Below are positions 1-64,000 of a stretch of DNA of 64,000 nt, one piece after another. The stretch lies in the NCBI RefSeq assembly GCF_024298765.1, contig NZ_CP101210.1. One strand, 5' to 3'. The notes under the pieces are model-generated. The model saw only the letters and a program-made list of their open reading frames with translations. It was not told where the DNA came from and made no database searches. Positions within the stretch are counted from its first letter, which is position 1; the number at the start of each line of letters is the position of its first letter. Made by a program: the position numbers and the translations under genes. This stretch comes from Escherichia coli (GTDB taxonomy: Bacteria; Pseudomonadota; Gammaproteobacteria; Enterobacterales; Enterobacteriaceae).

Positions 1-1142
1 ACGGGTTGAACCGGGTAAAGCTTCAGATTAGCCATATTCTCGTGAGACGGCTCAAACGGCATTTGCAAATCTGGCGCAATGCGCATTGACCAGTTAAAGC
101 TGTAGGCATCGCCTGTGTCGCGGCGATTTTCTTTCACCAGCGGCATCGATTTTTTCATCTGACGAGCGACTTCAGCGGCGTCATCAATGATGATGCGGTA
201 ATGGCGGCGCGCGTTTTCACCCAATGTATGCACGACAAACTCGTCCAGTACGCGGAAGTAGTCGGCGCTCTCTTTCGGGCCGGTGAGGATCAATGGTAAA
301 ACCTGATCTTTGTTGGCCGGGTTCATTAAAATTCCCAGCAAATACAGCAACTCTTCTGCCGTACCCACACCGCCAGGGAAGATAATGATACCGTGAGCGA
401 TACGGACAAACGCTTCCAGACGTTTTTCGATATCCGGCATGATGATCAATTCGTTGACCAGCGGGTTAGGCGGTTCAGCGGCGATAATCGACGGCTCTGT
501 CATACCAATAAAACGACTGTCTTTGTAACGCTGCTGTGCGTGTCCGACCGCAGCGCCTTTCATCGGCGCTTCCATCGCTCCCGGACCACAGCCGGTGCAG
601 ATATTCAGCTCACGCAGGCCCAGCTGATTCCCGACGCGACGGGCATACAAATACTCGTTTTCGTTAATTGAGTGCCCGCCCCAGCAGACCACCATATTTG
701 GCGCTTCACCGACATGCAGTGCGCGAGCGTTACGCAAGATGGAAAAGACCAGGTTAGTGATGTGGACGGAGTTGTCGAGATTCAGGTTGGGAAAACGAAC
801 GGTGTTATGGATTTGCCCGTAAACGAAGAGAATGTCACGCAGAACCGCGAACAAGTTGGCCTGCAAAGCGCGAATAATTCGCCCATCGACAAAAGCCTCT
901 TCCGGGGGATTTATCAGTTCCAGCTTTACGCCGCGTTCACGGCGCAGGACGTTAATATCGAAATTTTCAAAACGAGACAGCAATTCTTTGCTGTTATCGG
1001 TCAAACTACCGGAGTTCAGTACGGCAAGTGAACAGTTGCGAAACAGTTGATAGAGGTCGCTGCTGGCGGTGCGTTTAAGCATATCCACTTCCAGCTGCGA
1101 CAACATATCCATGGAGCCAAGCGGGCTAATATGTGTAATCAA
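1..1142 (-). CDS. ppnN: Nucleotide 5'-monophosphate nucleosidase PpnN (LOG family), 5' portion; 3' end lies beyond the window start
   Basis: Minus-strand frame is open from a TTG start at 1142-1140 (AAGGAG SD 6 nt upstream) to position 1. Reverse complement of 1060-1139 translates [26 protein letters not shown] and of 241-300 [19 protein letters not shown], matching E. coli YgdH/PpnN from memory. Not in the ORF track because it runs off the window. Confidence 0.75.
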
Positions 1143-1253
1143 GAAAAACTCCTTATGGGACGAATATCGTCATTCCCTTTGATTACAATAGCCCTGCCTG
1201 ATGACCTTTCACAACCTTCTGCGTGAATCCAGCACGCAAAATTGAGAAAAAAT

Positions 1254-2102
1254 TTATTGCCGAACCAGTCTTGTGGTCGATGGGACAAAATCGCTATTAC
1301 TGCGCCACGGGTTAATGTCCAGACCGCCACGACGGGTATAACGTGCGTAAACGCTCAATTTCTCTGGCTGGCAGAAGCGTAACAGGTCATTAAAGATGCG
1401 TTCCACGCACTGTTCGTGGAACTCGTTGTGATGACGGAAAGAAACCAGGTAACGCAGCAGTTTTTCTCTGTCAATTTGGCGTCCACGATACTGAATTTGG
1501 ATCGATCCCCAATCTGGTTGATGGGTGATCAGGCAATTTGATTTCAGCAGGTGGCTGACGAGCGTCTCTTCTACTACTTTTTCGCCACTGGTGGCATTCT
1601 CCAGATAGTCAGTAGTGAATTCATAGTTATCGATAGTGATATCCTGGTCATCAATGCAAGTGCCATTGAAATGACCTATCGGTTGGCCTTCCAGTTCATC
1701 AAGACGATATAACGCCACGCTAACCTTACCCTGAGCGCAAGTGCTTAAGTCGCGCTCCAGCGTCTGGCGCACCTCATCCCAGTTATTAAAACGCGTCTGG
1801 TTAAAACTGTTGAGATAGAGCTTAAAACTCTTCGACTCAATCAGATTTGCGCTGGTGTAATCAAGTTCAACATGACCGACAGCGACCTGCGGCAAACCTT
1901 TCGCATTCAGCCAGGAAAGTTCATACAGCGTCCAGATATCCGTACCGTGAAAAGGCAGGTTATCCGCTTTCAGACCCAGCGGGTCGCGATTCAGGCTGCG
2001 TGGAACGCCTTGCAGTAGGCTGGCGTCATAGGTATCCCGGTAATCGGTTGATTTTCCAAGAGTCAGGCCCGCAAGTGCCTGATGGTTTGCATAAGAAGAC
2101 AT
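1254..2102 (-). CDS. queF: NADPH-dependent 7-cyano-7-deazaguanine reductase
   Basis: 282-aa ORF, the length of E. coli QueF; synteny next to syd. Confidence 0.9.
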
Positions 2103-2169
2103 GTTTCACCGTCATAAACCAGATAAACTAAACGACAAGTGTATCTGGTTTAAGTGAAGAGAGAAATTA

Positions 2170-2715
2170 GTGGACGATTTGACCGCACAAGCCCTGAAAG
2201 ATTTTACTGCACGCTACTGCGATGCGTGGCATGAAGAGCATAAAAGCTGGCCGTTAAGTGAGGAACTGTACGGCGTTCCTTCACCGTGCATTATTTCAAC
2301 TACCGAAGATGCCGTATACTGGCAACCCCAGCCGTTTACCGGGGAACAAAATGTAAACGCGGTTGAACGCGCTTTTGATATTGTGATACAACCCACGATT
2401 CATACCTTTTATACGACTCAGTTTGCCGGGGATATGCACGCGCAGTTTGGCGATATCAAACTGACATTGCTGCAAACCTGGAGTGAAGACGATTTCCGTC
2501 GGGTGCAGGAAAATCTGATTGGTCATCTGGTGACTCAGAAAAGGCTAAAACTGCCGCCCACGCTATTTATCGCGACGCTGGAAGAAGAGTTAGAGGTCAT
2601 CTCGGTGTGTAATCTCTCCGGTGAAGTGTGCAAAGAGACGCTAGGAACACGTAAACGGACGCATTTAGCCTCAAATCTTGCGGAATTCCTTAATCAACTT
2701 AAGCCTCTTCTGTAA
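2170..2715 (+). CDS. syd: SecY-interacting protein Syd
   Basis: 181-aa ORF, divergent from queF; length and position match E. coli syd. Confidence 0.88.
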
Positions 2716-2734
2716 TCCAAATACCCCATCTGGT

Positions 2735-2752
2735 TGTGAGAGATCTCTTACA
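2735..2752. promoter_or_regulatory. 18-bp inverted repeat TGTGAGAGATCTCTTACA upstream of csrB; candidate UvrY (BarA/UvrY) binding site
   Basis: Near-perfect palindrome about 180 bp upstream of the csrB 5' end; matches the UvrY box described for csrB/csrC promoters. Confidence 0.5.
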
Positions 2753-2934
2753 GACTCTGTAGGAGATCGCCAGGAAATAAGCGAATACTTAAAAAGATAA
2801 GAATCGTTATTCTCATTTAAAAACAACATGTTGCTTGTTAATTCTTAACTTTCATATGAAATTTTCCTTAAGGCATTGTCTGTAAGTGCCTTGTAAGACT
2901 TCGCGAAAAAGACGATTCTATCTTCGTCGACAGG

Positions 2935-3292
2935 GAGTCAGACAACGAAGTGAACATCAGGATGATGACACTTCTGAAGGACACACCAGGATGGTGTTTC
3001 AGGGAAAGGCTTCTGGATGAAGCGAAGAGGATGACGCAGGACGCGTTAAAGGACACCTCCAGGATGGAGAATGAGAACCGGTCAGGATGATTCGGTGGGT
3101 CAGGAAGGCCAGGAACACTTCAGGATGAAGTATCACATCGGGGTGGTGTGAGCAGGAAGCAATAGTTCAGGATGAACGATTGGCCGCAAGGCCAGAGGAA
3201 AAGTTGTCAAGGATGAGCAGGGAGCAACAAAAGTAGCCGGAATGCTGCGAAACGAACCGGGAGCACTGTGAATACAGTGCTCCCTTTTTTTA
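2935..3292 (+). ncRNA. csrB: CsrB small RNA (CsrA-sequestering)
   Basis: About 360 nt with at least nine CAGGAUG/AGGAUG motifs (2957, 2988, 3028, 3060, 3083, 3120, 3168, 3210 and others), ending in a GC-rich hairpin (3259-3284) plus a T7 run (3285-3291). Sits between syd and yqcC as in E. coli. Confidence 0.88.
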
Positions 3293-3336
3293 TTCCTGCT
3301 ATCCTTCGCGGCAGTTTTTCTTATTGAGGTTGCTTT

Positions 3337-3666
3337 ATGACCACTCATGACCGCGTTCGTCTCCAGTTGCAGGCGCTTGAAGCGTTACTGCGTGAACATC
3401 AGCACTGGCGAAACGATAAACCCCAGCCGCATCAATTTAACAGTACCCAACCGTTCTTTATGGACACCATGGAACCACTGGAGTGGTTGCAGTGGGTGCT
3501 GATCCCGCGAATGCACGATTTGTTAGATAACAACCAGCCGTTACCGGGAGCTTTTGCCGTTGCACCCTATTATGAAATGGCGCTGGCGACTGATCATCCG
3601 CAACGCGCGCTTATTCTGGCTGAGCTGGAAAAACTGGATGCTCTTTTTGCGGATGATGCGAGCTAA
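3337..3666 (+). CDS. yqcC: DUF446 family protein YqcC
   Basis: 109-aa ORF; stop overlaps the truC start (ATGA-type coupling at 3666). Confidence 0.85.
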   Translation: MTTHDRVRLQLQALEALLREHQHWRNDKPQPHQFNSTQPFFMDTMEPLEWLQWVLIPRMHDLLDNNQPLPGAFAVAPYYEMALATDHPQRALILAELEKLDALFADDAS

Positions 3667-4448
3667 TGCTGGAAATACTCTATCAGGATGAATGGCTGGT
3701 TGCGGTAAATAAACCCTCCGGCTGGCTGGTTCACCGCAGCTGGCTGGATCGCGACGAGAAAGTAGTGGTCATGCAAACCGTGCGTGACCTGATAGGCCAG
3801 CATGTGTTTACTGCTCATCGTCTGGACCGACCCACTTCTGGTGTGTTGTTGATGGGATTATCCAGCGAGGCCGGACGGCTGCTGGCACAACAGTTTGAAC
3901 AGCACCAAATCCAGAAACGTTACCATGCGATTGTGCGCGGCTGGTTGATGGAAGAAGCGGTGCTGGATTATCCACTGGTGGAAGAACTGGACAAAATCGC
4001 TGATAAATTTGCCCGCGAAGATAAAGGCCCGCAGCCAGCAGTGACGCATTATCGCGGTCTGGCGACCGTAGAAATGCCGGTAGCGACCGGACGTTACCCG
4101 ACCACGCGCTACGGCCTGGTGGAACTGGAGCCGAAAACCGGACGTAAGCACCAGCTCCGTCGCCATCTTGCCCATTTGCGCCACCCGATTATTGGCGACA
4201 GCAAACATGGTGATTTACGCCAGAATCGCAGCGGTGCTGAACATTTTGGCCTTCAGCGGTTAATGCTGCATGCCAGTCAGTTGTCATTGACGCATCCTTT
4301 TACTGGCGAGCCACTGACTATTCACGCGGGCCTGGACGACACCTGGATGCAGGCGTTATCACAATTTGGCTGGCGGGGTCTGCTTCCTGAAAATGAAAGG
4401 GTTGAGTTCAGTGCGCCATCGGGTCAGGATGGAGAGATAAGTTCCTAA
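3666..4448 (+). CDS. truC: tRNA pseudouridine(65) synthase
   Basis: 260-aa ORF with RluA-family motif HRLDRPTSG visible in translation. Confidence 0.9.
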
Positions 4449-4465
4449 TCCAGGGAGAAAACGGT

Positions 4466-4915
4466 ATGGCGGAAATTGGTATTTTTGTCGGCACTATGTA
4501 CGGAAATTCGCTGTTAGTGGCGGAAGAAGCGGAAGCAATTCTGACCGCGCAGGGCCACAAAGCAACGGTATTTGAAGATCCTGAATTAAGCGACTGGCTG
4601 CCCTATCAGGATAAGTATGTTCTGGTGGTTACGTCCACGACCGGGCAGGGCGACCTTCCTGATAGCATTGTGCCGCTCTTTCAGGGAATTAAAGATACCC
4701 TGGGCTTCCAGCCGAATCTGCGTTATGGCGTGATTGCGCTCGGCGACAGTAGTTATGTGAATTTCTGCAATGGTGGCAAACAGTTCGATGCCTTGTTGCA
4801 GGAACAGAGCGCTCAGCGGGTGGGAGAAATGCTGTTGATTGACGCCAGTGAGAACCCGGAACCGGAAACGGAATCAAATCCGTGGGTCGAACATTGGGGC
4901 ACGCTGTTGTCCTGA
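4466..4915 (+). CDS. yqcA: Flavodoxin-like protein YqcA
   Basis: 149-aa ORF; flavodoxin-like [11 protein letters not shown] motif. Confidence 0.85.
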
Positions 4916-4969
4916 TACGTTCAGCGAGCGGTAAATGCCGTTTTAGCAGTGCTGAATCGAATCTTTTCA

Positions 4970-5022
4970 GGCAAATGCCAGTAAAAACTGCTTCATAGTG
5001 CGGATTTTTACTGGCGTTTGCC
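4970..5022. repeat. Long imperfect inverted repeat (18-bp arms, 1 mismatch, about 18-nt loop) downstream of yqcA
   Basis: GGCAAATGCCAGTAAAAA ... TTTTTACTGGCGTTTGCC read directly; no strong U-tract follows. Confidence 0.5.
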
Positions 5023-5349
5023 TGGAGTCAAGCGATCCATTTCATACTCTTCTTTATTTCTTCGTTTTAACCCTTCCTTTCTTGTTCTTGTTTTCATTTC
5101 CGTGAAGTGGATTCCACCGTCCAGGGCTAATGCCAAAATCGGGCCTCATTGAACGCATTAATGTTGTGTTGTTGCACGGTGAGCCGCTATGGCGCGCTTT
5201 TTATACTGCTATTGCCAGATATAAACACGCGCCGCATTCGGCGAACGACCTATAAAAACGGCAAAAAACACCCTACGTCACCTCTGATTTCCTGGCGATG
5301 TCGCAGTCCAGAGTGAGCGTGGCTAACGCGAATTTTCAGGAGTGCAACA

Positions 5350-6702
5350 ATGAGTTCTTTAAGTCAGGCTGCGAGCAGTGTGGAAAAACGCACGAATGCT
5401 CGTTACTGGATAGTGGTGATGTTGTTTATCGTCACATCCTTCAACTACGGCGACCGCGCTACGCTCTCTATCGCCGGTTCGGAAATGGCCAAAGATATCG
5501 GCCTTGATCCTGTGGGAATGGGCTATGTGTTCTCTGCTTTCTCATGGGCTTATGTTATCGGGCAGATCCCTGGTGGTTGGTTGCTGGATCGTTTTGGTTC
5601 AAAACGCGTCTACTTCTGGTCGATCTTTATCTGGTCGATGTTTACCTTGCTGCAAGGCTTCGTCGATATCTTTAGTGGATTCGGCATTATCGTTGCCCTG
5701 TTTACGCTGCGCTTCCTGGTCGGGCTTGCTGAAGCGCCATCTTTCCCTGGCAACAGCCGCATTGTTGCGGCCTGGTTTCCGGCGCAGGAAAGGGGAACGG
5801 CGGTGTCGATTTTTAACTCCGCCCAATACTTCGCAACGGTTATCTTCGCGCCGATTATGGGCTGGTTGACTCATGAAGTGGGCTGGTCACACGTCTTCTT
5901 CTTTATGGGCGGTCTGGGCATTGTCATCAGCTTTATCTGGTTGAAAGTCATCCACGAGCCAAATCAACATCCGGGCGTAAATCAGAAAGAGCTGGAGTAC
6001 ATCGCCGCGGGTGGCGCGCTGATCAATATGGATCAGCAAAACACCAAAGTTAAAGTGCCGTTCAGCGTGAAGTGGGGGCAGATCAAACAGCTGCTCGGGT
6101 CACGGATGATGATCGGCGTTTATATCGGTCAGTACTGTATCAACGCCCTGACTTACTTTTTCATTACCTGGTTCCCGGTTTATCTGGTGCAGGCGCGCGG
6201 GATGTCGATTCTGAAAGCGGGCTTTGTGGCTTCCGTTCCGGCGGTTTGCGGTTTTATCGGCGGTGTGCTGGGTGGGATTATTTCCGACTGGCTGATGCGT
6301 CGCACGGGTTCACTGAACATTGCGCGTAAAACACCGATCGTGATGGGCATGTTGTTGTCGATGGTGATGGTGTTCTGCAACTACGTCAACGTTGAGTGGA
6401 TGATCATCGGCTTTATGGCGCTGGCCTTCTTCGGTAAGGGGATCGGTGCGCTGGGTTGGGCTGTAATGGCTGATACTGCGCCAAAAGAGATCAGCGGTCT
6501 TTCCGGTGGCCTGTTTAACATGTTTGGTAACATTTCTGGCATCGTCACGCCAATCGCAATTGGTTATATCGTTGGCACGACTGGCTCCTTTAATGGGGCG
6601 CTGATTTATGTTGGTGTTCATGCCTTAATCGCGGTACTCAGCTACCTGGTGCTGGTGGGCGATATCAAGCGTATTGAGCTGAAACCTGTCGCGGGGCAAT
6701 AA
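5350..6702 (+). CDS. gudP: MFS transporter for D-glucarate/galactarate
   Basis: 450-aa hydrophobic ORF, first gene of the gudPXD arrangement. Confidence 0.9.
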
Positions 6703-6703
6703 G

Positions 6704-8044
6704 ATGACGACACAATCCAGTCCTGTTATTACTGATATGAAAGTCATTCCGGTCGCCGGACATGACAGCATGTTGCTTAATATTGGTGGTGCACATAACG
6801 CATATTTCACCCGCAATATTGTGGTACTCACCGATAATGCCGGGCATACCGGCATTGGTGAAGCGCCGGGCGGAGAGGTGATTTATCAAACACTGGTCAA
6901 GGCTATTCCGATGGTGCTGGGCCAGGAAGTTGCGCGCCTGAATAAAGTGGTTCAGCAGGTGCATAAAGGTAATCAGGCAGCCGATTTTGATACCTTCGGC
7001 AAAGGTGCCTGGACTTTTGAATTGCGCGTTAATGCCGTGGCGGCGCTGGAAGCCGCCTTGCTTGACCTGTTAGGTCAGGCGCTGAATGTTCCGGTCTGCG
7101 AACTGTTAGGGCCAGGCAAGCAACGTGATGCTATTACCGTTCTCGGTTATCTGTTTTATATCGGTGATCGGACCAAAACCGATCTTCCTTATCTGGAAAA
7201 TACGTCGGGCAACCATGAGTGGTATCAGTTGCGGCATCAGAAAGCGATGAACAGCGAAGCCGTTGTGCGTCTGGCGGAAGCCTCACAGGATCGCTATGGC
7301 TTTAAAGATTTCAAACTTAAGGGTGGCGTGTTACCTGGCGAGCAAGAAATCGACACTGTTCGTGCATTGAAGAAACGCTTCCCTGATGCGCGGATTACCG
7401 TTGATCCCAATGGTGCCTGGCTGCTTGATGAAGCCATTTCTCTGTGCAAAGGGCTGAATGATGTCCTTACCTATGCGGAAGACCCGTGCGGCGCTGAGCA
7501 GGGTTTCTCCGGTCGTGAAGTGATGGCGGAGTTTCGACGGGCGACCGGCTTGCCCGTCGCGACCAACATGATCGCCACCAACTGGCGCGAAATGGGTCAT
7601 GCGGTGATGCTCAATGCGGTAGATATTCCACTTGCCGATCCGCACTTCTGGACGCTTTCCGGTGCAGTCCGCGTGGCGCAACTTTGCGACGACTGGGGGC
7701 TGACCTGGGGCTGCCATTCTAATAACCACTTTGATATCTCTCTGGCGATGTTTACCCATGTGGGCGCGGCGGCACCGGGTAATCCTACCGCTATCGATAC
7801 CCACTGGATTTGGCAGGAGGGCGATTGTCGCCTGACCAAAAATCCGCTGGAGATTAAAAACGGAAAAATTGCCGTTCCTGATGCGCCCGGTCTGGGCGTG
7901 GAACTGGACTGGGAGCAGGTACAAAAGGCGCATGAGGCCTATAAACGTCTGCCTGGCGGTGCGCGTAACGACGCGGGCCCGATGCAGTACCTGATCCCCG
8001 GCTGGACCTTTGACCGTAAACGTCCCGTTTTCGGCCGTCATTGA
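6704..8044 (+). CDS. gudX: Glucarate dehydratase-related protein (enolase superfamily)
   Basis: 446-aa ORF, paralogous to the next gene (shared blocks [37 protein letters not shown]). Confidence 0.9.
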
Positions 8045-8064
8045 TTTTGAAAAAGGACATAAAT

Positions 8065-9405
8065 ATGAGTTCTCAATTTACGACGCCTGTTGTTACTGAA
8101 ATGCAGGTCATCCCGGTGGCGGGCCATGACAGTATGCTGATGAATCTGAGTGGTGCACACGCACCGTTCTTCACGCGTAATATTGTGATTATCAAAGATA
8201 ATTCTGGTCACACTGGGGTAGGGGAAATTCCCGGCGGCGAGAAAATCCGTAAAACGCTGGAAGATGCGATTCCGCTGGTGGTGGGTAAAACGCTGGGTGA
8301 ATACAAAAACGTTCTGACGCTGGTGCGTAATACATTTGCCGATCGTGATGCCGGCGGGCGCGGTTTGCAGACATTTGATTTGCGGACCACTATTCATGTA
8401 GTTACCGGGATAGAAGCGGCAATGCTGGATCTGCTGGGGCAGCATCTGGGGGTTAACGTGGCATCGCTGCTGGGCGATGGTCAACAGCGTAGCGAAGTCG
8501 AAATGCTCGGTTATCTGTTCTTCGTCGGTAATCGCAAAGCCACACCGCTGCCGTATCAAAGCCAGCCGGATGATAAATGTGACTGGTATCGCCTGCGTCA
8601 CGAAGAAGCGATGACGCCGGATGCGGTGGTGCGCCTGGCGGAAGCGGCATATGAAAAATATGGCTTCAACGATTTCAAACTGAAGGGTGGTGTACTGGCC
8701 GGGGAAGAAGAAGCAGAATCTATTGTGGCACTGGCGCAACGCTTCCCACAGGCGCGTATTACCCTCGATCCTAACGGTGCCTGGTCGCTGAACGAAGCGA
8801 TTAAAATTGGTAAATACCTGAAAGGTTCGCTGGCTTATGCAGAAGATCCGTGTGGTGCGGAGCAAGGTTTCTCCGGGCGTGAAGTGATGGCAGAGTTCCG
8901 TCGCGCGACTGGCCTGCCGACCGCAACCAATATGATCGCCACCGACTGGCGGCAGATGGGCCATACGCTCTCGTTACAATCCGTTGATATCCCGCTGGCG
9001 GATCCGCATTTCTGGACGATGCAAGGTTCGGTACGTGTGGCGCAAATGTGCCATGAATTTGGCCTGACCTGGGGTTCACACTCTAACAACCACTTCGATA
9101 TTTCCCTGGCGATGTTTACCCATGTAGCCGCTGCTGCACCGGGTAAAATTACTGCTATTGATACGCACTGGATCTGGCAGGAAGGCAATCAGCGTCTGAC
9201 CAAAGAACCGTTAGAGATCAAAGGCGGTCTGGTTCAGGTGCCAGAAAAACCGGGGCTGGGTGTAGAAATCGATATGGATCAAGTGATGAAAGCGCACGAG
9301 CTGTATCAGAAACACGGGCTTGGCGCGCGTGATGATGCGATGGGAATGCAGTACCTGATCCCCGGCTGGACGTTCGATAACAAGCGTCCGTGCATGGTGC
9401 GTTAA
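8065..9405 (+). CDS. gudD: D-glucarate dehydratase
   Basis: Track ORF 8041-9405 trimmed to the ATG at 8065 ([10 protein letters not shown], 446 aa) with SD AAGGA upstream. Confidence 0.9.
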
Positions 9406-9412
9406 GACAGAA

Positions 9413-9446
9413 AACCAAAACCGGCTCTATCTGGAGCCGGTTTGAG
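9413..9446 (+). terminator. Rho-independent terminator downstream of gudD
   Basis: Hairpin CCGGCTC-TATCTG-GAGCCGG followed by TTTGAG. Confidence 0.6.
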
Positions 9447-9524
9447 ACTGATGCCAAACGCAAAATTGCCTGTTGCGCTACGTATCAGGGCTACATCATT
9501 TTTTAATTCATTGAATTTAATTGG

Positions 9525-9565
9525 TTTTGCAGGCCGGATAAGGCGTTAACGCCGCATCCGGCATA
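9525..9565. repeat. REP (repetitive extragenic palindromic) element
   Basis: GCCGGATAAGGCGTTAACGCCGCATCCGGC palindrome typical of E. coli REP units. Confidence 0.7.
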
Positions 9566-9635
9566 AACACAGGCACTTGTCACCAATCTGAAACCAGCGT
9601 CATAAAAATCCGGTTGCTACTCGACAAGACGTCCA

Positions 9636-12392
9636 TTACCCGAGAATTTTGCTGGCTTCGCGCGCTACATTATCCATCTCGTCCAACAGTTCCAGCAGTT
9701 CCGGCTCCAAATCTTCTTCTTTAGTACCGCTACGTAACTGTTGTTCGATCAGTTGGCAGAGATTCTTCATACGCGGCACACCGCTATAGCCGCAACTGCC
9801 ATGCAGTTTATGAATCAAATCAACCAGGCCTTCCGGGTTTTCTCCAACCAGCTGTTCCTCAACTTTGTTGCGAACTTCAGGCAGGAAATCGAGTAACATT
9901 TGCAGCATATCGCGCGCTAAATCGGTTTTTCCTGCTGCCTGGCGTAGTGCCAGTTGCCAGTCGAGGGTCGCATTCGGGTTCACCACAATTTCGTTGACTT
10001 CGGGCGTCACGACGCGAGAGGAAATACCGCTGCCAGGCTTGTAGCGCAACAACAAATTATGCAATCGCTCTTCTTCAATCGGTTTCGCCAGATAATCGCT
10101 CATCCCTGCGCCAAGCAGCTTCTCTTTTTGCCCGGCCATTGCATGCGCCGTTACCGCGATAACCGGCGTTTGTTGCTGATGGGGGAGCTGGTGGATGAGT
10201 TCGCAGGCCCGAATGCCGTCCATGTCCGGCATTTGAATATCCATTAAGATCAAATCGAACGGCATCTGTTTCGCCCGTTCAACCGCCTGATGCCCGCTAT
10301 CGCAAAGTTCCACATGTTGCACCATATCTTCCAGCAATGCGCCGATAAGTTTCAGGTTAGCGGGGTTGTCATCAACCGCCATGACTGTCATTGCCAGCTT
10401 ACTTTCATCGGTTACAGGCAAAAGCGTGTTTTGTTTGTGATGACAAAATTCCGTCAGGGCAGGCAACAGGCGCGTAGGTGTTAATGGTTTCAGCAGACAC
10501 GCGCCGATACCATCTTGCTTGAGTTTTTCAGCATTGACTTGTGCATGGCAAGGAAGTGCCAGCATCAGGAAATCGGTCATCGATACCGCTTTCGCTAATC
10601 GCTCATGTTGCATTGTTAGCGGCTCGCGGAAGGTCACCGCGATGCCTAACAACATCATGTCGTAATGCGCGGGAGGCAGCGCGGAGAACGTTGGGCTATA
10701 AACCACCTCCAGCGGCGTTTCACTTAAAATATCCAGCGTGCATTGCGCTGCTGCGGAGTTTGGTTCGACATAGGCCAGGCGCTTGCCGGCGAGGCACTGG
10801 GTGGATGGCCCTTCAATAATAATGTTCGGATTCAGATCGAGATTAATGTGGAACCAGAAAGTTGAACCGCGATTCGGCTGGCTATGAAACGAAATATCGC
10901 CGCCCATTTCATTAACCAGTTTTTGTGTAATCACCAGCCCCAGCCCGGTGCCACCATGACGGCGGGAAATACTGGCATCAGCCTGTCGGAAGGCCTGGAA
11001 TAAGCGCGATTGATCGCGTTCAGGAATACCAATGCCGGTATCCCGAATCTGCACTTCAATCTGCACTTTGGTATTACTCAGCGCACGTTTTTCTACCAGA
11101 ATATCAATGTTGCCATTCTCGGTGAATTTAATTGCATTCCCCACCAGGTTAGTGATGATTTGCTGTAATCGTAGTGGGTCGCCGATAACGTTATCAGGCA
11201 CGTCGCTTTTAATATTGAGCGTCAGTTCCAGTCCTTTATCGTGAGAAGAATGTGCCAGCAGGGTAACGACTTCATCCAGCGTGCTGCGTAGTGGGAATGG
11301 AATACTTTCCAGAATCAGCTTACCTGCTTCCAGTTTCGAGAAGTCGAGAACATCATTAATAATTGCCAGCAAATTATTTGCCGAACGTTCAATCGTATTC
11401 AGGTGATCGCGCTGCGTTGGTGTTAATTCTGTTTTCAGCGTCAGGCGGGTAAAGCCAATAACACCATTCAGTGGTGTACGCAGCTCGTGTGACATATTTG
11501 CCAGAAACTCGGATTTAATACGCGCCGCTTCCTGGGCGCGCTTTTTCGCCAGATCCAACTCAACGTTCTGAATTTCCATCTGCTCCAGCGTTTCACGCAG
11601 ATCGGACGTCGCCTGGTCGATATTGTGCTGCATCTCTTCGTGATAAGCAGCCAGCGACATTGCCATCGAGTTGATACCGTTTTTCAGCATATCCAGCTCG
11701 CCGAGCATAAATCCTTCCACCCGGCTGTCGAGTTGCCCGCGACGGATGCGGTCGACAGTATTCACCATGTTGCGAATCGGACCGGTTACATCGCGCATTA
11801 AGCGCCAGCCAAAAATAAGCGCAATACCGATACAAAACAGCATCATCACGCTGGAAATAAAGATCTCTTTATATTGCTGCAAGCGAACCGATTTAAGATC
11901 CAGCTCCAGCGCAATATATCCCAGCATATTTTGACTATTTTTGGCATCGCTACTGGGCGATTCGTCGGGGGAGTAACTTTCAGAAATAATCGGCGTGCGG
12001 AGGATCATTATATCGCCGTCACGAGTGACAGTGAGCTGGCGAGGAAACGGCACGTTGCTGCCGAGCTGCATTGATGAGGGATCAAGATGAAAATTGGAGG
12101 TGACAAAGAGTCGGTTATTTTCATCATAAACCGAAATCGCGCGAACAATATCGGAATGGCGACGATGCAGTACGCTTATTAACTGACCGATAGATTCGCG
12201 ATTTTGCAGGCTCATGCCATATTCAGTAGAAACTGCAAGCGGCTCAATAATGCTGGCTCCGGCATCTTCCAGTTGACGCTGCAAGTCGTTATAGCGATGC
12301 ACAACGAAAAAGATACTCAGCAATAAACCAATAAGGACGGTCGGTGCCAGGATCAGAATCATCATGCGTGCGCGCAGGCTGTAGTTGGTCAT
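9636..12392 (-). CDS. barA: Hybrid sensor histidine kinase BarA
   Basis: 918-aa ORF with HAMP, histidine kinase ([10 protein letters not shown]-box), receiver and HPt domains. Confidence 0.95.
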
Positions 12393-12448
12393 GGAGTTCC
12401 GTTATGGGACAATTAAGGTCACACTGTTAAATTGAGAAAGTCTCGCCA

Positions 12449-25066: not shown

Positions 25067-26344
25067 TTACTTGCTGCTAGCCATTGCGGGGGCGCTATCA
25101 GCAGTACGAATTTTTTGGAACAGCAAAAAGGTAAAGATGATCACCATGGCAAGCGCCGCCATACCCATTAGCCACATGTTGCGGTAGGCTTCTGCAGCGG
25201 GCAGGGTGTCTTGCCAGTAGCCGATAATCGGGTAAACGAAGACATCCGGCAGGAATCCAATCACCGAACAAATACCTACCGTGGTGCCCATAATGTAAGA
25301 CGGTGTTCTCGCTTCGCCAGGGCAGGCCCAGTACAGCCCGCGTGAGGCGTAACAGGTGAATCCCAGCAGTAAAATCAGGCCAATCCCCATCGCGACCGAT
25401 TGCGGGTTAGAGTTCGTGACGAGCAGGGCAGTTAACGCCAGCAAGCCGAGTACGGAAAGGATTTGGATCACGCGGGTAGGGGATTTCACTTTGCTGTAGG
25501 TGGTGATAATGCCACCAAGTGGGCCGCACAGTGCGCGGAAGATTTTGTTGATCACAATCCCCATGTAGCTCGCCGCCACCAGCGACATGCCGTACATTTC
25601 GGTCAGATAGTTGGTGGAGTAACTCAGAATGGCGTAGATAGTGAAGACACCAAAAATCACCATGCTGCAATACCAGGTGGTACTGATACGCAAAACGGCC
25701 AGGATATCGCTAAGCTGGAATGACTGTTTTTCTTCGTTATTGGTACTGCGCAGGTTGTTGTTATCGCTAACAAAAAACCAGCACAGAATCCCCAACAAGA
25801 TGTAAACCACACTGTAGATAATAATGACTGTTTTCAGGCTGGCGCTGTCATCCGGCGCAAAGCGAGAAAAGACCCACATGGTAAACACCGCCAGCGACAT
25901 TACACCGACGCCGCGCAGCCCTTCCATCCAGCCCATAATTTTCCCTTGCTCACTATGATCGCCCAGCAATGAGGCGGCTTTAATCGACACCGACCACAGC
26001 ATTAAAATCGTCGTTATCGCAAAGGCGACCTGAATACAGAGCATTACCCACAGCGGTGGATACGTTGCCATTAACAGACCCAGTAATCCGGTAATGATCA
26101 TCGCGGAAGTAATCATTTTGCGGTGTGAAAATTTATCGGCAATAACGCCGCTGGGGGCATAAAGAATAATAGCTGCAATACCAAAGGTACTCATTATTAA
26201 ACCTATCTCGGTATTGCTGAATCCCATAAATTTCGCCATGGGAATTTGATAAATATAACGTAAATAAGCCAGGTCGAAACTAACGCCGCCGCTAAAACTA
26301 ATTATCGCGAGGGTTATCCAACGGCGATATGAGTTGTGTTGCAT
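25067..26344 (-). CDS. yqcE: MFS transporter
   Basis: 425-aa hydrophobic ORF immediately upstream of ygcE on the same strand (27-bp gap); likely an operon. Confidence 0.85.
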   Translation of the reverse strand: MQHNSYRRWITLAIISFSGGVSFDLAYLRYIYQIPMAKFMGFSNTEIGLIMSTFGIAAIILYAPSGVIADKFSHRKMITSAMIITGLLGLLMATYPPLWVMLCIQVAFAITTILMLWSVSIKAASLLGDHSEQGKIMGWMEGLRGVGVMSLAVFTMWVFSRFAPDDSASLKTVIIIYSVVYILLGILCWFFVSDNNNLRSTNNEEKQSFQLSDILAVLRISTTWYCSMVIFGVFTIYAILSYSTNYLTEMYGMSLVAASYMGIVINKIFRALCGPLGGIITTYSKVKSPTRVIQILSVLGLLALTALLVTNSNPQSVAMGIGLILLLGFTCYASRGLYWACPGEARTPSYIMGTTVGICSVIGFLPDVFVYPIIGYWQDTLPAAEAYRNMWLMGMAALAMVIIFTFLLFQKIRTADSAPAMASSK

Positions 26345-26465
26345 ATCGTATTCCCATTTGTAATAGACAAAAAAAAGAGAAAAGTAAGCCGCCCTTTCAG
26401 GTGGATTACTTTTCTCAGGTCTCTAGTAATTGCAATAAGAAATAACATGGAAAGCAGAGGTGTTG

Positions 26466-26481
26466 TGTGAGAGTAATCACG
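26466..26481. promoter_or_regulatory. Near-consensus CRP site (TGTGA-N6-TCACg) in the yqcE/ygcW divergent promoter region
   Basis: TGTGAGAGTAATCACG read directly. Confidence 0.45.
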
Positions 26482-26522
26482 CTTCTGCTTTTTAAAATTA
26501 TTTGACAATTCGAATATCACAC

Positions 26523-26538
26523 TGTGATTACGATCACA
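26523..26538. promoter_or_regulatory. Perfect-consensus CRP site (TGTGA-N6-TCACA) in the yqcE/ygcW divergent promoter region
   Basis: TGTGATTACGATCACA read directly; overlaps a second palindrome TCACACTGTGA. A TTGACA hexamer lies at 26502-26507. Confidence 0.6.
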
Positions 26539-26592
26539 TTAGCGATTATGCCCTTATGCTAAAAATTATCTCCAGTTACCAGAGATAATGAG

Positions 26593-26638
26593 AAAGGTAA
26601 CTTCCCTCTCGCGGGGGAAGTTACCTTTCTTTTTTTTT
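26593..26638 (+). terminator. Intrinsic-terminator-like hairpin in the ygcW 5' leader (candidate attenuator)
   Basis: 14-bp perfect stem (AAAGGTAACTTCCC / GGGAAGTTACCTTT), 8-nt loop, then a 9-T run at 26630-26638; ends 25 nt before the ygcW ATG. Confidence 0.6.
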
Positions 26639-26662
26639 GCCTTACGGAAATTGGAGCTAACT

Positions 26663-27448
26663 ATGTCAATCGAATCTCTCAATGCGTTCTCAATGGATTT
26701 TTTCTCCCTGAAAGGTAAAACCGCAATTGTTACCGGCGGGAATAGCGGTTTAGGCCAGGCATTTGCCATGGCGCTGGCCAAAGCAGGCGCAAATATCTTT
26801 ATTCCAAGCTTCGTTAAAGATAACGGCGAAACAAAGGAAATGATTGAAAAACAGGGTGTTGAAGTGGACTTCATGCAGGTGGATATCACCGCAGAAGGCG
26901 CACCGCAGAAGATTATCGCTGCCTGCTGTGAGCGCTTCGGTACCGTCGATATTCTGGTTAACAATGCCGGTATTTGTAAACTGAATAAGGTGCTGGACTT
27001 CGGTCGTGCCGACTGGGACCCGATGATTGACGTGAACCTGACCGCCGCATTCGAGTTAAGCTACGAAGCAGCAAAAATTATGATCCCGCAGAAAAGCGGT
27101 AAAATCATTAATATCTGTTCATTGTTCTCTTACTTAGGTGGACAATGGTCACCTGCATATTCTGCCACTAAACATGCTCTTGCCGGGTTCACCAAAGCTT
27201 ATTGTGATGAACTAGGTCAATATAATATTCAGGTAAATGGTATTGCCCCTGGCTATTATGCAACAGATATTACGCTGGCGACACGCAGTAATCCAGAAAC
27301 CAATCAGCGCGTTCTTGATCATATTCCGGCAAACCGTTGGGGCGATACTCAGGATTTAATGGGCGCAGCCGTGTTTCTCGCAAGTCAGGCATCGAATTAT
27401 GTCAACGGGCATTTATTAGTGGTCGATGGCGGTTATTTAGTGCGCTAA
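26663..27448 (+). CDS. ygcW: Short-chain dehydrogenase/reductase (SDR)
   Basis: Track ORF 26588-27448 trimmed to the ATG at 26663 (MSIESLN, 261 aa) with SD GGAG; TGGNSGLG Rossmann motif. Confidence 0.85.
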   Translation: MSIESLNAFSMDFFSLKGKTAIVTGGNSGLGQAFAMALAKAGANIFIPSFVKDNGETKEMIEKQGVEVDFMQVDITAEGAPQKIIAACCERFGTVDILVNNAGICKLNKVLDFGRADWDPMIDVNLTAAFELSYEAAKIMIPQKSGKIINICSLFSYLGGQWSPAYSATKHALAGFTKAYCDELGQYNIQVNGIAPGYYATDITLATRSNPETNQRVLDHIPANRWGDTQDLMGAAVFLASQASNYVNGHLLVVDGGYLVR

Positions 27449-27517
27449 TCCATAACGGTGGTTTCTGTTTTCTCTTATTAATGATTATTCCATTTTTATT
27501 ATCAGGAAGGAATTACT

Positions 27518-28972
27518 ATGTCTTTATCTCGCGCAGCGATTGTCGACCAGCTAAAGGAAATTGTTGGTGCAGATCGCGTAATTACCGATGAAACGGTATT
27601 AAAGAAAAACAGTATTGACCGTTTTCGTAAATTTCCGGATATTCATGGAATTTATACTTTGCCGATTCCGGCAGCGGTCGTAAAACTCGGTTCTACAGAA
27701 CAAGTATCCCGTGTGCTGAATTTTATGAATGCGCACAAAATTAACGGTGTGCCACGTACCGGTGCTTCCGCCACCGAAGGTGGGCTGGAAACCGTTGTGG
27801 AAAACTCGGTGGTGCTCGACGGCTCCGCCATGAATCAAATCATTAATATTGATATTGAGAATATGCAGGCCACGGCGCAATGTGGCGTTCCGCTGGAGGT
27901 GCTGGAAAACGCGTTGCGTGAAAAAGGTTACACCACGGGGCATTCTCCGCAGTCAAAGCCGCTGGCGCAGATGGGCGGCCTGGTGGCGACCCGCAGTATC
28001 GGGCAGTTTTCCACACTCTACGGCGCAATCGAGGATATGGTCGTTGGTCTGGAAGCGGTGCTGGCAGATGGCACCGTCACACGCATTAAAAACGTGCCAC
28101 GTCGCGCGGCTGGCCCGGACATTCGTCATATCATCATTGGCAACGAAGGTGCACTGTGCTATATCACTGAAGTCACAGTGAAAATCTTCAAATTTACGCC
28201 GGAAAACAATCTCTTCTATGGCTATGTGCTGGAAGACATGAAAACCGGCTTCAACATCCTGCGTGAAATCATGGTGGAAGGGTATCGTCCGTCGATCGCT
28301 CGTTTGTATGACGCTGAAGATGGCACCCAACACTTCACCCATTTTGCCGATGGTAAATGTGTGCTGATCTTTATGGCTGAAGGTAACCCTCGCATTGCGA
28401 AGGCGACAGGCGAAGGGATTGCTGAAATCGTGGCACGTTACCCGCAATGCCAGCGAGTGGACAGCAAGCTGATCGAAACCTGGTTTAATCACCTGAACTG
28501 GGGGCCGGATAAAGTGGCCGCTGAACGTGTGCAGATCCTCAAAACCGGCAACATGGGCTTTACCACCGAAGTGTCCGGCTGCTGGAGCTGCATCCACGAA
28601 ATCTACGAAAGCGTTATTAACCGTATTCGTACCGAGTTCCCGCATGCCGACGACATCACCATGCTGGGCGGTCACTCCTCTCATAGCTATCAGAACGGCA
28701 CCAACATGTACTTCGTCTACGACTACAACGTCGTTGACTGTAAGCCGGAAGAGGAAATCGACAAGTACCACAATCCGCTCAACAAAATCATCTGCGAAGA
28801 AACCATTCGCCTCGGTGGTTCGATGGTGCACCACCACGGTATCGGTAAACATCGCGTTCACTGGAGCAAACTGGAACACGGCAGCGCGTGGGCGTTGCTG
28901 GAAGGGCTGAAAAAGCAGTTCGATCCTAACGGCATTATGAATACGGGTACTATCTATCCGATTGAAAAATAA
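27518..28972 (+). CDS. ygcU: FAD-linked oxidase (PCMH-type FAD-binding; alkyl-DHAP synthase / D-lactate dehydrogenase-like)
   Basis: 484-aa ORF. Confidence 0.85.
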   Translation: MSLSRAAIVDQLKEIVGADRVITDETVLKKNSIDRFRKFPDIHGIYTLPIPAAVVKLGSTEQVSRVLNFMNAHKINGVPRTGASATEGGLETVVENSVVLDGSAMNQIINIDIENMQATAQCGVPLEVLENALREKGYTTGHSPQSKPLAQMGGLVATRSIGQFSTLYGAIEDMVVGLEAVLADGTVTRIKNVPRRAAGPDIRHIIIGNEGALCYITEVTVKIFKFTPENNLFYGYVLEDMKTGFNILREIMVEGYRPSIARLYDAEDGTQHFTHFADGKCVLIFMAEGNPRIAKATGEGIAEIVARYPQCQRVDSKLIETWFNHLNWGPDKVAAERVQILKTGNMGFTTEVSGCWSCIHEIYESVINRIRTEFPHADDITMLGGHSSHSYQNGTNMYFVYDYNVVDCKPEEEIDKYHNPLNKIICEETIRLGGSMVHHHGIGKHRVHWSKLEHGSAWALLEGLKKQFDPNGIMNTGTIYPIEK

Positions 28973-29013
28973 TGTGTCAGGCAGCGTTCCGCGATGACGG
29001 GGCGTTGCCTTTT

Positions 29014-29043
29014 CGGCTTCTCAGGCGAGAAGCCGTTCTTATT
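29014..29043 (+). terminator. Terminator-like hairpin between ygcU and ygcS (possible internal attenuator)
   Basis: CGGCTTCTC-AGGC-GAGAAGCCG (9-bp stem) followed by TTCTTATT; 22 nt upstream of the ygcS ATG. Confidence 0.45.
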
Positions 29044-29065
29044 ACCGGACAATGAAGGGGTAAAG

Positions 29066-30403
29066 ATGAACACTTCACCGGTGCGAATGGATGATTTACC
29101 ACTTAACCGTTTTCACTGCCGCATTGCTGCGCTCACTTTCGGCGCACACCTGACCGACGGTTATGTCCTCGGCGTCATTGGTTACGCCATTATTCAGCTT
29201 ACACCCGCCATGCAACTGACGCCGTTTATGGCGGGAATGATCGGCGGCTCGGCGCTACTTGGCCTGTTTATCGGTAGCCTGGTTTTGGGGTGGATCTCCG
29301 ACCATATTGGTCGGCAAAAAATCTTCACCTTCAGCTTTTTGCTGATTACGCTCGCTTCGTTCTTACAATTTTTTGCCACCACGCCAGAGCATCTTATTGG
29401 ACTGCGCATTTTGATCGGCATTGGTCTGGGAGGCGATTACTCAGTCGGTCACACTTTGCTGGCTGAATTTTCTCCGCGCCGCCATCGCGGTGTTTTGCTG
29501 GGCGCATTCAGCGTGGTGTGGACCGTAGGCTATGTGCTGGCAAGTATTGCCGGACATCACTTTATTAGCGAAAGCCCGGAGGCCTGGCGCTGGCTACTGG
29601 CATCGGCAGCTCTGCCCGCATTGTTGATTACGTTATTACGCTGGGGAACGCCAGAATCGCCACGCTGGCTACTGCGCCAGGGGCGTTTTGCAGAAGCTCA
29701 CGCTATCGTGCATCGCTATTTTGGTCCCCATGTTTTACTGGGCGATGAAGTGGCAACGGCGACCCATAAACACATCAAAACCTTGTTCTCTTCGCGCTAC
29801 TGGCGGCGCACAGCGTTTAACAGCGTCTTCTTTGTCTGCCTCGTAATCCCATGGTTTGTGATTTATACCTGGCTGCCGACCATCGCCCAAACTATTGGTC
29901 TGGAAGATGCGCTGACAGCCAGCCTGATGCTTAATGCGTTGTTAATTGTGGGCGCGCTGCTGGGATTAGTTCTGACGCACCTGCTGGCACATCGCAAATT
30001 TTTGCTGGGAAGTTTTTTGCTGCTGGCGGCAACGCTGGTCGTGATGGCCTGTTTGCCTTCCGGCAGTTCATTAACGCTGCTGCTTTTTGTTCTCTTCAGC
30101 ACCACCATTTCGGCAGTCAGTAATCTGGTGGGCATTTTGCCTGCGGAAAGTTTTCCTACTGACATTCGCTCGCTGGGCGTCGGTTTTGCCACCGCCATGA
30201 GTCGACTTGGCGCGGCGGTAAGTACTGGCCTGCTGCCGTGGGTGCTGGCGCAGTGGGGAATGCAAGTCACCTTATTGCTCCTGGCGGCAGTGTTGTTGGT
30301 TGGTTTTGTTGTGACCTGGCTATGGGCACCAGAAACCAAAGCACTCCCGCTGGTGGCGGCGGGAAATGTAGGAGGTGCGAATGAACATTCTGTTAGCGTT
30401 TAA
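29066..30403 (+). CDS. ygcS: MFS transporter
   Basis: Track ORF 28994-30403 trimmed to the ATG at 29066 (MNTSPVRMDD, 445 aa) with SD GAAGGGG. Confidence 0.85.
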   Translation: MNTSPVRMDDLPLNRFHCRIAALTFGAHLTDGYVLGVIGYAIIQLTPAMQLTPFMAGMIGGSALLGLFIGSLVLGWISDHIGRQKIFTFSFLLITLASFLQFFATTPEHLIGLRILIGIGLGGDYSVGHTLLAEFSPRRHRGVLLGAFSVVWTVGYVLASIAGHHFISESPEAWRWLLASAALPALLITLLRWGTPESPRWLLRQGRFAEAHAIVHRYFGPHVLLGDEVATATHKHIKTLFSSRYWRRTAFNSVFFVCLVIPWFVIYTWLPTIAQTIGLEDALTASLMLNALLIVGALLGLVLTHLLAHRKFLLGSFLLLAATLVVMACLPSGSSLTLLLFVLFSTTISAVSNLVGILPAESFPTDIRSLGVGFATAMSRLGAAVSTGLLPWVLAQWGMQVTLLLLAAVLLVGFVVTWLWAPETKALPLVAAGNVGGANEHSVSV

Positions 30404-31160
30404 AGCCGAACCGGATGCCGGAATGCTGGCGGAAAAAGAGTGGCAGGCGGCGGCTCAGGGTAATAGCGGACCGGATGTTTCGCTTCTGCGAAGTTTACTC
30501 GGTGCTGATGAACAGGCTGCCGCCGCGCTGCTGTTGGCGCAGAGAAAAAACGGTACGTCGATGTCTTTAACCGCGTTGAGCATGGGGGATGAACGGGCGT
30601 TGCACTGGCTGCGCTATCTCATGGCTCTTGGGTTTGAGGAAGCTGTAGTGCTGGAGACGGCGGCAGATCTGCGCTTTGCGTCGGAATTTGTCGCTCGCCA
30701 TATTGCCGAATGGCAGCGTCAGAATCCGCTGGATCTGATAATTACCGGCTGCCAAAGCAGCGAAGGGCAGAATGGACAAACGCCATTTTTGCTGGCGGAA
30801 ATGCTGGGCTGGCCCTGTTTCACCCAGGTGGAGCGTTTCACTCTCGACGCGCCGTTTATCACCCTCGAACAGCGTACTGAACATGGGTTGCGCTGTTGCC
30901 GGGTTCGCTTGCCTGCGGTGATTGCCGTGCGCCAGTGTGGTGAAGTGGCCTTGCCAGTACCGGGAATGCGCCAGCGAATGGCTGCGGGGAAAGCAGAAAT
31001 TATCCGTAAAACTGTTGCTGCCGAATTGCCAGCGATGCAGTGTCTGCAACTGGCAAGAGCAGAGCAACGACGCGGAGCGACGCTGATTGATGGGCAAACG
31101 GTAGCAGAAAAAGCGCAAAAGCTATGGCAGAACTATTTACGCCAAAGGATGCAGCCATGA
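30381..31160 (+). CDS. ygcR: Electron transfer flavoprotein beta-subunit-like protein
   Basis: Start at ATG 30381 with SD AGGAGG 6 nt upstream (259 aa); overlaps the ygcS 3' end. Confidence 0.82.
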   Translation: MNILLAFKAEPDAGMLAEKEWQAAAQGNSGPDVSLLRSLLGADEQAAAALLLAQRKNGTSMSLTALSMGDERALHWLRYLMALGFEEAVVLETAADLRFASEFVARHIAEWQRQNPLDLIITGCQSSEGQNGQTPFLLAEMLGWPCFTQVERFTLDAPFITLEQRTEHGLRCCRVRLPAVIAVRQCGEVALPVPGMRQRMAAGKAEIIRKTVAAELPAMQCLQLARAEQRRGATLIDGQTVAEKAQKLWQNYLRQRMQP

Positions 31161-32017
31161 ATATCACAATTGTGACAATAAATCAGGAGAATGCCGCAAT
31201 AGCAAGCTGGCTGGCGGCACAGGATTTCAGCGGTTGTACCCTGGCGCACTGGCAGATTGAACCTCAGCCCGTAGTGGCGGAACAGGTGCTGGATGCGCTG
31301 GTGGAACAGTGGCAGCGAACGCCAGCGGACGTTGTTCTCTTTCCGCCGGGAACGTTTGGCGATGAACTGTCGACCCGGCTGGCCTGGCGTTTACATGGTG
31401 CAAGCATCTGCCAGGTGACTTCGTTAGATATTCCAACTGTAAGCATGCGCAAATCCCACTGGGGAAATGCGCTAACGGCGACGCTGCAAACAGAAAAACG
31501 CCCGCTATGCCTTTCCCTTGCCCGCCAGGCGGGAGCACTGAAAAACGCCACGTTGCCCTCTGGTATGCAGCAACTGAACATTGTCCCCGGCGCGCCTCCA
31601 GACTGGCTTATCAGCGTCGAAAACCTGAAAAATGTTACCCGCGATCCATTAGCTGAAGCCAGACGGGTGCTGGTGGTGGGGCAGGGCGGAGAGGCAGATA
31701 ACCAGGAAATCGCTATGCTGGTAGAAAAGCTGGGAGCCGAAGTGGGCTACAGTCGGGCGCGAGTGATGAACGGTGGCGTTGATGCTGAAAAAGTGATTGG
31801 TATTTCCGGACATCTGCTGGCGCCTGAGGTGTGTATTGTTGTTGGCGCTTCCGGCGCAGCAGCGTTAATGGCGGGCGTACGCAATAGCAAGTTTGTGGTG
31901 GCGATTAATCATGACGCCAGCGCGGCGGTATTTTCACAGGCAGATGTTGGCGTGGTTGATGACTGGAAAGCGGTGCTGGAGGCACTGGTGACAACCATTC
32001 ACGCAGATTGCCAATAA
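31157..32017 (+). CDS. ygcQ: Electron transfer flavoprotein alpha-subunit-like protein
   Basis: Track ORF 31124-32017 trimmed to the internal ATG at 31157 (MNITIVT, 286 aa); overlaps the ygcR stop. Confidence 0.82.
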   Translation: MNITIVTINQENAAIASWLAAQDFSGCTLAHWQIEPQPVVAEQVLDALVEQWQRTPADVVLFPPGTFGDELSTRLAWRLHGASICQVTSLDIPTVSMRKSHWGNALTATLQTEKRPLCLSLARQAGALKNATLPSGMQQLNIVPGAPPDWLISVENLKNVTRDPLAEARRVLVVGQGGEADNQEIAMLVEKLGAEVGYSRARVMNGGVDAEKVIGISGHLLAPEVCIVVGASGAAALMAGVRNSKFVVAINHDASAAVFSQADVGVVDDWKAVLEALVTTIHADCQ

Positions 32018-32115
32018 CGTGCTGCCGGATGATCCTGCCTACGGTTCTGGGCTGGGGACTTGTAAGCCTGATAAGACGCGTCAAGCGTCGTATCAGGCGC
32101 TGAATGTCGGATGTG
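32012..32115. repeat. REP element cluster
   Basis: GCCTGATAAGACGCG ... CGTCGTATCAGGCG palindromic units between convergent ygcQ and ygcP. Confidence 0.7.
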
Positions 32116-32163
32116 GCGTGCAGCCTACAAATCACACAAATTCAACTCGTTACGAGTATCCCG

Positions 32164-32739
32164 TCAAAGCAATTTTTTCGCTAACGTCCAGACCCCGGTA
32201 TTCGTGGTGGAAAGCGCCACAACACCCGCGTTAATCGCATTACGCGCATCTTCTTCATCGCACACCAGCCCGCCGGCAATCAGCGGTTGGCGGATTTTCT
32301 CCGTCACCCAGCCCAGCACTTTAGGCATACAGCCTGGCAGGATCTCAATACAATCCGGATTCGATTGCGCAACTTGCTTATCAATGTTGTGAAACGAAAT
32401 CGAATCAACAATAAACAGGCGATGAATACAGAAAAAACCTTCCGCTCTTGCCGCTTTCAACATTGAGGCTTTGGTACTGATAATGCCGTCCGCCTCAGTC
32501 ACCAGTTTCAAAAACTGAATCACCACTTCTTTATTTGACGCGCCTTCCAGCAAATCAACATGAATAAAAGCATATTTTCCGGCATTTTTAATCTTTTTAA
32601 CGATTTGACTAATGGTGCAGATATTGCCGTACAACACGGAAATAAACTGGCATTCAGAGTCGATTGCCAGTTGCAGGCTGGCATTATCTTTAACGGCAGC
32701 AATCACCGGATTCTGGCGGAGCAGGTGTAAGAGGGGCAT
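32164..32739 (-). CDS. ygcP: GlpP-family (glycerol-3-phosphate responsive) antiterminator-like protein
   Basis: 191-aa ORF. Confidence 0.82.
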   Translation of the reverse strand: MPLLHLLRQNPVIAAVKDNASLQLAIDSECQFISVLYGNICTISQIVKKIKNAGKYAFIHVDLLEGASNKEVVIQFLKLVTEADGIISTKASMLKAARAEGFFCIHRLFIVDSISFHNIDKQVAQSNPDCIEILPGCMPKVLGWVTEKIRQPLIAGGLVCDEEDARNAINAGVVALSTTNTGVWTLAKKLL

Positions 32740-32755
32740 AAATTATCCTTATTAT

Positions 32756-33016
32756 TTATCCAAAACGGTAGGTGATGCCGAATCCGGAAGGCGGATAGCG
32801 CCACTGTTGTAGTGTTGATTCGTCGCACAGCAAACGGCAGGTGCCACACTCCAGGCAGCCGCGATAATCAACGCGTAAGTCACCTTCCGGTGTGAGCGAA
32901 AAAAGACCAGCCGGACAAGCGTTAATCAACCGTTGTACCGTCTGACGCTCAACGGAGTCAGCCGGTACAATGTGCGGCGCATCGGCAACGCGCCAGAGAT
33001 TACGGGCTACAGACAT
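32756..33016 (-). CDS. ygcO: Ferredoxin-like protein (FixX family)
   Basis: Track ORF 32756-33052 trimmed to MSVARNLW (86 aa); cysteine motif CLECGTCRLLC. Confidence 0.8.
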   Translation of the reverse strand: MSVARNLWRVADAPHIVPADSVERQTVQRLINACPAGLFSLTPEGDLRVDYRGCLECGTCRLLCDESTLQQWRYPPSGFGITYRFG

Positions 33017-34278
33017 CGCAGACTCCTGATAACATCGCCCGCCAGATGCCACAGGCCGTGACGACGTAAATGACGCCAGAATAACTGGCGCAGCGGTGGA
33101 ACAGGTTTATCACCCTGATCCCATAAATCGCGGGAAATATCCTGCATTAACGCAGGCCACGCACGGTACCATCCAGGGCGTTGCAAAAGCGCCGGAACAT
33201 GCTGATAACGTTGTAGAACATCCCATAGCAGGCTGCGCTCGACGTTGTGATGATAAAGCGCAAACAGATTTTGCGGCTCGCGGTGCTGGCAGGCGCTTAT
33301 CAGCGTTTGTGCCGCCGCCTGCGTGCCAGTCAGCGCCATATCCATGCCGCGCACGGAAATTCCGGTATTGACGCAACTGCGCAACGCATCGCCCAGCAGC
33401 AGCCAGCCGTTACCGGCGTATTGCACCGGCATACTGTGCAAGCCACCTTCTGGCACCAGATGCGCACCATACTCCAGTGATTCCGTGTTTTTGATAAGCG
33501 GGCGCACTGCCGGATGCGTTTTAAAGCGAGCCAGCAGCTCGCTTGCCGGAACACGACTTTGCGTAAGGGAAGAGAGCGGGCAAACAATCCCTAACGAGAG
33601 CGTTTGTTGATTAGTATAAAGAAATGCGCCGCCGGGTAAGTCATCACAGATCCCGCCGCTGAACAGCAACGCTGCGCCTTCGTTATTCTCCAGATGAAAA
33701 CGTTCTTCAATAGCGGATGTTTCCAGCGACAGCACTTCTTTGATCCCCAACGCCATCGCTTCGCCAGCAGGACGAGTCACTAACCCGTGACGTTCAGCCA
33801 GGACGCTGTTGGCACCTTCTGCCAGCACCACATAACGGGCGCGAAGAATATCGTCACCACAAATGACACCACACACCCTGCCGTTTTCTTCATACAGTGC
33901 ATCTACCGTCGCACCGGGGATGCATTCGACACCTTCTTTTTCGGCTTCGGCAACCAGCCACGGATCGAATCGTGCACGTAATACACTCCAGGATTCACCG
34001 CCGGGCTGTAAGCTGGAAAACGTCGTTGCGCCATCTGGCGTTAACAGAGAAAGACTTTCGTGAGTGATGCGTCGTTCAAGGGGCGCGGTCAGGTGAAATT
34101 GTGGGAGGAGTTCCGCGAGCGCATGGGTGTATAGCCGCCCGCCGGAAAGATTTTTGCTGCCGGGAATTTCCGCTCGTTCCACTAACAAAACGGATAAACC
34201 CGCTCGCGCGCAGCGTAACGCGCAAGCGGTGCCAGCAATTCCGGCACCGATAATAATAATGTCGCAGTCGTCTTCCAT
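33007..34278 (-). CDS. ygcN: FAD-dependent oxidoreductase (FixC / ETF-quinone oxidoreductase-like)
   Basis: Track ORF trimmed to MEDDCDIIIIGAGIAG (423 aa); FAD dinucleotide-binding motif. Confidence 0.85.
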   Translation of the reverse strand: MEDDCDIIIIGAGIAGTACALRCARAGLSVLLVERAEIPGSKNLSGGRLYTHALAELLPQFHLTAPLERRITHESLSLLTPDGATTFSSLQPGGESWSVLRARFDPWLVAEAEKEGVECIPGATVDALYEENGRVCGVICGDDILRARYVVLAEGANSVLAERHGLVTRPAGEAMALGIKEVLSLETSAIEERFHLENNEGAALLFSGGICDDLPGGAFLYTNQQTLSLGIVCPLSSLTQSRVPASELLARFKTHPAVRPLIKNTESLEYGAHLVPEGGLHSMPVQYAGNGWLLLGDALRSCVNTGISVRGMDMALTGTQAAAQTLISACQHREPQNLFALYHHNVERSLLWDVLQRYQHVPALLQRPGWYRAWPALMQDISRDLWDQGDKPVPPLRQLFWRHLRRHGLWHLAGDVIRSLRCL

Positions 34279-34355
34279 GTCATGCCCCAGATATCCAGAA
34301 CACAACACCCTAACATAGCGTTACTTAAGGGAAATTGACCGCCGACACACTCTTA

Positions 34356-34721
34356 TCATTCGCCGCGATAGATACAACCTGCGGTGCAGGTTTCTTTTAC
34401 CATCACCGCACTTAACAGCGGCACAACCGGTTTAACTTGATCCCAAATCCATTTTGCTAAAATTTCGCTGGTTGGGTTTTCCAGACCTGGAATATCATTG
34501 AGATAATGGTGATCGAGACGCTCGTAGGTTGGCTTAAACGCCGCTTTCAGTTCAGCGAAATCGATAATCCAGCCCGTATGCGGATCGACTTCCCCGGTAA
34601 TTTCCAGTCGCACCATAAAGGAATGCCCGTGCAGGCGACCACATTTATGCCCTTCCGGGACGTGTGGTAAGCGGTGAGCGGCTTCGAAGGTGAAATCTTT
34701 AAATAACGTGGTGGACATCAT
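34356..34721 (-). CDS. queD: 6-carboxy-5,6,7,8-tetrahydropterin synthase
   Basis: Track ORF trimmed to [10 protein letters not shown] (121 aa); QueD/PTPS motifs ([15 protein letters not shown]). Confidence 0.88.
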
Positions 34722-35036
34722 AATTTCTCTACATGACGATAAAACCGCCGTAGAGTACCGGAAAGGCTGTTTTTTCGCATTATCTAAAACGACTTTGTTG
34801 CGCAAAATCGCTGATTTATCTTAATGATTGGCTAAATTCATTTGTTTTTCATTGGGTTGGTTAATCTGTTTTGTTGTTAAAGACTATTGCTAAAACAGGT
34901 TAGTCGATTTGGTTATTAGTTATCGCTATCCCGTCTTTAATCCACACCGTTCACCCCGTTAACCTTACCTTCTCTTCTGTTTTATGGGCGCTGACAGGGC
35001 GCAGAAACAGCTTTGCTTACTGGAACATAACGACGC

Positions 35037-36836
35037 ATGACGACACAGGTCCCACCTTCCGCGTTGCTTCCGTTGAACCCGGAGCAACTGGCACGCCTTC
35101 AGGCGGCCACGACCGATTTAACTCCTACCCAGCTTGCCTGGGTTTCTGGCTATTTCTGGGGCGTGCTCAACCAGCAGCCTGCTGCGCTTGCAGCGACGCC
35201 AGCGCCCGCCGCAGAAATGCCGGGTATAACTATTATCTCCGCTTCGCAAACCGGCAATGCGCGCCGGGTTGCTGAAGCATTACGCGATGATTTATTAGCG
35301 GCAAAACTGAACGTTAAGCTGGTGAACGCGGGCGACTATAAATTCAAACAAATCGCCAGCGAAAAACTGCTCATCGTGGTGACGTCAACGCAAGGGGAAG
35401 GGGAACCGCCGGAAGAAGCCGTCGCGCTGCATAAGTTCCTGTTCTCCAAAAAAGCGCCAAAGCTGGAAAACACTGCATTTGCCGTGTTTAGCCTCGGCGA
35501 TAGCTCTTATGAATTTTTCTGCCAGTCCGGGAAAGATTTTGACAGCAAGCTGGCGGAACTGGGCGGTGAACGCCTGCTCGACCGTGTCGATGCCGACGTT
35601 GAATACCAGGCTGCTGCCATCGAGTGGCGCGCCCGCGTGGTTGATGCGCTTAAATCGCGTGCGCCTGTCACGGCACCTTCGCAATCCGTCGCTACTGGCG
35701 CGGTAAATGAAATCCACACCAGCCCGTACAGCAAAGACGCGCCGCTGGTGGCGAGCCTTTCGGTTAACCAGAAAATTACCGGGCGTAACTCTGAAAAAGA
35801 CGTTCGCCATATCGAAATTGACTTAGGTGACTCTGGCCTGCGTTACCAGCCGGGTGACGCGCTGGGCGTCTGGTATCAGAACGATCCGGCACTGGTGAAA
35901 GAACTTGTCGAACTGCTGTGGCTGAAAGGCGATGAACCTGTCACCGTTGACGGCAAAACGCTGACCCTGAGCGAAGCGCTACAGTGGCACTTTGAACTGA
36001 CCGTCAACACCGCGAATATTGTTGAGAACTACGCCACGCTTACCCGCAGCGAAACGCTGCTGCCGCTGGTGGGCGATAAAGCGAAGTTACAGCATTACGC
36101 CGCGACCACGCCGATTGTTGACATGGTGCGTTTCTCTCCGGCGCAACTGGATGCCGAAGCGCTGATTAACCTGCTGCGCCCGCTGACCCCGCGCCTGTAT
36201 TCCATCGCCTCCTCGCAGGCGGAAGTCGAGAACGAAGTACACGTCACCGTTGGCGTGGTGCGTTACGACGTGGAAGGCCGCGCCCGTGCCGGTGGTGCCT
36301 CCAGCTTCCTTGCGGACCGCGTGGAAGAAGAGGGCGAAGTCCGCGTATTTATCGAACATAACGACAACTTCCGCCTGCCAGCCAACCCAGAAACCCCGGT
36401 GATTATGATTGGCCCAGGCACCGGCATCGCGCCGTTCCGCGCCTTTATGCAGCAACGCGCCGCCGACGAAGCGCCGGGGAAAAACTGGCTGTTCTTTGGC
36501 AACCCGCACTTTACGGAAGATTTCCTCTACCAGGTGGAATGGCAGCGCTACGTCAAAGAGGGCGTGCTGACGCGTATCGATCTTGCCTGGTCGCGCGATC
36601 AAAAAGAAAAAATTTACGTACAAGACAAACTGCGCGAACAGGGCGCGGAGCTGTGGCGCTGGATCAATGACGGTGCCCATATTTATGTCTGCGGCGACGC
36701 TAATCGCATGGCGAAAGACGTTGAGCAGGCACTTCTGGAAGTGATTGCCGAATTTGGTGGCATGGACACCGAAGCGGCGGATGAATTTTTAAGTGAGCTG
36801 CGCGTAGAGCGCCGTTATCAGCGAGATGTCTACTAA
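35037..36836 (+). CDS. cysJ: Sulfite reductase [NADPH] flavoprotein alpha component
   Basis: 599-aa ORF with flavodoxin and FAD/NADPH-reductase domains. Confidence 0.95.
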
Positions 36837-38548
36837 TGAGCGAAAAACATCCAGGGCCTTTAGTGGTCGAAGGAAAACTGACAGACGCCGAGCGCATGAA
36901 GCTTGAAAGCAACTACCTGCGCGGCACCATTGCGGAAGATTTAAACGACGGTCTGACCGGCGGCTTTAAGGGCGACAACTTCCTGCTGATCCGCTTCCAC
37001 GGCATGTATCAGCAGGATGACCGCGACATCCGCGCCGAACGTGCTGAACAGAAGCTGGAGCCGCGCCACGCGATGCTGTTGCGCTGCCGTCTGCCGGGTG
37101 GCGTGATCACCACCAAACAGTGGCAGGCGATAGACAAATTTGCCGGTGAAAACACCATCTATGGCAGCATTCGCCTGACCAACCGCCAGACGTTTCAGTT
37201 CCACGGCATTCTGAAAAAGAACGTCAAACCGGTGCACCAGATGCTGCACTCGGTCGGCCTTGATGCGCTGGCGACTGCTAACGACATGAACCGTAACGTA
37301 CTCTGCACCTCGAACCCTTACGAGTCGCAACTGCACGCGGAAGCATATGAATGGGCGAAGAAAATCTCTGAACATCTGCTGCCTCGTACCCGCGCGTATG
37401 CGGAGATCTGGCTCGATCAGGAAAAAGTCGCCACTACTGATGAAGAGCCGATCCTTGGTCAGACCTACCTGCCGCGTAAGTTCAAAACCACGGTAGTGAT
37501 CCCGCCGCAGAACGATATCGATCTGCACGCCAACGACATGAACTTCGTGGCAATCGCCGAAAACGGCAAGCTGGTGGGCTTTAACCTGCTGGTGGGCGGT
37601 GGGCTTTCCATCGAACATGGCAACAAGAAAACCTACGCCCGCACGGCGAGTGAGTTTGGCTATCTGCCGCTGGAGCATACGTTGGCAGTGGCGGAAGCCG
37701 TCGTGACAACTCAGCGTGACTGGGGTAACCGAACCGATCGTAAAAATGCCAAAACCAAATACACGCTGGAGCGCGTAGGGGTTGAGACGTTTAAAGCGGA
37801 AGTTGAACGTCGCGCGGGGATCAAATTCGAGCCGATTCGCCCGTATGAGTTTACCGGACGCGGCGATCGTATTGGCTGGGTTAAGGGCATTGATGATAAC
37901 TGGCACCTGACGCTGTTTATCGAAAATGGTCGCATTCTTGATTATCCGGGACGTCCGCTGAAAACCGGCTTGCTGGAGATCGCGAAGATCCACAAAGGTG
38001 ATTTCCGCATTACGGCGAACCAGAATCTGATCATCGCCGGCGTGCCGGAAAGCGAGAAAGCGAAGATCGAGAAGGTCGCCAAAGAAAGCGGGTTAATGAA
38101 TGCCGTCACGCCGCAGCGTGAAAACTCAATGGCCTGCGTGTCATTCCCGACTTGCCCGCTGGCGATGGCGGAAGCGGAGCGTTTCCTACCGTCTTTTATC
38201 GACAACATCGATAATTTAATGGCGAAACATGGTGTCAGCGATGAGCATATCGTGATGCGTGTAACAGGCTGCCCGAACGGTTGTGGTCGCGCGATGCTGG
38301 CGGAAGTGGGTCTGGTGGGGAAAGCGCCGGGTCGCTACAACCTGCATCTTGGCGGCAACCGCATTGGGACACGTATCCCACGGATGTATAAAGAAAACAT
38401 CACCGAGCCGGAAATCCTGGCGTCGCTTGATGAACTGATAGGGCGCTGGGCGAAAGAGCGCGAAGCGGGTGAAGGCTTCGGCGACTTTACGGTGCGTGCG
38501 GGCATCATTCGCCCGGTGCTCGATCCGGCGCGCGATTTGTGGGATTAA
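36836..38548 (+). CDS. cysI: Sulfite reductase [NADPH] hemoprotein beta component
   Basis: 570-aa ORF with siroheme/4Fe-4S cysteine motifs (CPNGCGRA); start overlaps the cysJ stop. Confidence 0.95.
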
Positions 38549-38564
38549 CCATTAGCCCGGTCTT

Positions 38565-38600
38565 GTAGGCCTGATAAGACGCGTGAGCGTCGCATCAGGC
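38565..38600. repeat. REP element
   Basis: AGGCCTGATAAGACGCGTGAGCGTCGCATCAGGC palindrome between cysI and cysH. Confidence 0.7.
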
Positions 38601-38621
38601 AAGGCAAACAGTGAGGAATCT

Positions 38622-39356
38622 ATGTCCAAACTCGATCTAAACGCCCTGAACGAACTGCCGAAGGTAGATCGCATTCTGGCGCTGGCGGAAACTAACGCCG
38701 AACTGGAAAAACTGGACGCTGAAGGCCGCGTTGCCTGGGCGCTGGATAATCTGCCCGGTGAATATGTACTTTCTTCCAGCTTTGGCATTCAGGCGGCGGT
38801 GAGCCTGCATCTGGTGAATCAGATTCGCCCGGATATTCCGGTGATCCTCACCGATACCGGCTATCTGTTCCCAGAAACCTACCGCTTTATTGACGAGTTA
38901 ACGGACAAACTCAAGCTCAACCTGAAAGTGTACCGCGCTACCGAAAGCGCCGCCTGGCAGGAAGCGCGCTACGGTAAACTGTGGGAGCAGGGTGTTGAGG
39001 GGATTGAGAAGTACAACGAGATCAACAAAGTCGAACCGATGAACCGGGCGCTGAAAGAACTGAATGCGCAAACCTGGTTTGCTGGCCTGCGCCGTGAACA
39101 ATCCGGCAGCCGCGCCAATTTACCGGTGCTGGCAATTCAGCGTGGCGTATTTAAAGTGCTGCCGATTATCGACTGGGATAACCGAACTATTTATCAGTAC
39201 CTGCAAAAACATGGCCTGAAATATCACCCATTATGGGACGAAGGATATTTATCGGTCGGTGATACCCATACAACCCGTAAATGGGAACCCGGCATGGCGG
39301 AAGAAGAAACGCGTTTCTTTGGCTTAAAAAGAGAATGTGGGTTACACGAAGGGTAA
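38622..39356 (+). CDS. cysH: Phosphoadenosine phosphosulfate (PAPS) reductase
   Basis: Track ORF 38583-39356 trimmed to the ATG at 38622 ([10 protein letters not shown], 244 aa); the upstream extension lies inside the REP element. Confidence 0.9.
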
Positions 39357-39374
39357 ATATTGCCGGATAAATTA

Positions 39375-39410
39375 AACGCCCCTGTCAGAAATGATGGGGC
39401 GTTTTTATTT
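39375..39410 (+). terminator. cysH Rho-independent terminator
   Basis: AAACGCCCC ... GGGGCGTTT hairpin followed by TTTATTTT. Confidence 0.75.
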
Positions 39411-39619
39411 TGCGAGCAGCATTCCGGCATTTAAAGGTGAACATCGCAGGGAGAATTAACAGGTATAGAATGGAGTTGGGTGCTTGAGGCTGTCTGGCGT
39501 TAAGCATTCGCGAGGTTCCAGATGGACAAAAGCCCCAGGCGATATTTCTATCAACCTGAGGCCAGCGTTCGAACCTAAGCAATTCGAATGTTAGTCTCTT
39601 CTTTGCAGGGAGGCAAGAC

Positions 39620-39772
39620 ATGCTGACAAAATATGCCCTTGTGGCAATCATCGTACTGTGTTGTACAGTACTGGGATTCACGCTGATGGTAGGCGACTCG
39701 TTGTGTGAGTTGAGTATCAGAGAACGTGGTATGGAGTTTAAGGCAGTTCTCGCTTACGAATCGAAGAAGTAG
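39620..39772 (+). CDS. Hok/Gef-family type I toxin (50 aa), hokX-like
   Basis: ATG at 39620 with SD GGGAGG 7 nt upstream. Translation [50 protein letters not shown]: one TM helix then SLCE...AYES, diagnostic of Hok/Gef. A GC hairpin follows (CGCGGGGG-TAAAA-CCCCGCG, 39778-39797). Below the ORF-track length cutoff. Confidence 0.62.
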
Positions 39773-39829
39773 CCACCACGCGGGGGTAAAACCCCGCGTA
39801 CTGAATTGTGATGGTTTGGTCTCCTGCAC

Positions 39830-40009
39830 CCTTTTTTAATTTATATTGTTTATGTGAATATTATGCCTATGTTTATTATTTATATATATTATGGATGAAA
39901 ATCATTTAATTATTCACAATGTAAATATTTTATTGAAAGATATATGTCACAGATAATTTTTAATATATGCGTGAATATCCTTTAAGTTTTACTGAAGGAT
40001 AAAAATATT
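39830..40009 (+). promoter_or_regulatory. AT-rich cas3 upstream region (probable H-NS-silenced promoter)
   Basis: Strongly AT-rich (TATATATAT, ATTTAATTATT) immediately upstream of cas3. Confidence 0.4.
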
Positions 40010-42667
40010 GTGACTTTCTTTTATTTCTGGGGAAAAACCCGACGCGGCGAGAAAGACGGGGGCGAAGACTATCACCTTCTTTGCTGGCATTCGCTGGATG
40101 TAGCCGCGATGGGCTATTTAATGGTTAAAAGCAATTGCTTCGGACTGGCTGGCTATTTTCGTCAATTAGGTTTCGCTGACACGGAGCTGGCAGCACAATT
40201 TTTCGCCTGGCTGCTGTGCTGGCACGATATTGGAAAATTTGCCCGCTCTTTTCAGCAACTTTACCTGCACCCACAACTCAAGGTTCCGGAAGGCGCAAGA
40301 AAGAATTACGAAAAGATCTCTCATTCAACGCTGGGCTACTGGTTGTGGAACCATTATTTAAGTGAATGTCAGGAGTTGCTTCCTTCATCTTCACTCTCTC
40401 CGCGCAAACTTAAACGGGTGATGGAGATGTGGATGCCCATGACTACCGGGCATCATGGTCGACCCCCTGAGCGTATGGATGAACTGGATAATTTTCTGCC
40501 TGAAGACAAAGGTGCCGCACGAGATTTTCTCCTTGCAATCAAGGTACTGTTTCCGCTCATAGAGATCCCCACATTCTGGGATGATGACGAGGGCGTTGAA
40601 CTTATAAAACAACTTTCCTGGTATATCTCTGCAACCGTCGTACTTGCAGACTGGACGGGATCGTCAACGCGATATTTTCCACGCGTTGCACAGGCAATGG
40701 ATATTGAAGATTACTGGCAGAAAACTTTAGTTCAGGCTCAAAACGCCTTAACCGTCTTTCCTCCAAAAGCAGAAAGCGCGCCTTTCACCGGAATTAATAC
40801 GCTGTTTCCTTTTATTGAGAATCCGACACCGCTACAGCAAAAGGTGCTGGATCTGGATATCAGCCAGCCGGGACCACAGTTATTTATTCTGGAGGATGTA
40901 ACCGGCGCAGGTAAAACAGAAGCGGCGCTTATCCTGGCGCACAGGTTGATGGCTGCGGGGAAAGCGCAGGGTTTGTTTTTTGGCCTGCCAACAATGGCAA
41001 CGGCCAATGCCATGTACGATCGACTGGTCAAAACCTGGCTTGCTTTCTATTCGCCAGAGTCCCGCCCCAGCCTGGTGCTGGCACACAGTGCCCGAACATT
41101 AATGGACCGCTTTAATGAATCACTCTGGTCCGGTGATTTAGTCGGGTCAGAAGAACCGGATGAACAAACGTTCAGTCAGGGATGTGCGGCCTGGTTTGCC
41201 GACAGTAACAAGAAGGCGCTACTGGCTGAAATTGGCGTCGGCACGCTGGATCAGGCGATGATGGCTGTGATGCCGTTCAAACATAATAATCTGCGGCTTC
41301 TGGGACTGAGTAACAAAATCCTGCTGGCTGATGAGATCCATGCCTGTGACGCTTACATGTCATGCATTCTTGAAGGGCTGATCGAGCGGCAGGCGCGTGG
41401 CGGAAACAGCGTCATTTTGCTTTCTGCCACGTTATCTCAACAGCAGCGCGACAAACTCGTCGCCGCCTTTGCGCGTGGTATAGAGGGCCAGCAAGAAGCT
41501 CCGTTGCTGGAAAAGGATGATTACCCCTGGCTGACGCACGTTACGAAATCCGATGTGCATTCACACCGGGTAGCGACGCGCAAAGACGTTGAGCGCAGCG
41601 TGAGTGTGGGTTGGCTTCATAGCGAACAAGAGTGTATTGCGCGTATCGAATCGGCGGTAAGTCAGGGGAAATGTATCGCCTGGATCCGAAATTCTGTCGA
41701 TGACGCCATCCAGGTTCATCGTCAGTTACTTGCCCGCGGCGTCATTCCTGCTTCCAGCCTTTCACTTTTTCATAGCCGCTTTGCTTTTAGCGATCGCCAG
41801 CGAATTGAAACGGAGACGCTGGCACGCTTTGGTAAAGAAGACTGTTCACAGCGTGCCGGAAAAGTCCTCATTTGTACTCAAGTCCTGGAGCAGAGCGTTG
41901 ACTGCGACCTGGACGAAATGATTTCCGACCTTGCCCCTGTTGATTTACTGATCCAGCGGGCGGGGCGATTACAGCGGCATATCCGCGATATTAATGGTCT
42001 GTTAAAGCGTGACGGAAAAGACGAGCGTTCCCCTCCTGAATTTCTGATTCTGGCTCCCGTCTGGGACGACTCTCCGGGTGACGAATGGTTTGGCAGCGCC
42101 ATGCGTAACAGTGCATATGTCTACCCCGATCATGGGCGAATCTGGCTGACGCAGCGTGTGCTGCGTGAGCAAGGCGCTATTCAGATGCCACACGCAGCCC
42201 GGCTTCTTATTGAATCAGTCTACGGTGAAGACGTGGCAATGCCGGAAGGATTTGCCCGCAGTGAGCAGGAGCAAGTGGGCAAATATTACTGCGATCGCGC
42301 AATGGCTAAAAAGTTTGTCCTGAACTTCAAGCCTGGCTATGCCGCCAATATCAACGATTACCTTCCGGAAAAGCTGTCGACACGTCTGGCTGAGGAATCT
42401 GTTTCCCTGTGGCTGGCTACCTGTATTGACGGTGTGGTGAAGCCTTATGCCACCGGTGCTCACGCATGGGAAATGAGCGTTGTCAGAGTGCGTCGAAGCT
42501 GGTGGAAAAAACATCGGGATGAGTTTTCTTTACTGGAAGGGGATGCGTTCAGGCAGTGGTGCATTGAACAGCGGCAAGATCCGGAGATGGCAAACGTGAT
42601 TTTAGTCACCGATGACGAAAGTTGCGGGTATTCGGCTATGGAAGGATTGACTGGCAAGGTTGGTTGA
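40010..42667 (+). CDS. cas3: Type I-E CRISPR-associated nuclease/helicase Cas3
   Basis: 885-aa ORF; HD nuclease motifs (HSLDVAA, CWHDIGKF), helicase Walker A (TGAGKTEA) and DExH box (LLADEIHACD). Confidence 0.92.
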   Translation: MTFFYFWGKTRRGEKDGGEDYHLLCWHSLDVAAMGYLMVKSNCFGLAGYFRQLGFADTELAAQFFAWLLCWHDIGKFARSFQQLYLHPQLKVPEGARKNYEKISHSTLGYWLWNHYLSECQELLPSSSLSPRKLKRVMEMWMPMTTGHHGRPPERMDELDNFLPEDKGAARDFLLAIKVLFPLIEIPTFWDDDEGVELIKQLSWYISATVVLADWTGSSTRYFPRVAQAMDIEDYWQKTLVQAQNALTVFPPKAESAPFTGINTLFPFIENPTPLQQKVLDLDISQPGPQLFILEDVTGAGKTEAALILAHRLMAAGKAQGLFFGLPTMATANAMYDRLVKTWLAFYSPESRPSLVLAHSARTLMDRFNESLWSGDLVGSEEPDEQTFSQGCAAWFADSNKKALLAEIGVGTLDQAMMAVMPFKHNNLRLLGLSNKILLADEIHACDAYMSCILEGLIERQARGGNSVILLSATLSQQQRDKLVAAFARGIEGQQEAPLLEKDDYPWLTHVTKSDVHSHRVATRKDVERSVSVGWLHSEQECIARIESAVSQGKCIAWIRNSVDDAIQVHRQLLARGVIPASSLSLFHSRFAFSDRQRIETETLARFGKEDCSQRAGKVLICTQVLEQSVDCDLDEMISDLAPVDLLIQRAGRLQRHIRDINGLLKRDGKDERSPPEFLILAPVWDDSPGDEWFGSAMRNSAYVYPDHGRIWLTQRVLREQGAIQMPHAARLLIESVYGEDVAMPEGFARSEQEQVGKYYCDRAMAKKFVLNFKPGYAANINDYLPEKLSTRLAEESVSLWLATCIDGVVKPYATGAHAWEMSVVRVRRSWWKKHRDEFSLLEGDAFRQWCIEQRQDPEMANVILVTDDESCGYSAMEGLTGKVG

Positions 42668-42764
42668 GATGCCTGCGACAGGGCTCTCTGAATAGTTGAT
42701 ACACAGAAAAAGATGGAAGGATGGACAACCGGCCAGGGATGGTCTTTTTTACGAGAGGATGCGT

Positions 42765-44327
42765 ATGAACTCGTTTTCACTTCTGACAACCCCGTGGTTG
42801 CCCGTTCGTTTTAAAGACGGAACAACAGGCAAACTGGCGCCAGTCCATCTGGCGGATGAAAATGTTGTCGATATAGCTGCGCCGCGGGCAGATCTCCAGG
42901 GGGCGGCATGGCAGTTTTTGCTGGGGCTACTACAAACCAGCTTCGCGCCAAAAGATCATCGTCGTTGGGATGATATCTGGGAAGACGGACTGGAAGCTGA
43001 AAAGCTACGGGAGGCATTGCTGCCATTAGAGCACGCTTTCCAGTTTGGGCCAGATTCCCCTTCATTTATGCAGGATTTTGAGGCGCTCACGGGAGATAAA
43101 GTTCCGGTCGCTTCGCTACTGCCTGAGATTCCCGGCGTTCAAACAACAAAGTTTAATAAAGACCACTTTATCAAGCGTGGTGTAACGGAACACCTGTGCC
43201 CACAGTGTTCTGCACTAGCCTTGTTCTCTCTACAGTTAAATGCGCCGTCAGGCGGCAAAGGCTATCGCACCGGCTTACGCGGCGGTGGGCCGATGACTAC
43301 TCTGATTGAATTACAGGAATATCAGGGCAATCAACAAACTCCCTTGTGGCGCAAAATGTGGCTCAACGTGATGCCGCAGGATGAAGCCGACTTACCGCTA
43401 CCCAAAAAATTTGACGGTCTGGTTTTCCCCTGGCTTGGCCCGACGCGCACCAGCGAACTGGCCGGTGCGGTGGTAACCGATGATCAGGTTAATAAACTCC
43501 AGGCGTACTGGGGAATGCCGCGGCGTATTCGTATTGATTTTAATACCACGACAGTCGGCAACTGCGATATTTGCGGCGAGCAGAACGACGCGCTCCTGAG
43601 CCTGATGACGACCAAAAATTACGGTGCGAATTATGCCATGTGGCAGCATCCTTTAACGCCTTACCGTATACCACTTAAAGAGGGTGGCGAGTTTTACTCG
43701 GTCAAACCACAACCGGGCGGTTTAATCTGGCGCGACTGGTTAGGCCTTATCGAAACGGGTAAGTCAGAAAACAATACGGAACTTCCTGCACTGGTGGTGA
43801 AACTCTTTAATGCCAGCAGTCTGAAACAGGCAAAAGTGGGCCTATGGGGATTTGGTTATGATTTTGACAACATGAAAGCGCGCTGTTGGTACGAACACCA
43901 TTTCCCGCTACTGCTCAATAAAAAAGAAGGCCAGATACCGAAGCTGCGGCTGGCTGCGCAAACGGCTTCACGGATTCTGAGTCTGTTACGGAGTGCATTG
44001 AAAGAAGCATGGTTCTCCGATCCAAAAGGTGTAAGGGGTGATTTCAGTTTTGTGGATATCGACTTCTGGAACAAAACTCAGCATCGCTTCCTGAGGTTAG
44101 TGCGCCAAATTGAAGAAGGTCAGGATGCGGATGAATTACTCGGCAAATGGCAAAAGGAAATTTGGTTATTCGCGCGTCAGGATTTTGACGAGCGTGTATT
44201 CACTAATCCTTATGAGCCCGTTGATTTGAAACGCGTCATGACCGCGCGCAAGAAATATTTTACAACATCGGCGGAGAAGCAAAGTGCTAAAGCCGCCAGG
44301 GAGAAAAAGCAGGAGGCTGCTGAATGA
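42765..44327 (+). CDS. casA: Cascade large subunit Cse1 (CasA)
   Basis: Track ORF 42696-44327 (TTG start) trimmed to the ATG at 42765 with SD GAGAGG; about 520 aa, second gene of the cas operon. Confidence 0.85.
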   Translation: MNSFSLLTTPWLPVRFKDGTTGKLAPVHLADENVVDIAAPRADLQGAAWQFLLGLLQTSFAPKDHRRWDDIWEDGLEAEKLREALLPLEHAFQFGPDSPSFMQDFEALTGDKVPVASLLPEIPGVQTTKFNKDHFIKRGVTEHLCPQCSALALFSLQLNAPSGGKGYRTGLRGGGPMTTLIELQEYQGNQQTPLWRKMWLNVMPQDEADLPLPKKFDGLVFPWLGPTRTSELAGAVVTDDQVNKLQAYWGMPRRIRIDFNTTTVGNCDICGEQNDALLSLMTTKNYGANYAMWQHPLTPYRIPLKEGGEFYSVKPQPGGLIWRDWLGLIETGKSENNTELPALVVKLFNASSLKQAKVGLWGFGYDFDNMKARCWYEHHFPLLLNKKEGQIPKLRLAAQTASRILSLLRSALKEAWFSDPKGVRGDFSFVDIDFWNKTQHRFLRLVRQIEEGQDADELLGKWQKEIWLFARQDFDERVFTNPYEPVDLKRVMTARKKYFTTSAEKQSAKAAREKKQEAAE

Positions 44328-44860
44328 GTATTGTAAAAGAGGAGCACAAAGCCACGCTGCGTAAATGGCACGAAGAGTTGCAGGAAAAACGCGGCAATCG
44401 TGCCAGTCTGCGGCGTAGCACAACGGTTAATGATGTTTGTCTGTCAGAAGGGTTTCGTTCTCTGCTGATGCAGACCCACACGTTGTGGAAAATTGAATCA
44501 CAGGAGTGGCGTTTTACCGCACTGGCGCTGGTTGCCGCCGTTGCCGCCAATGTAAAAGCCATTGATGAACGGCAGCCTTTTGCCGCGCAGTTGGCGGCGG
44601 TAATGTCTGAGGGGCGTTTTACTCGCCTGTCGGCAGTCAAAACGCCGGATGAATTACTGCGCCAGTTACGTCGCGCGGTCAAATTATTAAATGGTTCCGT
44701 CAATCTTATCTCTTTGGCAGACGATATTTTCCGCTGGTGCCAGGAGAGCGACGATCTGCTCAATCATCACCGCCGCCAGCAGCGGCCAACAGAATTTATC
44801 CGTATCCGCTGGGCGCTGGAATATTACCAGGCTGGCGACGCCGATAACGAACAAAATTAA
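44324..44860 (+). CDS. casB: Cascade small subunit Cse2 (CasB)
   Basis: 178-aa ORF overlapping the casA stop. Confidence 0.85.
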   Translation: MSIVKEEHKATLRKWHEELQEKRGNRASLRRSTTVNDVCLSEGFRSLLMQTHTLWKIESQEWRFTALALVAAVAANVKAIDERQPFAAQLAAVMSEGRFTRLSAVKTPDELLRQLRRAVKLLNGSVNLISLADDIFRWCQESDDLLNHHRRQQRPTEFIRIRWALEYYQAGDADNEQN

Positions 44861-44874
44861 TAAAGGACTATCTC

Positions 44875-45930
44875 ATGACGACATTTATTCAGCTTCATTT
44901 GTTAACCGCTTACCCTGCTGCCAACCTTAACCGTGATGACACCGGTGCGCCAAAAACTGTGGTACTGGGTGGAGCAACGCGTCTGCGCGTTTCCTCACAA
45001 AGTCTGAAACGTGCGTGGCGCACTTCTGCACTTTTTGAACAGGCACTGGCGGGCCATATTGGTATTCGCAGTGGGCGTATTGCGCGTGAGGCGGCAACTA
45101 TCCTGATTGAGAAAGGCATCGAAGAGAAAAAAGCCATCGAATGGGCGGCAAAAATTGCGGATTATCTTGGGAAAGCTAAAAACGACAAAAAACCAAAAGA
45201 TCCGCTCACTAACGCCGAAACTGAACAGCTAGTCCATATCAGCCCGGCAGAATTTGACGCCGTAAAAGCGCTGGCCCATCAACTGGCCGAAGAAAAGCGC
45301 GCGCCAAAAGAGGAAGATCTCGCTTTGTTACGTAAAGATCGCATGGCGGTAGATATCGCTATGTTTGGTCGTATGCTGGCGAATAAACCCGAATTTAATG
45401 TTGAAGCCGCCTGCCAGGTCGCGCATGCATTTGGTGTCAGTGAAACGATTGTCGAAGATGATTTTTTCACCGCCGTTGATGATTTGCGCCAGGCTTCTGA
45501 AGATGCCGGTGCCGGGCATCTTGGTGAAACCGGATTCGGTTCTGCGCTGTTCTACACCTATATCTGCATCGATAAAGATCTGCTGGTCGAAAACCTCGGC
45601 GGTGACGAAGCGTTAGCTAATCAGACCTTGCGCGCCTTTACGGAAGCCGCACTTAAAGTCTCCCCAACCGGCAAACAGAACAGCTTTGCCAGCCGTGCCT
45701 ACGCCTCCTGGGCGCTGGCAGAAAAAGGCACTGAACAACCACGCTCTCTGGCGGCGGCTTTCTATGAACCCATTAATGGCACCCTCCAGTTAGATGTGGC
45801 GGTGCAGCGTATTACAACGCTTCGCGAAAATATGAATACGGTCTATGAACAGAAGACCGAATGTGCAAGCTTTGACGTGATGAACAAACAGGGAAGCATG
45901 AAGGACGTGCTGGACTTTATCTGCGCGTAA
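44875..45930 (+). CDS. casC: Cascade backbone subunit Cas7e (CasC)
   Basis: 351-aa ORF, correct position in the operon. Confidence 0.88.
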   Translation: MTTFIQLHLLTAYPAANLNRDDTGAPKTVVLGGATRLRVSSQSLKRAWRTSALFEQALAGHIGIRSGRIAREAATILIEKGIEEKKAIEWAAKIADYLGKAKNDKKPKDPLTNAETEQLVHISPAEFDAVKALAHQLAEEKRAPKEEDLALLRKDRMAVDIAMFGRMLANKPEFNVEAACQVAHAFGVSETIVEDDFFTAVDDLRQASEDAGAGHLGETGFGSALFYTYICIDKDLLVENLGGDEALANQTLRAFTEAALKVSPTGKQNSFASRAYASWALAEKGTEQPRSLAAAFYEPINGTLQLDVAVQRITTLRENMNTVYEQKTECASFDVMNKQGSMKDVLDFICA

Positions 45931-45940
45931 GGGGCGGCTA

Positions 45941-46687
45941 ATGAGCCAATATTTGATTTTTCAGCTTCATGGGCCAATGGCATCCTGGGGCGTCGATGCC
46001 CCTGGCGAAGTGCGTCATACCCATGAACTGCCTTCGCGCTCAGCATTGCTGGGGCTGCTGGCTGCCGGGGTAGGGATTCGGCGTGATGATACCGAACGAT
46101 TAAACGCGTTTAACCGCCACTATTCACTGGTGGTTTGCGCCAGCCGTAACCCGCGCTGGGCACGGGATTATCACACGGTCCAGATGCCAAAAGAGGTGCG
46201 TAAAGCGCGTTATTTCAGCCGTCGCGAAGAGTTGAGCGCCCCTGATCTTCTGAGCGCGATTATCTCCCGGCGCGACTACTACACCGATGCCTGGTGGATG
46301 GTGGCGGTGGCAACAACCCCCGATGCGCCTTACAGCCTTGAACAGTTGCAGGACGGTTTACGTCATCCGGTTTTTCCGCTTTATCTGGGGCGAAAAAGTC
46401 ATCCGCTGGCGTTACCACTTGCGCCGTTACTGCTCGAAGGCAACGCGTCTGATGTCTTACGTAACGCATACCAACAGTATCAGGATAGTTTCCGCGAACT
46501 GAAAGTCTCACTCCCGAAACTTCAGGATGAATGCTGGTGGGAAGGGGAACACGACGGCCTGGTCGCGAGCAAAATATTACGTCGCCGGGATGTTCCTTTA
46601 AATCGTCAGCAGTGGCTGTTTGGGGAACGCACCATCAATCAGGGGCCGTGGCTCAGCAAGGAGGAACCATGTACCTCTCAAGAATAA
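45941..46687 (+). CDS. casD: Cascade subunit Cas5e (CasD)
   Basis: 248-aa ORF; N-terminal LHGPMASWG resembles the Cas5 glycine-rich start. Confidence 0.85.
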   Translation: MSQYLIFQLHGPMASWGVDAPGEVRHTHELPSRSALLGLLAAGVGIRRDDTERLNAFNRHYSLVVCASRNPRWARDYHTVQMPKEVRKARYFSRREELSAPDLLSAIISRRDYYTDAWWMVAVATTPDAPYSLEQLQDGLRHPVFPLYLGRKSHPLALPLAPLLLEGNASDVLRNAYQQYQDSFRELKVSLPKLQDECWWEGEHDGLVASKILRRRDVPLNRQQWLFGERTINQGPWLSKEEPCTSQE

Positions 46688-47315
46688 CCTTACATACCGG
46701 CCAGCTTTCCCCAGCGCAGTTGCTGCATCTGGTGGATCGCGGTGAATATGTAATGCATCAGTGGCTGTGGGATCTTTTTCCTGGCGGCAAAGAAAGGCAA
46801 TTTCTTTATCGTCGGGAAGAACTCCAGGGGGCGTTTCGCTTTTTTGTCCTGTCGCAGGAACGCCCGGCGGAAAGTGATATTTTCACCATCGAATGCCGAC
46901 CATTTGCGCCAGAGTTGCGTACCGGACAATCCCTTTGTTTCAACCTGCGGGCGAATCCAACAATTTGTAAAGCGGGCAAACGCCACGACTTGCTGATGGA
47001 GGCGAAACGGCAGGTGAGGGGGCAGGTGGAAGGAAGTGATGTCTGGTTGCATCAACAACAGGCTGCGCTGGACTGGCTGGCAGCGCAGGGGGAGAGAAGC
47101 GGTTTTACACTGCTGGATACTTCGGTTGATGCCTACCGACAACAGCAACTGCGGCGGGAAAACTCCCGGCAACTGATCCAGTTCAGTAGCGTGGATTATA
47201 CGGGGATGCTTACGGTCACCGATCCTGGGTTATTTCTGCAACGTCTCAGTCAGGGGTATGGCAAAAGCCGGGCGTTCGGTTGTGGTCTGATGCTGATCAA
47301 ACCCGGAGCAGAGGC

Positions 47316-47319
<4 letters not shown>
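46669..47319 (+). CDS. casE: CRISPR pre-crRNA endoribonuclease Cas6e (CasE)
   Basis: Track ORF trimmed to MYLSRITLHTG (216 aa); C-terminal glycine-rich loop GYGKSRAFGCGLMLI. Confidence 0.85.
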
Positions 47320-48529
<1,210 letters not shown>

Positions 48530-48625
48530 GTTATCCGTTCTTTAAAAATAAGGAAATGTTTTAATTTAGTTGGTAGATTGTTGATGCGGAATAAATTTGT
48601 TTAAAAACAGTTATGTATGCTTAGT
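48530..48625 (+). promoter_or_regulatory. CRISPR leader (AT-rich, between cas2 and first repeat)
   Basis: 96-bp AT-rich spacer between the cas2 stop and repeat 1. Confidence 0.65.
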
Positions 48626-49935
48626 GTGTTCCCCGCGCCAGCGGGGATAAACCGCATTGAAAACATTGCCTTTATTTTATTTTTTGGTGTTCCCCGCGCC
48701 AGCGGGGATAAACCGGTGCCGCCGCTGGGCACTTCCTTCCCGTGAGTGTGTTCCCCGCGCCAGCGGGGATAAACCGCCCTGATAGCGTCCAGTTGAATGC
48801 GCGCCCGCGTGTTCCCCGCGCCAGCGGGGATAAACCGGCAGGCACGGGCAATATCAGACTCGGTCAAAGGTGTTCCCCGCGCCAGCGGGGATAAACCGCT
48901 CGGTTGTTTTCATATTACCGGCCTGCCACTGTGTTCCCCGCGCCAGCGGGGATAAACCGACAATATCCCGGACCGGGCGCTGATTTAGTCAGTGTTCCCC
49001 GCGCCAGCGGGGATAAACCGCGGACGGTGGGAATATAGAAAATCCGTCCACCGTGTTCCCCGCGCCAGCGGGGATAAACCGTTATACTCTTTTCATCGAC
49101 TAAGGAGGGGAGGGTGTTCCCCGCGCCAGCGGGGATAAACCGCAATAACGCAGCATCCAGGAAGCTGTTTCCGCGTGTTCCCCGCGCCAGCGGGGATAAA
49201 CCGCGATCGGTGAAGAGGTCCGCGAAATACTCACTGTGTTCCCCGCGCCAGCGGGGATAAACCGGCGATAGTTGATTCAGCCGCGCCAGCGAATGTGTGT
49301 TCCCCGCGCCAGCGGGGATAAACCGGGGCCGCCGCGAATTTACACACGATTCAATACGTGTTCCCCGCGCCAGCGGGGATAAACCGAACTGGTGCGCGAC
49401 GGCTGGCTAACAAAACGAGTGTTCCCCGCGCCAGCGGGGATAAACCGCGTGGCTGCGCTGGCCGTTGCAGCAGTTTGATGTGTTCCCCGCGCCAGCGGGG
49501 ATAAACCGCGTAAACGCCCCGTCGCCATTAATTTCGGGGTGTGTTCCCCGCGCCAGCGGGGATAAACCGTGGGATGAGCAAATAACGTCGTTTCCTAGAA
49601 AGTGTTCCCCGCGCCAGCGGGGATAAACCGCCGCCGTGCCAGTGATCCTCATACGGCCTGTTGTGTTCCCCGCGCCAGCGGGGATAAACCGAAATTAAGA
49701 ACGGCGTAAACGACGGCAGCATGGTGTTCCCCGCGCCAGCGGGGATAAACCGGTGATGATTCAGAGCAGACATTAGCCCGCGCTGTGTTCCCCGCGCCAG
49801 CGGGGATAAACCGGGTAAAAACACGGTCTGAACCGACATTCATGTGTGTTCCCCGCGTCAGCGGGGATAAACCGGACGCACTGGATGCGATGATGGATAT
49901 CACTTAGAATTCCCCGCCCCTGCGGTAGAACTCCC
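48626..49935 (+). CRISPR. Type I-E CRISPR array, 22 repeats (21 intact and a degenerate terminal repeat) and 21 spacers of 32 nt (cas-proximal array)
   Basis: 29-nt repeat GTGTTCCCCGCGCCAGCGGGGATAAACCG at strict 61-nt period from 48626 to 49846. The repeat at 49846 has a CGTCA variant; the terminal repeat at 49907-49935 is GAATTCCCCGCCCCTGCGGTAGAACTCCC. Confidence 0.97.
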
Positions 49936-49955
49936 AACTCCCATTTTCATACCCA

Positions 49956-50993
49956 TCAAGACGCCTTCGCCAGCTCCTTCACCAGCGGTAGCATTATCCG
50001 CATAACATCACGGCAGCGACGTTCTATTCTTCCTGGAAGTGCCTTATCAATATGTTGTTGATTATCCAGTCTTACGTCATGCCAGCTATTTCCCGCAGGG
50101 AATGCAGCTGTTTTTGCGCGTTGCTGATAACCATCCTTATTCCCAAGATTCCAATTTGTTGCTTCTACCGAAAGTACGGCAATACCGGCTTTGTCGAAAA
50201 CTTCGGCGTCATTACAACAGCCAGTACCCTTCGGATAATTTTTATTCAAACCCGGATTGGTCGTTGCGGCAATTCCATGACTACGCGCAATTGCCAGCGC
50301 CCTGTCGTGCGTTAATTTCCTTACTGCTTCAGGGGTTTTTACACCGCTGTTGAAATACAATTTATCGCCAACAATTAAGTTATCGAGATTAATCACCAGC
50401 AGCGTATTTTTCTTTTCGGTGTCACTCATCCGCTTGAGTAAATTCTCAGCGCCTAATTTTCCTTCCTCTTCGCCGCTGGTCGCCACAAATCGAATACCAT
50501 ACTCGGTAGGCGTATTTTTCAGGCGTTCAGCCAGTTCCAGCATGACACCTAAACCTGCGGCGTTATCATCCATTCCTTGTAACGTTAGCCCGCCGAGATT
50601 GGCATCGGCGTCAGCATCGCTCAGCGGGGCGTAAGTATCCAGATGCGCCATAATGATGATCTGCTGCGGCGCTTTGCCTTCATGAGCGGCAATCACCGTA
50701 CTTCCCGTCACGTTATGCCAGCTCTTGCGATTATCGCGGGCGGTATAAATATACCGACTATTAAATGTCCGAATATCACTGCGATAACCCATTTGCTGAA
50801 ACTGCTGGCGAATATAATCGGCAGATAACATTTCTGCAGGAGTTCCGGTCATGCGTCCCGGAAAGAAAGTAGCAATATGTCGTGCCTGGGTATTAGCAAA
50901 ATCGCCAGGTTTAGGTGACGAGGCGTGTACGGGGAGAATAAAGCATACGCCGAGCGCCAGGGCAGCGGTACGGTGGCGCAATGCGGAAAACAT
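49956..50993 (-). CDS. iap: Alkaline phosphatase isozyme conversion aminopeptidase
   Basis: 345-aa ORF with signal peptide, convergent on the array. Confidence 0.9.
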   Translation of the reverse strand: MFSALRHRTAALALGVCFILPVHASSPKPGDFANTQARHIATFFPGRMTGTPAEMLSADYIRQQFQQMGYRSDIRTFNSRYIYTARDNRKSWHNVTGSTVIAAHEGKAPQQIIIMAHLDTYAPLSDADADANLGGLTLQGMDDNAAGLGVMLELAERLKNTPTEYGIRFVATSGEEEGKLGAENLLKRMSDTEKKNTLLVINLDNLIVGDKLYFNSGVKTPEAVRKLTHDRALAIARSHGIAATTNPGLNKNYPKGTGCCNDAEVFDKAGIAVLSVEATNWNLGNKDGYQQRAKTAAFPAGNSWHDVRLDNQQHIDKALPGRIERRCRDVMRIMLPLVKELAKAS

Positions 50994-51244
50994 AGTGAGT
51001 CCTTAAATACCATGCAAATTTTTTTACCGCCATAGTATGAAACTGCCGCTGCGCTAAAACAATTTCAAATCTTCCTAAACGCCCGAAATCCGGTGCCTTA
51101 AGCACTTTTTGATATTAGCTTTGCCAAATCGTTATTCCGTTAAGGAACTACTCATTCTAATTGGTAATTTCATTCGTTCTCTTACGCTCCCTATAGTCGA
51201 AACATCTGATGGCAAGAAAATAGCGGTATTGCAAAGGAACGGTT

Positions 51245-52153
51245 ATGGATCAAAAACGACTTACTCACCTGCGGCAACTGGAGGCGGAAAGCATCCACAT
51301 TATTCGCGAGGTGGCGGCAGAATTCTCAAATCCGGTGATGCTCTACTCTATCGGTAAAGATTCCAGCGTCATGCTGCATCTGGCGCGCAAGGCGTTTTAT
51401 CCAGGTACGCTGCCTTTCCCGTTGCTGCATGTCGATACCGGCTGGAAATTCCGCGAGATGTATGAGTTCCGCGATCGTACGGCTAAAGCCTACGGCTGCG
51501 AGCTGCTGGTGCATAAAAACCCGGAAGGCGTGGCGATGGGGATTAATCCATTCGTTCATGGCAGCGCGAAACATACCGATATTATGAAAACTGAAGGCCT
51601 GAAACAGGCGCTGAATAAATACGGTTTTGATGCCGCCTTCGGTGGTGCGCGCCGTGACGAAGAGAAATCCCGCGCTAAAGAGCGAATCTACTCTTTCCGT
51701 GACCGCTTCCATCGCTGGGATCCGAAAAATCAGCGCCCGGAGCTGTGGCACAACTACAACGGGCAAATTAACAAAGGCGAAAGCATTCGCGTCTTCCCGC
51801 TCTCTAACTGGACCGAGCAGGATATCTGGCAATACATCTGGCTGGAAAATATCGACATTGTTCCGCTGTATCTCGCTGCGGAACGTCCGGTTCTGGAACG
51901 CGACGGTATGTTGATGATGATTGATGACAACCGTATCGACCTGCAACCGGGCGAAGTGATCAAAAAACGGATGGTGCGTTTCCGTACGCTGGGCTGCTGG
52001 CCGCTGACCGGTGCGGTGGAGTCAAATGCACAAACACTGCCGGAGATCATCGAAGAGATGCTGGTTTCCACCACCAGTGAACGTCAGGGCCGCGTGATTG
52101 ACCGCGACCAGGCGGGGTCTATGGAGCTGAAAAAACGTCAGGGGTATTTTTAA
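51245..52153 (+). CDS. cysD: Sulfate adenylyltransferase subunit 2
   Basis: 302-aa ORF with PAPS-reductase-like fold motifs. Confidence 0.95.
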
Positions 52154-52154
52154 G

Positions 52155-53582
52155 ATGAACACCGCACTTGCACAACAAATCGCCAATGAAGGCGGCGTCG
52201 AAGCCTGGATGATTGCGCAACAACATAAAAGCCTGCTGCGTTTTCTGACCTGTGGTAGCGTCGATGACGGCAAAAGTACCCTGATTGGTCGCCTGCTGCA
52301 CGATACCCGCCAAATCTACGAAGATCAGCTCTCATCGCTGCATAACGACAGTAAGCGTCACGGCACCCAGGGCGAAAAGCTGGATCTGGCACTGCTGGTG
52401 GACGGCCTGCAAGCTGAGCGCGAACAGGGCATCACTATTGATGTGGCCTACCGCTATTTCTCTACCGAGAAGCGTAAATTTATTATCGCCGACACCCCAG
52501 GGCACGAGCAGTACACCCGCAATATGGCGACTGGCGCATCGACATGTGAACTGGCGATCTTACTGATCGATGCCCGTAAAGGCGTGCTCGATCAGACCCG
52601 TCGTCACAGTTTTATCTCCACACTGTTGGGGATCAAACATCTGGTCGTGGCGATCAACAAAATGGATCTGGTGGATTACAGTGAAGAGACGTTCACCCGT
52701 ATTCGTGAAGATTATCTGACTTTTGCCGGGCAGCTGCCGGGTAATCTGGATATCCGCTTTGTGCCGCTCTCCGCACTGGAAGGCGACAACGTGGCTTCGC
52801 AAAGTGAAAGTATGCCGTGGTACAGCGGTCCGACACTGCTCGAAGTGCTGGAAACCGTGGAGATCCAGCGAGTGGTGGATGCTCAGCCAATGCGCTTCCC
52901 GGTGCAGTACGTTAACCGTCCGAATCTCGATTTTCGTGGCTACGCCGGAACGCTGGCATCCGGTCGCGTGGAAGTCGGGCAACGTGTCAAAGTGCTGCCC
53001 TCTGGTGTGGAATCAAACGTCGCGCGGATCGTGACTTTTGATGGCGATCGCGAAGAAGCCTTTTCCGGAGAAGCGATCACCCTGGTGCTGACGGATGAGA
53101 TCGACATCAGCCGTGGCGATCTGCTGCTGGCGGCAGACGAAGCGTTACCGGCTGTGCAGAGCGCGTCGGTGGATGTGGTATGGATGGCGGAACAGCCGCT
53201 TTCCCCGGGCCAGAGTTATGACATCAAAATTGCCGGTAAGAAGACGCGTGCTCGTGTTGATGGCATTCGTTATCAGGTTGATATCAATAACCTTACCCAA
53301 CGCGAAGTTGAAAACCTGCCGCTGAACGGCATCGGCCTGGTAGATCTCACCTTTGACGAGCCACTGGTGTTAGATCGTTATCAGCAAAACCCGGTTACAG
53401 GTGGGCTGATTTTTATCGATCGCCTGAGTAATGTGACCGTAGGTGCCGGTATGGTGCACGAACCAGTTAGCCAGGCAACTGCTGCGCCATCTGAATTCAG
53501 TGCATTCGAACTGGAATTGAATGCCCTGGTTCGCCGCCATTTCCCGCATTGGGGTGCGCGCGATTTACTGGGAGATAAATAA
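52155..53582 (+). CDS. cysN: Sulfate adenylyltransferase subunit 1 (GTPase)
   Basis: 475-aa ORF; G-domain motifs ([22 protein letters not shown]). Confidence 0.95.
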
Positions 53583-54187
53583 TGGCTCTGCATGACGAAA
53601 ACGTCGTCTGGCATAGCCACCCAGTAACTCCGCAACAACGCGAACAGCACCACGGTCATCGTGGTGTTGTGCTGTGGTTTACCGGCCTCTCTGGTTCCGG
53701 TAAATCAACCGTCGCGGGGGCGCTGGAGGAGGCGTTACATAAACTTGGCGTCAGTACGTATCTGCTGGATGGCGACAATGTTCGCCACGGATTATGCAGC
53801 GATCTCGGTTTTAGCGATGCCGATCGTAAAGAGAATATCCGTCGCGTCGGTGAAGTGGCGAATTTGATGGTTGAAGCCGGACTGGTGGTGCTGACCGCAT
53901 TCATCTCGCCACACCGCGCCGAACGCCAGATGGTTCGTGAACGCGTAGGAGAAGGGCGCTTTATCGAAGTGTTTGTCGATACGCCGCTGGCGATTTGCGA
54001 AGCCCGCGATCCAAAAGGCTTATATAAGAAAGCGCGTGCCGGTGAACTGCGCAACTTTACGGGAATAGATTCCGTTTACGAAGCGCCTGAATCGGCAGAA
54101 ATTCATCTCAATGGTGAACAATTAGTAACAAATTTGGTACAGCAATTATTAGATCTGTTGAGACAGAACGATATTATCAGATCCTGA
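53582..54187 (+). CDS. cysC: Adenylylsulfate (APS) kinase
   Basis: 201-aa ORF; P-loop GLSGSGKST; start overlaps the cysN stop. Confidence 0.95.
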
Positions 54188-54236
54188 GACACCACCGGGT
54201 TTCCATGCCCGGTTCGTCAAAGTAACAGGATCAAAT

Positions 54237-54560
54237 ATGCGTAATAGCCATAACATTACACTAACAAATAACGACAGCCTTACTGAGGATGAAGAAACCA
54301 CATGGTCACTGCCTGGTGCCGTGGTCGGTTTTATCTCATGGTTATTTGCGCTGGCGATGCCGATGTTGATTTATGGCTCTAACACGCTGTTCTTCTTTAT
54401 CTACACCTGGCCTTTCTTTCTGGCACTGATGCCTGTCGCGGTAGTGGTGGGGATTGCGCTGCATTCATTGATGGACGGAAAGCTACGCTACAGTATTGTT
54501 TTCACCCTGGTGACAGTAGGCATTATGTTTGGCGCACTGTTTATGTGGCTACTGGGCTAA
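54237..54560 (+). CDS. ygbE: DUF3561 inner membrane protein YgbE
   Basis: 107-aa hydrophobic ORF after cysC. Confidence 0.8.
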   Translation: MRNSHNITLTNNDSLTEDEETTWSLPGAVVGFISWLFALAMPMLIYGSNTLFFFIYTWPFFLALMPVAVVVGIALHSLMDGKLRYSIVFTLVTVGIMFGALFMWLLG

Positions 54561-54753
54561 TTTGTACTTTCTTGTCTCCTCTGTTCATAATTCAAACCGT
54601 AACTAATAATGAGATTATGTTCTGCACGCCCTGGGTATACGTAACAATGGACAAATGTGGTACATTTGCCCGCGTTGTCGCGGTATCCCCAACAGAGGAT
54701 GTAGAGTCGTCTTCGGATGCATGGGATGATGATGCCGTTTTTCAGGGGGCAGG

Positions 54754-55065
54754 ATGGGTAAACTAACGCTGCTGTTGCTGGCTATTCTGGTCTGGCTACA
54801 GTATTCGCTGTGGTTCGGTAAGAACGGTATACATGACTATACTCGCGTCAATAATGATGTGGCGGCACAGCAAGCTACAAACGCGAAACTTAAAGCGCGA
54901 AACGATCAGCTTTTTGCCGAAATTGACGATCTCAATGGCGGCCAGGAGGCGCTCGAAGAGCGTGCGCGTAATGAACTCAGCATGACCAGGCCGGGCGAAA
55001 CTTTTTATCGTCTGGTGCCTGACGCGTCGAAGCGCGCACAGTCTGCGGGGCAAAACAATCGATAA
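54754..55065 (+). CDS. ftsB: Cell division protein FtsB
   Basis: 103-aa ORF with N-terminal TM segment and coiled coil. Confidence 0.9.
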
Positions 55066-55083
55066 ATCAGCCCGGGAATTAAC

Positions 55084-55794
55084 ATGGCAACCACTCATTT
55101 GGATGTTTGCGCCGTGGTTCCGGCGGCCGGATTTGGCCGTCGAATGCAAACGGAATGTCCTAAGCAATATCTCTCAATCGGTAATCAAACCATTCTTGAA
55201 CACTCGGTGCATGCGCTGCTGGCGCATCCCCGGGTGAAACATGTCGTCATTGCCATAAGTCCTGGCGATAGCCGCTTTGCACAACTTCCTCTGGCGAATC
55301 ATCCACAAATCACGGTTGTTGATGGTGGTGAAGAGCGTGCCGATTCCGTGCTGGCAGGTCTGAAAGCCGCTGGCGACGCGCAGTGGGTATTGGTGCATGA
55401 CGCCGCTCGTCCTTGTCTGCATCAGGATGACCTCGCGCGATTGTTGGCGTTGAGCGAAACCAGCCGCACGGGAGGGATCCTCGCCGCGCCGGTGCGCGAT
55501 ACGATGAAACGCGCCGAGACGGGTAAAAATGCCATTGCTCACACCGTTGATCGCAATGGCTTATGGCACGCACTGACGCCGCAATTTTTCCCTCGTGAGT
55601 TGTTACATGACTGTCTGACTCGCGCTTTAAATGAAGGCGCTACCATTACCGATGAGGCCTCGGCGCTGGAATATTGCGGTTTTCATCCGCAACTTGTTGA
55701 AGGCCGCGCGGATAACATCAAGGTAACGCGTCCGGAGGATTTGGCGCTGGCCGAATTTTACCTCACCCGAACCATCCATCAGGAGAATACATAA
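55084..55794 (+). CDS. ispD: 2-C-methyl-D-erythritol 4-phosphate cytidylyltransferase
   Basis: 236-aa [14 protein letters not shown] motif. Confidence 0.95.
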
Positions 55795-56273
55795 TGCGAA
55801 TTGGACACGGTTTTGACGTACACGCCTTTGGCGGTGAAGGCCCAATTATCATTGGTGGCGTGCGCATTCCTTACGAAAAAGGGCTGCTGGCGCATTCTGA
55901 TGGCGACGTGGCGCTGCATGCGTTGACCGATGCATTGCTTGGCGCGGCGGCGCTGGGAGATATCGGCAAGCTGTTCCCGGATACCGATCCGGCATTTAAA
56001 GGTGCCGACAGCCGCGAGCTGTTGCGCGAAGCCTGGCGTCGTATTCAGGCGAAAGGTTATGCCCTCGGCAACGTCGATGTCACTATCATCGCGCAGGCGC
56101 CGAAGATGCTGCCGCATATCCCACAAATGCGCGTGTTTATTGCCGAAGACCTCGGCTGCCATATGGATGATGTTAACGTGAAAGCCACTACTACGGAAAA
56201 ACTGGGATTTACCGGACGTGGGGAAGGGATTGCCTGTGAAGCGGTGGCGCTACTCATTAAGGCAACAAAATGA
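55794..56273 (+). CDS. ispF: 2-C-methyl-D-erythritol 2,4-cyclodiphosphate synthase
   Basis: 159-aa [15 protein letters not shown] start; overlaps the ispD stop. Confidence 0.95.
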
Positions 56274-57299
56274 TTGAGTTTGATAATCTCACTTACCTCC
56301 ACGGTAAACCGCAAGGCACCGGGCTGCTGAAAGCCAATCCGGAAGACTTTGTGGTGGTGGAAGATTTGGGCTTTGAGCCTGATGGTGAAGGTGAGCATAT
56401 TTTGGTTAGAATCCTCAAAAACGGCTGCAATACCCGTTTTGTGGCGGATGCACTGGCGAAATTCCTGAAAATTCATGCCCGTGAAGTCAGCTTCGCTGGG
56501 CAAAAAGACAAACATGCTGTTACGGAACAGTGGTTATGTGCTCGCGTGCCGGGCAAGGAAATGCCCGATCTGAGCGCCTTTCAACTGGAAGGCTGCCAGG
56601 TGATGGAGTATGCGCGGCACAAGCGCAAGCTGCGTTTAGGCGCGCTGAAAGGTAACGCCTTTACCCTGGTTCTGCGCGAAGTGAGCAATCGCGATGACGT
56701 TGAACAACGTCTGATCGATATTTGCGTAAAAGGTGTACCGAACTACTTCGGTGCCCAACGTTTTGGGATTGGCGGTAGCAACTTGCAGGGCGCGCTGCGC
56801 TGGGCGCAAACCAATACTCCGGTGCGCGATCGCAATAAACGTAGTTTTTGGTTGTCGGCAGCCCGCAGTGCGTTGTTTAATCAGATTGTTGCTGAGCGCC
56901 TCAAAAAAGCAGACGTTAATCAAGTTGTTGACGGCGATGCGCTACAATTAGCCGGACGTGGTAGCTGGTTTGTCGCAACCACCGAAGAACTGGCGGAATT
57001 ACAGCGTCGCGTCAACGATAAAGAGCTGATGATAACCGCCGCATTGCCGGGCAGTGGCGAATGGGGAACTCAGCGTGAAGCGCTGGCATTCGAACAAGCA
57101 GCTGTCGCCGAAGAAACTGAATTACAAACCTTACTGGTGCGCGAAAAAGTTGAAGCCGCGCGCAGAGCGATGCTGCTGTATCCGCAACAATTAAGCTGGA
57201 ACTGGTGGGATGACGTCACCGTAGAAATCCGTTTCTGGCTTCCGGCGGGAAGTTTTGCAACCAGCGTTGTCAGGGAACTTATCAACACAACAGGTGATT

Positions 57300-57319
<20 letters not shown>
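56270..57319 (+). CDS. truD: tRNA pseudouridine(13) synthase
   Basis: 349-aa ORF overlapping the ispF stop. Confidence 0.9.
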
Positions 57320-58681
<1,362 letters not shown>

Positions 58682-58820
58682 AACGTGAGGAAATACCTGG
58701 ATTTTTCCTGGTTATTTTGCCGCAGGTCAGCGTATCGTGAACATCTTTTCCAGTGTTCAGTATGGTGCCTTGCACGGTAATTATGTCACTGGTTATTAAC
58801 CAATTTTTCCTGGGGGATAA

Positions 58821-59960
58821 ATGAGCGCGGGAAGCCCAAAATTCACCGTTCGCCGCATTGCGGCTTTGTCACTGGTTTCGCTATGGCTGGCAGGCTGTTC
58901 TGACACTTCAAATCCACCGGCACCGGTCAGCTCCGTTAATGGCAATGCGCCTGCAAATACCAATTCTGGTATGTTGATTACGCCGCCGCCGAAAATGGGG
59001 ACGACGTCTACAGCGCAGCAACCGCAAATTCAGCCGGTACAGCAGCCACAAATTCAGGCTACTCAACAACCGCAAATCCAGCCAGTACAGCCAGTAGCTC
59101 AGCAGCCGGTACAGATGGAAAACGGACGCATCGTCTACAACCGTCAGTATGGGAACATTCCGAAAGGCAGTTATAGCGGCAGTACCTATACCGTGAAAAA
59201 AGGCGACACACTTTTCTATATCGCCTGGATTACTGGCAACGATTTCCGTGACCTTGCTCAGCGCAACAATATTCAGGCACCATATGCGCTGAACGTCGGT
59301 CAGACCTTACAGGTGGGTAATGCTTCCGGTACGCCAATCACTGGCGGAAATGCCATTACCCAGGCCGACGCAGCAGAGCAAGGAGTTGTGATCAAGCCTG
59401 CACAAAATTCCACCGTTGCTGTTGCGTCGCAACCGACAATTACGTATTCTGAGTCTTCGGGTGAACAGAGTGCTAACAAAATGTTGCCGAACAACAAGCC
59501 AACTGCGACCACGGTCACAGCGCCTGTAACGGTACCAACAGCAAGCACAACCGAGCCGACTGTCAGCAGTACATCAACCAGTACGCCTATCTCCACCTGG
59601 CGCTGGCCGACTGAGGGCAAAGTGATCGAAACCTTTGGCGCTTCTGAGGGGGGCAACAAGGGGATTGATATCGCAGGCAGCAAAGGACAGGCAATTATCG
59701 CGACCGCAGATGGCCGCGTTGTTTATGCCGGTAACGCGCTGCGCGGCTACGGTAATCTGATTATCATCAAACATAATGATGATTACCTGAGTGCCTACGC
59801 CCATAACGACACAATGCTGGTCCGGGAACAACAAGAAGTGAAGGCGGGGCAAAAAATAGCAACCATGGGTAGCACCGGAACCAGTTCAACACGCTTGCAT
59901 TTTGAAATTCGTTACAAGGGGAAATCCGTAAACCCGCTGCGTTATTTGCCGCAGCGATAA
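58821..59960 (+). CDS. nlpD: Murein hydrolase activator lipoprotein NlpD (LysM plus M23 peptidase domain)
   Basis: 379-aa ORF; lipobox LAGCS, Q/P-rich repeats, LysM and M23 domains. Confidence 0.92.
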
Positions 59961-60022
59961 ATCGGCGGAACCAGGCTTTTGCTTGAATGTTCCGTCAAGG
60001 GATCACGGGTAGGAGCCACCTT

Positions 60023-61015
60023 ATGAGTCAGAATACGCTGAAAGTTCATGATTTAAATGAAGATGCGGAATTTGATGAGAACGGAGTTGAGGTTTTTGAC
60101 GAAAAGGCCTTAGTAGAAGAGGAACCCAGTGATAACGATTTGGCCGAAGAGGAACTGTTATCGCAGGGAGCCACACAGCGTGTGCTGGACGCGACTCAGC
60201 TTTACCTTGGTGAGATTGGTTATTCACCACTGTTAACGGCCGAAGAAGAAGTTTATTTTGCGCGTCGCGCACTGCGTGGAGATGTCGCCTCTCGCCGCCG
60301 GATGATCGAGAGTAACTTGCGTCTGGTGGTAAAAATTGCCCGCCGTTATGGCAATCGTGGTCTGGCGTTGCTGGACCTGATCGAAGAGGGCAACCTGGGG
60401 CTGATCCGCGCGGTAGAGAAGTTTGACCCGGAACGTGGTTTCCGCTTCTCAACATACGCAACCTGGTGGATTCGCCAGACGATCGAACGGGCGATTATGA
60501 ACCAAACCCGTACTATTCGTTTGCCGATTCACATCGTAAAGGAGCTGAACGTTTACCTGCGAACCGCACGCGAGTTGTCCCATAAACTGGACCACGAACC
60601 AAGTGCGGAAGAGATCGCAGAGCAACTGGATAAGCCAGTTGATGACGTCAGCCGTATGCTTCGTCTTAACGAGCGCATTACCTCGGTAGACACCCCGCTG
60701 GGTGGTGATTCCGAAAAAGCGTTGCTGGACATCCTGGCCGATGAAAAAGAGAACGGTCCGGAAGATACCACGCAAGATGACGATATGAAGCAGAGCATCG
60801 TCAAATGGCTGTTCGAGCTGAACGCCAAACAGCGTGAAGTACTGGCACGTCGATTCGGTTTGCTGGGGTACGAAGCGGCAACACTGGAAGATGTAGGTCG
60901 TGAAATTGGCCTCACCCGTGAACGTGTTCGCCAGATTCAGGTTGAAGGCCTGCGCCGTTTGCGCGAAATCCTGCAAACGCAGGGGCTGAATATCGAAGCG
61001 CTGTTCCGCGAATAA
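60023..61015 (+). CDS. rpoS: RNA polymerase sigma factor RpoS (sigma-38)
   Basis: Track ORF 59987-61015 trimmed to the ATG at 60023 ([17 protein letters not shown], 330 aa); no internal stop. Confidence 0.96.
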
Positions 61016-61030
61016 GTAAGCATCTGTCAG

Positions 61031-61067
61031 AAAGGCCAGTCTCTTATGAGGCTGGCCTTTTTCTTTT
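61031..61067 (+). terminator. rpoS Rho-independent terminator
   Basis: AAAGGCCAGTC-TCTTATGAG-GCTGGCCTTT hairpin followed by a T-run. Confidence 0.8.
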
Positions 61068-61135
61068 GTATGGGGAGTTGGTATGTTTCGTCGCCTGGAT
61101 AAGACACGTCAGCGTCCCATCCGGCAATCAACATC

Positions 61136-61576
61136 CTATTTGCTCATCATCTTGCGCACCAGCTGCATAAACAGCTCCTGCTCTTCTCCACTCAAACGCC
61201 CCAAAAATTCCTCATCCACACTGTCACCTATCGGTATCGCCGCAGCAAGTATCTTTTCGCCTTCGGCAGTCAGCCAGACAAAGCGTCGCCGCTTGTCAGC
61301 GGCGTCATGTTCACGTCTGACTAAGCCACGATTTTCCATTCTTGCCAACATTTCTGCCAGCGTTGCTTTGGTGCTGACTGCTGCTTCTATCAGTGCCACC
61401 TGTTCGATACCAGGCTTATCAGCAATGGCGCGCATCACCGCGTACTGTGGTTTGGTCAGGTCAGGTAACTCGTGCTGCCAGCGAGCTGTATGCTGCTGAA
61501 AAAGCTGTCGTAACTGATGGAACGCTTTATTTCGTAACGCCATGTAAACTCCGGGCAAACTATCTGCCGCTATCAT
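61136..61576 (-). CDS. MarR/SlyA-family transcriptional regulator (rpoS-mutS variable region)
   Basis: 146-aa ORF with a winged-helix MarR-like core; divergent from the downstream decarboxylase genes. Confidence 0.8.
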   Translation of the reverse strand: MIAADSLPGVYMALRNKAFHQLRQLFQQHTARWQHELPDLTKPQYAVMRAIADKPGIEQVALIEAAVSTKATLAEMLARMENRGLVRREHDAADKRRRFVWLTAEGEKILAAAIPIGDSVDEEFLGRLSGEEQELFMQLVRKMMSK

Positions 61577-61689
61577 AGCGGTTTTTCAGTGACGAAGAAG
61601 ATGTTGTTACTTTTCAGCGCTTGCCGCGATGAAAACAGAGGCGTATTTTAATAATAACGTTCGTATACGAACAATTTAGAGAGTAAGCA

Positions 61690-62283
61690 ATGAAACTGAT
61701 CGTCGGGATGACAGGGGCTACCGGTGCGCCTCTTGGTGTGGCATTACTGCAAGCGCTGCGGGAGATGCCGAATGTCGAGACTCATCTGGTGATGTCGACG
61801 TGGGCGAAAACCACCATTGAACTGGAAACGCCTTACAGCGCCCGCGATGTTGCTGCCCTCGCAGACTTCAGCCATAACCCGGCGGATCAGGCGGCGACCA
61901 TCTCCTCAGGTTCCTTTCGTACCGACGGCATGATCGTTATTCCGTGCAGTATGAAAACGCTCGCCGGTATCCGTGCCGGTTACGCCGATGGCCTGGTGGG
62001 GCGCGCGGCGGACGTCGTGCTCAAAGAAGGCCGCAAACTAGTGCTGGTGCCGCGTGAAATGCCGCTTAGCACCATCCATCTCGAAAATATGCTCGCACTT
62101 TCACGCATGGGCGTGGCGATGGTGCCGCCGATGCCTGCCTTTTATAACCATCCCGAAACGGTAGATGACATTGTCCACCACGTGGTAGCCCGCGTGCTGG
62201 ATCAATTTGGCCTCGAACATCCCCACGCCAGGCGCTGGCAAGGATTGCCGCAGGTCCGGAATTTTTCTCAGGAGAATGAATAA
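61690..62283 (+). CDS. UbiX/Pad1-family flavin prenyltransferase (hydroxyarylic acid decarboxylase subunit B-like)
   Basis: 197-aa ORF; MKLIVGMTGATGA N-terminus typical of UbiX. Confidence 0.85.
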   Translation: MKLIVGMTGATGAPLGVALLQALREMPNVETHLVMSTWAKTTIELETPYSARDVAALADFSHNPADQAATISSGSFRTDGMIVIPCSMKTLAGIRAGYADGLVGRAADVVLKEGRKLVLVPREMPLSTIHLENMLALSRMGVAMVPPMPAFYNHPETVDDIVHHVVARVLDQFGLEHPHARRWQGLPQVRNFSQENE

Positions 62284-63710
62284 TGGCATTTGATGATTTA
62301 CGCAGCTTTTTACAGGCGCTTGATGACCACGGCCAGTTACTGAAAATCAGCGAAGAGGTGAACGCGGAACCGGATCTGGCAGCCGCAGCCAACGCCACCG
62401 GGCGTATCGGCGACGGCGCGCCCGCGCTTTGGTTTGATAATATTCGCGGCTTTATCGATGCCCGCGTGGCAATGAACACCATCGGTTCCTGGCAGAACCA
62501 CGCGATTTCCCTCGGCCTGCCGCCAAACACCCCGGTTAAAAAACAGATTGATGAGTTTATCCGCCGCTGGGATAACTTCCCCATTGCCCCGGAGCGCCGC
62601 GCCAATCCAGCCTGGGCGCAGAACACCGTCGATGGCGACGAGATCAACCTGTTCGATATTCTGCCACTGTTTCGTTTAAACGACGGTGATGGCGGTTTCT
62701 ATCTCGACAAAGCGTGCGTGGTTTCCCGCGATCCGCTTGATCCGGATAACTTCGGCAAGCAGAACGTCGGCATCTACCGTATGGAAGTGAAGGGTAAGCG
62801 TAAGCTCGGTCTGCAACCGGTGCCGATGCACGATATCGCCCTGCATCTGCATAAAGCGGAAGAGCGCGGTGAAGATCTGCCGATTGCAATCACGCTCGGT
62901 AACGATCCGATCATCACCCTGATGGGGGCCACGCCGCTGAAATACGATCAGTCTGAGTATGAAATGGCAGGCGCGCTGCGCGAAAGCCCGTACCCGATCG
63001 CCACCGCCCCGCTGACCGGTTTTGATGTGCCGTGGGGCTCGGAAGTGATCCTCGAAGGGGTCATCGAAAGCCGTAAACGCGAAATCGAAGGGCCGTTCGG
63101 TGAGTTTACCGGGCACTACTCCGGCGGGCGTAATATGACCGTCGTGCGCATTGATAAAGTCTCTTATCGCAGCAAACCCATTTTTGAATCGCTCTATCTC
63201 GGGATGCCGTGGACGGAAATCGACTACCTGATGGGGCCAGCCACCTGCGTGCCGCTGTATCAGCAACTGAAAGCCGAGTTCCCGGAAGTGCAGGCGGTGA
63301 ACGCCATGTACACCCACGGCCTTCTGGCGATTATCTCCACCAAAAAACGCTACGGCGGCTTTGCCCGCGCGGTGGGCCTGCGTGCGATGACCACGCCGCA
63401 CGGTCTGGGCTACGTGAAGATGGTGATTATGGTCGATGAAGACGTTGATCCGTTCAACCTGCCGCAGGTGATGTGGGCGCTCTCCTCGAAAGTGAACCCG
63501 GCAGGGGATTTGGTGCAGTTGCCGAATATGTCCGTGCTGGAACTCGACCCCGGCTCAAGCCCGGCCGGTATCACCGACAAGCTGATTATCGACGCCACCA
63601 CGCCTGTCGCTCCGGACAACCGTGGTCACTACAGCCAGCCGGTGGTGGATTTACCGGAAACCAAAGCCTGGGCTGAAAAACTGACCGCTATGCTGGCCGC
63701 ACGTCAATAA
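62283..63710 (+). CDS. UbiD-family reversible decarboxylase (hydroxyarylic acid decarboxylase subunit C-like)
   Basis: 475-aa ORF whose start overlaps the preceding stop. Confidence 0.85.
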   Translation: MAFDDLRSFLQALDDHGQLLKISEEVNAEPDLAAAANATGRIGDGAPALWFDNIRGFIDARVAMNTIGSWQNHAISLGLPPNTPVKKQIDEFIRRWDNFPIAPERRANPAWAQNTVDGDEINLFDILPLFRLNDGDGGFYLDKACVVSRDPLDPDNFGKQNVGIYRMEVKGKRKLGLQPVPMHDIALHLHKAEERGEDLPIAITLGNDPIITLMGATPLKYDQSEYEMAGALRESPYPIATAPLTGFDVPWGSEVILEGVIESRKREIEGPFGEFTGHYSGGRNMTVVRIDKVSYRSKPIFESLYLGMPWTEIDYLMGPATCVPLYQQLKAEFPEVQAVNAMYTHGLLAIISTKKRYGGFARAVGLRAMTTPHGLGYVKMVIMVDEDVDPFNLPQVMWALSSKVNPAGDLVQLPNMSVLELDPGSSPAGITDKLIIDATTPVAPDNRGHYSQPVVDLPETKAWAEKLTAMLAARQ

Positions 63711-63720
63711 GGAGAACAAG

Positions 63721-63957
63721 ATGATTTGTCCACGTTGTGCCGATGAACAGATTGAAGTGATGGCGAAATCGCCGGTAAAAGATGTCTGGATGGTCTACCA
63801 GTGCCAGCATTGCCTCTATACCTGGCGCGATACCGAACCGCTACGCCGCACCAGCCGCGAACATTATCCCGAAGCGTTCCGCATGACGCAGAAAGATATT
63901 GATGACGCGCCGATGGTGCCGAGCATCCCGCCGCTGCTGGCGGAAGGTAAGCGCTAA
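63721..63957 (+). CDS. Small zinc-ribbon subunit of the UbiD-type decarboxylase (subunit D-like)
   Basis: 78-aa ORF with CPRC...CQHC cysteine pairs. Confidence 0.75.
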   Translation: MICPRCADEQIEVMAKSPVKDVWMVYQCQHCLYTWRDTEPLRRTSREHYPEAFRMTQKDIDDAPMVPSIPPLLAEGKR

Positions 63958-63960
63958 ATA

Positions 63961-63990
63961 AAAGGTCCGATGCCCATCGGACCTTTTATT
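63961..63990 (+). terminator. Rho-independent terminator after the decarboxylase operon
   Basis: GGTCCGATG-CC-CATCGGACC hairpin followed by TTTTATT. Confidence 0.75.
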
Positions 63991-64000
63991 AAGGTCAAAT

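Follow-up and report, generated by a model that had tools for sequence, protein, structure and literature searches.

The window, a stretch of 64,000 nucleotides of Escherichia coli DNA, almost certainly carries csrB, the gene of an untranslated RNA, in the intergenic gap (2716–3336) between two plus-strand genes, syd and yqcC. The features of the locus and of the linked kinase gene are, in window coordinates:

2170–2715 (+): syd, the upstream neighbour, for the SecY-interacting protein Syd; match to NF003439 (286.7 bits, cut-off 153), annotated as syd in strain 104
2735–2752 (no strand): 18-bp near-perfect inverted repeat TGTGAGAGATCTCTTACA, the UvrY-P site (upstream activating sequence), equal to the published K-12 footprint
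2758–2766 (+): extra partial half-site TGTAGGAGA, 5 bp 3' of the repeat, described in Zere 2015
2821–2836 (no strand): putative IHF site from a consensus scan against WATCAANNNNTTR
2881–2886 and 2892–2897 (+): a direct pair of TGTAAG hexamers resembling half-sites and spaced 11 bp apart; the second one overlaps the -35 hexamer
2891–2919 (+): inferred sigma-70 promoter, with -35 TTGTAA (2891–2896), a 17-bp spacer and -10 GATTCT (2914–2919)
2926–3294 (+): csrB, from the RF00018 match, the K-12 b4408 alignment, fold and covariation; 22 GGA motifs
3244–3258 (+): RNase E "necessary cleavage site", unstructured, between GGA 21 (3239) and the terminator
3259–3291 (+): intrinsic terminator, a perfect 11-bp stem (7 G-C pairs) with a 4-nt loop at 3259–3284, then T7
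3337–3666 (+): yqcC, the downstream neighbour, so annotated in strain 104, where the sequence is the same
9636–12392 (-): barA, the sensor kinase that phosphorylates UvrY; 918 aa, NF008318 equivalog, annotated as barA in strain 104, whose sequence is identical here

We are practically certain, with no observation speaking against it, that the stretch 2926–3294 (+) is the E. coli csrB gene, which gives rise to a 369-nt untranslated RNA. When the whole window was scanned at gathering thresholds, CsrB (RF00018) was the stronger of two Rfam matches; it spans 2935–3294 (+) with 381.7 bits (E 4.9e-111; gathering score 71), covers model positions 1–356 of 356 and contains no non-canonical consensus pairs. 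The ends of the gene were set by alignment to K-12 b4408, which places the 5' end at window position 2926 and the 3' end at 3294. In K-12 MG1655, b4408 is the annotated ncRNA csrB, 369 nt in length, and occupies the same syd–yqcC gap. The first-pass annotation had named this region CsrB and had proposed alignment to the Rfam family as a check; the full-length match, the 99% identity to b4408 and its upstream region, and the shared syd–csrB–yqcC position bear out that identification. Its interval, 2735–3292, comprises the regulatory region plus the gene, whereas the RNA proper is 2926–3294. It was also right to call all this known biology: the gene, the UvrY palindrome and the nearby barA have been described before, and since csrB has been published along with the UvrY site, the dependence on IHF and the route of decay, the discovery value is nil. 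In the present analysis, family membership, anatomy, K-12 identity and conservation were computed, and the binding of CsrA and UvrY-P, IHF dependence and cleavage are taken from the literature.

Over positions 1–13350, the window is identical to the chromosome of E. coli strain 104; beyond 13350, two base differences are followed by divergence inside a CRISPR array. The PGAP annotation of strain 104 shows only syd and yqcC at this locus and has no feature between them, so the earlier remark that ORF-based annotation would miss csrB is true for this strain. In E. coli, CsrA regulates carbon metabolism, biofilm formation, motility and virulence on a global scale, and CsrB is its main antagonist; an annotation without csrB therefore omits a central regulator. 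Here, a reading of the sequence alone recovered a non-coding gene that pipeline annotation had skipped. The gene is close to universal in the species: a 701-base query covering the csrB region was found in 5425 of 5426 complete E. coli genomes, in many at 100%, and had no match in the one remaining genome. The matching places number 5517; one of them is on a plasmid-typed record, and some genomes have two.

The anatomy of the RNA is dominated by GGA motifs. There are 22 of them in the 369 nt of csrB, compared with about 5.4 per 369 nt on the same strand of the window, and no 369-nt stretch outside csrB has more than 14. The exact heptamer CAGGATG is found six times, all inside 2958–3174, and 25 times in the whole window versus 7.1 expected, while relaxed versions in csrB number nine (CAGGANG), nine (GGAUG) and eight (AGGAUG). 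The claim of at least nine CAGGAUG-type motifs thus holds for relaxed CAGGANG or GGAUG, but not for exact CAGGAUG. As to a tandem-repeat origin of these units, TRF at a score of at least 80 reports no repeat within 2926–3294.

The minimum-energy fold of csrB has -117.7 kcal/mol (z = -3.49) and 16 hairpins. Folding had been suggested as a check on whether GGA sits in loops, and it does: 13 of the 22 motifs lie strictly inside hairpin loops of this fold, compared with a mean of 1.75 and a maximum of 6 in 200 dinucleotide shuffles, and GGA bases are unpaired with a mean probability of 0.82, versus 0.36 for the remaining bases. In an alignment of ten sequences (E. albertii, Citrobacter, Klebsiella, Enterobacter, Serratia, Edwardsiella, Erwinia, Pantoea, Dickeya and this window), compensatory double changes occur in 18 of 50 consensus pairs, including stems that bear AGGA or CAGGAUG loops. 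The reverse complement of csrB folds with an even lower z (-5.9) than the sense strand, so that folding energy alone cannot assign the strand; the plus strand was assigned from the terminator, the sense of the GGA motifs and the Rfam match. The terminator, described as strong in the first reading, has an 11-bp stem with the arms GGGAGCACTGT and ACAGTGCTCCC, is followed by TTTTTTT and is seen in the plus sense only.

Upstream of the gene, the inverted repeat TGTGAGAGATCTCTTACA is present in a single copy in the window, with eight of nine pairs matching, and its centre at 2743/2744 corresponds to -183/-182 relative to the start at 2926. According to Zere 2015 (PMC4682653), csrB and csrC are by far the strongest UvrY targets, binding requires BarA, and the DNase I footprint of UvrY-P, which was complemented by ChIP-exo mapping, covers only the upstream 18-nt inverted repeat. 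The csrB site is given there as TGTGAGAGATCTCTTACA, centred at -183/-182, with TGTAGGAGA 5 bp downstream. The palindrome that had been taken for a UvrY-type site therefore agrees letter for letter, and in position, with the K-12 UvrY-P site as given in that paper. Since window and K-12 are identical over 2700–2811, whole footprint region included, the published footprint transfers directly; by analogy with the identical K-12 sequence, UvrY-P would bind the window repeat in a BarA-dependent manner. The half-site TGTAGGAGA forms a second inverted repeat of 13 nt with the right arm of the first, and is kept as TGT[AG][AG]GA[GC]AT in 18 Enterobacteriaceae sequences. As an instance of the UvrY/SirA/GacA upstream activating sequence (TGTRAG-N6-CTYACA), the window site is thus the same as that of K-12 csrB, whereas the putative IHF site in the spacer is a different allele.

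Could the RNA belong to the Csr/Rsm clan without being CsrB itself, for instance as CsrC or an RNA of the RsmX/Y/Z type? Hairpins with GGA loops, a terminator and a UvrY/GacA box are common to the whole clan, and the csrC repeat, a weaker version of that of csrB (PMC4682653), starts with the same TGTGAGA. Yet Rfam, which keeps the best of overlapping clan matches, reports CsrB over its full length, and the repeat is the csrB version rather than the weaker csrC one. It is the alignment to K-12 csrB, with its 99% identity in the same syd–yqcC gap, that refutes a CsrC or RsmX/Y/Z-type identity, and we regard the latter as next to impossible. A protein-coding origin of the signal, in which the interval would code for at least one small protein and the periodicity of GGA would arise as a by-product of coding, has an equally negligible chance. 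Mechanical ORFs of 22–71 aa do exist on both strands, but they are short and mutually overlapping in several frames, and the K-12 reference annotation here is an ncRNA. Moreover, across the ten species it is the hairpin stems, with compensatory changes, and the GGA loops that are conserved, while indels of many lengths are tolerated. We rejected the small-protein reading on the grounds of these short overlapping ORFs and the RNA-type conservation; the ORFs had been called spurious at the outset, and only ORFs of up to 71 aa overlap 2735–3292.

With the RNA identified as CsrB, the presence of barA in the same window raises a question of a different kind. The BarA product matches NF008318 with 1623.9 bits (cut-off 890), residues 1–917 aligning to profile positions 1–917 of 920, and its gene lies 6.3 kb past the 3' end of csrB, with yqcC, truC, yqcA and gudPXD between; the first-pass placement of barA about 6 kb away is accurate. 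Its description as the cognate sensor kinase stands, with the nuance that BarA acts on csrB only via UvrY, which is encoded outside the window. From the BarA–UvrY two-component system, the window thus holds a full-length barA but not uvrY, the gene of the response regulator, which none of the annotation tables for window positions 1–62.5 kb lists. A functional reason for the closeness of barA and csrB, be it co-regulation or a selected linkage between input and output of the pathway rather than merely inherited gene order, appears very unlikely to us. It would draw on the recurrence of barA orthologues (at least 68% identity) close to the repeat of csrB at seven or more further loci of Enterobacteriaceae, and on E. 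albertii, where under 2 kb separate barA and csrB. However, the two genes are on opposite strands and separated by the genes named above, UvrY, as the DNA-binding factor of the pathway, has its gene elsewhere, and no part of the mechanism needs proximity in cis. As the whole syd–csrB–yqcC block is syntenic across orders, the linkage may simply be ancestral.

The inverted repeat itself is widespread. An exact scan for the 18-nt sequence, with one genome per species, yielded at least 120 loci (L003–L122), for which 121 copies were analysed. The listed loci include Escherichia, Citrobacter, Enterobacter, Klebsiella, Pantoea, Erwinia, Serratia, Dickeya and Edwardsiella, and also Vibrio, where genomes have as many as three copies, as well as Photobacterium, Enterovibrio, Shewanella and others; the 18 nt are the same letter for letter all the way from Escherichia to Vibrio, Photobacterium and Shewanella. 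A GGA-dense stretch, defined as at least 13 GGA per 300 nt, a density reached by only 9 of 9732 background windows, lies near the repeat in 115 of the 121 copies listed, at a median distance of 160 nt (interquartile range 150–175). Among these 115 listed copies, the orientation is that of E. coli in 85, and the near-palindrome is flipped in 30. Homologues of syd flank the repeat in 69 of the 120 listed loci and homologues of yqcC in 66, some of them in Photobacterium and Shewanella.

When 17 of the listed loci were searched with Rfam, CsrB was called in 13, and the spacing between repeat and RNA was 164–183 nt in the nine Enterobacterales loci. The remaining four (L007, L029, L076 and L079) gave no match at the gathering score. 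Two of these, L007 on a Vibrio chromosome 2 and L029 in Shewanella, have GGA-dense neighbours despite the missing Rfam match, and their RNAs are therefore probably divergent Csr RNAs. No GGA-dense stretch was found within 700 nt on either side in L030 (+ copy at 12089–12106), L031, L074, L076 and L085, and L079 is too short to be judged in this respect. The GGA-less copies of the repeat come from Shewanella, Hahellaceae, Kangiellaceae, a Pseudomonadales MAG and a Vibrio; they may mark other targets or very divergent Rsm RNAs.

The window RNA shares 365 of 369 bases with its K-12 counterpart, and the two are alike in length, start and end, flanking genes, the 22 GGA motifs, the place of the terminator and the RNase E cleavage segment, which is identical. 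The four substitutions (A for C at +52, A for G at +189, C for U at +313 and A for G at +340) remove no GGA motif. Two of them, +313 and +340, fall in the 3' segment that controls decay: the first (window 3238; C in the window, U in K-12) is located in the loop immediately 5' of the CsrA site GGA 21, and the second (window 3265; A in the window, G in K-12) replaces G-U by A-U in the terminator stem, so that the stem is perfect in the window, whereas that of K-12 has one G-U pair. Upstream of csrB, window and K-12 differ by five substitutions, at -114, -103, -99, -92 and -39.

The putative IHF site is polymorphic. In K-12, this stretch (AATCAAAATGTTGATT) contains two overlapping perfect matches to WATCAANNNNTTR, one per strand, whereas the window allele AAACAACATGTTGCTT has one mismatch on each strand, with the core T lost in both. 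IHF tolerates degenerate sites. On the plus strand, the core reads ATCAA or TTCAA in the other three species of Escherichia and in the majority of the remaining aligned Enterobacteriaceae, with ATCAG, ATCAT and TTCAT as variants in a few, and also AACA in Kosakonia; from Escherichia to Klebsiella, the core is otherwise kept. Since the other Escherichia species and most genera keep the ATCAA/TTCAA core, the window allele looks derived, to judge from the alignment. It is nevertheless common: the exact 31-nt window allele is present in 1381 of 5426 complete E. coli genomes, O157:H7 and ATCC 25922 among them, and the K-12 allele of the stretch in 2886. The comparison thereby records a common promoter allele with a possible effect on the level of CsrB. 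Zere 2015 (PMC4682653) places a putative IHF site between two crosslinking regions and reports about 10-fold lower CsrB in ihf mutants; we infer that 2821–2836 is the site marked there.

For the promoter, the hexamers TTGTAA and GATTCT were placed from the K-12 start site (2926) and from cross-species conservation, and 18 species show no variation in either hexamer or in the start region. A strict sigma-70 consensus scan of 2600–3400 returned no promoter, which is to be expected because the csrB promoter is weak and activator-dependent. The motif TGTRAG occurs four times in the 227 nt upstream of csrB, versus 0.12 times expected, and TTGTAAGAC is invariant in 18 Enterobacteriaceae sequences. 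A TGTAAG half-site is common 120–140 nt past the repeat in Enterobacteriaceae; as a universal feature, TGTAAG at the -35 position was rejected, being not general in Vibrio or Shewanella. PMC4682653 describes a promoter-proximal region of UvrY crosslinking in vivo, from -56 to +25, that was not footprinted in vitro and at which the inverted repeat is not preserved. Both TGTAAG hexamers (2881–2897) fall within this region and go unmentioned in the text consulted; UvrY may contact them. E. coli lineages might differ in the IHF dependence of csrB, and hence in CsrB level, and the TGTAAG hexamers at -45 and -34 might in addition serve as direct low-affinity contacts for UvrY via DNA looping; we make this joint proposal tentatively and consider it unlikely. 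If true, contacts of this kind would account for the otherwise unexplained ChIP-exo signal near the promoter in Zere 2015.

Put together with the K-12 literature, these elements suggest the following course of events. BarA would phosphorylate UvrY, and UvrY-P would bind the repeat at 2735–2752, on which csrB transcription should depend. IHF most probably bends the AT-rich spacer DNA and thus brings UvrY to the promoter, a weak sigma-70 promoter from which RNA polymerase would start at 2926. The transcript, expected to end at the intrinsic terminator at 3259–3291, would fold into an array of GGA-loop hairpins, with most GGA motifs placed in short-hairpin loops or single-stranded spacers. Each GGA would bind one face of a CsrA dimer; given the many GGA motifs per molecule, CsrB could hold many CsrA dimers and keep them away from weaker mRNA targets. 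Binding and sequestration of CsrA are known for K-12 CsrB (cited in PMC4682653 and PMC5027483) and may be carried over to the window RNA, which differs in four of 369 bases.

In K-12, RNase E initiates the decay of CsrB by cutting at A327 and A331, in an unstructured segment just 5' of the terminator, where CsrA bound at the neighbouring GGA protects the RNA and CsrD relieves this protection (Vakulskas 2016; PMC5027483). These positions correspond to window 3252 and 3256, both of which are A. Turnover of the window RNA would accordingly begin with RNase E at 3252/3256, blocked by CsrA and unblocked by CsrD.

Several other loci of the window merit brief mention. The genes relA and mazG follow each other after a gap of 95 bp (13798–16919). 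In K-12, the mazEF toxin–antitoxin pair lies between these two genes; given that only 95 bp separate them here, mazEF appears to be absent from the window's lineage. A type I-E CRISPR–Cas system (cas3, casA–E, cas1 and cas2), followed by a CRISPR array, occupies 39967–49511, and a second array is found near queE (22408–22924). In the annotation of strain 104, cas3 is frameshifted and casA has an internal stop; in the window, the casA ORF (42696–44327) is uninterrupted, and one base within casA (43431) differs from strain 104. The spacer content of the arrays differs between the two from about 48.78 kb onward. Finally, a chromosomal hok/sok-type toxin–antitoxin locus (39478–39772) adjoins cysH: Rfam sok (RF01794) matches 39478–39635 (+) with 111.7 bits, and the 50-aa ORF at 39620–39772 is Hok/Gef by the annotation of the near-identical strain 104.

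Follow-up and report, generated by a model that had tools for sequence, protein, structure and literature searches.

The region considered here belongs to a stretch of 64,000 nucleotides of Escherichia coli DNA (NCBI RefSeq assembly GCF_024298765.1, contig NZ_CP101210.1), referred to below as the window. Positions 3337-8044 of the window carry yqcC, truC, yqcA, gudP and gudX, and csrB is located just upstream at 2935-3294. The flavodoxin gene yqcA is the last gene of the yqcC-truC-yqcA cluster and is separated by a spacer of 434 bp from the downstream gene gudP, which encodes a glucarate/galactarate transporter; both genes were assigned from the ORF list, the MG1655 annotation and tblastn. Within this spacer lies a long inverted repeat, whose predicted hairpin starts 50-55 nt past the yqcA stop codon and is surrounded by conserved boxes. 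The features are as follows.

4466-4915, + strand: yqcA coding sequence.
4951-4966, no strand assigned: Box1, GCTGAATCGAATCTTT (ACTGAATCGWGTTAGC in relatives), 5′ flank of the hairpin; a candidate site from the alignment that resembles the Cra/FruR motif.
4965-5027, + strand: full predicted RNA stem-loop, 27 bp with four G·U pairs, from folds and pair counts.
4970-4987, + strand: 5′ arm, GGCAAATGCCAGTAAAAA, containing the mini-palindrome GGCAAATGCC and an A5 tract; 1 of 18 positions varies among Escherichia lineages.
4988-5004, + strand: spacer of 17 nt, in which a weak 4-bp inner core (CTGC/GCGG) closes an 8-nt terminal loop (4992-4999) and A5004 is bulged.
5005-5022, + strand: 3′ arm, TTTTTACTGGCGTTTGCC, with an internalized U5 tract (5005-5009) and the end GTTTGCC.
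5027-5049, no strand assigned: Box2, GTCAAGCGATCCATTTCATACTC (GTCAAGCGACCTGTTTCACACTC in relatives), the invariant 3′ flank of the hairpin; a candidate site with the CRP-like core GNGA-N6-TCACA.
5028-5107, + strand: candidate rut region, unstructured, pyrimidine-rich and richer in C than in G, immediately 3′ of the hairpin.
5091-5117, 5124-5134, 5160-5183: Box3, Box4 and Box5.
5202-5207: TATACT, the −10 element of gudP.
5350-6702, + strand: gudP coding sequence.

Sequence reading and a repeat finder agree that the two arms are complementary at 17 of 18 positions, which confirms the inverted repeat with 18-nt arms and one mismatch that a first-pass annotation had placed in the yqcA-gudP spacer; the loop, given there as 18 nt, is in fact a spacer of 17 nt. 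The sole arm mismatch, T4976:G5016, would be a U·G wobble in + strand RNA and an A·C mismatch in − strand RNA. At lower identity (77%) the repeat extends to 35-nt arms (4953-4987 and 5005-5039). When the 64-kb window was simulated 200 times with a first-order Markov model, no simulation contained a comparable repeat, defined by 18-nt arms, no more than one mismatch and a loop of up to 30 nt; the real window contains three, the other two (26591-26630 and 63954-63993, each with at most one mismatch) having 4-nt loops.

The + strand RNA is predicted to fold into a 27-bp stem, in which 4965-4991 pairs with 5000-5027 around the bulged A5004 and the 8-nt loop, without a single mismatch in E. coli. 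The fold has an energy of −48.1 kcal/mol in a 111-nt context (z = −6.84; 0 of 200 shuffles as stable), the stem-loop energy ranges from about −41 to −48 kcal/mol across contexts, and the − strand is weaker by 8-10 kcal/mol, its fold amounting to −40 kcal/mol. The U5 tract is buried in the stem by pairing of TTTTT (5005-5009) with AAAAA (4983-4987). No U-tract is found in the 3′ flank of the full stem (TGGAGTCAAGCG); in RNA, the flank reads UGGAGUCAAG after the full stem and UGGAGUCA after the 18-bp arms. Neither a consensus terminator scan nor a second, custom scan reports a terminator at the E. coli site. The earlier view that the repeat is not a canonical terminator in E. coli is thus borne out by its weak core, the missing U-tract after the stem and the empty scans, and the remark that it has no clear U-tract applies to the sequence after the stem only, since a U5 tract is present but internalized. 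As a side observation, 17 nt at the end of the yqcA coding part (4842-4858, ACGCCAGTGAGAACCCG) are 82% complementary to the 3′-arm region (5001-5017), so that an alternative pairing is possible, probably by chance.

Conservation across E. coli, which had been proposed as a check, is nearly complete: a 93-nt core is present in 5425 of 5426 complete genomes with 95-100% identity, and copy number counts by blastn (word size 11) give a single copy per genome. The arms are invariant among the variants sampled, the commonest SNP is T4999C in the loop (the K-12 allele), and the variant C4968T converts a C-G pair to U·G. In E. coli 2014C-4135, a foreign insert directly after GTCAAG (equivalent to 5032/5033) disrupts Box2. 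The MG1655 annotation has nothing at the site, including no repeat_region, and no phage or plasmid homologues were found, three matches labelled as plasmids being mislabelled chromosomes of 4.8-4.9 Mb. A REP/BIME element, likewise an imperfect palindrome that lies between genes, past the end of one of them, and could stabilize the upstream mRNA, is dispersed in many copies, whereas this repeat has a single position in each of 5425 genomes, is rich in AU instead of GC and is unannotated as a repeat in MG1655; the suggestion of a degenerate REP-like structure is therefore abandoned. In the corresponding spacer of Enterobacter and of genomes in the C. freundii group, genuine REP-like sequences take the place of the hairpin. 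Membership in a known RNA family was also rejected, because in a search of Rfam 15 at a permissive E-value no match reached the gathering score; only sub-threshold chance matches to eukaryotic miRNA and snoRNA models were returned, and the positive control CsrB (2935-3294) was found. The searchable literature on yqcA, on gudP together with sRNA, CdaR, Cra or CRP, and on gudT contains nothing on the repeat site, and the supplements of Adams 2021 and of the SMRT-Cappable-seq paper have no yqcA or gudP entry (MG1655 positions ~2922428-2922480).

The origin of the repeat is suggested by related genomes. A scan for YqcA relatives yields 80 Enterobacteriaceae loci, in most of which yqcA is followed by gudP, and a module of fixed length between Box1 and Box2 is whole in ~21 of these loci and partial in ~8 more. 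It is carried by Escherichia, Citrobacter, Salmonella, Silvania, Kosakonia, Phytobacter, Superficieibacter and Raoultella-like taxa. Outside Escherichia, the center of the module is a GC hairpin with an A-tract before it and a U-tract after it; a second stem (GCCAGT/ACTGGC), itself trailed by (G/A)TTTTCA, often encloses this hairpin. The orthologous sites of Citrobacter, Salmonella, Superficieibacter and Raoultella-like taxa qualify as + strand terminators, in that (G/A)TTTTCA or T5-7 comes after a composite stem of −8.5 to −22 kcal/mol, and the Citrobacter site is scored as a bidirectional terminator by a terminator tool, whereas the Escherichia versions fail. Most of the other module-bearing genera also have a separate CCCTCCC/GGGAGGG hairpin after the yqcA stop codon, which is absent in Escherichia. 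Many genera have a further GC hairpin 5′ of TTTTCATTT of Box3, a third + strand terminator-like element before the gudP promoter (for example at positions 197-230, 197-218 and 212-246 of the intergenic region in L065, L046 and L048, equivalent to 5060-5099 of the window), where E. coli has a pyrimidine tract only and no hairpin.

Three differences distinguish the Escherichia form. The inner core has an energy of 0 to −4.2 kcal/mol in Escherichia versus −2.6 to −8.8 kcal/mol in other genera; for the core CUGC/GCGG before U5 it is −2.8 to −3.5 kcal/mol in E. coli and 0 in two other Escherichia lineages (L004 and L005). The TTTTCA of other genera is TTTGCC in Escherichia, where the stem is longer and the U-tract is gone, so that the GTTTGCC end of the E. 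coli 3′ arm corresponds to (G/A)TTTTCA, the U-tract of the putative ancestral terminator. Finally, complementarity of the outer arms is confined to Escherichia and close relatives. Because this outer stem is lineage-specific, RNAalifold finds no consensus structure over all 27 module sequences, and only the subset alignment A2 supports pairing; the left-arm sequence GGGCAAATGCC is kept across genera even without a complementary 3′ arm. E. albertii (L016) has neither the hairpin nor gudP. With the GC core, the U-tract and the CCCTCCC/GGGAGGG hairpin gone, and no other + strand terminator-like site detected by the scans between yqcA and gudP in E. coli, Escherichia is left without any canonical + strand terminator between the two genes and with a far longer hairpin. 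The Escherichia repeat is therefore most likely a descendant of an ordinary intrinsic terminator at the same position in other Enterobacteriaceae, as judged from these alignments.

Several comparative data favor an RNA hairpin on the yqcA-sense strand as the form in which the repeat acts. In all Escherichia variants the + strand fold is more stable than the − strand fold by 4-12 kcal/mol, and all non-Watson-Crick pairs in E. coli are G·U on the + strand; C4968T and the right-arm changes of sister lineages likewise give G·U. In an alignment of 17 rows, from taxa whose arms can be aligned, 85.5% of the cells are paired, versus 32-52% with slid partners, and at five pairs both partners have changed, columns 17/49 for instance having A-U, U-A and C-G. 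Cells with G·U outnumber those with A·C by 61 to 21 over all 17 rows and by 35 to 2 in the Escherichia rows, although the latter bias goes back to few independent events, ~7 of G·U type versus 2 of A·C type (binomial P ~0.09). Template switching can create compensatory changes in long palindromes without selection on RNA. Among six Escherichia lineages, variable positions are concentrated in the spacer (12 of 17) as compared with the arms (5 of 36; Fisher P = 8e-5). Hypervariability is also seen directly past the yqcA stop codon (4916-4949), where 23 of 34 positions differ among Escherichia lineages. Since the arms vary at about the rate of the rest of the conserved intergenic region in these six lineages (~0.15), their constraint could also operate at the DNA level.

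The sequence directly downstream of the hairpin also bears on its function. Of the 80 nt at 5028-5107, 20 are C, 8 G, 42 T and 10 A (C 25%, G 10%), and this tract has a GC skew of −0.38 to −0.41 and little predicted structure (MFE −4.4 kcal/mol, z = −0.9). Rho-dependent E. coli transcripts have precise steady-state 3′ ends right after stable stem-loops without a U-tract; C is enriched over G past such ends, which the authors linked to rut sites, and there is evidence that such loops shield the RNA from PNPase and RNase II (Dar and Sorek, 2018; PMC6061677). The repeat resembles these protective 3′ stem-loops in that a stable stem-loop just past a gene is followed by no U-rich sequence and, directly downstream, by a weakly structured tract with more C than G. 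It differs from them in its much longer stem, with 27 bp and ~−41 kcal/mol alone, in the A-tract and U-tract buried in that stem, and in that its 3′ end and Rho dependence are predictions.

Because all sequence-level features of Rho-class stem-loops are present, a model of read-through, Rho termination and trimming can be proposed. In the lineage leading to Escherichia, the GC core would have decayed, the trailing U-tract would have been lost by the change of TTTTCA to TTTGCC, and the flanks would have become complementary to give an AU-rich 27-bp stem that engulfs the U-tracts. In present-day cells, RNA polymerase may mostly read through the hairpin; Rho would then load on the C-rich, G-poor tract at 5028-5107 and terminate transcription ahead of the gudP promoter; and 3′-to-5′ exonucleases would trim the transcript to the base of the hairpin, by which the 3′ end of the mRNA would be both defined and protected. 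The hairpin would thereby help to insulate gudP from yqcA read-through and stabilize the truC-yqcA mRNA. The repeat has about an even chance of being a + strand RNA hairpin in the truC-yqcA 3′ tail that marks and protects the 3′ end of the yqcA mRNA, as a worn-down terminator linked to Rho. What the analysis shows is the structure, its conservation and strand bias, its origin from terminator-like orthologues and the base composition just downstream; from these we infer a 3′ end at the site, the involvement of Rho and stabilization of the mRNA by the hairpin. Of the three functions first suggested for the repeat, an RNA stability element for yqcA is the one favored by the G·U bias on the + strand, the terminator descent and the rut-like tract, with a mechanism that stays conjectural.

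If this proposal is correct, the repeat is most likely something routine and not an element of a new kind, and alone it raises no new question. It would add one more E. coli transcript that is ended and stabilized without a canonical terminator, and it would provide an evolutionary snapshot of an intrinsic terminator in sister genera and a U-less protective hairpin with a rut-like tract in Escherichia. The hairpin is of use for annotation of the truC-yqcA transcription unit and for engineering of the gudP promoter region: glucarate biosensors are commonly built on the gudP upstream region, and inclusion or omission of the hairpin could alter their insulation from upstream transcription.

It is also conceivable, with a rather low probability, that the repeat is still an intrinsic, Rho-independent and possibly bidirectional terminator of yqcA, at which transcription stops at the internal U5 (5005-5009) after the core hairpin or at GUUUG after the outer stem. 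The order of A5, core and U5 is that of bidirectional terminators, orthologues score as bidirectional and as + strand terminators, those of Citrobacter, Salmonella and others satisfying terminator criteria at this very position, and two Escherichia lineages (L004 and L005) have a U6 tract. Against this possibility, the GC-rich hairpin that should precede a U-tract is nearly gone in E. coli; orthologue cores reach −5.6 to −8.8 kcal/mol, whereas the core before U5 is weak throughout Escherichia and absent in L004 and L005 themselves. Only three U follow in the GTTTGCC past the outer stem, in place of the ~5 or more U in 8 nt after the stem that characterize the class and of the (G/A)UUUUCA or U5-7 of orthologues, and neither terminator scan reports the E. 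coli site. The site was accordingly rejected as a member of the intrinsic terminator class.

RNase III requires roughly two helical turns of duplex. The almost uninterrupted 27-bp double-stranded stem exceeds an intramolecular duplex of at least about 20 bp, and a processing site, whose cleavage would control yqcA mRNA decay or separate yqcA from gudP in read-through transcripts, is an alternative of small probability. At 27 bp the stem is far longer than is usual for terminators and protective hairpins, a hint that it may serve some further or other purpose, for instance as a target of RNase III, and its lengthening in Escherichia exceeds what protection from exonucleases needs. The substrates mapped by Altuvia 2018 (PMC6212723) include an intramolecular-stem type, to which the hairpin would fit; like the rnc and pnp leader hairpins, it is a near-perfect intramolecular duplex of >20 bp in an mRNA untranslated region, but unlike for those substrates, cleavage is a prediction for the yqcA-gudP hairpin. 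Moreover, the long stem is lineage-specific, and yqcA is probably weakly expressed.

A small probability, too, attaches to an element acting at the DNA level, either an operator or a phased, curved spacer in a large nucleoprotein complex that would control gudP via CdaR or via proteins that bind Box1 and Box2. As an operator it would present a pair of palindromes of GGCAAATGCC type at a distance of 43 bp, and a further one, GGCTAATGCC, lies at 5125; the left-arm motif is kept without its partner and resembles the conserved Box4 sequence GGGCTTATGCCC; A/T tracts recur every ~10-11 bp; and the spacing of the boxes is rigid across genera, with shifts only in ~10-bp steps. The right-arm palindrome, on the other hand, exists only in Escherichia, the whole module is missing in many genera with an intact gudP proximal region, and the asymmetry between G·U and A·C is meaningless for duplex DNA. 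As for CdaR, whose operator the repeat had been thought a possible candidate for, the intergenic regions of gudP and of the CdaR-regulated garP/garD have no 9-mer or longer in common on either strand, and the arm motif (GGCnnnnGCC or GGCn3-5GCC) is absent from the garP-garD region. The hairpin is missing from Enterobacter, the C. freundii group, Trabulsiella and others, in which gudP is retained along with Box3 to Box5. A CdaR operator was rejected on both grounds, the lack of a motif shared with garD and garPLRK and the lack of co-conservation with gudP.

The boxes themselves merit description. Box1 matches 8 of 10 high-information positions of the Cra/FruR motif, given as gcTGAAtCGaTTCAgc (PMC5888115), and a link of Cra to gudP or yqcA was not found in the searchable literature. 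Box2 has the form GTCAAGCGAC-N4-TTTCACAC in module-bearing loci; its core is AGCGA-N6-TCACA in relatives, with TCATA in Escherichia, and the invariant positions are the key CRP contact bases. In 29 non-Escherichia loci GNGA-N6-TCACA occupies the Box2 position, and elsewhere in the DNA retrieved it is almost absent. The invariant TCAAG 5′ of the Box2 core is a detail for which CRP does not account. Box1 and Box2 are 75-76 nt apart across genera and 66 nt apart in both Salmonella loci, and Box2 and Box3 are 71-72 nt apart, with 61 nt in L037 and L041; the remaining distances are 26 nt (Box3-Box4), 49 nt (Box4-Box5) and 29-30 nt (Box5-TATACT). The sequence between the boxes has diverged among genera though these spacings are rigid, and their length changes only by about one helical turn, which suggests a constraint of DNA phasing. 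The alignments suggest that the region upstream of gudP has a phased layout not described before, with the hairpin filling one of the spacers.

The fixed distance between Box1 and Box2 across genera is not accounted for by an RNA hairpin alone. It is possible, though improbable, that the hairpin is part of an undescribed distal control module of gudP, in which Cra-like and CRP-like boxes 75-76 bp apart stand in register with the proximal boxes and the palindrome serves as a DNA spacer, either phased and architectural or prone to cruciform formation, or has a dual role as DNA and RNA. If the dual reading were true, termination of yqcA would be coupled to carbon-source control of glucarate uptake.

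That the repeat is a functionless quasi-palindrome, either a terminator in decay, with template-switch mutation keeping its arms alike, or a REP-like or mobile repeat, is quite unlikely. The spacer is hypervariable, one Escherichia lineage (L002) has both arm variants swapped between the arms, as templated mutation would yield, and end-points of gud operon deletions lie inside the hairpin in two Citrobacter loci. In the arms, however, variability is about one fifth of that in the spacer and the post-stop segment, the stem of Escherichia has grown longer and better paired rather than decaying, and a mobile repeat would not be expected in single copy. In the two Citrobacter loci (L011 and L019, at an offset of ~120-135 in the intergenic region), the left half-hairpin is fused to 3′ gud operon sequence, which places the end-point of a gud deletion inside the hairpin and makes the site a possible deletion hotspot.

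Least probable is the terminator of a small regulatory RNA, 3′UTR-derived or independent, with Box1 (CUGAAUCG...) as its conserved 5′ part: a conserved 16-nt block ~20 nt upstream of a terminator-like hairpin in ~20 loci is an arrangement typical of 3′UTR-derived sRNAs, but there is no convincing sigma-70 promoter upstream, the E. coli form has no 3′ U-tail, Rfam has no matching family, and RIL-seq-based prediction tables list only "yqcA CDS", with an sRNA probability of ~0.0002 and no 3′UTR or IGR node. A search for an sRNA promoter of sigma-E-like or sigma-70 type upstream of Box1 gave no consistent hexamers or spacing.

Two small ORFs overlap the site, one on the + strand (5018-5152, 44 aa) and one on the − strand (5136-5008, 42 aa), and both were judged spurious on account of sequences that are not conserved across genera. 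The latter, which overlaps the 3′ arm and has a TTG start, is annotated by PGAP in one E. coli genome as a hypothetical protein (WP_001296328.1), probably spuriously. A candidate promoter on the − strand, consisting of TTGACT (5031-5026), a 16-nt spacer and AAAAAT (5009-5004), was dropped because its −10 element is not conserved in other genera; such a promoter would put the CRP-like box at −41.5.

Follow-up and report, generated by a model that had tools for sequence, protein, structure and literature searches.

Divergent leaders of the Escherichia coli ygc cluster as probable CRP-activated attenuators relieved by the GlpP-family protein YgcP

The divergent leaders of ygcW and yqcE in Escherichia coli are probably twin attenuators, activated by CRP and relieved by YgcP, a model for which we infer YgcP binding, the inducer and the transcript starts. 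They would constitute an antitermination circuit of the Bacillus type that is hitherto undescribed in E. coli, with YgcP as its most likely opener. The window analysed is a 64,000-nucleotide stretch of an E. coli genome (contig NZ_CP101210.1), in which ygcW-ygcU-ygcS-ygcR-ygcQ (26663–32017, plus strand) and yqcE-ygcE (23562–26344, minus strand), delimited by the ORF list and the RefSeq annotation, are the two operons proposed to be controlled. A first-pass annotation of the same DNA had proposed such a circuit for the ygcW operon; this arm is retained, and it is not the sole one, as a second element adds yqcE-ygcE. The underlying idea of a leader terminator that the GlpP-like YgcP could override is supported by Term-seq data, by covariation in a hairpin termed P1, by linkage to GlpP-family genes and by the layout of the Bacillus subtilis leaders.

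The ygc cluster encodes an SDR, an FAD oxidase, an FGGY kinase, ETF proteins and MFS transporters, but no product of the controlled genes scores above an NCBIfam equivalog cut-off. No glp genes were found in the cluster and no DNA-binding regulator is encoded in it; ygcP (32164–32739, minus strand), which would encode the trans-acting antiterminator, is its sole regulator-like gene. In relatives the transporter is exchanged for BCCT and OpuA types, which hints that the substrate may be unusual.

Leader terminators and promoters of the ygcW-yqcE spacer

yqcE (25067–26344, minus strand) is divergent from ygcW and separated from it by a 318-bp spacer, so the hairpin in the ygcW leader is not the 3' terminator of an upstream plus-strand gene; the gene coordinates and strands thus bear out the arrangement described in the first-pass annotation. 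This ygcW-side (W) intrinsic terminator occupies 26590–26638 on the plus strand and reads GAGAAAGGTAACTTCCCTC-TCGC-GGGGGAAGTTACCTTTCTT followed by the T's, with the stem at 26590–26631 and a T9 run at 26630–26638. RNAfold gives a 19-bp stem of 16 Watson-Crick pairs, two G.U pairs and one closing pair, with an energy of -31 kcal/mol. The mean for shuffled sequences is -11.3 +/- 2.4 kcal/mol (z = -8.1), and none of 200 reached an equal fold. The 14-bp stem, 8-nt loop and nine T's originally described at 26593–26638 are correct and amount to a conservative version of this structure. A terminator scan over 2 kb placed the W hairpin first among plus-strand matches and found 8 terminator-like sites, against 2.2 expected.

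A second, paralogous element, missed in the first-pass annotation, lies in the yqcE leader on the minus strand (26366–26441) as a mirror image of W. Its intrinsic terminator (26369–26416, minus strand) has an interrupted stem of 16 pairs, 11 of them contiguous, at 26416–26377, followed by U8 (T8 at 26376–26369), and folds at -21.6 kcal/mol. Across the 64-kb window the covariance model R1 has just two full-length matches, which score 84.4 and 81.1 bits; the second of these is the yqcE-side (E) copy, and no third copy was found before ygcN at E <= 1. The element occurs in both leaders at each of the 50 Enterobacterales loci examined in which ygcW and yqcE diverge. A blastn search in 'distant' mode with the E copy as query did not recover the W copy, and is thus uninformative on copies elsewhere in E. 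coli genomes.

Mapping of the leader 3' ends by Term-seq had been suggested as a check, and published data (PMC7815308; cells in LB at OD 0.4, with and without bicyclomycin) place Rho-independent 3' ends in both leaders. The W end lies at window position 26625 (MG1655 2900311, minus strand), with 40,640 reads, a Rho score of 0.50 ('No') and an intrinsic terminator score of 15.8, and the E end at 26380 (MG1655 2900556, plus strand), with 1,557 reads, a Rho score of 0.61 ('No') and an intrinsic terminator score of 11.4. Both leader terminators thus halt transcription in vivo independently of Rho, and the ygcW leader hairpin is a real leader terminator. Both 3' ends fall within the 3' arm, 4–5 nt ahead of the T-runs, and release inside the 3' arm, ahead of the T-run, is not the textbook terminator position.

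Each element is preceded by a CRP site. Site 1 (TGTGATTACGATCACA, 26523–26538, centre 26530.5) is a perfect site and is assigned to the ygcW promoter, and site 2 (TGTGAGAGTAATCACG; on the minus strand CGTGATTACTCTCACA; 26466–26481, centre 26473.5) to the yqcE promoter. Both had been reported as sites of ygcW; both are indeed there, and their spacing to the elements assigns one to each divergent promoter. The centre of site 1 lies 43.5 +/- 1 nt from the element in 48 of 49 ygcW-side copies, site 2 lies 42.5 nt from the E element, and in other genera the proximal site lies at 41.5–43.5 nt. The spacing is fixed at about 42.5–44.5 nt for both promoters and from genus to genus, a value compatible with class II promoters. 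CRP binds site 1 in vivo, as seen by ChIP-seq in ETEC (PMC4287617), and in vitro with a Kd of about 1.7 nM (PMC12871828).

The ygcW promoter is likely a class II CRP promoter with an extended -10 (TGcTAAAAA, 26557–26565, plus strand) and a predicted start at about 26572, some 2 nt ahead of the element. Similarly, an extended -10 is predicted for yqcE (TGtTATTTC, 26439–26447, minus strand), with a start at about 26432. With a margin of 2 nt either way, these predicted starts correspond to about 2900364 (minus strand) and 2900504 (plus strand) of MG1655. Both starts are derived from class II geometry (-41.5), and a TGnTA motif stands at a constant distance from the element in all Enterobacterales loci examined. 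From this predicted promoter position the terminated RNA would be about 55–67 nt long instead of the 120 nt or so first estimated. The supplementary data of Cappable-seq and SMRT-Cappable-seq contain no transcript start for this region.

The hexamer TTGACA is present at 26503–26508 as first noted, and a genomic-SELEX paper proposes TTGACA-16-TGTGAT for ygcW and TTCTCA-18-GATAAT for yqcE. As a -35 box of ygcW it is disfavoured, since it is kept only within Escherichia and its -10 would fall inside the CRP site. Its use as a -35 would leave the attenuator model unchanged.

A conserved hairpin that competes with the terminator

Each copy of the element consists of a 5' segment AGUUACY, two GAG boxes (GAG, then GAGAAA) and a segment RGUAACU that opens the 5' arm of the terminator. 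In the W element, the 5' strand of P1 (AGUUACC, 26574–26580, plus strand) is complementary to the 3' strand (GGUAACU, 26596–26602), with compensatory covariation between them, and the loop (26581–26595) carries GAGA at 26582–26585 and GAGAAA at 26590–26595. The E element has the same design on the minus strand (P1 at 26404–26431; model R2, 42.2 bits, E = 5.6e-8), where AAUUACU (26431–26425) pairs with AGUAAUC (26410–26404) around GAGA (26423–26420) and GAGAAA (26416–26411). Together with the second box, the 3' strand of P1 forms the lower part of the 5' arm of the terminator, and the two folds are thus mutually exclusive.

The annotated ATG of ygcW in RefSeq (26663) lies 24 nt 3' of the T-run of the hairpin. 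A longer ygcW reading frame of 286 aa, which would begin at ATG 26588 and run through the hairpin, was rejected because this ATG, in the region of the GAGAAA box, is missing from most other copies (CCTGAGAAA, GAAGAGAAA); the RefSeq start also contradicts it.

One strand of P1 also belongs to the terminator, and compensatory change maintains this alternative helix. In the alignment, 94.2% of cells are paired, and both-sided changes occur at three of the seven pairs (43 cells); as several covarying cells are inherited, these correspond to some five to eight independent compensatory events and not to 43. The covariation score is 0.316, compared with 0.194 +/- 0.010 in shuffles, and it was matched in 0 of 500 of them, while controls with a slid register reached at most 0.133. 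MAFFT and the P1 model R2 mis-register the copies with a 3-nt longer linker (GTTACTGAAAGAG), and P1 was therefore counted on a regex-anchored table and on the alignment minus these copies. In the regex-anchored register, 66 of 91 copies have G-C and 25 have A-U at the pair u2:d6, with no mismatch. At d6 the yqcE copy of E. coli has a U that pairs in P1 and is mismatched in the terminator. Further variants of the helix are AGUUGCU/AGCGACU in Listeria, AAUUACU/AGUAAUU in Sporomusa, GGCGCU/AGCG..CC in Fodinisporobacter and GUUUC/GAAAC in Faecalibacterium, and changes from T-A to T-G (of the G.U type) are tolerated.

The loop of P1 varies between 14 and 19 nt across copies. All 92 aligned copies have GAG and GAGAAA unchanged, a constancy that exceeds what pairing alone demands. 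By itself P1 contributes -6.1 (W) and -1.4 (E) kcal/mol, and the folds with P1 enforced reach -15.6 (W) and -6.5 (E) kcal/mol, compared with -33.8 (W) and -21.6 (E) kcal/mol for the terminator folds. Since P1 is this weak, a stabilising factor would be needed for it to prevail. A scan of 25800–27200 against Rfam 15 at E <= 10 returned noise, that is, unrelated families at 26 bits or less where their gathering thresholds are 90–100, and the Weinberg 2017 motif paper holds nothing of relevance to the element.

YgcP as the candidate antiterminator and the competing readings

YgcP had been named as a homologue of GlpP, and this is confirmed by a match to the Pfam family G3P_antiterm (PF04309, E = 1.6e-62) over its full length. 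It shares 28% identity with B. subtilis GlpP in an ungapped alignment of 185 residues (the B. subtilis evidence being the database protein P0141 and its contig), and its relatives in the PDB, 3KTS and 1VKF, are apo structures only. Literature searches on the ygc genes, YgcP and PF04309 found nothing functional.

The gene is present in all ygc loci examined. Outside the Enterobacterales, the element occurs in ygc-type leaders that adjoin a GlpP-family gene in Vibrio, Listeria, Bacillus, Thalassobacillus, Clostridium, Sporomusa and Fodinisporobacter, and it also adjoins such a gene in glycerol-type loci of Lachnoclostridium and Faecalibacterium. The element is thus tied to GlpP-family genes across two phyla, Proteobacteria and Firmicutes. 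A metagenome scan that started from the RNA found eight true elements, all eight in ygc clusters, with ygcP in each of the seven that had sufficient DNA, together with two copies of one chance match that lacks the hairpin. Within Enterobacterales the linkage of element and ygcP is partly synteny, and one exception is a YgcP-like gene of Serratia microhaemolytica (L043) that has no element nearby.

The closest parallel is the GlpP system of B. subtilis (glpD, glpFK, glpTQ), where the glpD and glpFK leaders depend on GlpP according to Glatz et al. 1996, as cited in PMC9604022 and PMC10573289. Both leaders have two GAG(A) boxes that immediately precede or overlap the 5' arm of the terminator, and an upstream complement of that arm (GGUC/GACC in glpD, UGUG/CACA in glpFK). 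In the 16.6-kb B. subtilis locus, R1 ranks the glpD and glpFK leaders as its top two matches, both weak (16.5 bits, E = 0.07, and 9.7 bits, E = 1.7), and judged from these sequence features homology of the RNA element across the whole GlpP family is suggested. The two systems have in common a PF04309 regulator that serves, or in E. coli would serve, several leaders and an intrinsic terminator right after the promoter, in leaders of catabolic operons. They differ in that the ygc host is a Gram-negative enterobacterium, catabolite control is predicted to run through class II CRP promoters and not CcpA, the stem is GUUAC/GUAAC where B. subtilis has a CCACAGC type, and two divergent copies share one spacer. 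The proposed targets are ygc and not glp genes, therefore the inducer is probably not glycerol-3-phosphate, and YgcP is a member of a paralogous subfamily and not the GlpP orthologue.

Among the other explanations considered, the one that fares best, though very unlikely, is a riboswitch, in which P1 and the GAG-box loop would form a small aptamer for direct metabolite binding, with no protein involved. Like riboswitch-type attenuators, the ygc leaders are 5' leaders that adopt either a terminator or an antiterminator fold, each of which excludes the other, and that are off by default; the covarying stem, the conserved unpaired loop and the position in leaders of catabolic and transport operons would suit such a reading as well, and the lack of an Rfam match would make it a new class. 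However, with about 30 nt and one helix the putative aptamer is too small for a sensing part, and it is accompanied by a dedicated protein gene: every element found adjoins a GlpP-family gene, in ygc-type and glycerol-type loci alike. Furthermore, the GAG boxes are common to both types of loci, whose inducers should differ, and B. subtilis leaders of the same layout need GlpP (Glatz et al. 1996, through the same two sources).

Less probable again is that the hairpins only damp or insulate two strong CRP promoters and do not act as a switch. Termination in LB, where no known inducer is present, and terminator folds that are far stabler than those of P1 agree with this, but a plain terminator leaves unexplained why an upstream segment covaries with its 5' arm, why the GAG boxes are invariant and why the element is linked to a gene of an antiterminator family. 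There is even less to be said for a trans-acting sRNA, in which the CRP-dependent promoter and the terminator would serve to make a short regulatory RNA and the control of ygcW would be secondary. The terminated ygcW leader is abundant in LB, as its Term-seq reads attest, and ends in a stem and U-tail that resemble those of Hfq-binding sRNAs; however, paralogous copies face both operons, P1, the GAG boxes and the terminator account for all conserved parts, and the same element stands directly before operons in Firmicutes. A search related to Hfq found no entry for the leader RNA in PMC8175672. Least probable of all is a repressor operator in the DNA: GTTAC...GTAAC forms an inverted repeat that spans about +3 to +31, a typical operator position, but the half-sites of the two copies differ by complementary changes within one genome (AGTTACC/GGTAACT and ATTACT/AGTAAT), which argues for RNA pairing and not for one protein that reads both sites, the tolerated changes from T-A to T-G preserve RNA pairing and not DNA symmetry, and the ygc cluster has no DNA-binding regulator.

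In the preferred model of YgcP-relieved attenuation, two divergent CRP-activated promoters would each lie within a few nucleotides of one copy of an attenuator of ~65 nt. By default, the nascent leader would form the long terminator and polymerase would halt before the first gene, releasing the short RNA of about 55–67 nt. Alternatively, the first 30–35 nt would form the weak P1, AGUUACY with RGUAACU, whose loop would display the GAG boxes. YgcP loaded with its inducer would bind the boxes together with P1, keep P1 closed and block the lower terminator stem, and polymerase could then go on to transcribe ygcWUSRQ and yqcE-ygcE. As GlpP responds to glycerol-3-phosphate, YgcP would by analogy probably have a phosphorylated product of the YgcE kinase as its inducer. 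Such a circuit would behave as an AND gate, with CRP-cAMP required for initiation and YgcP plus inducer for elongation. The terminated leader RNA could also titrate YgcP, act in trans or serve as a sponge.

A comparable switch is known from the BglG/SacY/LicT family, where a sugar-responsive protein steadies a weak leader hairpin, the RAT, that overlaps the 5' arm of the terminator. The proposed switch of the ygc leaders is alike, and the bgl operon of E. coli is also CRP-dependent. In contrast, BglG and the B. subtilis sac and lic regulators combine a CAT RNA-binding domain with PTS-regulated PRD domains where YgcP has a small PF04309 domain, the RAT differs in sequence and structure, and control there is by PTS phosphorylation while YgcP presumably responds to a small-molecule ligand. 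HutP, which controls B. subtilis hut, is activated by a ligand and reads spaced NAG triplets both upstream of and within the leader terminator, according to PMC2425495. The spaced GAG boxes of the ygc leaders recall this recognition; however, the protein families are unrelated, and HutP reads two sets of three NAG repeats where the ygc loop has two boxes. To our knowledge, HutP is not described as stabilising an alternative hairpin.

Significance for E. coli and the GlpP family

The model turns the annotation 'glycerol-3-phosphate responsive antiterminator' into a concrete circuit of two CRP promoters, two attenuators and an RNA target of 30–35 nt, and leader terminators explain two unannotated 'orphan' 3' ends in the Term-seq data. 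A compact pair of terminator and antiterminator functional in E. coli would serve as a portable part, a use to which the B. subtilis GlpP/PglpD pair is already put (PMC9604022). In addition, the GlpP family gains a candidate RNA recognition motif; none is defined for it in Rfam or in the papers searched. We know of no protein-RNA structure for this family.

Even in E. coli K-12, the best studied of all bacteria, the ten-gene ygc cluster is uncharacterised, regulator and inducer included. We put forward tentatively, as a possibility more doubtful than the circuit itself, that the E. coli leaders are founding members of a widespread family of protein-binding RNAs, the cognate antiterminator of the whole GlpP/PF04309 family. 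If this holds, the family would be defined by a short covarying stem, a loop with two spaced GAG boxes and a 3' strand that opens the terminator, and it would span from the glp leaders of Bacillus to the ygc leaders of enterobacteria. E. coli would then have protein-dependent catabolic antitermination from a protein family other than Bgl.

Twin terminators in the ygcW-yqcE spacer

The ygc region of E. coli, which is the locus in the window, contains a 318-bp spacer (26345-26662) between yqcE-ygcE (minus strand) and ygcW-ygcU-ygcS-ygcR-ygcQ (plus strand), with ygcP, ygcO and ygcN beyond ygcQ on the minus strand. The spacer has no annotated RNA feature inside it; of 5,426 complete E. coli genomes, 5,066 carry it with 95-100% identity. 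As proposed in the first-pass annotation, ygcW is preceded by a terminator hairpin with nine T. The structure (26590-26638, plus strand), a 19-bp stem followed by T9, folds at -31 kcal/mol compared with -11.3 ± 2.4 for shuffled sequences (z = -8.1; none of 200 shuffles folds as well). The ygcW ATG (26663) lies 24 nt downstream of the T-run and, since the neighbouring yqcE is divergent, the hairpin is indeed a leader terminator and not the 3' terminator of a preceding plus-strand gene. The single-copy picture was incomplete, however, because a second copy, missed at first, lies directly before yqcE on the minus strand (26441-26366: CAATTACTAGAGACCTGAGAAAAGTAATCC...GGCTTACTTTTCTC-T8) and is made of the same parts in identical order.

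Both terminators function in cells, as Rho-independent 3' ends are present in both leaders in published Term-seq data from MG1655 in LB at OD 0.4 (Adams et al. 2021, PMC7815308, supplementary files 1 and 3), where they are classed as 'orphan' with no regulatory element noted. The end at MG1655 2900311 (minus strand; window 26625, plus strand) lies 38 nt before the ygcW ATG and has 40,640 reads, a Rho score of 0.50 ('No') and an intrinsic terminator score of 15.8. The other, at 2900556 (plus strand; window 26380, minus strand), lies 36 nt before the yqcE ATG and has 1,557 reads, with corresponding scores of 0.61 ('No') and 11.4 (PMC7815308). Neither is in the U-tract: both fall 4-5 nt before the T-runs, inside the long stem on its 3' arm (...GGGGGAAGUUACC and ...GGCGGCUUACUUUU). 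Our guess is that exonucleases trim the transcripts to the G+C-rich upper stem; alternatively, the lower 5' arm may be held by protein or in the alternative hairpin P1 described below.

An in-frame ATG at 26588 (plus strand) opens a mechanical ygcW ORF (26588-27448, 286 aa) that runs straight through the terminator; because this ATG forms part of the box region and lacks conservation, it is rejected as the ygcW start and is a trap for gene callers. Elsewhere in the window, between queE and ygcE, a CRISPR array (22408-22926 and 23380-23518) has nine 29-nt repeats of the GTTCCCCGCGCCAGCGGGGATAAACCG type at 61-nt spacing, with three further degenerate repeats downstream. A K-12-like record annotates CRISPR at the same location, and TRF did not detect the array.

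Element anatomy and the alternative hairpin P1

Sixty-five loci encoding a YgcP relative were fetched and their ygc genes mapped, and both copies are present in every one of the 50 Enterobacterales loci in which ygcW and yqcE diverge. R1, a covariance model of the full element built on 92 distinct copies, detects the ygcW and yqcE copies (84.4 and 81.1 bits) and no other full-length element in the 64-kb window, with none before ygcN. In Limnobaculum eriocheiris (L032:13872-13965), the spacer has shrunk to ~130 nt and the two elements are apparently fused into a single palindrome between A9 and T9, with no space for promoters or CRP sites, which looks like a rearrangement between inverted copies.

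From 5' to 3', the element consists of segment u (AGUUACY), 1-4 nt, an invariant GAG, 3-6 nt, an invariant GAGAAA, segment d (RGUAACU), the upper stem and loop, the 3' arm and a run of 7-9 U. The lower 5' arm of the terminator is made up of GAGAAA and d, and the terminator helix is paired at 98.2% over the 92 copies. Since u is nearly identical to the matching stretch of the terminator 3' arm, it can pair with d instead, which gives an antiterminator hairpin (P1) that is mutually exclusive with the lower terminator stem.

Pairs were counted in a regex-anchored register over 91 copies: u2:d6 is G-C in 66 and A-U in 25 with no mismatch, u7:d1 is C-G in 23, U-A in 64 and C.A in 4, u5:d3 is A-U in 90 and G-C in 1, and the sole variation at u3:d5 and u4:d4 is from U-A to U.G. 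In a clean alignment of 69 distinct copies, 94.2% of P1 cells are paired, three of the seven pairs show two-sided changes, and the covariation score is 0.316, compared with 0.194 ± 0.010 for shuffles (0/500 reach 0.316); slid controls score at most 0.133. The two E. coli copies themselves differ by complementary changes (AGUUACC/GGUAACU at ygcW vs AUUACU/AGUAAU at yqcE), and the d6 U of the yqcE copy is paired in P1 and mismatched in the terminator, so that the constraint acts on P1 itself. More distant variants are AGUUGCU/AGCGACU (Listeria, Bacillus), AAUUACU/AGUAAUU (Sporomusa), GGCGCU/AGCG(AA)CC (Fodinisporobacter) and GUUUC/GAAAC (Faecalibacterium). Many covarying cells are inherited, and our estimate for compensatory events that arose independently is five to eight; judging from this pattern, P1 is maintained by selection.

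P1 alone folds at -6.1 (ygcW copy) and -1.4 kcal/mol (yqcE copy), and the best folds with P1 enforced reach -15.6 and -6.5 kcal/mol. The terminator folds lie far below these (-33.8 and -21.6 kcal/mol), hence termination is the predicted default and P1 must be stabilised by something; the modelled energetics point to a helper factor.

Predicted promoters and CRP sites

A perfect CRP site on the ygcW side (26523-26538) was already among the top computational predictions in 2007 (PMC1794230), and is bound by CRP in vivo in ETEC (PMC4287617) and in vitro with a Kd of ~1.7 nM (PMC12871828). Across genera, the nearest CRP-site centre lies 43.5 ± 1 nt before u in 48 of 49 ygcW-side copies and 41.5-43.5 nt before u on the yqcE side (26466-26481 in the window), with a conserved TGnTA between CRP site and u. 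The spacing fits class II geometry, which predicts transcript starts near 26572 (plus strand) and 26432 (minus strand), 1-2 nt before u. The two CRP sites initially assigned to ygcW are both present, but on this geometry each would serve one of the divergent promoters. In Firmicutes, a sigma-A-type -35/-10 pair precedes the element at the same short distance.

A genomic-SELEX study found that RpoD holoenzyme and H-NS bind the spacer (26345-26662) in vitro and proposed other hexamers by pattern (PMC3946193). Among these is the TTGACA of the first-pass annotation, which is present, but its conservation stops outside Escherichia. A TTGACA-based start would lengthen the leader by ~35 nt and leave the mechanism unchanged, and H-NS silencing may be a third control layer.

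YgcP and a proposed GlpP-type antitermination

Within the cluster, ygcP alone looks like a regulator gene, and the early recognition of its product as a homologue of the GlpP antiterminator is borne out by a full-length match to Pfam G3P_antiterm (E = 1.6e-62) and by 28% identity to B. subtilis GlpP over 185 residues with zero gaps. Its PDB relatives, 3KTS and 1VKF, are apo structures only. From genomic context, YgcP is the likely factor acting on the leaders, and the element, by its distribution, tracks GlpP-family genes and not a particular target gene. It precedes SDR, kinase, oxidase or transporter genes in ygc-type clusters of Vibrio, Listeria, Bacillus, Thalassobacillus, Clostridium, Sporomusa and Fodinisporobacter, and glycerol-3-phosphate oxidase-like genes adjoining glpP in Lachnoclostridium and Faecalibacterium. 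When metagenome contigs were scanned with the element pattern, eight of ten stretches were true elements, all in ygc clusters, and ygcP was present in 7/7 clusters where the DNA extends far enough; the other two were copies of one chance match without a hairpin. The YgcP-like gene of Serratia microhaemolytica (L043:7431-8000; 70% identity), with no ygc genes or element within the 18 kb examined, is an orphan regulator copy.

The SDR, FAD oxidase, FGGY kinase and YgcP are kept in the ygc-type clusters of Vibrio hannami, Clostridium sediminicola, Sporomusa and Fodinisporobacter (L068-L071). The transporter is swapped among them, being of the MFS or BCCT type or an ABC system of OpuA type that includes an OpuAC binding protein, which suggests that the substrate may resemble choline or betaine, or be some other unusual compound, and not an ordinary sugar alcohol. 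Divergence across the cluster is very uneven (L007-L013 compared with the window genes): between E. coli and Citrobacter, identity is 96-97% for YgcP and YgcW, 93% for YgcU, ~75% for YgcN and YgcO, ~72% for YgcR and ~62% for YgcQ, suggesting a mosaic history or differing constraints on the ETF module.

The classical GlpP targets, according to two papers (PMC9604022, PMC10573289), are the B. subtilis glpD and glpFK leaders. Comparison of the element with the 16.6-kb glpP-glpF-glpK-glpD locus revealed that both leaders (glpD, ...GGUCC-UGAGAUGAGGAGA-GACCACAGC...GCUGUUGUGGUCUC-U5; glpFK, ...UGUGAU-GGAGAACUCGGAG-ACCACAGC...GUUGUGGU-U7) carry two GAG(A) boxes, 4-6 nt apart, followed by the terminator 5' arm, the complement of which lies upstream of the boxes. 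They are the two best R1 hits in this locus, but the scores are weak (16.5 and 9.7 bits, respectively). In an Anaerococcus glpP-glpK-glpA-like locus (L066:9880-9990 and 12080-12170), the terminator-like hairpins ahead of glpP-glpK and of a G3P oxidase-like gene each follow a stretch rich in GAGA (GGGAGAAGAGCGAGC...; AAGAGAGAGACAGAGCC...); R1 gives these stretches no score, and they may represent the motif in a more diverged form.

We propose that CRP-cAMP would initiate transcription at both promoters and that both leaders would terminate by default, whereas inducer-loaded YgcP would bind the GAG boxes and P1, holding P1 closed and allowing polymerase to continue. By analogy with GlpK and GlpP, the best guess for the inducer is a phosphorylated compound made by YgcE, the FGGY kinase; it is probably not glycerol-3-phosphate, because the cluster is without glp genes and none of its enzymes reaches the NCBIfam equivalog cut-off. 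What the data show are the terminators and their activity in cells, binding of CRP, covariation in P1 and the association with GlpP-family genes; the transcript starts, the contact of YgcP with the RNA and the inducer are inferred.

Term-seq shows the short leader RNA of ygcW in abundance (40,640 reads), and action in trans as an sRNA is a possible side role; as the main role it is not favoured, since it leaves the two copies facing two operons and the Firmicute cases unaccounted for. A riboswitch, with the leader RNA itself as the sensor, is disfavoured by the small size of the element, the GlpP-family gene constantly alongside and the fact that the B. subtilis leaders depend on a protein. 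Plain unregulated terminators are also disfavoured, as u, its covariation and the GAG boxes would be left unaccounted for, and an inverted-repeat DNA operator is contradicted by the complementary changes between two copies in one genome and the tolerated U.G-type changes.

A literature search found no paper on YgcP, ygc cluster regulation or a GlpP RNA motif, and no Rfam family matches the element. GlpP-type antitermination as a kind of system is already known from B. subtilis; what is new is that such a system probably also exists in E. coli and other Proteobacteria, where its anatomy is now described in detail, that its two copies are arranged divergently under CRP, and that the GlpP protein family gains a candidate motif for RNA recognition.

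Follow-up and report, generated by a model that had tools for sequence, protein, structure and literature searches.

The 319-bp region between the divergent Escherichia coli genes yqcE and ygcW carries one perfect and one near-consensus CRP site, and both of its transcripts end after 63–73 nt, at strong intrinsic terminators just ahead of the start codons. We consider it fairly probable that the genes on either side are controlled in two layers, with cAMP-CRP acting at initiation and YgcP, together with an inducer, acting at read-through. The CRP layer is known; the antitermination layer we infer. For the yqcE/ygcW region, this amounts to a concrete, testable regulatory model of an uncharacterised E. 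coli catabolic cluster.

All coordinates refer to the window, i.e., the whole 64-kb stretch of DNA that was analysed. The genes concerned are as follows.

23562..26344, minus strand: yqcE (MFS transporter) and ygcE (FGGY-family kinase), together forming the unit that follows the yqcE leader
26663..32017, plus strand: ygcW (SDR), ygcU (FAD oxidoreductase), ygcS (MFS), and ygcR and ygcQ (electron transfer flavoprotein), together forming the unit that follows the ygcW leader
32164..32739, minus strand: ygcP, which encodes a GlpP-family protein proposed to act in trans on both leaders (annotation and Pfam PF04309)

Annotation and open reading frames agree on yqcE (25067–26344, minus strand) and ygcW (26663–27448, plus strand), in keeping with the names that the first-pass annotation had given them. 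NCBIfam holds no model for YgcP, and equivalog-level assignment was not reached for YgcE, YgcU, and YgcW. Positions 26000–27000 are identical to those of E. coli strain 104; relative to K-12, the intergenic region contains 5 substitutions, which leave the CRP sites and the leaders untouched. Binding of H-NS has been reported for this region.

CRP sites and promoter geometry

The CRP sites, the published transcription starts, and the promoter elements lie at the following positions.

26523..26538, no strand: ygcW-proximal CRP site TGTGATTACGATCACA, perfect half-sites, centre 26530.5, 18.56 bits
26466..26481, no strand: yqcE-proximal CRP site TGTGAGAGTAATCACG (CGTGATTACTCTCACA on the yqcE strand), centre 26473.5, 13.68 bits
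26570..26574, plus strand: ygcW transcription start cluster (dRNA-seq RVS_(I)-2898388, range 2898384-2898388, PMC4681348; K-12 alignment)
26430..26431, minus strand: yqcE transcription start (dRNA-seq FWD_(I)-2898527, range 2898527-2898528, PMC4681348; K-12 alignment)
26557..26565, plus strand: extended -10 of the ygcW promoter, TGcTAAAAA (sequence; TGnTA conserved across species)
26439..26447, minus strand: extended -10 of the yqcE promoter, TGtTATTTC (sequence; ATGnTAT block conserved across species)

Both CRP sites named in the first-pass annotation were recovered, with 0 mismatches to TGTGA-N6-TCACA for the ygcW-proximal site and 1 mismatch for the yqcE-proximal site. When up to one mismatch is allowed, this pattern occurs 4 times in 64 kb (shuffled sequences: mean 1.54, at least 4 in 6/100). 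The weight-matrix scoring proposed in the same annotation was carried out with a CRP matrix built from 106 ChIP-seq sites of ETEC H10407 (PMC4287617), leaving out the site of this locus; the median score of these 106 sites was 13.0 bits. The perfect site ranked first in the window, exceeded 95% of the ChIP sites, and would be expected 0.003 times per 64 kb. The near-consensus site ranked fourth and exceeded 59% of the ChIP sites, with 0.6 such scores expected per 64 kb and 0.003 per 319-bp intergenic region. Judged from its sequence alone, this second site is borderline, and it is its position and conservation that make it convincing. The "second palindrome" described earlier (TCACACTGTGA) is indeed present at 26517–26527, overlapping the perfect site, but it is not conserved: its upstream TCACA half was found in 1/42 distinct orthologous spacers and is missing even in E. 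albertii and E. whittamii. It was rejected as a site for a second regulator, and the overlap is probably incidental.

CRP almost certainly binds the perfect site, which is occupied in vivo (ETEC ChIP-seq peak "ygcW/yqcE"; PMC4287617), is bound in vitro (Footprint-seq, estimated Kd 1.7 nM; PMC12871828), and was computationally predicted in 2007 (PhyloScan). CRP at this site is thus not new. Since three published data sets already contain this site, the CRP sites contribute little by themselves. The yqcE-ygcE unit is listed as an EMSA-validated "Crp activation" operon, with a positive EMSA on the yqcE-ygcE promoter fragment (PMC8085971), and its mRNA levels across carbon sources show a Crp-type pattern. 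The near-consensus site, 57 bp from the perfect site, was named in no publication found in our literature search; it is presumably occupied as well.

With the published starts mapped onto the window, the centre of the perfect site lies 39.5–43.5 bp upstream of the ygcW start cluster and that of the near-consensus site 42.5–43.5 bp upstream of the yqcE start. From these distances, each CRP site would therefore serve one promoter from a class II position. The ygcW promoter has no -35 hexamer and carries the CRP site in its place, and a promoter scan called no consensus sigma-70 promoter at the mapped starts. Pattern-predicted sigma-70 promoters (TTGACA-16-TGTGAT and TTCTCA-18-GATAAT; Shimada 2014 and our own scan) did not match the mapped starts and were discarded. 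We infer that CRP activates rather than represses here, and it is very likely that both sites act as class II activators.

This arrangement is conserved. Across ~40 Enterobacterales species and one Vibrio, each CRP site is found at a kept distance from its own gene. Orthologues of the perfect site lie 131–144 bp from the ygcW ATG in 41/42 Enterobacterales spacers, and for most species the yqcE-proximal site is ~128–148 bp away from the yqcE ATG, with distances of as much as 198 bp in a few. The distance from CRP site to own leader is 43.5 bp in 36/44 ygcW modules and either 42.5 or 43.5 bp in 40/41 yqcE modules; in Vibrio hannami, TGTGAGCATTTTCACA lies ~41 bp upstream of its own leader. The distance between the two sites varies among species and genera (36–173 bp), and the centre-to-centre spacing of 57 bp in E. 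coli is off-phase, making cooperative tandem CRP sites unlikely.

Taken together, the published ChIP-seq, Footprint-seq, and EMSA data, the class II geometry, and the conservation support the earlier prediction that CRP controls both divergent units. The implication that CRP alone switches the genes on is incomplete: CRP is not the whole story because both transcripts meet strong intrinsic terminators before the start codons.

Leader terminators and a conserved 33-nt element

Both leaders start with a common 33-nt element, GTTACY-AGAGA-N3-4-GAGAAARGTAAC, which is able to pair with the 5' arm of the terminator that follows.

26572..26604, plus strand: ygcW leader element CCAGTTACCAGAGATAATGAGAAAGGTAACTTC (covariance model R1, 52.5 bits, E 6.7e-11)
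26402..26433, minus strand: yqcE leader element GCAATTACTAGAGACCTGAGAAAAGTAATCCA (covariance model R1, 44.7 bits, E 1.2e-8)
26590..26638, plus strand: ygcW leader intrinsic terminator (19-bp hairpin 26590–26631 and T run)
26369..26416, minus strand: yqcE leader intrinsic terminator (hairpin 26416–26377 and eight T, 26376–26369)

The ygcW terminator hairpin has a folding energy of -34.2 kcal/mol (z -5.9), and its last two bases start a nine-T run (26630–26638). The yqcE hairpin reaches -21.6 kcal/mol (z -4.7). Each terminator ends 25 nt before the ATG of its gene (26663 for ygcW, 26344 for yqcE). Two published short RNAs fit these boundaries: the 73-nt ecr2774 (window 26570–26643) starts at the ygcW start and ends at the terminator T run, and the 63-nt, northern-confirmed ecr2775 (window 26431–26368) starts at the yqcE start and likewise ends at the T run. 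Their abundance varies with growth medium, and Romero et al. classed both as "simple stem-loop, perhaps REP-like". A literature search on ecr2774/ecr2775 and b-numbers found nothing. The terminators are very likely conditional attenuators.

In the ygcW element, a 7-bp stem (AGUUACC/GGUAACU) surrounds an AGAGA...GAGAAA loop, and the 3' strand of this stem lies within the 5' arm of the terminator; the stem alone accounts for -6.7 kcal/mol, versus -34.2 for the terminator. The yqcE element is the same element with A-U for G-C at one stem pair. A 286-aa open reading frame from the ATG at 26588 was set aside as an artefact, since its start codon falls within the leader element and is not kept in yqcE-type copies.

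Covariance model R1 was built on 34 of 65 element variants, namely those without insertions, and the remainder were aligned by the model; a MAFFT alignment of all 65 variants was dropped because 3-nt loop insertions were misplaced in it. Pairing in the stem is 94%, as compared with 17–52% in slid controls, although one stem pair is unpaired in ~30% of the sequences. Three of the seven stem pairs changed on both sides (compensatory), and replacement of A-U by G-C at one pair is seen repeatedly (L025, L061, and L083), which gives covariation support that is moderate because the independent events are few and come partly from comparing two paralogous leaders. Together with the R1 matches, this provides moderate support for a candidate alternative-pairing element.

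The same positions could instead be read as DNA, with GTTAC-N15-GTAAC at +1 to +33 as an operator for a dimeric repressor. An inverted repeat just downstream of a start is a common operator position; even so, we regard this as highly improbable. The two copies within a genome differ in their stem bases yet stay complementary (GTTAC/GTAAC vs ATTAC/GTAAT), and GTTGC/GCGAC arose three times. The loop is asymmetric, spans 15–19 nt, and always faces the same way with respect to the gene that follows. A terminator is fused to every copy, and the E. coli cluster has no annotated DNA-binding regulator.

R1 matches exactly two positions in the 64 kb, each 5' of a cluster gene, and nearly every fetched Enterobacterales locus has two copies. 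The model also recovered copies outside its training set (Geosporobacter, Anaerosolibacter, Sporomusa, and Cohnella), and a search started from YgcP orthologues found copies in Listeria, Vibrio, and Halobacillus (orthologue P0088, with no contig on record, was left out). The element thus precedes cluster genes in Enterobacterales, Vibrio, and Firmicutes. In every copy examined in detail, all Firmicutes included, a terminator comes next, with its 5' arm beginning at GAGAAA. Each Firmicute copy lies just downstream of a promoter, which is of the TTGACA-17-TATAAT kind instead of the CRP type; two consensus patterns for cre (CcpA) sites gave no match near these copies. The element is absent from Rfam: the window at 26200–26800 gave nothing near a gathering score at E <= 10, and copies from seven other loci matched no family.

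It is possible that ecr2774 and ecr2775 are CRP-controlled trans-acting sRNAs of the CyaR or Spot 42 kind, whose position upstream of ygcW and yqcE is a coincidence. As transcripts they are short, discrete, and abundant, at levels that depend on the growth medium, and they have their own starts and terminators that end in long U tails. This is, however, very unlikely considering that the copies always lie immediately ahead of cluster genes and on the same strand (with 3 per locus in Clostridia, and also before ygcU) and that the conserved part overlaps the terminator and leaves no free seed.

Control by CRP only is a further alternative. The hairpins would then be leaky or constitutive terminators, REP-like stem-loops, or stable decay products, and basal read-through would express the genes. 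The label of Romero et al. agrees with this, and the Crp-type mRNA pattern of yqcE-ygcE across carbon sources points to some read-through without a known inducer. Nonetheless, we consider it unlikely. The sequence 5' of the terminators is conserved across phyla far beyond what a hairpin needs; the element occurs in 2–3 copies per locus, always before cluster genes, and tracks with ygcP (see below). With T8–T9 tails, terminators this strong would waste most initiations. R1 finds no dispersed copies elsewhere in the 64-kb window, and the same element precedes orthologous genes in other phyla, so that dispersal of the REP/BIME type is not seen.

A proposed role of YgcP in read-through

YgcP matches Pfam PF04309 (G3P_antiterm) over positions 1–173 of 173 (E 1.6e-62) and is 28% identical to B. 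subtilis GlpP. Its gene is part of the cluster in E. coli and in 53/72 orthologous loci, and it is the only regulator gene annotated in the E. coli cluster. No paper on the function of YgcP came up in our literature search. The element occurs in 51/53 loci with ygcP in range versus 4/19 without it (Fisher 4e-10), a comparison that is confounded by phylogeny because the loci without ygcP are mostly from Actinobacteria and Deltaproteobacteria. Outside Enterobacterales, the corresponding counts are 9/10 and 1/15 (p 4.6e-5). Among the four element-positive loci without ygcP, two are on truncated contigs and one belongs to a genome with ygcP elsewhere. The element therefore tracks with ygcP and not with the enzymes.

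This distribution also bears on whether the element could be a small metabolite-binding riboswitch that acts on the terminator directly, free of any protein. Such a switch would be consistent with the conservation of the 5' element and of its loop, the covariation of its stem pairs, its overlap with the terminator, and its placement ahead of catabolic and transport genes in several phyla. We nevertheless find it quite unlikely, given that the element is missing from ygcW-ygcE-ygcU clusters that lack ygcP, which a protein-free switch would not need. A single stem of 5–7 bp with an open purine-rich loop (-1.4 to -6.7 kcal/mol) would make a small, simple pocket for a ligand, and the element has no Rfam family match.

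The element is probably the target of YgcP, the cluster's own GlpP-like antiterminator, and YgcP is reasonably likely to act as the antiterminator for both leaders. The intergenic region comprises two similar back-to-back promoter-leader modules. Each consists of a CRP site ~41–43 bp upstream in place of the -35, an extended -10, a leader of ~65–75 nt with the 33-nt hairpin, and a terminator. According to this proposal, RNA polymerase would require cAMP-CRP for initiation at both promoters, and the default outcome would be termination, with ecr2774 and ecr2775 as the short products. To reach yqcE-ygcE and ygcW-ygcQ, the polymerase would most likely need YgcP, which on binding the 5' element could prevent the terminator from forming, by making the weak stem more stable or by masking the GAGAAA at the base of the terminator 5' arm. 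YgcP would respond to an inducer. By analogy with GlpK, glycerol-3-phosphate, and GlpP, this ligand may be the phosphorylated product of YgcE.

To the fuller reading, in which the 33-nt element is the RNA recognition site of YgcP, represents a second GlpP-family specificity class, and forms an AND gate with CRP in the ygc cluster, with ecr2774 and ecr2775 as attenuated leaders, we give slightly better than even weight. The model would explain these two orphan small RNAs and the near-silence of the cluster when CRP is active without inducer, and YgcP and the 33-nt RNA would offer handles toward the inducer and the substrate.

Comparison with known systems

Leader-binding regulators of the HutP and PyrR type read short purine-rich repeats or a small leader hairpin and thereby change terminator formation; HutP reportedly binds XAG-rich regions. 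Their protein families and RNA motifs are unrelated to YgcP and the ygc element, and PyrR promotes termination. Within E. coli, the bgl operon is a catabolic operon at an H-NS-associated locus that needs cAMP-CRP for initiation, and its antiterminator BglG stabilises an RNA structure (RAT) overlapping the 5' arm of the leader terminator. BglG, however, is a CAT/PRD protein under PTS phosphorylation control, unrelated to PF04309, and the RAT sequence differs from that of the ygc element. The bgl operon also has one promoter, whereas ygc has two divergent modules.

The ygc promoters resemble class II CRP promoters, with a site near -41.5, no -35, and an extended or weak -10. This would be consistent with the ETEC ChIP-seq data, in which CRP sites most often lie ~40.5 bp upstream of starts (PMC4287617). 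The ygc pair differs from usual divergent CRP pairs in combining two class II sites with back-to-back promoters that are 57 bp apart and off helical phase, each with its own attenuator.

The GlpP system of B. subtilis parallels ygc in several respects. Each of its targets glpD, glpFK, and glpTQ is transcribed from a promoter into a 5' UTR that comprises a protein-binding leader region and an intrinsic terminator (PMC9604022). In both systems, the gene for the PF04309 protein accompanies those of the pathway, and the pathways share a transporter, an FGGY kinase, and an FAD-dependent dehydrogenase. By eye, and from two sequences, the B. subtilis glpD leader resembles the ygc leaders in having a short stem and a GAGA-rich loop at the base of the terminator 5' arm. 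R1, run with filters off on the B. subtilis glpP-glpFK-glpD locus, reached a best E of 3 and did not detect the canonical GlpP targets. The enzymes differ as well: ygc encodes the SDR YgcW, the GlcD-like oxidoreductase YgcU, and an electron transfer flavoprotein, unlike glp, and the YgcP inducer is therefore probably not glycerol-3-phosphate. If the model is true, GlpP-type antitermination would be added to the E. coli repertoire, along with a second GlpP-family specificity class common to Firmicutes, Vibrio, and Enterobacterales and a new cross-phylum cis-regulatory RNA family missing from Rfam. Both systems would place a global catabolite signal at initiation and a specific signal at the terminator, with glpFK under CcpA catabolite control and ygc using class II CRP sites. 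The exchange of CRP-type for sigma-A promoters would then represent a conserved leader module that has been re-plugged into different global controls.

CRP sites in the yqcE-ygcW spacer

Window positions 26000-27000 are E. coli chromosome, 100% identical to strain 104 and found in 5076 of 5426 complete genomes. The cluster is ordered ygcE-yqcE / ygcW-ygcU-ygcS-ygcR-ygcQ / ygcP-ygcO-ygcN, and the window aligns to K-12 with no indels and five substitutions, none of which falls in the CRP sites or leaders. RefSeq annotation of the identical strain (L001 8409-8925) places a CRISPR repeat array between queE and ygcE (window ~22408-22924), while ygcG and an adjacent ORF are annotated as frameshifted pseudogenes. 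The first-pass annotation had quoted two CRP sites and an overlapping second palindrome from the spacer, and all three sequences were found where it had placed them.

25067-26344, minus strand, yqcE, flanking the spacer
26466-26481, second CRP site, TGTGAGAGTAATCACG
26517-26527, 'second palindrome', TCACACTGTGA
26523-26538, perfect CRP site, TGTGATTACGATCACA
26663-27448, plus strand, ygcW, flanking the spacer

Scoring against a CRP weight matrix, one of the checks suggested with that annotation, used a matrix trained on 106 ETEC H10407 ChIP-seq sites, with the yqcE/ygcW site excluded. The perfect site ranked first in 64 kb (18.56 bits; 0.003 such sites expected by chance) and is far beyond chance expectation. 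The second site (13.68 bits, rank 4 in the window) exceeds the median of bound sites; chance expectation at its score is 0.6 per 64 kb and 0.003 per 319-bp spacer, and it is convincing only in context. The second- and fifth-ranked hits, 59504-59519 (TGCGACCACGGTCACA) and 38251-38266 (CGTGATGCGTGTAACA), match intragenic ETEC CRP ChIP-seq peaks labelled (nlpD) and (cysI)/cysH, respectively, and both were part of the training set.

The perfect site was already predicted by PhyloScan (2007), is a high-confidence ETEC CRP ChIP-seq peak labelled ygcW/yqcE (PMC4287617), and was entered as novel in a 2026 Footprint-seq preprint with an estimated Kd of ~1.7 nM (PMC12871828). In addition, yqcE-ygcE is included in an EMSA-validated 'Crp activation' operon list (PMC8085971). 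No report found in our literature search names the second site; one paper mentions b2774, mistakenly in place of ilvC. The proposed CRP control of both divergent units is supported, and its strong-site part was already in print; we infer that CRP occupies the second site and that it activates ygcW. A GATC (Dam) site lies in the right half of the perfect site (26532-26535), and we found no evidence of a role for Dam methylation there.

A YgcW scan returned 80 loci, onto which the cluster proteins were then mapped. Two CRP-like sites (≤2 mismatches) were present in 41/42 Enterobacterales spacers, with one additional weaker match in two spacers, across genera including Escherichia, Citrobacter, Klebsiella, Raoultella, Enterobacter, Pluralibacter, Mixta, Yokenella, Serratia, Rahnella, Ewingella, Buttiauxella, Limnobaculum, Budvicia, Pantoea, and Erwinia. 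The ygcW-side site is separated from the ygcW ATG by 131-144 bp. For the yqcE-side site, the distance to the yqcE ATG is ~128-148 bp in most species and reaches 198 bp in a small number. The inter-site distance ranges over 36-173 bp; centre-to-centre spacing is 56-58 bp throughout Enterobacteriaceae (L003-L030) and 36-173 bp in other families. Half-sites are ≥90% conserved, whereas the N6 spacer of the proximal site and the inter-site DNA are poorly conserved; of the N6 spacers of the two sites, the yqcE-side one (GAGAATAATC) is the better conserved. Each CRP centre keeps a nearly constant distance from its leader's first base, which indicates that each site belongs to its own promoter, and the arrangement of CRP site and leader in Vibrio hannami matches. 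As for the second palindrome, it is present in the window, but just one of the 42 distinct spacers has its upstream half, and we therefore treat it as incidental.

Divergent promoters and terminated leaders

Start sites from the dRNA-seq of Romero et al. 2014 (PMC4681348) were transferred to the window through the K-12 alignment, and two RNAs listed there as 'potential novel sRNAs' (Table S5), ecr2774 (73 nt) and ecr2775 (63 nt), were mapped as well.

26570-26574, plus strand, ygcW start cluster, mapped dRNA-seq
26590-26631, plus strand, ygcW leader terminator, a 19-bp hairpin running into nine T
26570-26643, plus strand, ecr2774
26431-26430, minus strand, yqcE start, mapped dRNA-seq
26416-26377, minus strand, yqcE leader terminator, a hairpin followed by eight T
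26431-26368, minus strand, ecr2775

The centre of the perfect site (26530.5) falls at -39.5 to -43.5 relative to the ygcW promoter and that of the second site (26473.5) at -42.5 to -43.5 relative to the yqcE promoter. Extended -10 elements are present (TGcTAAAAA and TGtTATTTC, respectively), neither promoter has a -35 element, and a consensus scan called no sigma-70 promoter at either mapped start. The two are probably back-to-back class II CRP promoters with a single site apiece. By genomic SELEX, the spacer (26345-26662) was bound by RpoD holoenzyme and flagged 'HNS' (Shimada et al. 2014), and H-NS silencing could form a third layer of control. The pattern-predicted promoters of that study conflict with the dRNA-seq start sites.

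Strong intrinsic terminators stand shortly 5' of both start codons (ygcW, -34.2 kcal/mol, z -5.9; yqcE, -21.6 kcal/mol, z -4.7). Romero et al. classed ecr2774 and ecr2775 as simple stem-loops, perhaps REP-like, and confirmed ecr2775 by northern blot, with a level that varied with medium; our literature search found no later paper citing either RNA. Their ends are exactly the start sites and T runs of both leaders, and they are terminated leaders. Evidently, most transcription initiated at the two promoters under that study's standard conditions ends short of the genes.

A conserved leader element and its association with ygcP

Both leaders share a module layout, (T/C)GTGATTAC..TCACA, 36-37 nt, then TTACYAGAGA-N2-3-TGAGAAARGTAAY, in which a conserved 33-nt element opens the transcript. 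The pattern (A/G)TTACY-AGAGA-N-GAGAAARGTAA(C/T) has exactly two copies in the window; the element has two copies in nearly all fetched Enterobacterales loci and is present in Clostridia too. An in-frame ATG at 26588 (286-aa ORF, 26588-27448, plus strand) was rejected as the ygcW start codon because it lies inside the element, 5' of the terminator, and is not kept in the paralogous leader. In Limnobaculum eriocheiris (L032:3057-3186), the 130-bp yqcE-ygcW spacer lacks the CRP sites and the element and holds a lone hairpin with an A run on one side and a T run on the other, which makes it a bidirectional terminator; a deletion apparently fused the two leader terminators.

The 5' strand of the element, AGUUACC, can pair with GGUAACU within the 5' arm of the terminator. 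The isolated stem is weak (-6.7 and -1.4 kcal/mol). Across 46 leaders it is 94% paired, against 17-52% in slid controls, and pairing in the lower terminator stem is 99%. Two-sided changes occur in 3/7 stem pairs: G-C/A-U (33 and 12 sequences), U-A/C-G (28 and 15), and A-U to G-C once, a change seen again in three distant taxa. A 33-position covariance model run over 1.44 Mb gave 115 hits, of which the window holds only the two expected, and found non-seed copies in Geosporobacter, Anaerosolibacter, Sporomusa, Cohnella, and several MAGs; pair counts from its alignment were consistent with those from the 46 leaders. No Rfam family matched any copy. A DNA operator is disfavoured, since stem bases differ within one genome while complementarity is kept, the loop is asymmetric and oriented, and the element is fused to terminators. 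Trans-acting sRNAs are a less likely reading of ecr2774 and ecr2775, given that copies without exception lie 5' of cluster genes.

In Firmicutes (Clostridia L055, L056, L060, L062, L064, and L065; Listeria booriae L083), the element precedes ygcW, ygcU and a divergent gene, with 2-3 copies per locus. All copies lie a few nt downstream of a TTGACA-17-TATAAT-type promoter (TATAAT/TATACT), which stands in place of the CRP site, and all lead into a terminator with a 5' arm that starts at GAGAAAAGTAAC; two consensus patterns found no cre (CcpA) sites nearby. Different phyla thus share the leader module, with the CRP sites forming the promoter version of enterobacteria and Vibrio.

The sole regulator-like gene of the cluster is ygcP, whose product matches PF04309 ('glycerol-3-phosphate responsive antiterminator') over its full length (E 1.6e-62) and shares 28% identity with B. 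subtilis GlpP. Among loci retaining ygcW with ygcU or ygcE, the element occurred in 51/53 with ygcP in range and 4/19 without (Fisher 4e-10); outside Enterobacterales the counts were 9/10 and 1/15 (p 4.6e-5). The four exceptions carrying the element without ygcP include two truncated contigs and one genome with ygcP on a different contig. An independent check took the YgcP orthologues of Listeria booriae, Vibrio hannami, and Halobacillus salinarum as its starting point; each of these genes adjoins ygcU, ygcW, ygcE and an MFS gene, and each locus carries the element ahead of its first genes (E 6e-6 to 1.5e-8). The element therefore tracks ygcP rather than the enzymes, which argues for a protein partner over a riboswitch; the latter is also disfavoured by the element's small size. 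Control by CRP only, the hairpins being inert, leaves both the conservation of primary sequence and the link between element and ygcP unexplained. YgcP is the likely trans factor for both leaders.

A proposed GlpP-type attenuation model

Direct support covers the sites, CRP at the strong site, the start sites, the terminated RNAs, the element, and the joint occurrence of element and ygcP. We propose that cAMP-CRP would recruit RNA polymerase at each class II site, and that the nascent leader would form the terminator and end transcription. Once ligand-activated, YgcP would bind the 5' element and keep GGUAAC/GAGAAA out of the terminator, allowing read-through into the genes. If the parallel with GlpK and glycerol-3-phosphate holds, the FGGY kinase YgcE may make the YgcP ligand. 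None of the E. coli cluster enzymes reached the NCBIfam equivalog cut-off. YgcW (70-80% identity), YgcU, and YgcE are clustered in Firmicutes, Actinobacteria, Deltaproteobacteria, and Vibrio (L053-L082, L083-L085), often with electron transfer flavoprotein genes, which suggests a widespread catabolic pathway. New here are the two-layer architecture (CRP plus leader attenuation) and a candidate YgcP-dependent attenuator with no match in Rfam or the searchable literature.

GlpP-regulated promoters of B. subtilis are described as combining a core promoter with a GlpP binding site and a 5' UTR terminator (PMC9604022). The ygc covariance model gave no hit in the B. subtilis glpP-glpFK-glpD locus (best E = 3). 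In the glpD leader, as in the ygc leaders, the 5' arm of the terminator has at its base a short stem (GGUC/GACC) around a GAGA-rich loop, UGAGAUGAGGAGA, and glpFK has GGAGAACUCGGAGACC at the position of the glpD loop; this likeness was judged by eye on two sequences, with no statistic. By this analogy, we propose that the ygc system may operate in the manner of GlpP antitermination, making it a candidate further system of that type, with an RNA element that would form a specificity class separate from canonical GlpP targets.

Follow-up and report, generated by a model that had tools for sequence, protein, structure and literature searches.

A conserved terminator-like hairpin between ygcU and ygcS in the ygc gene row of Escherichia coli

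Introduction

Two intercistronic intrinsic terminators of E. coli, the rplL-rpoB attenuator and the rpsU-dnaG terminator T1, are what we take to be the closest described counterparts of the element treated in this work. In arrangements of this type the expression of the distal genes relies on read-through, and its level is reduced and fixed. Intercistronic stem-loops can also serve to stabilise the message, and the REP elements in malE-malF are presumably the example to which the hairpins of our locus can be likened. A different kind of system is found in Bacillus subtilis, where the known targets of GlpP are all terminators located in 5' UTRs next to a binding site (PMC9604022).

The ygc cluster of E. 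coli encodes a kinase, dehydrogenases, an electron-transfer flavoprotein (genes ygcR and ygcQ), two transporters and a GlpP-like regulator, and its pathway is uncharacterised. Five of its genes form the co-directional row ygcW-U-S-R-Q of a sugar-catabolism operon. Since ygcS, ygcR and ygcQ overlap one another and the spacer between ygcW and ygcU shows no structure (z -0.84), the ygcU-ygcS junction is the sole structured break in this row. Beyond the row, the spacer between the convergent genes ygcQ and ygcP (32036-32147) has a predicted fold of -53 kcal/mol (z -2.4) and sub-threshold Rfam matches on both strands to naRNA4, which we take to be a REP-derived RNA. Here we analyse the hairpin at the ygcU-ygcS junction, named HP2, together with its relatives in other bacteria and the two leader elements of the same cluster.

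Materials and Methods

The window is the whole 64-kb stretch of E. coli DNA that was analysed, and all positions are window coordinates unless stated otherwise. It is 100% identical to E. coli strain 104 across 701 nt and corresponds to the minus strand of NC_000913.3, with the K-12 coordinate equal to 2926936 minus the window coordinate. Related loci were collected by a YgcU scan with one genome per species, which gave 63 loci, mostly of Enterobacterales with the same gene order. Besides the general terminator scan of the window, a stricter scan was run that asked for a stem of at least 8 bp, at least five G-C pairs and at least five T in 8 nt. The features of the locus are collected in Table 1.

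Table 1. Genes, hairpins and regulatory elements around the ygcU-ygcS junction, in window coordinates.
Feature	Coordinates	Strand	Remarks
ygcE	23562-25040	-	
yqcE	25067-26344	-	
yqcE leader element	26369-26430	-	second copy
ygcW leader element	26575-26638	+	antiterminator helix, terminator, T9
ygcW	26663-27448	+	
ygcU	27518-28972	+	stop codon TAA at 28970-28972
HP1	28979-29010	+	13 pairs including 3 G·U, loop CGAUGA, -22.4 kcal/mol (z -4.5)
Short U run after HP1	29011-29013	+	UUUU if the closing A-U pair is open; doubles as spacer to HP2
HP2	29014-29035	+	CGGCTTCTC-AGGC-GAGAAGCCG, 9-bp stem, -15.6 kcal/mol
U-rich tail	29036-29043	+	TTCTTATT (RNA UUCUUAUU)
Conserved ACCGGAC	29044-29050	+	may pair with ygcS codons 5-6 (CCGGU, 29078-29082)
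Shine-Dalgarno GAAGGGG	29054-29060	+	serves the conserved (K-12) ygcS start
ygcS	29066-30403	+	MFS transporter, 445 aa, from the conserved start codon
ygcR and ygcQ	end at 32017	+	
ygcP	32164-32739	-	GlpP-family protein, PF04309 across full length
ygcP, ygcO, ygcN		-	gene row

Results and Discussion

The spacer between ygcU and ygcS is 93 nt long (28973-29065). HP2 is formed in it by nine perfect pairs of 29014-29022 with 29027-29035, six of them G-C, around the loop AGGC. The tail that follows has U at six of its eight positions and is broken at positions 3 and 6, and 22 nt lie between it and the ygcS ATG at 29066. A preliminary description of this DNA had given the position and sequence of the hairpin, the 93-bp gap and the 22-nt distance to the ygcS start, and all of these were confirmed when the coordinates were rechecked. 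The RNA of HP2 folds at -15.6 kcal/mol compared with -5.65 +/- 2.06 for shuffled sequences (z -4.83), and none of the 200 shuffles equals it. Stem and loop are of the size found in intrinsic terminators (~5-14 bp with a loop of 3-8 nt) and lie on the transcribed strand; where a terminator would have a U-tract of ~7-9 nt after the stem, HP2 has its interrupted tail with six U in eight, and the orthologs have 3-8 T in the first 8 nt.

HP2 is picked up by the terminator scan of the window. The stricter scan finds 10 sites on both strands of the 64-kb window, as against 2.1 +/- 1.2 in dinucleotide shuffles, so that a chance occurrence in the ygcU-ygcS spacer is unlikely; for the sense strand of these 93 nt the expectation of a chance site is ~0.0015. 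No promoter-like site was found between HP2 and ygcS in the window scan, and an Rfam scan of 24000-36000 (E <= 10) gave no match in the spacer.

Directly upstream of HP2 lies another hairpin, HP1, which is the stronger of the two and was overlooked in the preliminary description. The complete spacer, with both hairpins, folds at -41.7 kcal/mol (z -3.9). HP1 is confined to Escherichia, and compared with Citrobacter and other genera it is an insertion. Membership of HP1 and HP2 in the REP, BIME or ERIC families was considered and rejected on the grounds that they are found at a single site in each of 5092 E. coli genomes, and neither pattern has a further copy within the 64-kb window.

HP2 is conserved as a paired structure. 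A hairpin orthologous to it (GGCTTCYC-loop-GRGAAGCC) is found in 34 Enterobacteriaceae loci, at a distance of 19-33 nt 5' of the ygcS ATG. In the alignment of these hairpins 88% of the cells are paired, compared with 41-57% for slid partners, and double-sided changes occur at nine of the ten pairs; none of 500 shuffles matches the observed values. The structure is also strand-specific. U·G pairs with the U in the 5' arm were counted 12 times at one HP2 pair and 8 and 5 times at two more, and since such a pair is an A·C mismatch on the opposite strand, it is the sense RNA that is constrained, not a palindrome in the DNA. A DNA operator palindrome, which we had considered, is ruled out by these G·U pairs.

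The tail is conserved to a large degree as well. The 8 nt 3' of the stem contain 5.45 T on average, with five or more in 26 of the 31 distinct sequences and four or fewer in the other 5, and some relatives have a canonical T7-8 run, such as the T8 of locus L015, while the tail of locus L011 is among the weak ones. Judged by these alignments HP2 qualifies as an intrinsic-terminator-like element under selection, because its orthologs combine compensatory changes and sense-only G·U pairs with the U-rich tail.

The position of HP2 within the spacer is fixed on one side only. Its distance from the ygcU stop ranges from ~8 to 200 nt among the loci, whereas its distance to the ygcS ATG stays within the 19-33 nt given above. 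All insertions in the spacer lie 5' of HP2, and in this way the hairpin, its tail and the ribosome-binding site remain adjacent. Longer insertions of ERIC-like appearance were recognised by eye in this spacer in Klebsiella, Raoultella, C. koseri and one Enterobacter. Insertions of 50-190 nt that resemble ERIC/IRU elements, a likeness judged by eye against the consensus, are present in transcribed spacers of the cluster: in the ygcU-ygcS spacer of loci L007, L008, L011 and L057, always upstream of HP2, and upstream of yqcE in L007 and L013.

By looking beyond the orthologs of HP2 we see that a G+C-rich hairpin stands directly 3' of ygcU in every Enterobacterales locus, even where ygcU is the last gene. 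In the more distant genera this hairpin is non-homologous to HP2 and comes with or without a U-tract. For example, Rahnella and some Serratia have a hairpin without a U-tract, and Erwinia, Pantoea and some Serratia, in which the gene row ends with ygcU, carry a terminator-like hairpin behind it. As far as can be read from these loci, it is the hairpin that is retained everywhere, and not a full terminator.

The gene order of Erwinia, Pantoea and those Serratia brings up one alternative, namely that HP2 is an evolutionary relic: it would be the terminator that once closed an ancestral ygcWU unit, before ygcSRQ were joined downstream, and would now be decaying and without a role. The degraded U-tract of E. 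coli would fit such a history. However, both the sequence and the pairing of the hairpin are kept across genera in which the surrounding spacer cannot be aligned, and this, together with the compensatory changes, indicates ongoing selection; we consider a relic improbable.

The retention of the hairpin where the U-tract is weak or absent leads to the chief rival of a terminator, which is an element for mRNA stability or processing with little or no termination. In one variant the tandem hairpins would block 3'-to-5' exonucleases after an endonucleolytic cleavage and thereby stabilise ygcWU. In an alternative variant they would form a 5' stem-loop, or an insulator, for the ygcS ribosome-binding site. 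Differences in expression would in that event be due to decay and not to termination. The gain in Escherichia of a second stable hairpin without a good U-tract is in line with a stabilising function, and so is the steady distance to the ygcS start next to the variable distance to the ygcU stop. Yet a pure exonuclease barrier needs no U-rich tail, while such a tail is kept in 26/31 of the sequences and is a canonical T7-8 in some of them. We regard a purely stabilising element as possible, though doubtful. The two roles, termination and stabilisation, are not mutually exclusive.

Another reading of the same region comes from the annotation of ygcS. In strain 104 and in most RefSeq annotation of E. 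coli, ygcS begins at 28994, within the loop of HP1, and thus covers both hairpins, whereas the K-12 start is the equivalent of 29066. The ATG at 28994 is in frame and opens an ORF of 469 aa, as annotated by PGAP, and the region would then be coding for a 24-residue N-terminal extension of YgcS (MTGRCLFGFSGEKPFLLPDNEGVK). Against this, the homology of YgcS begins at MNTSP in all relatives and the extension has no match to protein families. The spacer lengths vary widely and in steps that are not whole codons, e.g., 52, 59, 61 and 185 nt; beyond Escherichia an upstream start in the same frame is lacking in most loci, and a stop codon stands at -12 in several. Moreover, the ATG at 28994 is placed in a hairpin loop and has no Shine-Dalgarno sequence, in contrast to the start at 29066, which has a conserved one. 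We give a coding function scarcely any credence, and the long ygcS start used by most RefSeq records of E. coli is probably an annotation error.

The ribosome-binding site of ygcS has a reported distance of 18 nt to the HP2 tail. In this part of the transcript 29043-29057 can pair with 29073-29083, where UACCGG and UGAAG, the latter a part of the Shine-Dalgarno sequence, face CUUCACCGGUG of codons 3-6 (-11.9 kcal/mol). A helix that occludes the Shine-Dalgarno sequence in this manner is a recurrent prediction in Escherichia, Citrobacter and Klebsiella, and both of its sides are near-invariant, including synonymous positions; its z is just -1.5 to -2.2 and covariation is absent. Such a helix may represent translational control of ygcS, or nothing.

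The regulator of the cluster, YgcP, is recognised by Pfam over its full length as PF04309 (G3P_antiterm), and an NCBIfam search of the protein gave no family. The leaders of ygcW and yqcE have in common a 65-nt element that consists of RTTACY-AGAGA-N-GAGAAARGTAAY, a long terminator stem and 7-9 uninterrupted T. RTTACY pairs with RGTAAY of the terminator 5' arm, with 97% of the cells paired and 14 of them compensatory, and by its predicted pairing the element is a classical antiterminator/terminator alternative. R1, the covariance model that we built from it, gives 76.3 and 71.3 bits on the two leaders and, in a search of 62 related loci, finds the element twice wherever both genes are present. 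The element is distributed across Enterobacterales, and some Firmicute loci (L055, L063 and L064) have at least one copy of it. In Term-seq experiments 3' ends were found inside the T-runs of both the ygcW and the yqcE leaders (Adams et al., 2021; PMC7815308). The element is likely to be the target of YgcP, as a protein of the GlpP family, and the best explanation places the on/off control in the pair of leader elements that precede ygcW and yqcE. As a separate observation, two CRP-like palindromes, TGTGATCGTAATCACA at 26523-26538 and TGTGAGAGTAATCACG at 26466-26481, are present in the divergent yqcE/ygcW promoter region, and the yqcE/ygcW genes are reportedly mentioned in papers on CRP-site prediction.

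That HP2 is an attenuator comparable to the one in the ygcW leader, or a target of YgcP, is not supported by our results, which on this point disagree with the preliminary description. The leader element is absent from the junction: R1 has no match in 28973-29065 with filters off and E <= 10, nor at the ygcU-ygcS junction of the 62 related loci, and a regular-expression scan for the leader element agrees. There is also no conserved competing helix, as the partners predicted for the 5' arm of HP2 lie at non-homologous upstream places, species by species. A GlpP-type target would be located in a 5' UTR directly after the promoter, and HP2 sits in the ygcU-ygcS spacer, 2.4 kb away from the leader of ygcW; its tail is interrupted, in contrast to the uninterrupted runs of 7-9 T in the leaders. 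HP2 lacks the defining features of a GlpP-type target that were tested.

Some likeness between the stems does exist. The HP2 orthologs, GGCTTCCC-N4-GGGAAGCC, and the upper stem of the terminator in the ygcW leader have a 6-bp stem CTTCCC/GGGAAG in common, which is seen by comparing window positions 29015-29034 with 26600-26621 and the loci L013, L016 and L043. This stem is also found in the Rahnella hairpin after ygcU and not in those of Cedecea, Serratia and Limnobaculum or in the yqcE leader, and its sharing is possibly due to chance. With a GlpP-family gene, ygcP, within the cluster, the shared CUUCCC/GGGAAG stem could be taken to point to a conditional intra-operon terminator, in which YgcP or another factor or ligand suppresses termination at HP1/HP2 and ygcSRQ are induced second. 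But the 65-nt leader element and a conserved competing helix are both missing at the junction, the invariant positions of the leader are in its lower stem and upstream segment and not in the upper stem, the upper stem of the yqcE leader differs, and the documented GlpP targets are 5'-UTR terminators. We hold a conditional terminator to be quite unlikely, and its more specific form, in which a factor reads HP2 (with HP1) through recognition of the CUUCCC/GGGAAG stem and a two-tier induction results, to be even less likely. If true, the enzymes of ygcW and ygcU would be made first and the transporter and electron-transfer genes would be expressed second, and with HP2 a GlpP-family antiterminator would for the first time have an intercistronic target.

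Published 3'-end data were consulted as well. We searched the Term-seq tables of Adams et al. (2021) for gene names and coordinate prefixes and found no 3' end in K-12 28978xx-28980xx. The ygc operon is off in the standard media of these experiments, and since transcription probably stops at the leader in such media, the silence at the junction is uninformative. The same study reports a 3' end within the first ~100 nt of ygcN (window ~34195 on the minus strand; K-12 2892741 on the plus strand), the first gene of the ygcNOP row, which encodes the antiterminator. In supplementary files 1 and 3 of PMC7815308 the 3' end of the ygcW leader (2900311) is ~10 nt above the NC_000913.3 position of the printed sequence, and an offset is therefore needed when table coordinates are used at the ygc locus. 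The ygc genes are not mentioned in the SMRT-Cappable-seq supplements. Literature searches on ygcU or ygcS yielded no paper in which ygcU is paired with 'terminator', and the one recent mention of ygcU deals with D-serine and is irrelevant to the hairpin.

A more probable mechanism, to which we assign a probability of roughly 0.55, is that HP2 is a constitutive partial intrinsic terminator, the hairpin of which, doubled in Escherichia, also acts as a 3' protector of the ygcWU RNA. According to this model HP2, following HP1 in Escherichia, would fold in the sense transcript just past ygcU and, together with the U-rich tail, would terminate constitutively and with partial efficiency. A fraction of the polymerases coming from the ygcW promoter would stop here and release a ygcWU mRNA with protective 3' hairpins, whilst the remaining polymerases would continue into ygcS-ygcR-ygcQ, so that the distal genes would depend on read-through. 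As a net outcome the distal genes would be expressed at a constant level below that of ygcW and ygcU, and no YgcP-controlled switch would be involved. We infer that termination occurs at HP2, that it is partial and that it lowers the expression of ygcSRQ. The preliminary description had proposed stepwise or antiterminated expression; as the conserved, covarying hairpin is terminator-like and its U-rich tail is kept, some step-down across the junction is plausible, while the antitermination part of the proposal finds no support here.

Three points speak against a partial terminator. One would expect the products of ygcR and ygcQ to be required along with that of ygcU, and a step-down between them is less obviously useful. 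In addition, the E. coli U-tract, UUCUUAUU, is interrupted, 5/31 relatives have four T or fewer, and the U-tract is missing in Rahnella and some Serratia. Finally, the Term-seq tables list no 3' end at the junction, although transcription probably does not reach it in the media used.

If a partial terminator is present, HP2 marks the likely split of the five-gene ygcW-Q row into two expression levels, and this split point can be of use once the ygc pathway is studied. The stakes are modest: HP2 is an ordinary element in an uncharacterised operon, and the paired leader motif is the more notable one. The real regulatory element of the cluster is now better placed, as a 65-nt element that is present in two copies and has no match in Rfam.

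Comparison with Known Systems

Among the known systems, the B. subtilis GlpP leaders of glpD, glpFK and glpTQ (PMC9604022) resemble the ygc cluster in that a GlpP-family protein is encoded (YgcP, PF04309) and in that the ygcW and yqcE leaders have the expected binding region and terminator in a 5' UTR. HP2 differs from these leaders, as it is intercistronic and has neither the 65-nt leader element nor an antiterminator helix.

The REP elements of malE-malF are similar to HP1 and HP2 in being stable hairpins, tandem in the case of Escherichia, located 3' of the proximal gene, where they could protect the upstream mRNA from 3' exonucleases. Unlike REP elements, HP1 and HP2 are single-copy in the genome, do not follow the REP consensus and are accompanied by a U-rich tail.

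With respect to the rplL-rpoB attenuator and the rpsU-dnaG terminator T1, the differences are that termination at HP2 is predicted, that its U-tract is interrupted, that HP1 precedes it in Escherichia, and that the ygc operon is uncharacterised and silent in standard media. The likeness lies in the design itself: in all three cases a G+C-rich stem-loop followed by a U-rich tract is placed between co-transcribed genes, with no promoter behind it.

Follow-up and report, generated by a model that had tools for sequence, protein, structure and literature searches.

A probable hokX/sokX type I toxin-antitoxin locus between cysH and cas3 on an Escherichia coli chromosome

Introduction

Does the short open reading frame (ORF) between cysH and cas3 on an E. 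coli chromosome encode a true Hok/Gef toxin with an antisense partner, and is such a gene peculiar to one strain or bound up with the CRISPR-Cas genes that follow it? The question was raised by an original prediction made on a stretch of 64,000 nucleotides (the window), which described an intact Hok/Gef-family ORF hidden in this intergenic region. The evidence presented below points to the uninterrupted form of the chromosomal E. coli hokX/sokX type I toxin-antitoxin locus, a reading to which a probability of roughly 0.9 is attached.

The gene order of the region runs from cysI (36836-38548) and cysH (ending at 39356) through the cysH terminator hairpin (39380-39399), the sole terminator returned by a promoter and terminator scan, to hokX, a spacer and cas3, beyond which lie the other type I-E cas genes, a CRISPR array (48744-49511), iap, and cysD. 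Aside from these, a palindromic REP-like element is found at 38569-38601 between cysI and cysH, where the Rfam model naRNA4 scores 33.6 bits, below its gathering threshold of 59.5. The small RNA CsrB is encoded at 2935-3294 on the plus strand (RF00018, 381.7 bits), as expected for this chromosome region.

The Toxin Gene

The hokX toxin ORF (39620-39772, plus strand) was identified from the ORF list, Pfam, RefSeq, and ortholog comparison. Reading of the sequence gives an ATG at 39620, 50 codons and a TAG stop at 39770-39772, with the Shine-Dalgarno (SD) sequence GGGAGG at 39608-39613 (plus strand), 6 nt 5′ of the ATG. The encoded peptide of 50 residues has one transmembrane segment, residues 6-24 being its sole strongly hydrophobic stretch with a mean Kyte-Doolittle value of 2.76. 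The ORF had been described in advance as 50 codons long, with a good SD and a single transmembrane segment, and all of these are in place. A gene of this class is always missed when ORFs are listed with a 60-residue cut-off.

Family membership, which the original prediction had also asserted, was borne out when the peptide was compared with Pfam PF01848 (Hok/Gef): residues 5-46 match the full model (positions 1-42 of 42) with an E value of 6.3e-10 and 38.9 bits. The layout of the peptide fits that of Hok/Gef toxins, which are about 50 residues long, with a single transmembrane helix near the N terminus and a conserved cysteine in the polar C-terminal portion, and in an alignment with HokE and HokC, to which it is 78% and 39% identical in K-12, its L-C-E and A-Y-E motifs are invariant. 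Two narrower NCBIfam models gave scores below their curated cut-offs, namely NF007279 (type I toxin-antitoxin system Hok family toxin; 39.5 bits against 73) and NF007290 (HokA equivalog; 53 bits against 89), so the peptide is not HokA and falls outside both models; its place in the Hok/Gef family is assigned because of the Pfam match and the 78% identity to HokE. The same peptide is RefSeq WP_000956458.1, named "Hok/Gef family protein", which is annotated in strains 104, TUM2330, O157:H7, 13C1079T, O104:H4, and O2:K2:H1. In a plasmid collection its Hok relatives are distant, at about 40-43% identity, and the few near-identical matches include one record of 4.9 Mb, evidently a chromosome.

The hokX peptide is under purifying selection. 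Among nine orthologous loci, taken from strains with up to 8% divergence in the flanks, the ORF is polymorphic at 10 sites, nine of them synonymous and the remaining one corresponding to C15F.

Anatomy and Folding of the hok mRNA

A putative hok promoter is marked by the -10 box TAGAAT (39466-39471, plus strand), the alignment columns of which hold TATAAT in K-12 hokC and TAAGAT in K-12 hokE, while the -35 element reads as weak (ATCGCA). Transcription would start at 39478, 7 nt 3′ of the -10 box, and the full-length hokX mRNA, with leader, toxin ORF and 3′ UTR, would occupy 39478-39838 on the plus strand, an extent based on Rfam, the predicted fold and the end of homology. Rfam RF01794 matches 39478-39635 (plus strand) along its entire length (1-157 of 157) with 111.7 bits, the gathering score being 59, and homology to strains lacking cas genes stops at 39838/39839. 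The consensus promoter and terminator scan found neither the hok nor the sokX promoter, and therefore both are putative assignments, read by eye and from the hokC and hokE alignment. Nor did the scan find a canonical intrinsic terminator after the hok mRNA, where there is just a T6 run following fbi.

The 361-nt RNA folds with a minimum free energy (MFE) of -127.8 kcal/mol, corresponding to a z score of -2.98 relative to shuffled sequences, and the closing tac-fbi helix looked for in a hok mRNA is present in the MFE fold. The tac element GGGTGCTTGAGGCT (39478-39491, plus strand) at the mRNA 5′ end is predicted to pair with the fbi element GGTCTCCTGCACCC (39818-39831, plus strand), which is followed by T6 at 39832-39837; the predicted pairs join 39478-39483 to 39826-39831 and 39486-39491 to 39818-39823. 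tac is invariant in the nine orthologs and conserved in hokE and hokC, and the pairing is kept, since two natural fbi variants change G-C to G-U or G-U to G-C. In the closed full-length fold, the ucb-like box GCCCCAGG (39532-39539, plus strand), labeled after the R1 model summarized in PMC9841398, pairs with CCTGAGGC at 39555-39562 and thereby sequesters GAGG at 39558-39561. The toxin ORF is in this way preceded by a leader of the hok family and enclosed by predicted complementary RNA 5′ and 3′ ends.

In silico removal of the 3′ 33-38 nt switches the predicted fold to a 5′ hairpin and a Sok-target hairpin at 39558-39598 (plus strand). The latter includes the GAGG used as mok SD by hokC and R1; it is also obtained from local folding and from the Rfam consensus structure, and two of its stem pairs covary between hokX and hokE (U-A to C-G and G-C to A-U). 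The R1-type open form with tac paired to ucb is absent from the MFE fold of the 3′-trimmed RNA, in which tac pairs with 39496-39509; by eye, GGGTGCTT can pair with AAGCCCC at 39529-39535, given one bulged U. The leader from 39478 to 39562 is invariant in the nine orthologs.

A separate observation concerns the leader variants, which cluster at 39563-39587 (about eight positions among the nine orthologs), the part of the leader to which the single-stranded 5′ tail of SokX pairs, and follow 85 nt that are invariant; K-12 sokX differs from the window at two positions within 39563-39587. This variation may represent allelic variation in Sok-hok recognition.

The 3′ GC-Rich Hairpin and IS Insertions

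The GC-rich hairpin that had been noted after the ORF is indeed present at 39778-39799 (plus strand), where folding gives a stem-loop ACGCGGGG/GTAAAA/CCCCGCGT that begins 6 nt after the stop codon. By analogy with relatives, it would form the 3′ terminus of the processed mRNA. The hairpin is also a recurrent site of IS186/IS421 insertion in either orientation, with the break after 39794, as seen in O104:H4 and NT1F25. About 800 of the 5426 complete E. coli genomes are interrupted at this position, with IS186/IS421 in the hairpin where inspected, and both K-12 hokC and K-12 hokE carry IS186 at the equivalent position. As a repeated IS186 target, the hairpin after hok drives rearrangements of the CRISPR-Cas region.

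The SokX Antisense RNA

An antisense sokX gene lies opposite the leader and is nearly identical to the annotated K-12 copy. It would specify an antisense RNA antitoxin of 59 nt (39522-39580, minus strand, 5′ end at 39580) that matches K-12 sokX b4701 at 57 of 59 positions, and when sokX and K-12 sokE are aligned, their annotated 5′ ends coincide. SokX is predicted to fold into a single-stranded 5′ tail and an imperfect stem-loop followed by a CUUUUGU tail. Its putative promoter (39588-39616, minus strand), read by eye, consists of a -35 element TTGCCT at 39616-39611, a 17-nt spacer and a -10 element TAACAT at 39593-39588; it fits 8 of 12 consensus positions, with the scan threshold set at 9, is identical in K-12, and has a -35 element overlapping the hok SD region. 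The -10 element is the reverse complement of ATGTTA, which includes the ATG at 39588.

The naming of this RNA in databases calls for some care. RF01794 is called "sok antitoxin", and its match here is on the plus strand, that of the hok mRNA, and ends at an ATG, with the annotated SokX on the opposite strand. An Rfam "sok" annotation can therefore carry the wrong strand and the wrong length (157 vs. 59 nt). In O157:H7 EDL933, reads have been recorded on the Rfam interval "sok_15/sokX" (PMC5331693).

Two minus-strand ORFs overlap hokX, at 39385-39681 (98 residues) and 39575-39829 (84 residues), and had been taken as probably marking the Sok side of the locus. Their existence stands, and their value as a marker does not: Sok is non-coding and lies at 39522-39580 (minus strand), over the leader upstream of the toxin ORF. 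A scan with NCBIfam gave no meaningful family match for either the 98- or the 84-codon frame, and both are chance ORFs.

A Candidate Minimal mok

A canonical mok start is absent from hokX, there being no ATG, GTG, TTG, CTG, or ATN codon within 5-13 nt after the GAGG at 39558-39561, and a search with the same set of codons found no in-frame start upstream of hok. The sole upstream ATG (39588) is not preceded by a clear SD and lies in a paired part of the target hairpin; it opens a 12-codon ORF (39588-39626, plus strand) that crosses the hok SD and ends in a TGA overlapping the hok start (ATGCTGA). The peptide of this upstream ORF is identical in the nine orthologs; in O157:H7 its stop is TAA rather than TGA, a change that is synonymous in hok.

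For R1 mok, it is enough that translation reaches the hok SD and start codon (PMC9841398). Ribosomes starting at the upstream ATG would cross the hok SD in both hokX and hokE, and the 12-codon ORF is by this analogy a plausible minimal mok. On this alternative reading, canonical mok in the hokE/hokX branch would have been replaced by a minimal upstream ORF ending on the hok start codon. The name mokX is absent from the literature searched, in which mokX/mokE matches were confined to Monascus polyketide genes.

Distribution among E. coli Genomes

The locus is already named, annotated and published, and it is an ordinary one, found in about four of every five E. coli strains. The original prediction spoke of a hidden gene that might be specific to this strain, and both descriptions fail: RefSeq annotates it in every genome inspected, and the hok CDS, counted when at least 80% covered, is found in 4218 of 5426 complete E. 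coli genomes, with one chromosomal copy in each. The 651 bases of the region are 100% identical to those of strain 104 (NZ_CP029164.1). In 3416 of the 5426 genomes the 3′ part (39730-39838) is contiguous, so that hok continues uninterrupted through fbi.

The statement in the original prediction that K-12 keeps only a sokX remnant here proved correct. Homology to MG1655 spans the leader and ends right after the hok ATG, at 39622 of the window, and K-12 annotates sokX b4701 there on the strand opposite to cysH. This state, being that of a minority, is represented by a junction of leader, hok ATG and K-12-variant cas3, which was found in 1172 of the 5426 genomes at a coverage of at least 80% and in 1184 when any match was counted. 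Together, the hok-positive and K-12-type classes make up nearly all 5426 genomes, and the genomes with no hok CDS, roughly 1180, are those with K-12-type cas3. It is K-12 that is atypical, because it keeps an orphan antitoxin.

A hok sok system in the cysH-cas3 region was described by Almendros et al. (2014, mBio; PMC3903273), who found it in all strains except carriers of the cas-E2 (K-12) variant and reported IS186 insertion at GC-rich sites in the cysH-cas3 region. In uropathogenic strains, hok and sokX have been reported next to cysH in 90%, the rest having sokX alone as in K-12 (PMC12736100). The gene, first seen in E. coli B, is called hokX in PMC7232551, and hokX and sokX are among the toxin-antitoxin genes analyzed in a study using the TAfinder/TADB tool (PMC11598369). 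The genome counts given here only repeat the published distribution on more genomes. As the distribution relative to the two cas-E variants had been described before, the significance of the present finding is small beyond correct annotation.

The Neighboring cas Genes

The ORF had also been placed directly upstream of an H-NS-silenced cas3 promoter. That silencing is a K-12 result, and the hok-cas3 sequence of K-12 is not homologous to that of the window, which has the other cas-E variant, so the remark referred to no mapped cas3 promoter. The spacer of the window at 39840-40000 has a GC content of only 17-26%.

Two observations were made on the cas genes themselves. At the 5′ end of cas3 (39967-40012), the run at 39987-39990 is longer by one T than in TUM2330. 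This breaks the long cas3 frame from the ATG at 39967, and RefSeq for this reason labels the cas3 of the identical strain 104 as frameshifted. From a GTG at 40010, with AAGGA 10 nt upstream, a frame of 885 residues is uninterrupted, and Cas3 may be intact if this GTG is the real start. The casA gene is a RefSeq pseudogene with an internal stop in strain 104, and its frame is open in the window (42696-44327).

Alternative Explanations

That the toxin ORF is a chance frame and the antisense ORFs the real genes can practically be dismissed. Both antisense ORFs, at 98 and 84 codons, outsize the hok ORF, but they have no family match and are hit by single 1-nt deletions in O157:H7 and in O2:K2:H1. 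The larger one covers the hok promoter region and leader and extends into the cysH terminator hairpin at 39380-39399, and the family and selection evidence for the hok ORF is strong. A functional tie between the hokX transcript or its antisense partner and CRISPR-Cas I-E, through read-through into cas3 or by acting as an addiction element, has a slim chance of being right. It is true that hok lies on the same strand as cas3 and ends 129 nt before the annotated ATG at 39967; the intervening AT-rich spacer showed no canonical terminator in the scan; and hok forms the left edge of all cas-locus rearrangements. In one form of such a tie, hokX would have no terminator of its own, its transcript would read into the spacer and cas3 of the cas-E1 variant, and the state of the hok mRNA or of SokX, or addiction, would influence CRISPR-Cas expression or retention, all of which we regard as highly improbable. 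Strains with no cas-E genes (cysH-hok-iap) retain a hok encoding an identical peptide, however, whereas K-12-type cas strains have no hok, and therefore no dependence is evident from the distribution. The end of homology at 39838 moreover sets the hok module apart from the cas-linked spacer.

A more serious competitor, and still an unlikely one, is that the locus is hokX by descent but a silent relic, which never makes its toxin because it has lost the canonical mok start and has a weak promoter; on this view it is conserved owing to overlapping RNA and promoter signals or to recent common ancestry. The canonical mok position indeed has no start codon, the upstream ATG at 39588 is paired and has no SD, and the hok -35 element is weak. 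Furthermore, the ORF has been lost from about 1180 genomes, an IS in the 3′ UTR is tolerated by about 800, and PMC7232551, citing Pedersen and Gerdes (1999), reports all five K-12 hok loci to be inactivated. RNA constraints alone, however, would not yield nine synonymous changes out of ten in an ORF whose flanks differ by up to 8%. All RNA elements of the hok family are in place, the upstream ORF is conserved with its stop retained as TGA or TAA, and, despite its shift of frame from hokE, ribosomes translating it could still pass over the hok SD.

Proposed Mechanism

The literature searched yielded no experiments on hokX itself. The toxicity of HokX, its control by SokX, the processing of the 3′ end and the part played by the upstream ORF are here carried over by analogy from R1 and its relatives, and the mechanism is drawn by homology with hok/sok of plasmid R1, following the model summarized in PMC9841398. 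Briefly, transcription from a weak promoter would yield a full-length mRNA that extends from 39478 to about 39838 and is stable. Pairing of its tac and fbi ends would lock it shut, so that neither translation nor Sok binding could occur. Slow shortening from the 3′ end as far as the GC hairpin (39778-39799) would remove fbi, and the RNA would refold so that the target hairpin (39558-39598) becomes exposed. There SokX, produced from a presumably stronger antisense promoter, would pair, leading to a block of translation and cleavage by RNase III. Once SokX is exhausted, ribosomes would read the upstream ORF (39588-39626) across the hok SD before initiating Hok, which would enter the inner membrane and collapse the membrane potential.

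Hok loci on chromosomes are not known to have a defined physiological role.

Comparison with Known hok Systems

The window copy agrees with hokX/sokX of E. coli in locus, position and peptide, the last being identical to copies annotated across E. coli lineages. Nothing of substance differs, and the window copy is uninterrupted; the copy in E. coli B has been reported as IS-disrupted (PMC7232551). The closest paralog is hokE/sokE of K-12, with toxins that are 78% identical, a leader that aligns throughout and an upstream ATG in the same place. In hokE, this ATG is in frame with the toxin and adds an N-terminal extension of 12 residues, whereas the hokX spacer is 4 nt shorter, which is why hokX has a separate 12-codon ORF stopping on the hok start. 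K-12 hokE resembles hokX in lacking a start codon where mok would canonically begin, but it carries IS186 in its 3′ hairpin, which the hokX of the window does not.

Broader likeness extends to hok/mok/sok of R1 and to hokC(gef)/mokC/sokC, which belong to the same toxin family as hokX. The plan of the mRNA is likewise shared: tac pairs with fbi, there is a ucb box, GAGG lies within the target hairpin, the antisense promoter overlaps the hok SD region, and the stop codon is followed by a GC hairpin. In hokC, mokC is a long ORF starting 8 nt after GAGG, a position at which hokX has no start codon. R1 carries a terminator hairpin after fbi, whereas hokX has just T6 there. The predicted refolding of the hokX RNA after removal of its 3′ end matches the one described for R1 hok (PMC9841398).

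Follow-up and report, generated by a model that had tools for sequence, protein, structure and literature searches.

The window analysed here is a 64-kb stretch of an Escherichia coli chromosome in which cysJ-cysI-cysH (+) are followed by a hok/sok locus, an AT-rich tract, cas3-casA-casB-cas7-cas5-cas6e-cas1-cas2 (+), a CRISPR array and iap (-). The features around the tract are listed in Table 1. The interval under study, 39830-40009, had been described in the original prediction as curved, AT-rich DNA between a hok-like locus and cas3. This placement was borne out by an Rfam sok match, the Hok ORF and the Cas3 domains read from GTG 40010, and Pfam profiles confirmed Cas3 (Cas3_HD, Cas3-like_C_2), Cse1 and Hok in the window. 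Positions 39300-40300 are identical to strain 104 (NZ_CP029164), from which the window differs by one base in casA and also in CRISPR content.

Table 1. Features of the hok/sok-cas3 region, in window coordinates
Feature	Position	Strand	Remark
hok mRNA of the chromosomal hok/sok locus	39478..39837	+	Adjacent to the tract but outside it
Hok toxin ORF, 50 aa	39620..39772	+	Pfam HOK_GEF, E=5.7e-10
G+C-rich hairpin ACGCGGGG-GTAAAA-CCCCGCGT after hok	39778..39799		From the fold; IS421/IS186-type insertion site elsewhere
Distal fast-evolving AT-rich half, left edge of the cas-E1 module (IG4)	39839..39939		Proposed H-NS-binding, promoter-dense DNA
Sigma-70-like candidate TTTATT-17-GATAAT	39929..39957	+	Own position-weight scan, score 8.4
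Conserved core	39940..40009	+	Proposed to hold the cas3 core promoter, 5'UTR and ribosome-binding site
ATG used by PGAP as cas3 start in most genomes	39967..39969	+	899-aa product
T-run length polymorphism	39987..39990	+	T4 in the window, T3 in most genomes (alignment)
Shine-Dalgarno-like AAGGA	39995..39999	+	10 nt upstream of GTG 40010; read from the sequence
cas3 of cas-E1, intact 885-codon ORF from GTG	40010..42667	+	Cas3_HD (residues 7-223), Cas3-like_C_2
cas3-casA gap	42668..42764	+	97 nt, 49.5% GC; no AT-rich control region like that of K-12
CRISPR array	48628-49874		21 repeats

We identify the left-hand neighbour of the tract as a hok/sok type I toxin-antitoxin locus, with its Hok ORF, a leader carrying the Sok target and the expected end pairing all present. 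The leader matched the Rfam sok/hok family RF01794 at 39478-39635 (111.7 bits, E=5.5e-26). This was the sole Rfam match at E<=1 over 38500-41000, with none inside the tract. Matching genomes annotate the ORF as Hok/Gef family protein WP_000956458.1. The whole hok transcript (39478-39840) folds at -127.8 kcal/mol (z=-4.05) with its two ends paired: the 5' GGGUGC pairs with a 3' GCACCC (39826-39831), which is followed by U6 (39832-39837). Because the mRNA fold closes there, the first 8 nt of the interval (CC+T6, 39830-39837) belong to hok. This 3' end is not a canonical hairpin-plus-U terminator, and a terminator scan reported nothing at that position. In strains S43 and STEC409, homology to the window breaks at about 39783-39794, beside an IS421 transposase gene, so that the IS421/IS186-type elements of these strains sit at the G+C-rich hairpin.

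The cas genes of the window are assigned to the cas-E1 variant and not to the cas-E2 variant of K-12. Identity of the window Cas3 is 90-94% with other E1 proteins, whereas its N-terminus is only 28% identical to that of K-12 Cas3, and the complement of primer cas3E1-R fits the window at 40049-40068 with 1 mismatch. A survey of the E. coli locus describes two I-E gene sets, E1 being the more prevalent (e.g. in O157:H7) and E2 being found in K-12 (Almendros, Mojica, Diez-Villasenor et al., mBio 2014, PMC3903273). The paper also links an intergenic block, "IG4", to E1 and another, "IG5", to E2, notes hok/sok in all strains bar E2 strains, and reports IS186 insertions where IG2 meets IG3, at a site rich in G+C. 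As described there, IG4 resembles the tract in lying between the hok/sok-IG3 segment and cas3, in being restricted to E1 and in having an IS186 hot spot just upstream. We identify the AT-rich tract as IG4 of the cas-E1 CRISPR-I locus, an element that was already catalogued. In Almendros 2014, IG4 serves only as a structural marker of module exchange. In the passages searched we found no mention of its AT-richness and no promoter or start-codon analysis, and H-NS is raised there only as a caution that K-12 results may not hold for E1.

A search of 5,426 complete E. coli genomes found the tract in 2,774, with 82-100% identity, once per genome and always under or next to cas3. All of these copies are chromosomal. 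Matches from the plasmid collection proved to be chromosomes filed as plasmids, plus one IncHI2 plasmid with a fragment. The cas-E1 genes themselves are carried by roughly one in two of these complete genomes, including O157:H7, O104:H4, O26, O111 and EAEC 042, an E1 strain with its cas locus at 3.14 Mb. Strains without cas genes have no tract, and their homology to the window stops at 39838. One of the genomes ending there is FDAARGOS_1295, where hok is directly joined to iap. K-12 gave no match to the tract. Nissle 1917 was seen to have no cas genes. By this distribution, the tract travels together with the cas-E1 module and forms its left edge.

On the right, most RefSeq genomes count the last 43 nt of the interval (39967-40009) as part of the cas3 coding sequence, from the ATG that PGAP uses. 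The T4 allele, counted in about 132 genomes that come from chickens, ducks, cattle and humans, compared to about 2,615 genomes with T3, has an extra T that puts this ATG out of frame. Therefore, PGAP labels cas3 "frameshifted" in T4 strains, as in strain 104, 2013C-4282 and EAEC 042. Taken at face value, these annotations mean that part of the interval is coding, that cas3 starts at ATG 39967 and that T4 is a real frameshift, with the gene either inactivated or rescued by re-initiation at the GTG. The ATG is in frame with cas3 in about 95% of E1 genomes, and PGAP calls the T4 allele a pseudogene, both of which agree with such a reading. A comparison with Cas3 orthologues argues against it. The orthologues came from 15 other species: E. 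albertii, two other Escherichia lineages, Pseudocitrobacter, three Citrobacter, S. enterica diarizonae, Phytobacter, Intestinirhabdus, two Klebsiella, Pluralibacter, Chimaeribacter and Franconibacter. The codon aligned to 40010 is itself a start codon in 13 of the 15 (GTG in 10, TTG in 2, ATG in 1), the remaining 2 having an ATG within two codons, and GGAG or AGGA stands 6-10 nt upstream of the aligned start. A 14-aa N-terminal extension of Cas3, MRKYPLSLLKDKNI, was considered as real and then rejected, since it was found in none of the orthologues from these 15 species. The in-frame ATG is absent from Escherichia sp. MOD1-EC7003, E. coli SCPM-O-B-8794 and E. albertii, and no Shine-Dalgarno sequence precedes ATG 39967 in the window, whereas AAGGA precedes the GTG. 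The HD domain in Pfam begins at residue 7 of the GTG product. Also, by our own estimate, 14 open codons in DNA of 18% GC have about a 1-in-4 chance of arising without selection, and the 885-codon ORF is intact behind T4, an allele spread over birds, cattle and humans. We therefore consider translation from ATG 39967 quite improbable.

The start of cas3 is probably GTG 40010, with the ORF intact and the T-run in the 5' leader. Since the orthologues of the 15 species place the start at this GTG, the ATG 39967 start of PGAP and its "frameshifted" call are probably annotation artefacts. The RefSeq start of cas3 is apparently mis-set for E1, and as a result about 130 genomes, including EAEC 042, are flagged as broken although the gene is probably intact. 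False pseudogene flags of this kind would distort surveys of CRISPR-Cas integrity. Given the end of the hok mRNA and the start at GTG 40010, the non-coding tract would be 39838/39839-40009; its left border directly adjoins the folded hok mRNA 3' terminus, and its right border is the cas3 GTG.

The extreme AT-richness that had been claimed for the interval was clear. Its GC content is 18.3%, compared to 51.3% across the whole 64-kb window, and is near the lowest of any 180-nt segment (17.8%, starting at 39832); only 0.008% of 180-nt segments are as low. From 39839 to 40009 GC is 18%, dropping to 14% in the poorest 100 nt. TpA accounts for 16.8% of the dinucleotide steps in the interval compared to 4.4% window-wide, and A/T tracts of 4 nt or longer number eleven. 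Elsewhere in the window, every stretch other than the AT-rich flanks of the second CRISPR array lies far above 18% GC. A search for similarity between the tract and CRISPR leaders or other AT-rich tracts of the window gave no match. Two further features, a 21-aa ORF at 39891-39956 in the variable part of the tract and an imperfect direct repeat of 25 nt with 76% identity between its copies (39837-39861 and 39954-39978), were judged to be chance products of AT-rich DNA.

The curvature that had been attributed to this DNA was not supported. In the Bolshoy-Trifonov wedge model, the tract scored a mean of 0.146 and a maximum of 0.30, which puts it at the 49th percentile of the window (mean 0.146) and below composition-matched shuffles (mean 0.197 +/- 0.032, maximum 0.41 +/- 0.07). 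A phased A-tract sequence, used as a positive control, scored 0.63, as expected. The absolute values of this model are soft, which leaves the comparison with the controls unaffected. The A-tracts are not phased: a 10-11 bp periodicity of AA/TT was absent from the tract, the observed value being reached by 87% of shuffles. Intrinsic curvature and phased A-tracts are a frequent, not obligatory, feature of H-NS-silenced promoter regions. The K-12 intergenic region IGLB, a known H-NS target, is also modest in the wedge model (mean 0.166, maximum 0.40).

The original prediction had further taken the A/T tracts of this sequence as typical of H-NS nucleation sites. Composition and TpA frequency support an H-NS target, since the AT content and TpA steps of the tract (18% vs 51% GC; 16.8% vs 4.4% TpA) are those of H-NS-silenced promoter regions. 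A high-affinity motif beyond composition did not emerge. The nucleation motif reportedly described by Lang in 2007 is TCGATAAATT-like; its best match in the tract has 2 mismatches (39927-39936, minus strand), and matches with up to 3 mismatches numbered 7, compared to 6.3 +/- 2.5 in composition-matched shuffles. Consensus matches for IHF and CRP in the tract were likewise at chance level against such shuffles. Predicted from composition alone, binding of H-NS to the tract seems reasonably probable. H-NS is able to form filaments that extend outward from nucleation sites. With its length of about 170 bp, the tract is short, and it is flanked by DNA of about 50% GC; the E1 cas genes have 52% GC and K-12 cas3 has 45%. 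Due to the shortness of the tract and its GC-richer flanks, there is little AT-rich DNA over which a filament could spread, unlike in K-12.

Within the tract, two blocks differ in their conservation, as estimated from five E. coli alleles. Mean pairwise identity is 97% in the hok mRNA (39478-39838), falls to 83% (minimum 74%) in the distal block, 39839-39939, and returns to 96.6% in the proximal block, 39940-40009. The first 291 nt of cas3 (40010-40300), at 91%, are less conserved than this proximal core. The distal 100 bp drift quickly yet hold about 15-20% GC. The core is strongly constrained and can be aligned in part with E. albertii and with one more Escherichia lineage. The sigma-70-like candidate has its -10 hexamer, GATAAT, at 39952-39957, invariant across the five alleles, and would place a transcription start near 39964. 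A strict consensus scan found no sigma-70 site in the tract. With a lenient scan, promoter-like hexamer pairs were about 14-fold denser in the tract than in the window overall, on both strands, with scores that were only moderate. We infer that a conserved 70-bp core next to a drifting AT-rich block resembles a core promoter and leader with an upstream platform for nucleoid proteins.

Therefore, we think it likely that the tract is the cas3 promoter and 5'UTR region of cas-E1 and a probable H-NS target, possibly serving the whole cas3-cas2 operon. The proximal block would contain the core promoter, the 5'UTR and the AAGGA ribosome-binding site of cas3. Owing to their AT content and plentiful TpA steps, the distal block and the core would be coated by H-NS (and StpA). 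This coating would hold cas3 transcription low until an antagonist or changed conditions relieve it, and the tract may set the expression of the whole cas3-casABCDE-cas1-cas2 unit. Most likely, the tract is an element of an ordinary kind, an AT-rich cas promoter region predicted to be bound by H-NS.

Another possible explanation is that the tract is passive filler, the left-end scar of a horizontally exchanged cas-E1 module that became AT-rich by non-coding drift, with cas3 expressed mainly by read-through from the constitutive hok promoter. The left edge of the tract is the exact breakpoint in cas-less strains, its distal 100 bp evolve fast, and the scans of the tract found no strong promoter or transcription-factor site, all of which would be expected of filler. 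Read-through into cas3 is conceivable; hok and cas3 are on the same strand, the 3' end of hok has no canonical hairpin-plus-U terminator, and in K-12 a truncated hok leader abuts cas3 directly. On the other hand, filler would not explain why the proximal 70 bp exceed coding sequence in conservation, nor why 18% GC is far under any other stretch of the window apart from the flanks of the second CRISPR array. It also does not account for the recurrence of an AT-rich tract, with unrelated sequence, at the same relative position in other genera. Of 18 loci drawn from at least a dozen species, 13 have the 100-nt GC minimum of their whole 3-7 kb (15-28%) at 50-350 bp upstream of cas3. The sequences of these tracts are not alignable, and some of the loci are without hok (L011, L013, L022-L029 in our set). 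Because intergenic DNA is generally AT-rich, the chance level for the position of this minimum is above the length-based 5% per locus; despite this, the recurrence is a strong pattern. A passive junction is therefore unlikely.

It had also been proposed that silencing would extend over the 3' end of hok, so that derepression might affect hok and cas3 together. A single H-NS domain nucleated in the tract would have to reach into the neighbouring locus. In favour of this, H-NS filaments are able to spread, the tract adjoins the hok mRNA 3' end, and minus-strand promoter-like sites, whose starts are predicted near 39902 and 39920, are directed into that end. However, the hok transcript touches the tract with no more than its final few bases, and the promoters of hok and sok, like the regulatory leader, are 200-400 bp further upstream, in DNA of 45-50% GC. 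The expression of hok is controlled post-transcriptionally, by Sok and by folding of the mRNA. The hok/sok locus is also kept at 95-97% identity in strains with neither the tract nor cas genes. Co-silencing of hok with cas3 is thus unsupported. Coupling of the tract to hok is unlikely, and a shared H-NS domain that shifts both genes seems to us very unlikely.

H-NS control of cas3 in the preferred reading, a silenced cas3 promoter region, has precedents in the literature, which we located for K-12 or Salmonella. K-12 Pcas3 was listed among H-NS-silenced promoters in a 2023 review (PMC10011333), and cas3 of S. Typhi was reported to be H-NS-silenced (PMC8039139). A reporter study found K-12 Pcas3 only "slightly increased" in a delta-hns strain, compared to 20-fold for cse1 (PMC7019758), and RT-qPCR gave a rise of about 5-fold in delta-hns as an average over all cas genes including cas3 (PMC5394155). 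In 2016, the regulators of cas3 were stated to be unknown (Majsec et al., PMC4782391). Data on activation or binding by LeuO concern the casA/cse1 promoters of K-12 and S. Typhi (PMC4782391, PMC8039139). Of the precedent invoked for this DNA, namely that cas3 and casA of E. coli are silenced by H-NS and activated by LeuO, the H-NS part has published support. The LeuO part is documented in K-12 for the casA/cas8e promoter. Since K-12 is a cas-E2 strain with an unrelated cas3 upstream region, its precedent is not transferable by homology. In this literature we found no transcription-start, H-NS occupancy or expression data for E1. RNA-seq of the E1 strain E. coli 042 in wild-type and hns backgrounds exists (PMC5861252, Table S1).

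In K-12, the region upstream of cas3 consists of hok cut off just after its ATG, followed by about 90 unrelated bases of 34% GC, and the alignment with the window diverges completely. K-12 Pcas3 is CRP-activated (Yang et al. 2020, PMC7019758) and has the same role as that proposed for the E1 tract, a cas3 promoter region downstream of cysH. It differs in being unrelated in sequence, in its length of about 90 bp and 34% GC, and in its fusion to the truncated hok leader. The footprinted CRP site of K-12, ATGAGCAG-N7-AAATAGCCCGCTG (PMC7019758), is absent from the window even with 3 mismatches allowed. Another counterpart of the tract is IGLB of K-12, which contains Pcas/Pcas8e and anti-Pcas and is H-NS-silenced and LeuO-relieved (Pul 2010 and Westra 2010, via PMC4782391 and PMC10011333). 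Both are AT-rich non-coding regions that precede the Cascade genes of type I-E loci lying between cysH and iap, with H-NS coating as the common proposed mechanism. Unlike the tract, IGLB lies between cas3 and casA and has 414 nt at 29.5% GC, whereas the AT-rich DNA of E1 is upstream of cas3.

Since in this window and in the rest of the E1 lineage only a short stretch, not rich in AT, separates cas3 from casA, control of the whole unit by the tract is possible, and the layout suggests a single transcription unit from cas3 to cas2 in E1. The main caveat to the single-unit reading is a weak 5-bp hairpin with T6 in this gap (42731-42750), which could end some transcripts before casA. Elsewhere, the cas3-cse1 gap is about 11 nt at 45-55% GC in Phytobacter, C. 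youngae and K. grimontii, and apparently in C. sedlakii and S. diarizonae; in E. albertii it is 83 nt at 49% GC. More tentatively, and with somewhat less than even confidence, we propose that the sole AT-rich control region of H-NS type in E1 is the one upstream of cas3, that Cas3 and Cascade are co-transcribed and are silenced and induced together, and that this layout is ancestral to the Cas3 lineage. The ancestral layout in this proposal may span Citrobacter, Salmonella diarizonae, Phytobacter and Klebsiella, in which about 11 nt separate cas3 from cse1. In the textbook model from K-12, Cas3 and Cascade are expressed from separate promoters, and the E1 layout may differ. Knowledge of CRISPR-Cas regulation in E. 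coli (H-NS, LeuO, CRP, StpA and limiting Cas3) comes nearly all from K-12, a cas-E2 strain. Major pathogenic lineages of E. coli carry cas-E1, with control DNA that is unrelated to that of K-12 and differently placed. If the tract is the single silenced control of cas3 and Cascade, the rules from K-12 would fail to predict when CRISPR immunity is switched on in natural isolates.

The cas3 unit of S. Typhi offers a comparison in which H-NS silencing has been shown experimentally (Medina-Aparicio 2017, via PMC8039139), and like E1 it has its own AT-rich upstream region. The Salmonella arrangement differs from that of E1 in that cas3 is divergent from cse1 with a shared intergenic region, and its Cas3 is only about 41% identical. 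At the S. Newport locus (L015 in our set), the DNA upstream of cas3 has 37% GC, with a minimum of 22% per 100 nt.

The RefSeq/PGAP annotation starts the cas-E1 cas3 gene, the cas3 of the cas variant carried by the window, at ATG 39967 (region of interest 39967-40012). When cas3 orthologues from 15 species were compared, their start codon aligned with GTG 40010. In approximately 130 complete genomes, including those of EAEC 042 and strain 104, PGAP labels cas3 as "frameshifted". This label arises because a T-run, which exists as a T3 or a T4 allele, lies upstream of the real start. The label on cas-E1 cas3 is, therefore, probably a false pseudogene call. The features found in the window are listed in the table below.

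Features of the window and their coordinates
Feature	Position	Description
CRISPR-II flank	22104-22409	30% GC
CRISPR-II, second CRISPR array	22410-22924	9 repeats, 5 of them variant GTTCCCCACGTCAGCGGGGATAAACCG
CRISPR-II flank	22925-23428	27% GC
Solitary degenerate repeat	23429-23455	500 bp beyond CRISPR-II
Palindromic REP-like element	38569-38601	between cysI and cysH
G+C-rich hairpin, GGGG-N-CCCC type	39778-39799	directly 3' of hok
T3/T4 run	39987-39990	5' of the real cas3 start
cas3-casA gap	42668-42764	97 nt, 49.5% GC
Weak hairpin + T6	42731-42750	inside the cas3-casA gap

In the enterobacterium GCA_016652925.1 (L011, 3001-4080), cysJIH is followed by a 195-bp AT-rich tract, a truncated E1-type cas3 (359 aa) and iap, and the remaining cas operon is absent. 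This is a decayed form of the same locus in which the AT-rich upstream tract was retained. The AT-rich tract of the window is present on NZ_MN732922.1, an IncHI2 conjugative plasmid of E. coli 49K (L017, 5662-7687). There, a hokE-like gene is followed by this tract and the first ~135 nt of cas3 (90% identity), with a copy of IS421 at the end. The segment looks like a chromosomal fragment mobilized by the IS. The G+C-rich hairpin after hok is a repeated target site of IS421/IS186-type elements. In STEC409, an IS is located between hok and the AT-rich tract. S43 has lost the cas genes, and a CRISPR remnant comes immediately after its IS.

Comparison of K-12 (L002, 4058-4415) with the window (39357-39622) showed that the K-12 hok/sok locus is broken off exactly behind the hok ATG. 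The truncated locus is joined to ~90 bp of DNA specific to the K-12 cas variant (cas-E2), followed by cas3; therefore, both the promoter of hok and its leader (sokX region) are directed straight at cas3. The cas3-casA gap of the window, in which no promoter-like site was found, contrasts sharply with the K-12 cas3-casA intergenic region (IGLB), which is 414 nt long with 29.5% GC. Strain 104 is identical to the window around cas3 and differs by a single base in casA (window ~43431; L003 position 3910), where an internal stop is annotated in strain 104. The casA ORF of the window is open, with 520 aa from ATG 42765.

Elsewhere in the window, only the CRISPR-II flanks come near the AT-richness of the cas3 tract, with 180-nt GC minima as low as 19%. 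In Salmonella Newport (L015, 2644-3000), a lone CRISPR repeat, GTTCCCCGCGCCAGCGGGGATAA, lies within the divergent cse1/cas3 intergenic region, distant from the CRISPR array. The REP-like element gave a sub-threshold match to Rfam naRNA4 on both strands (33.6 bits; gathering threshold 59.5).
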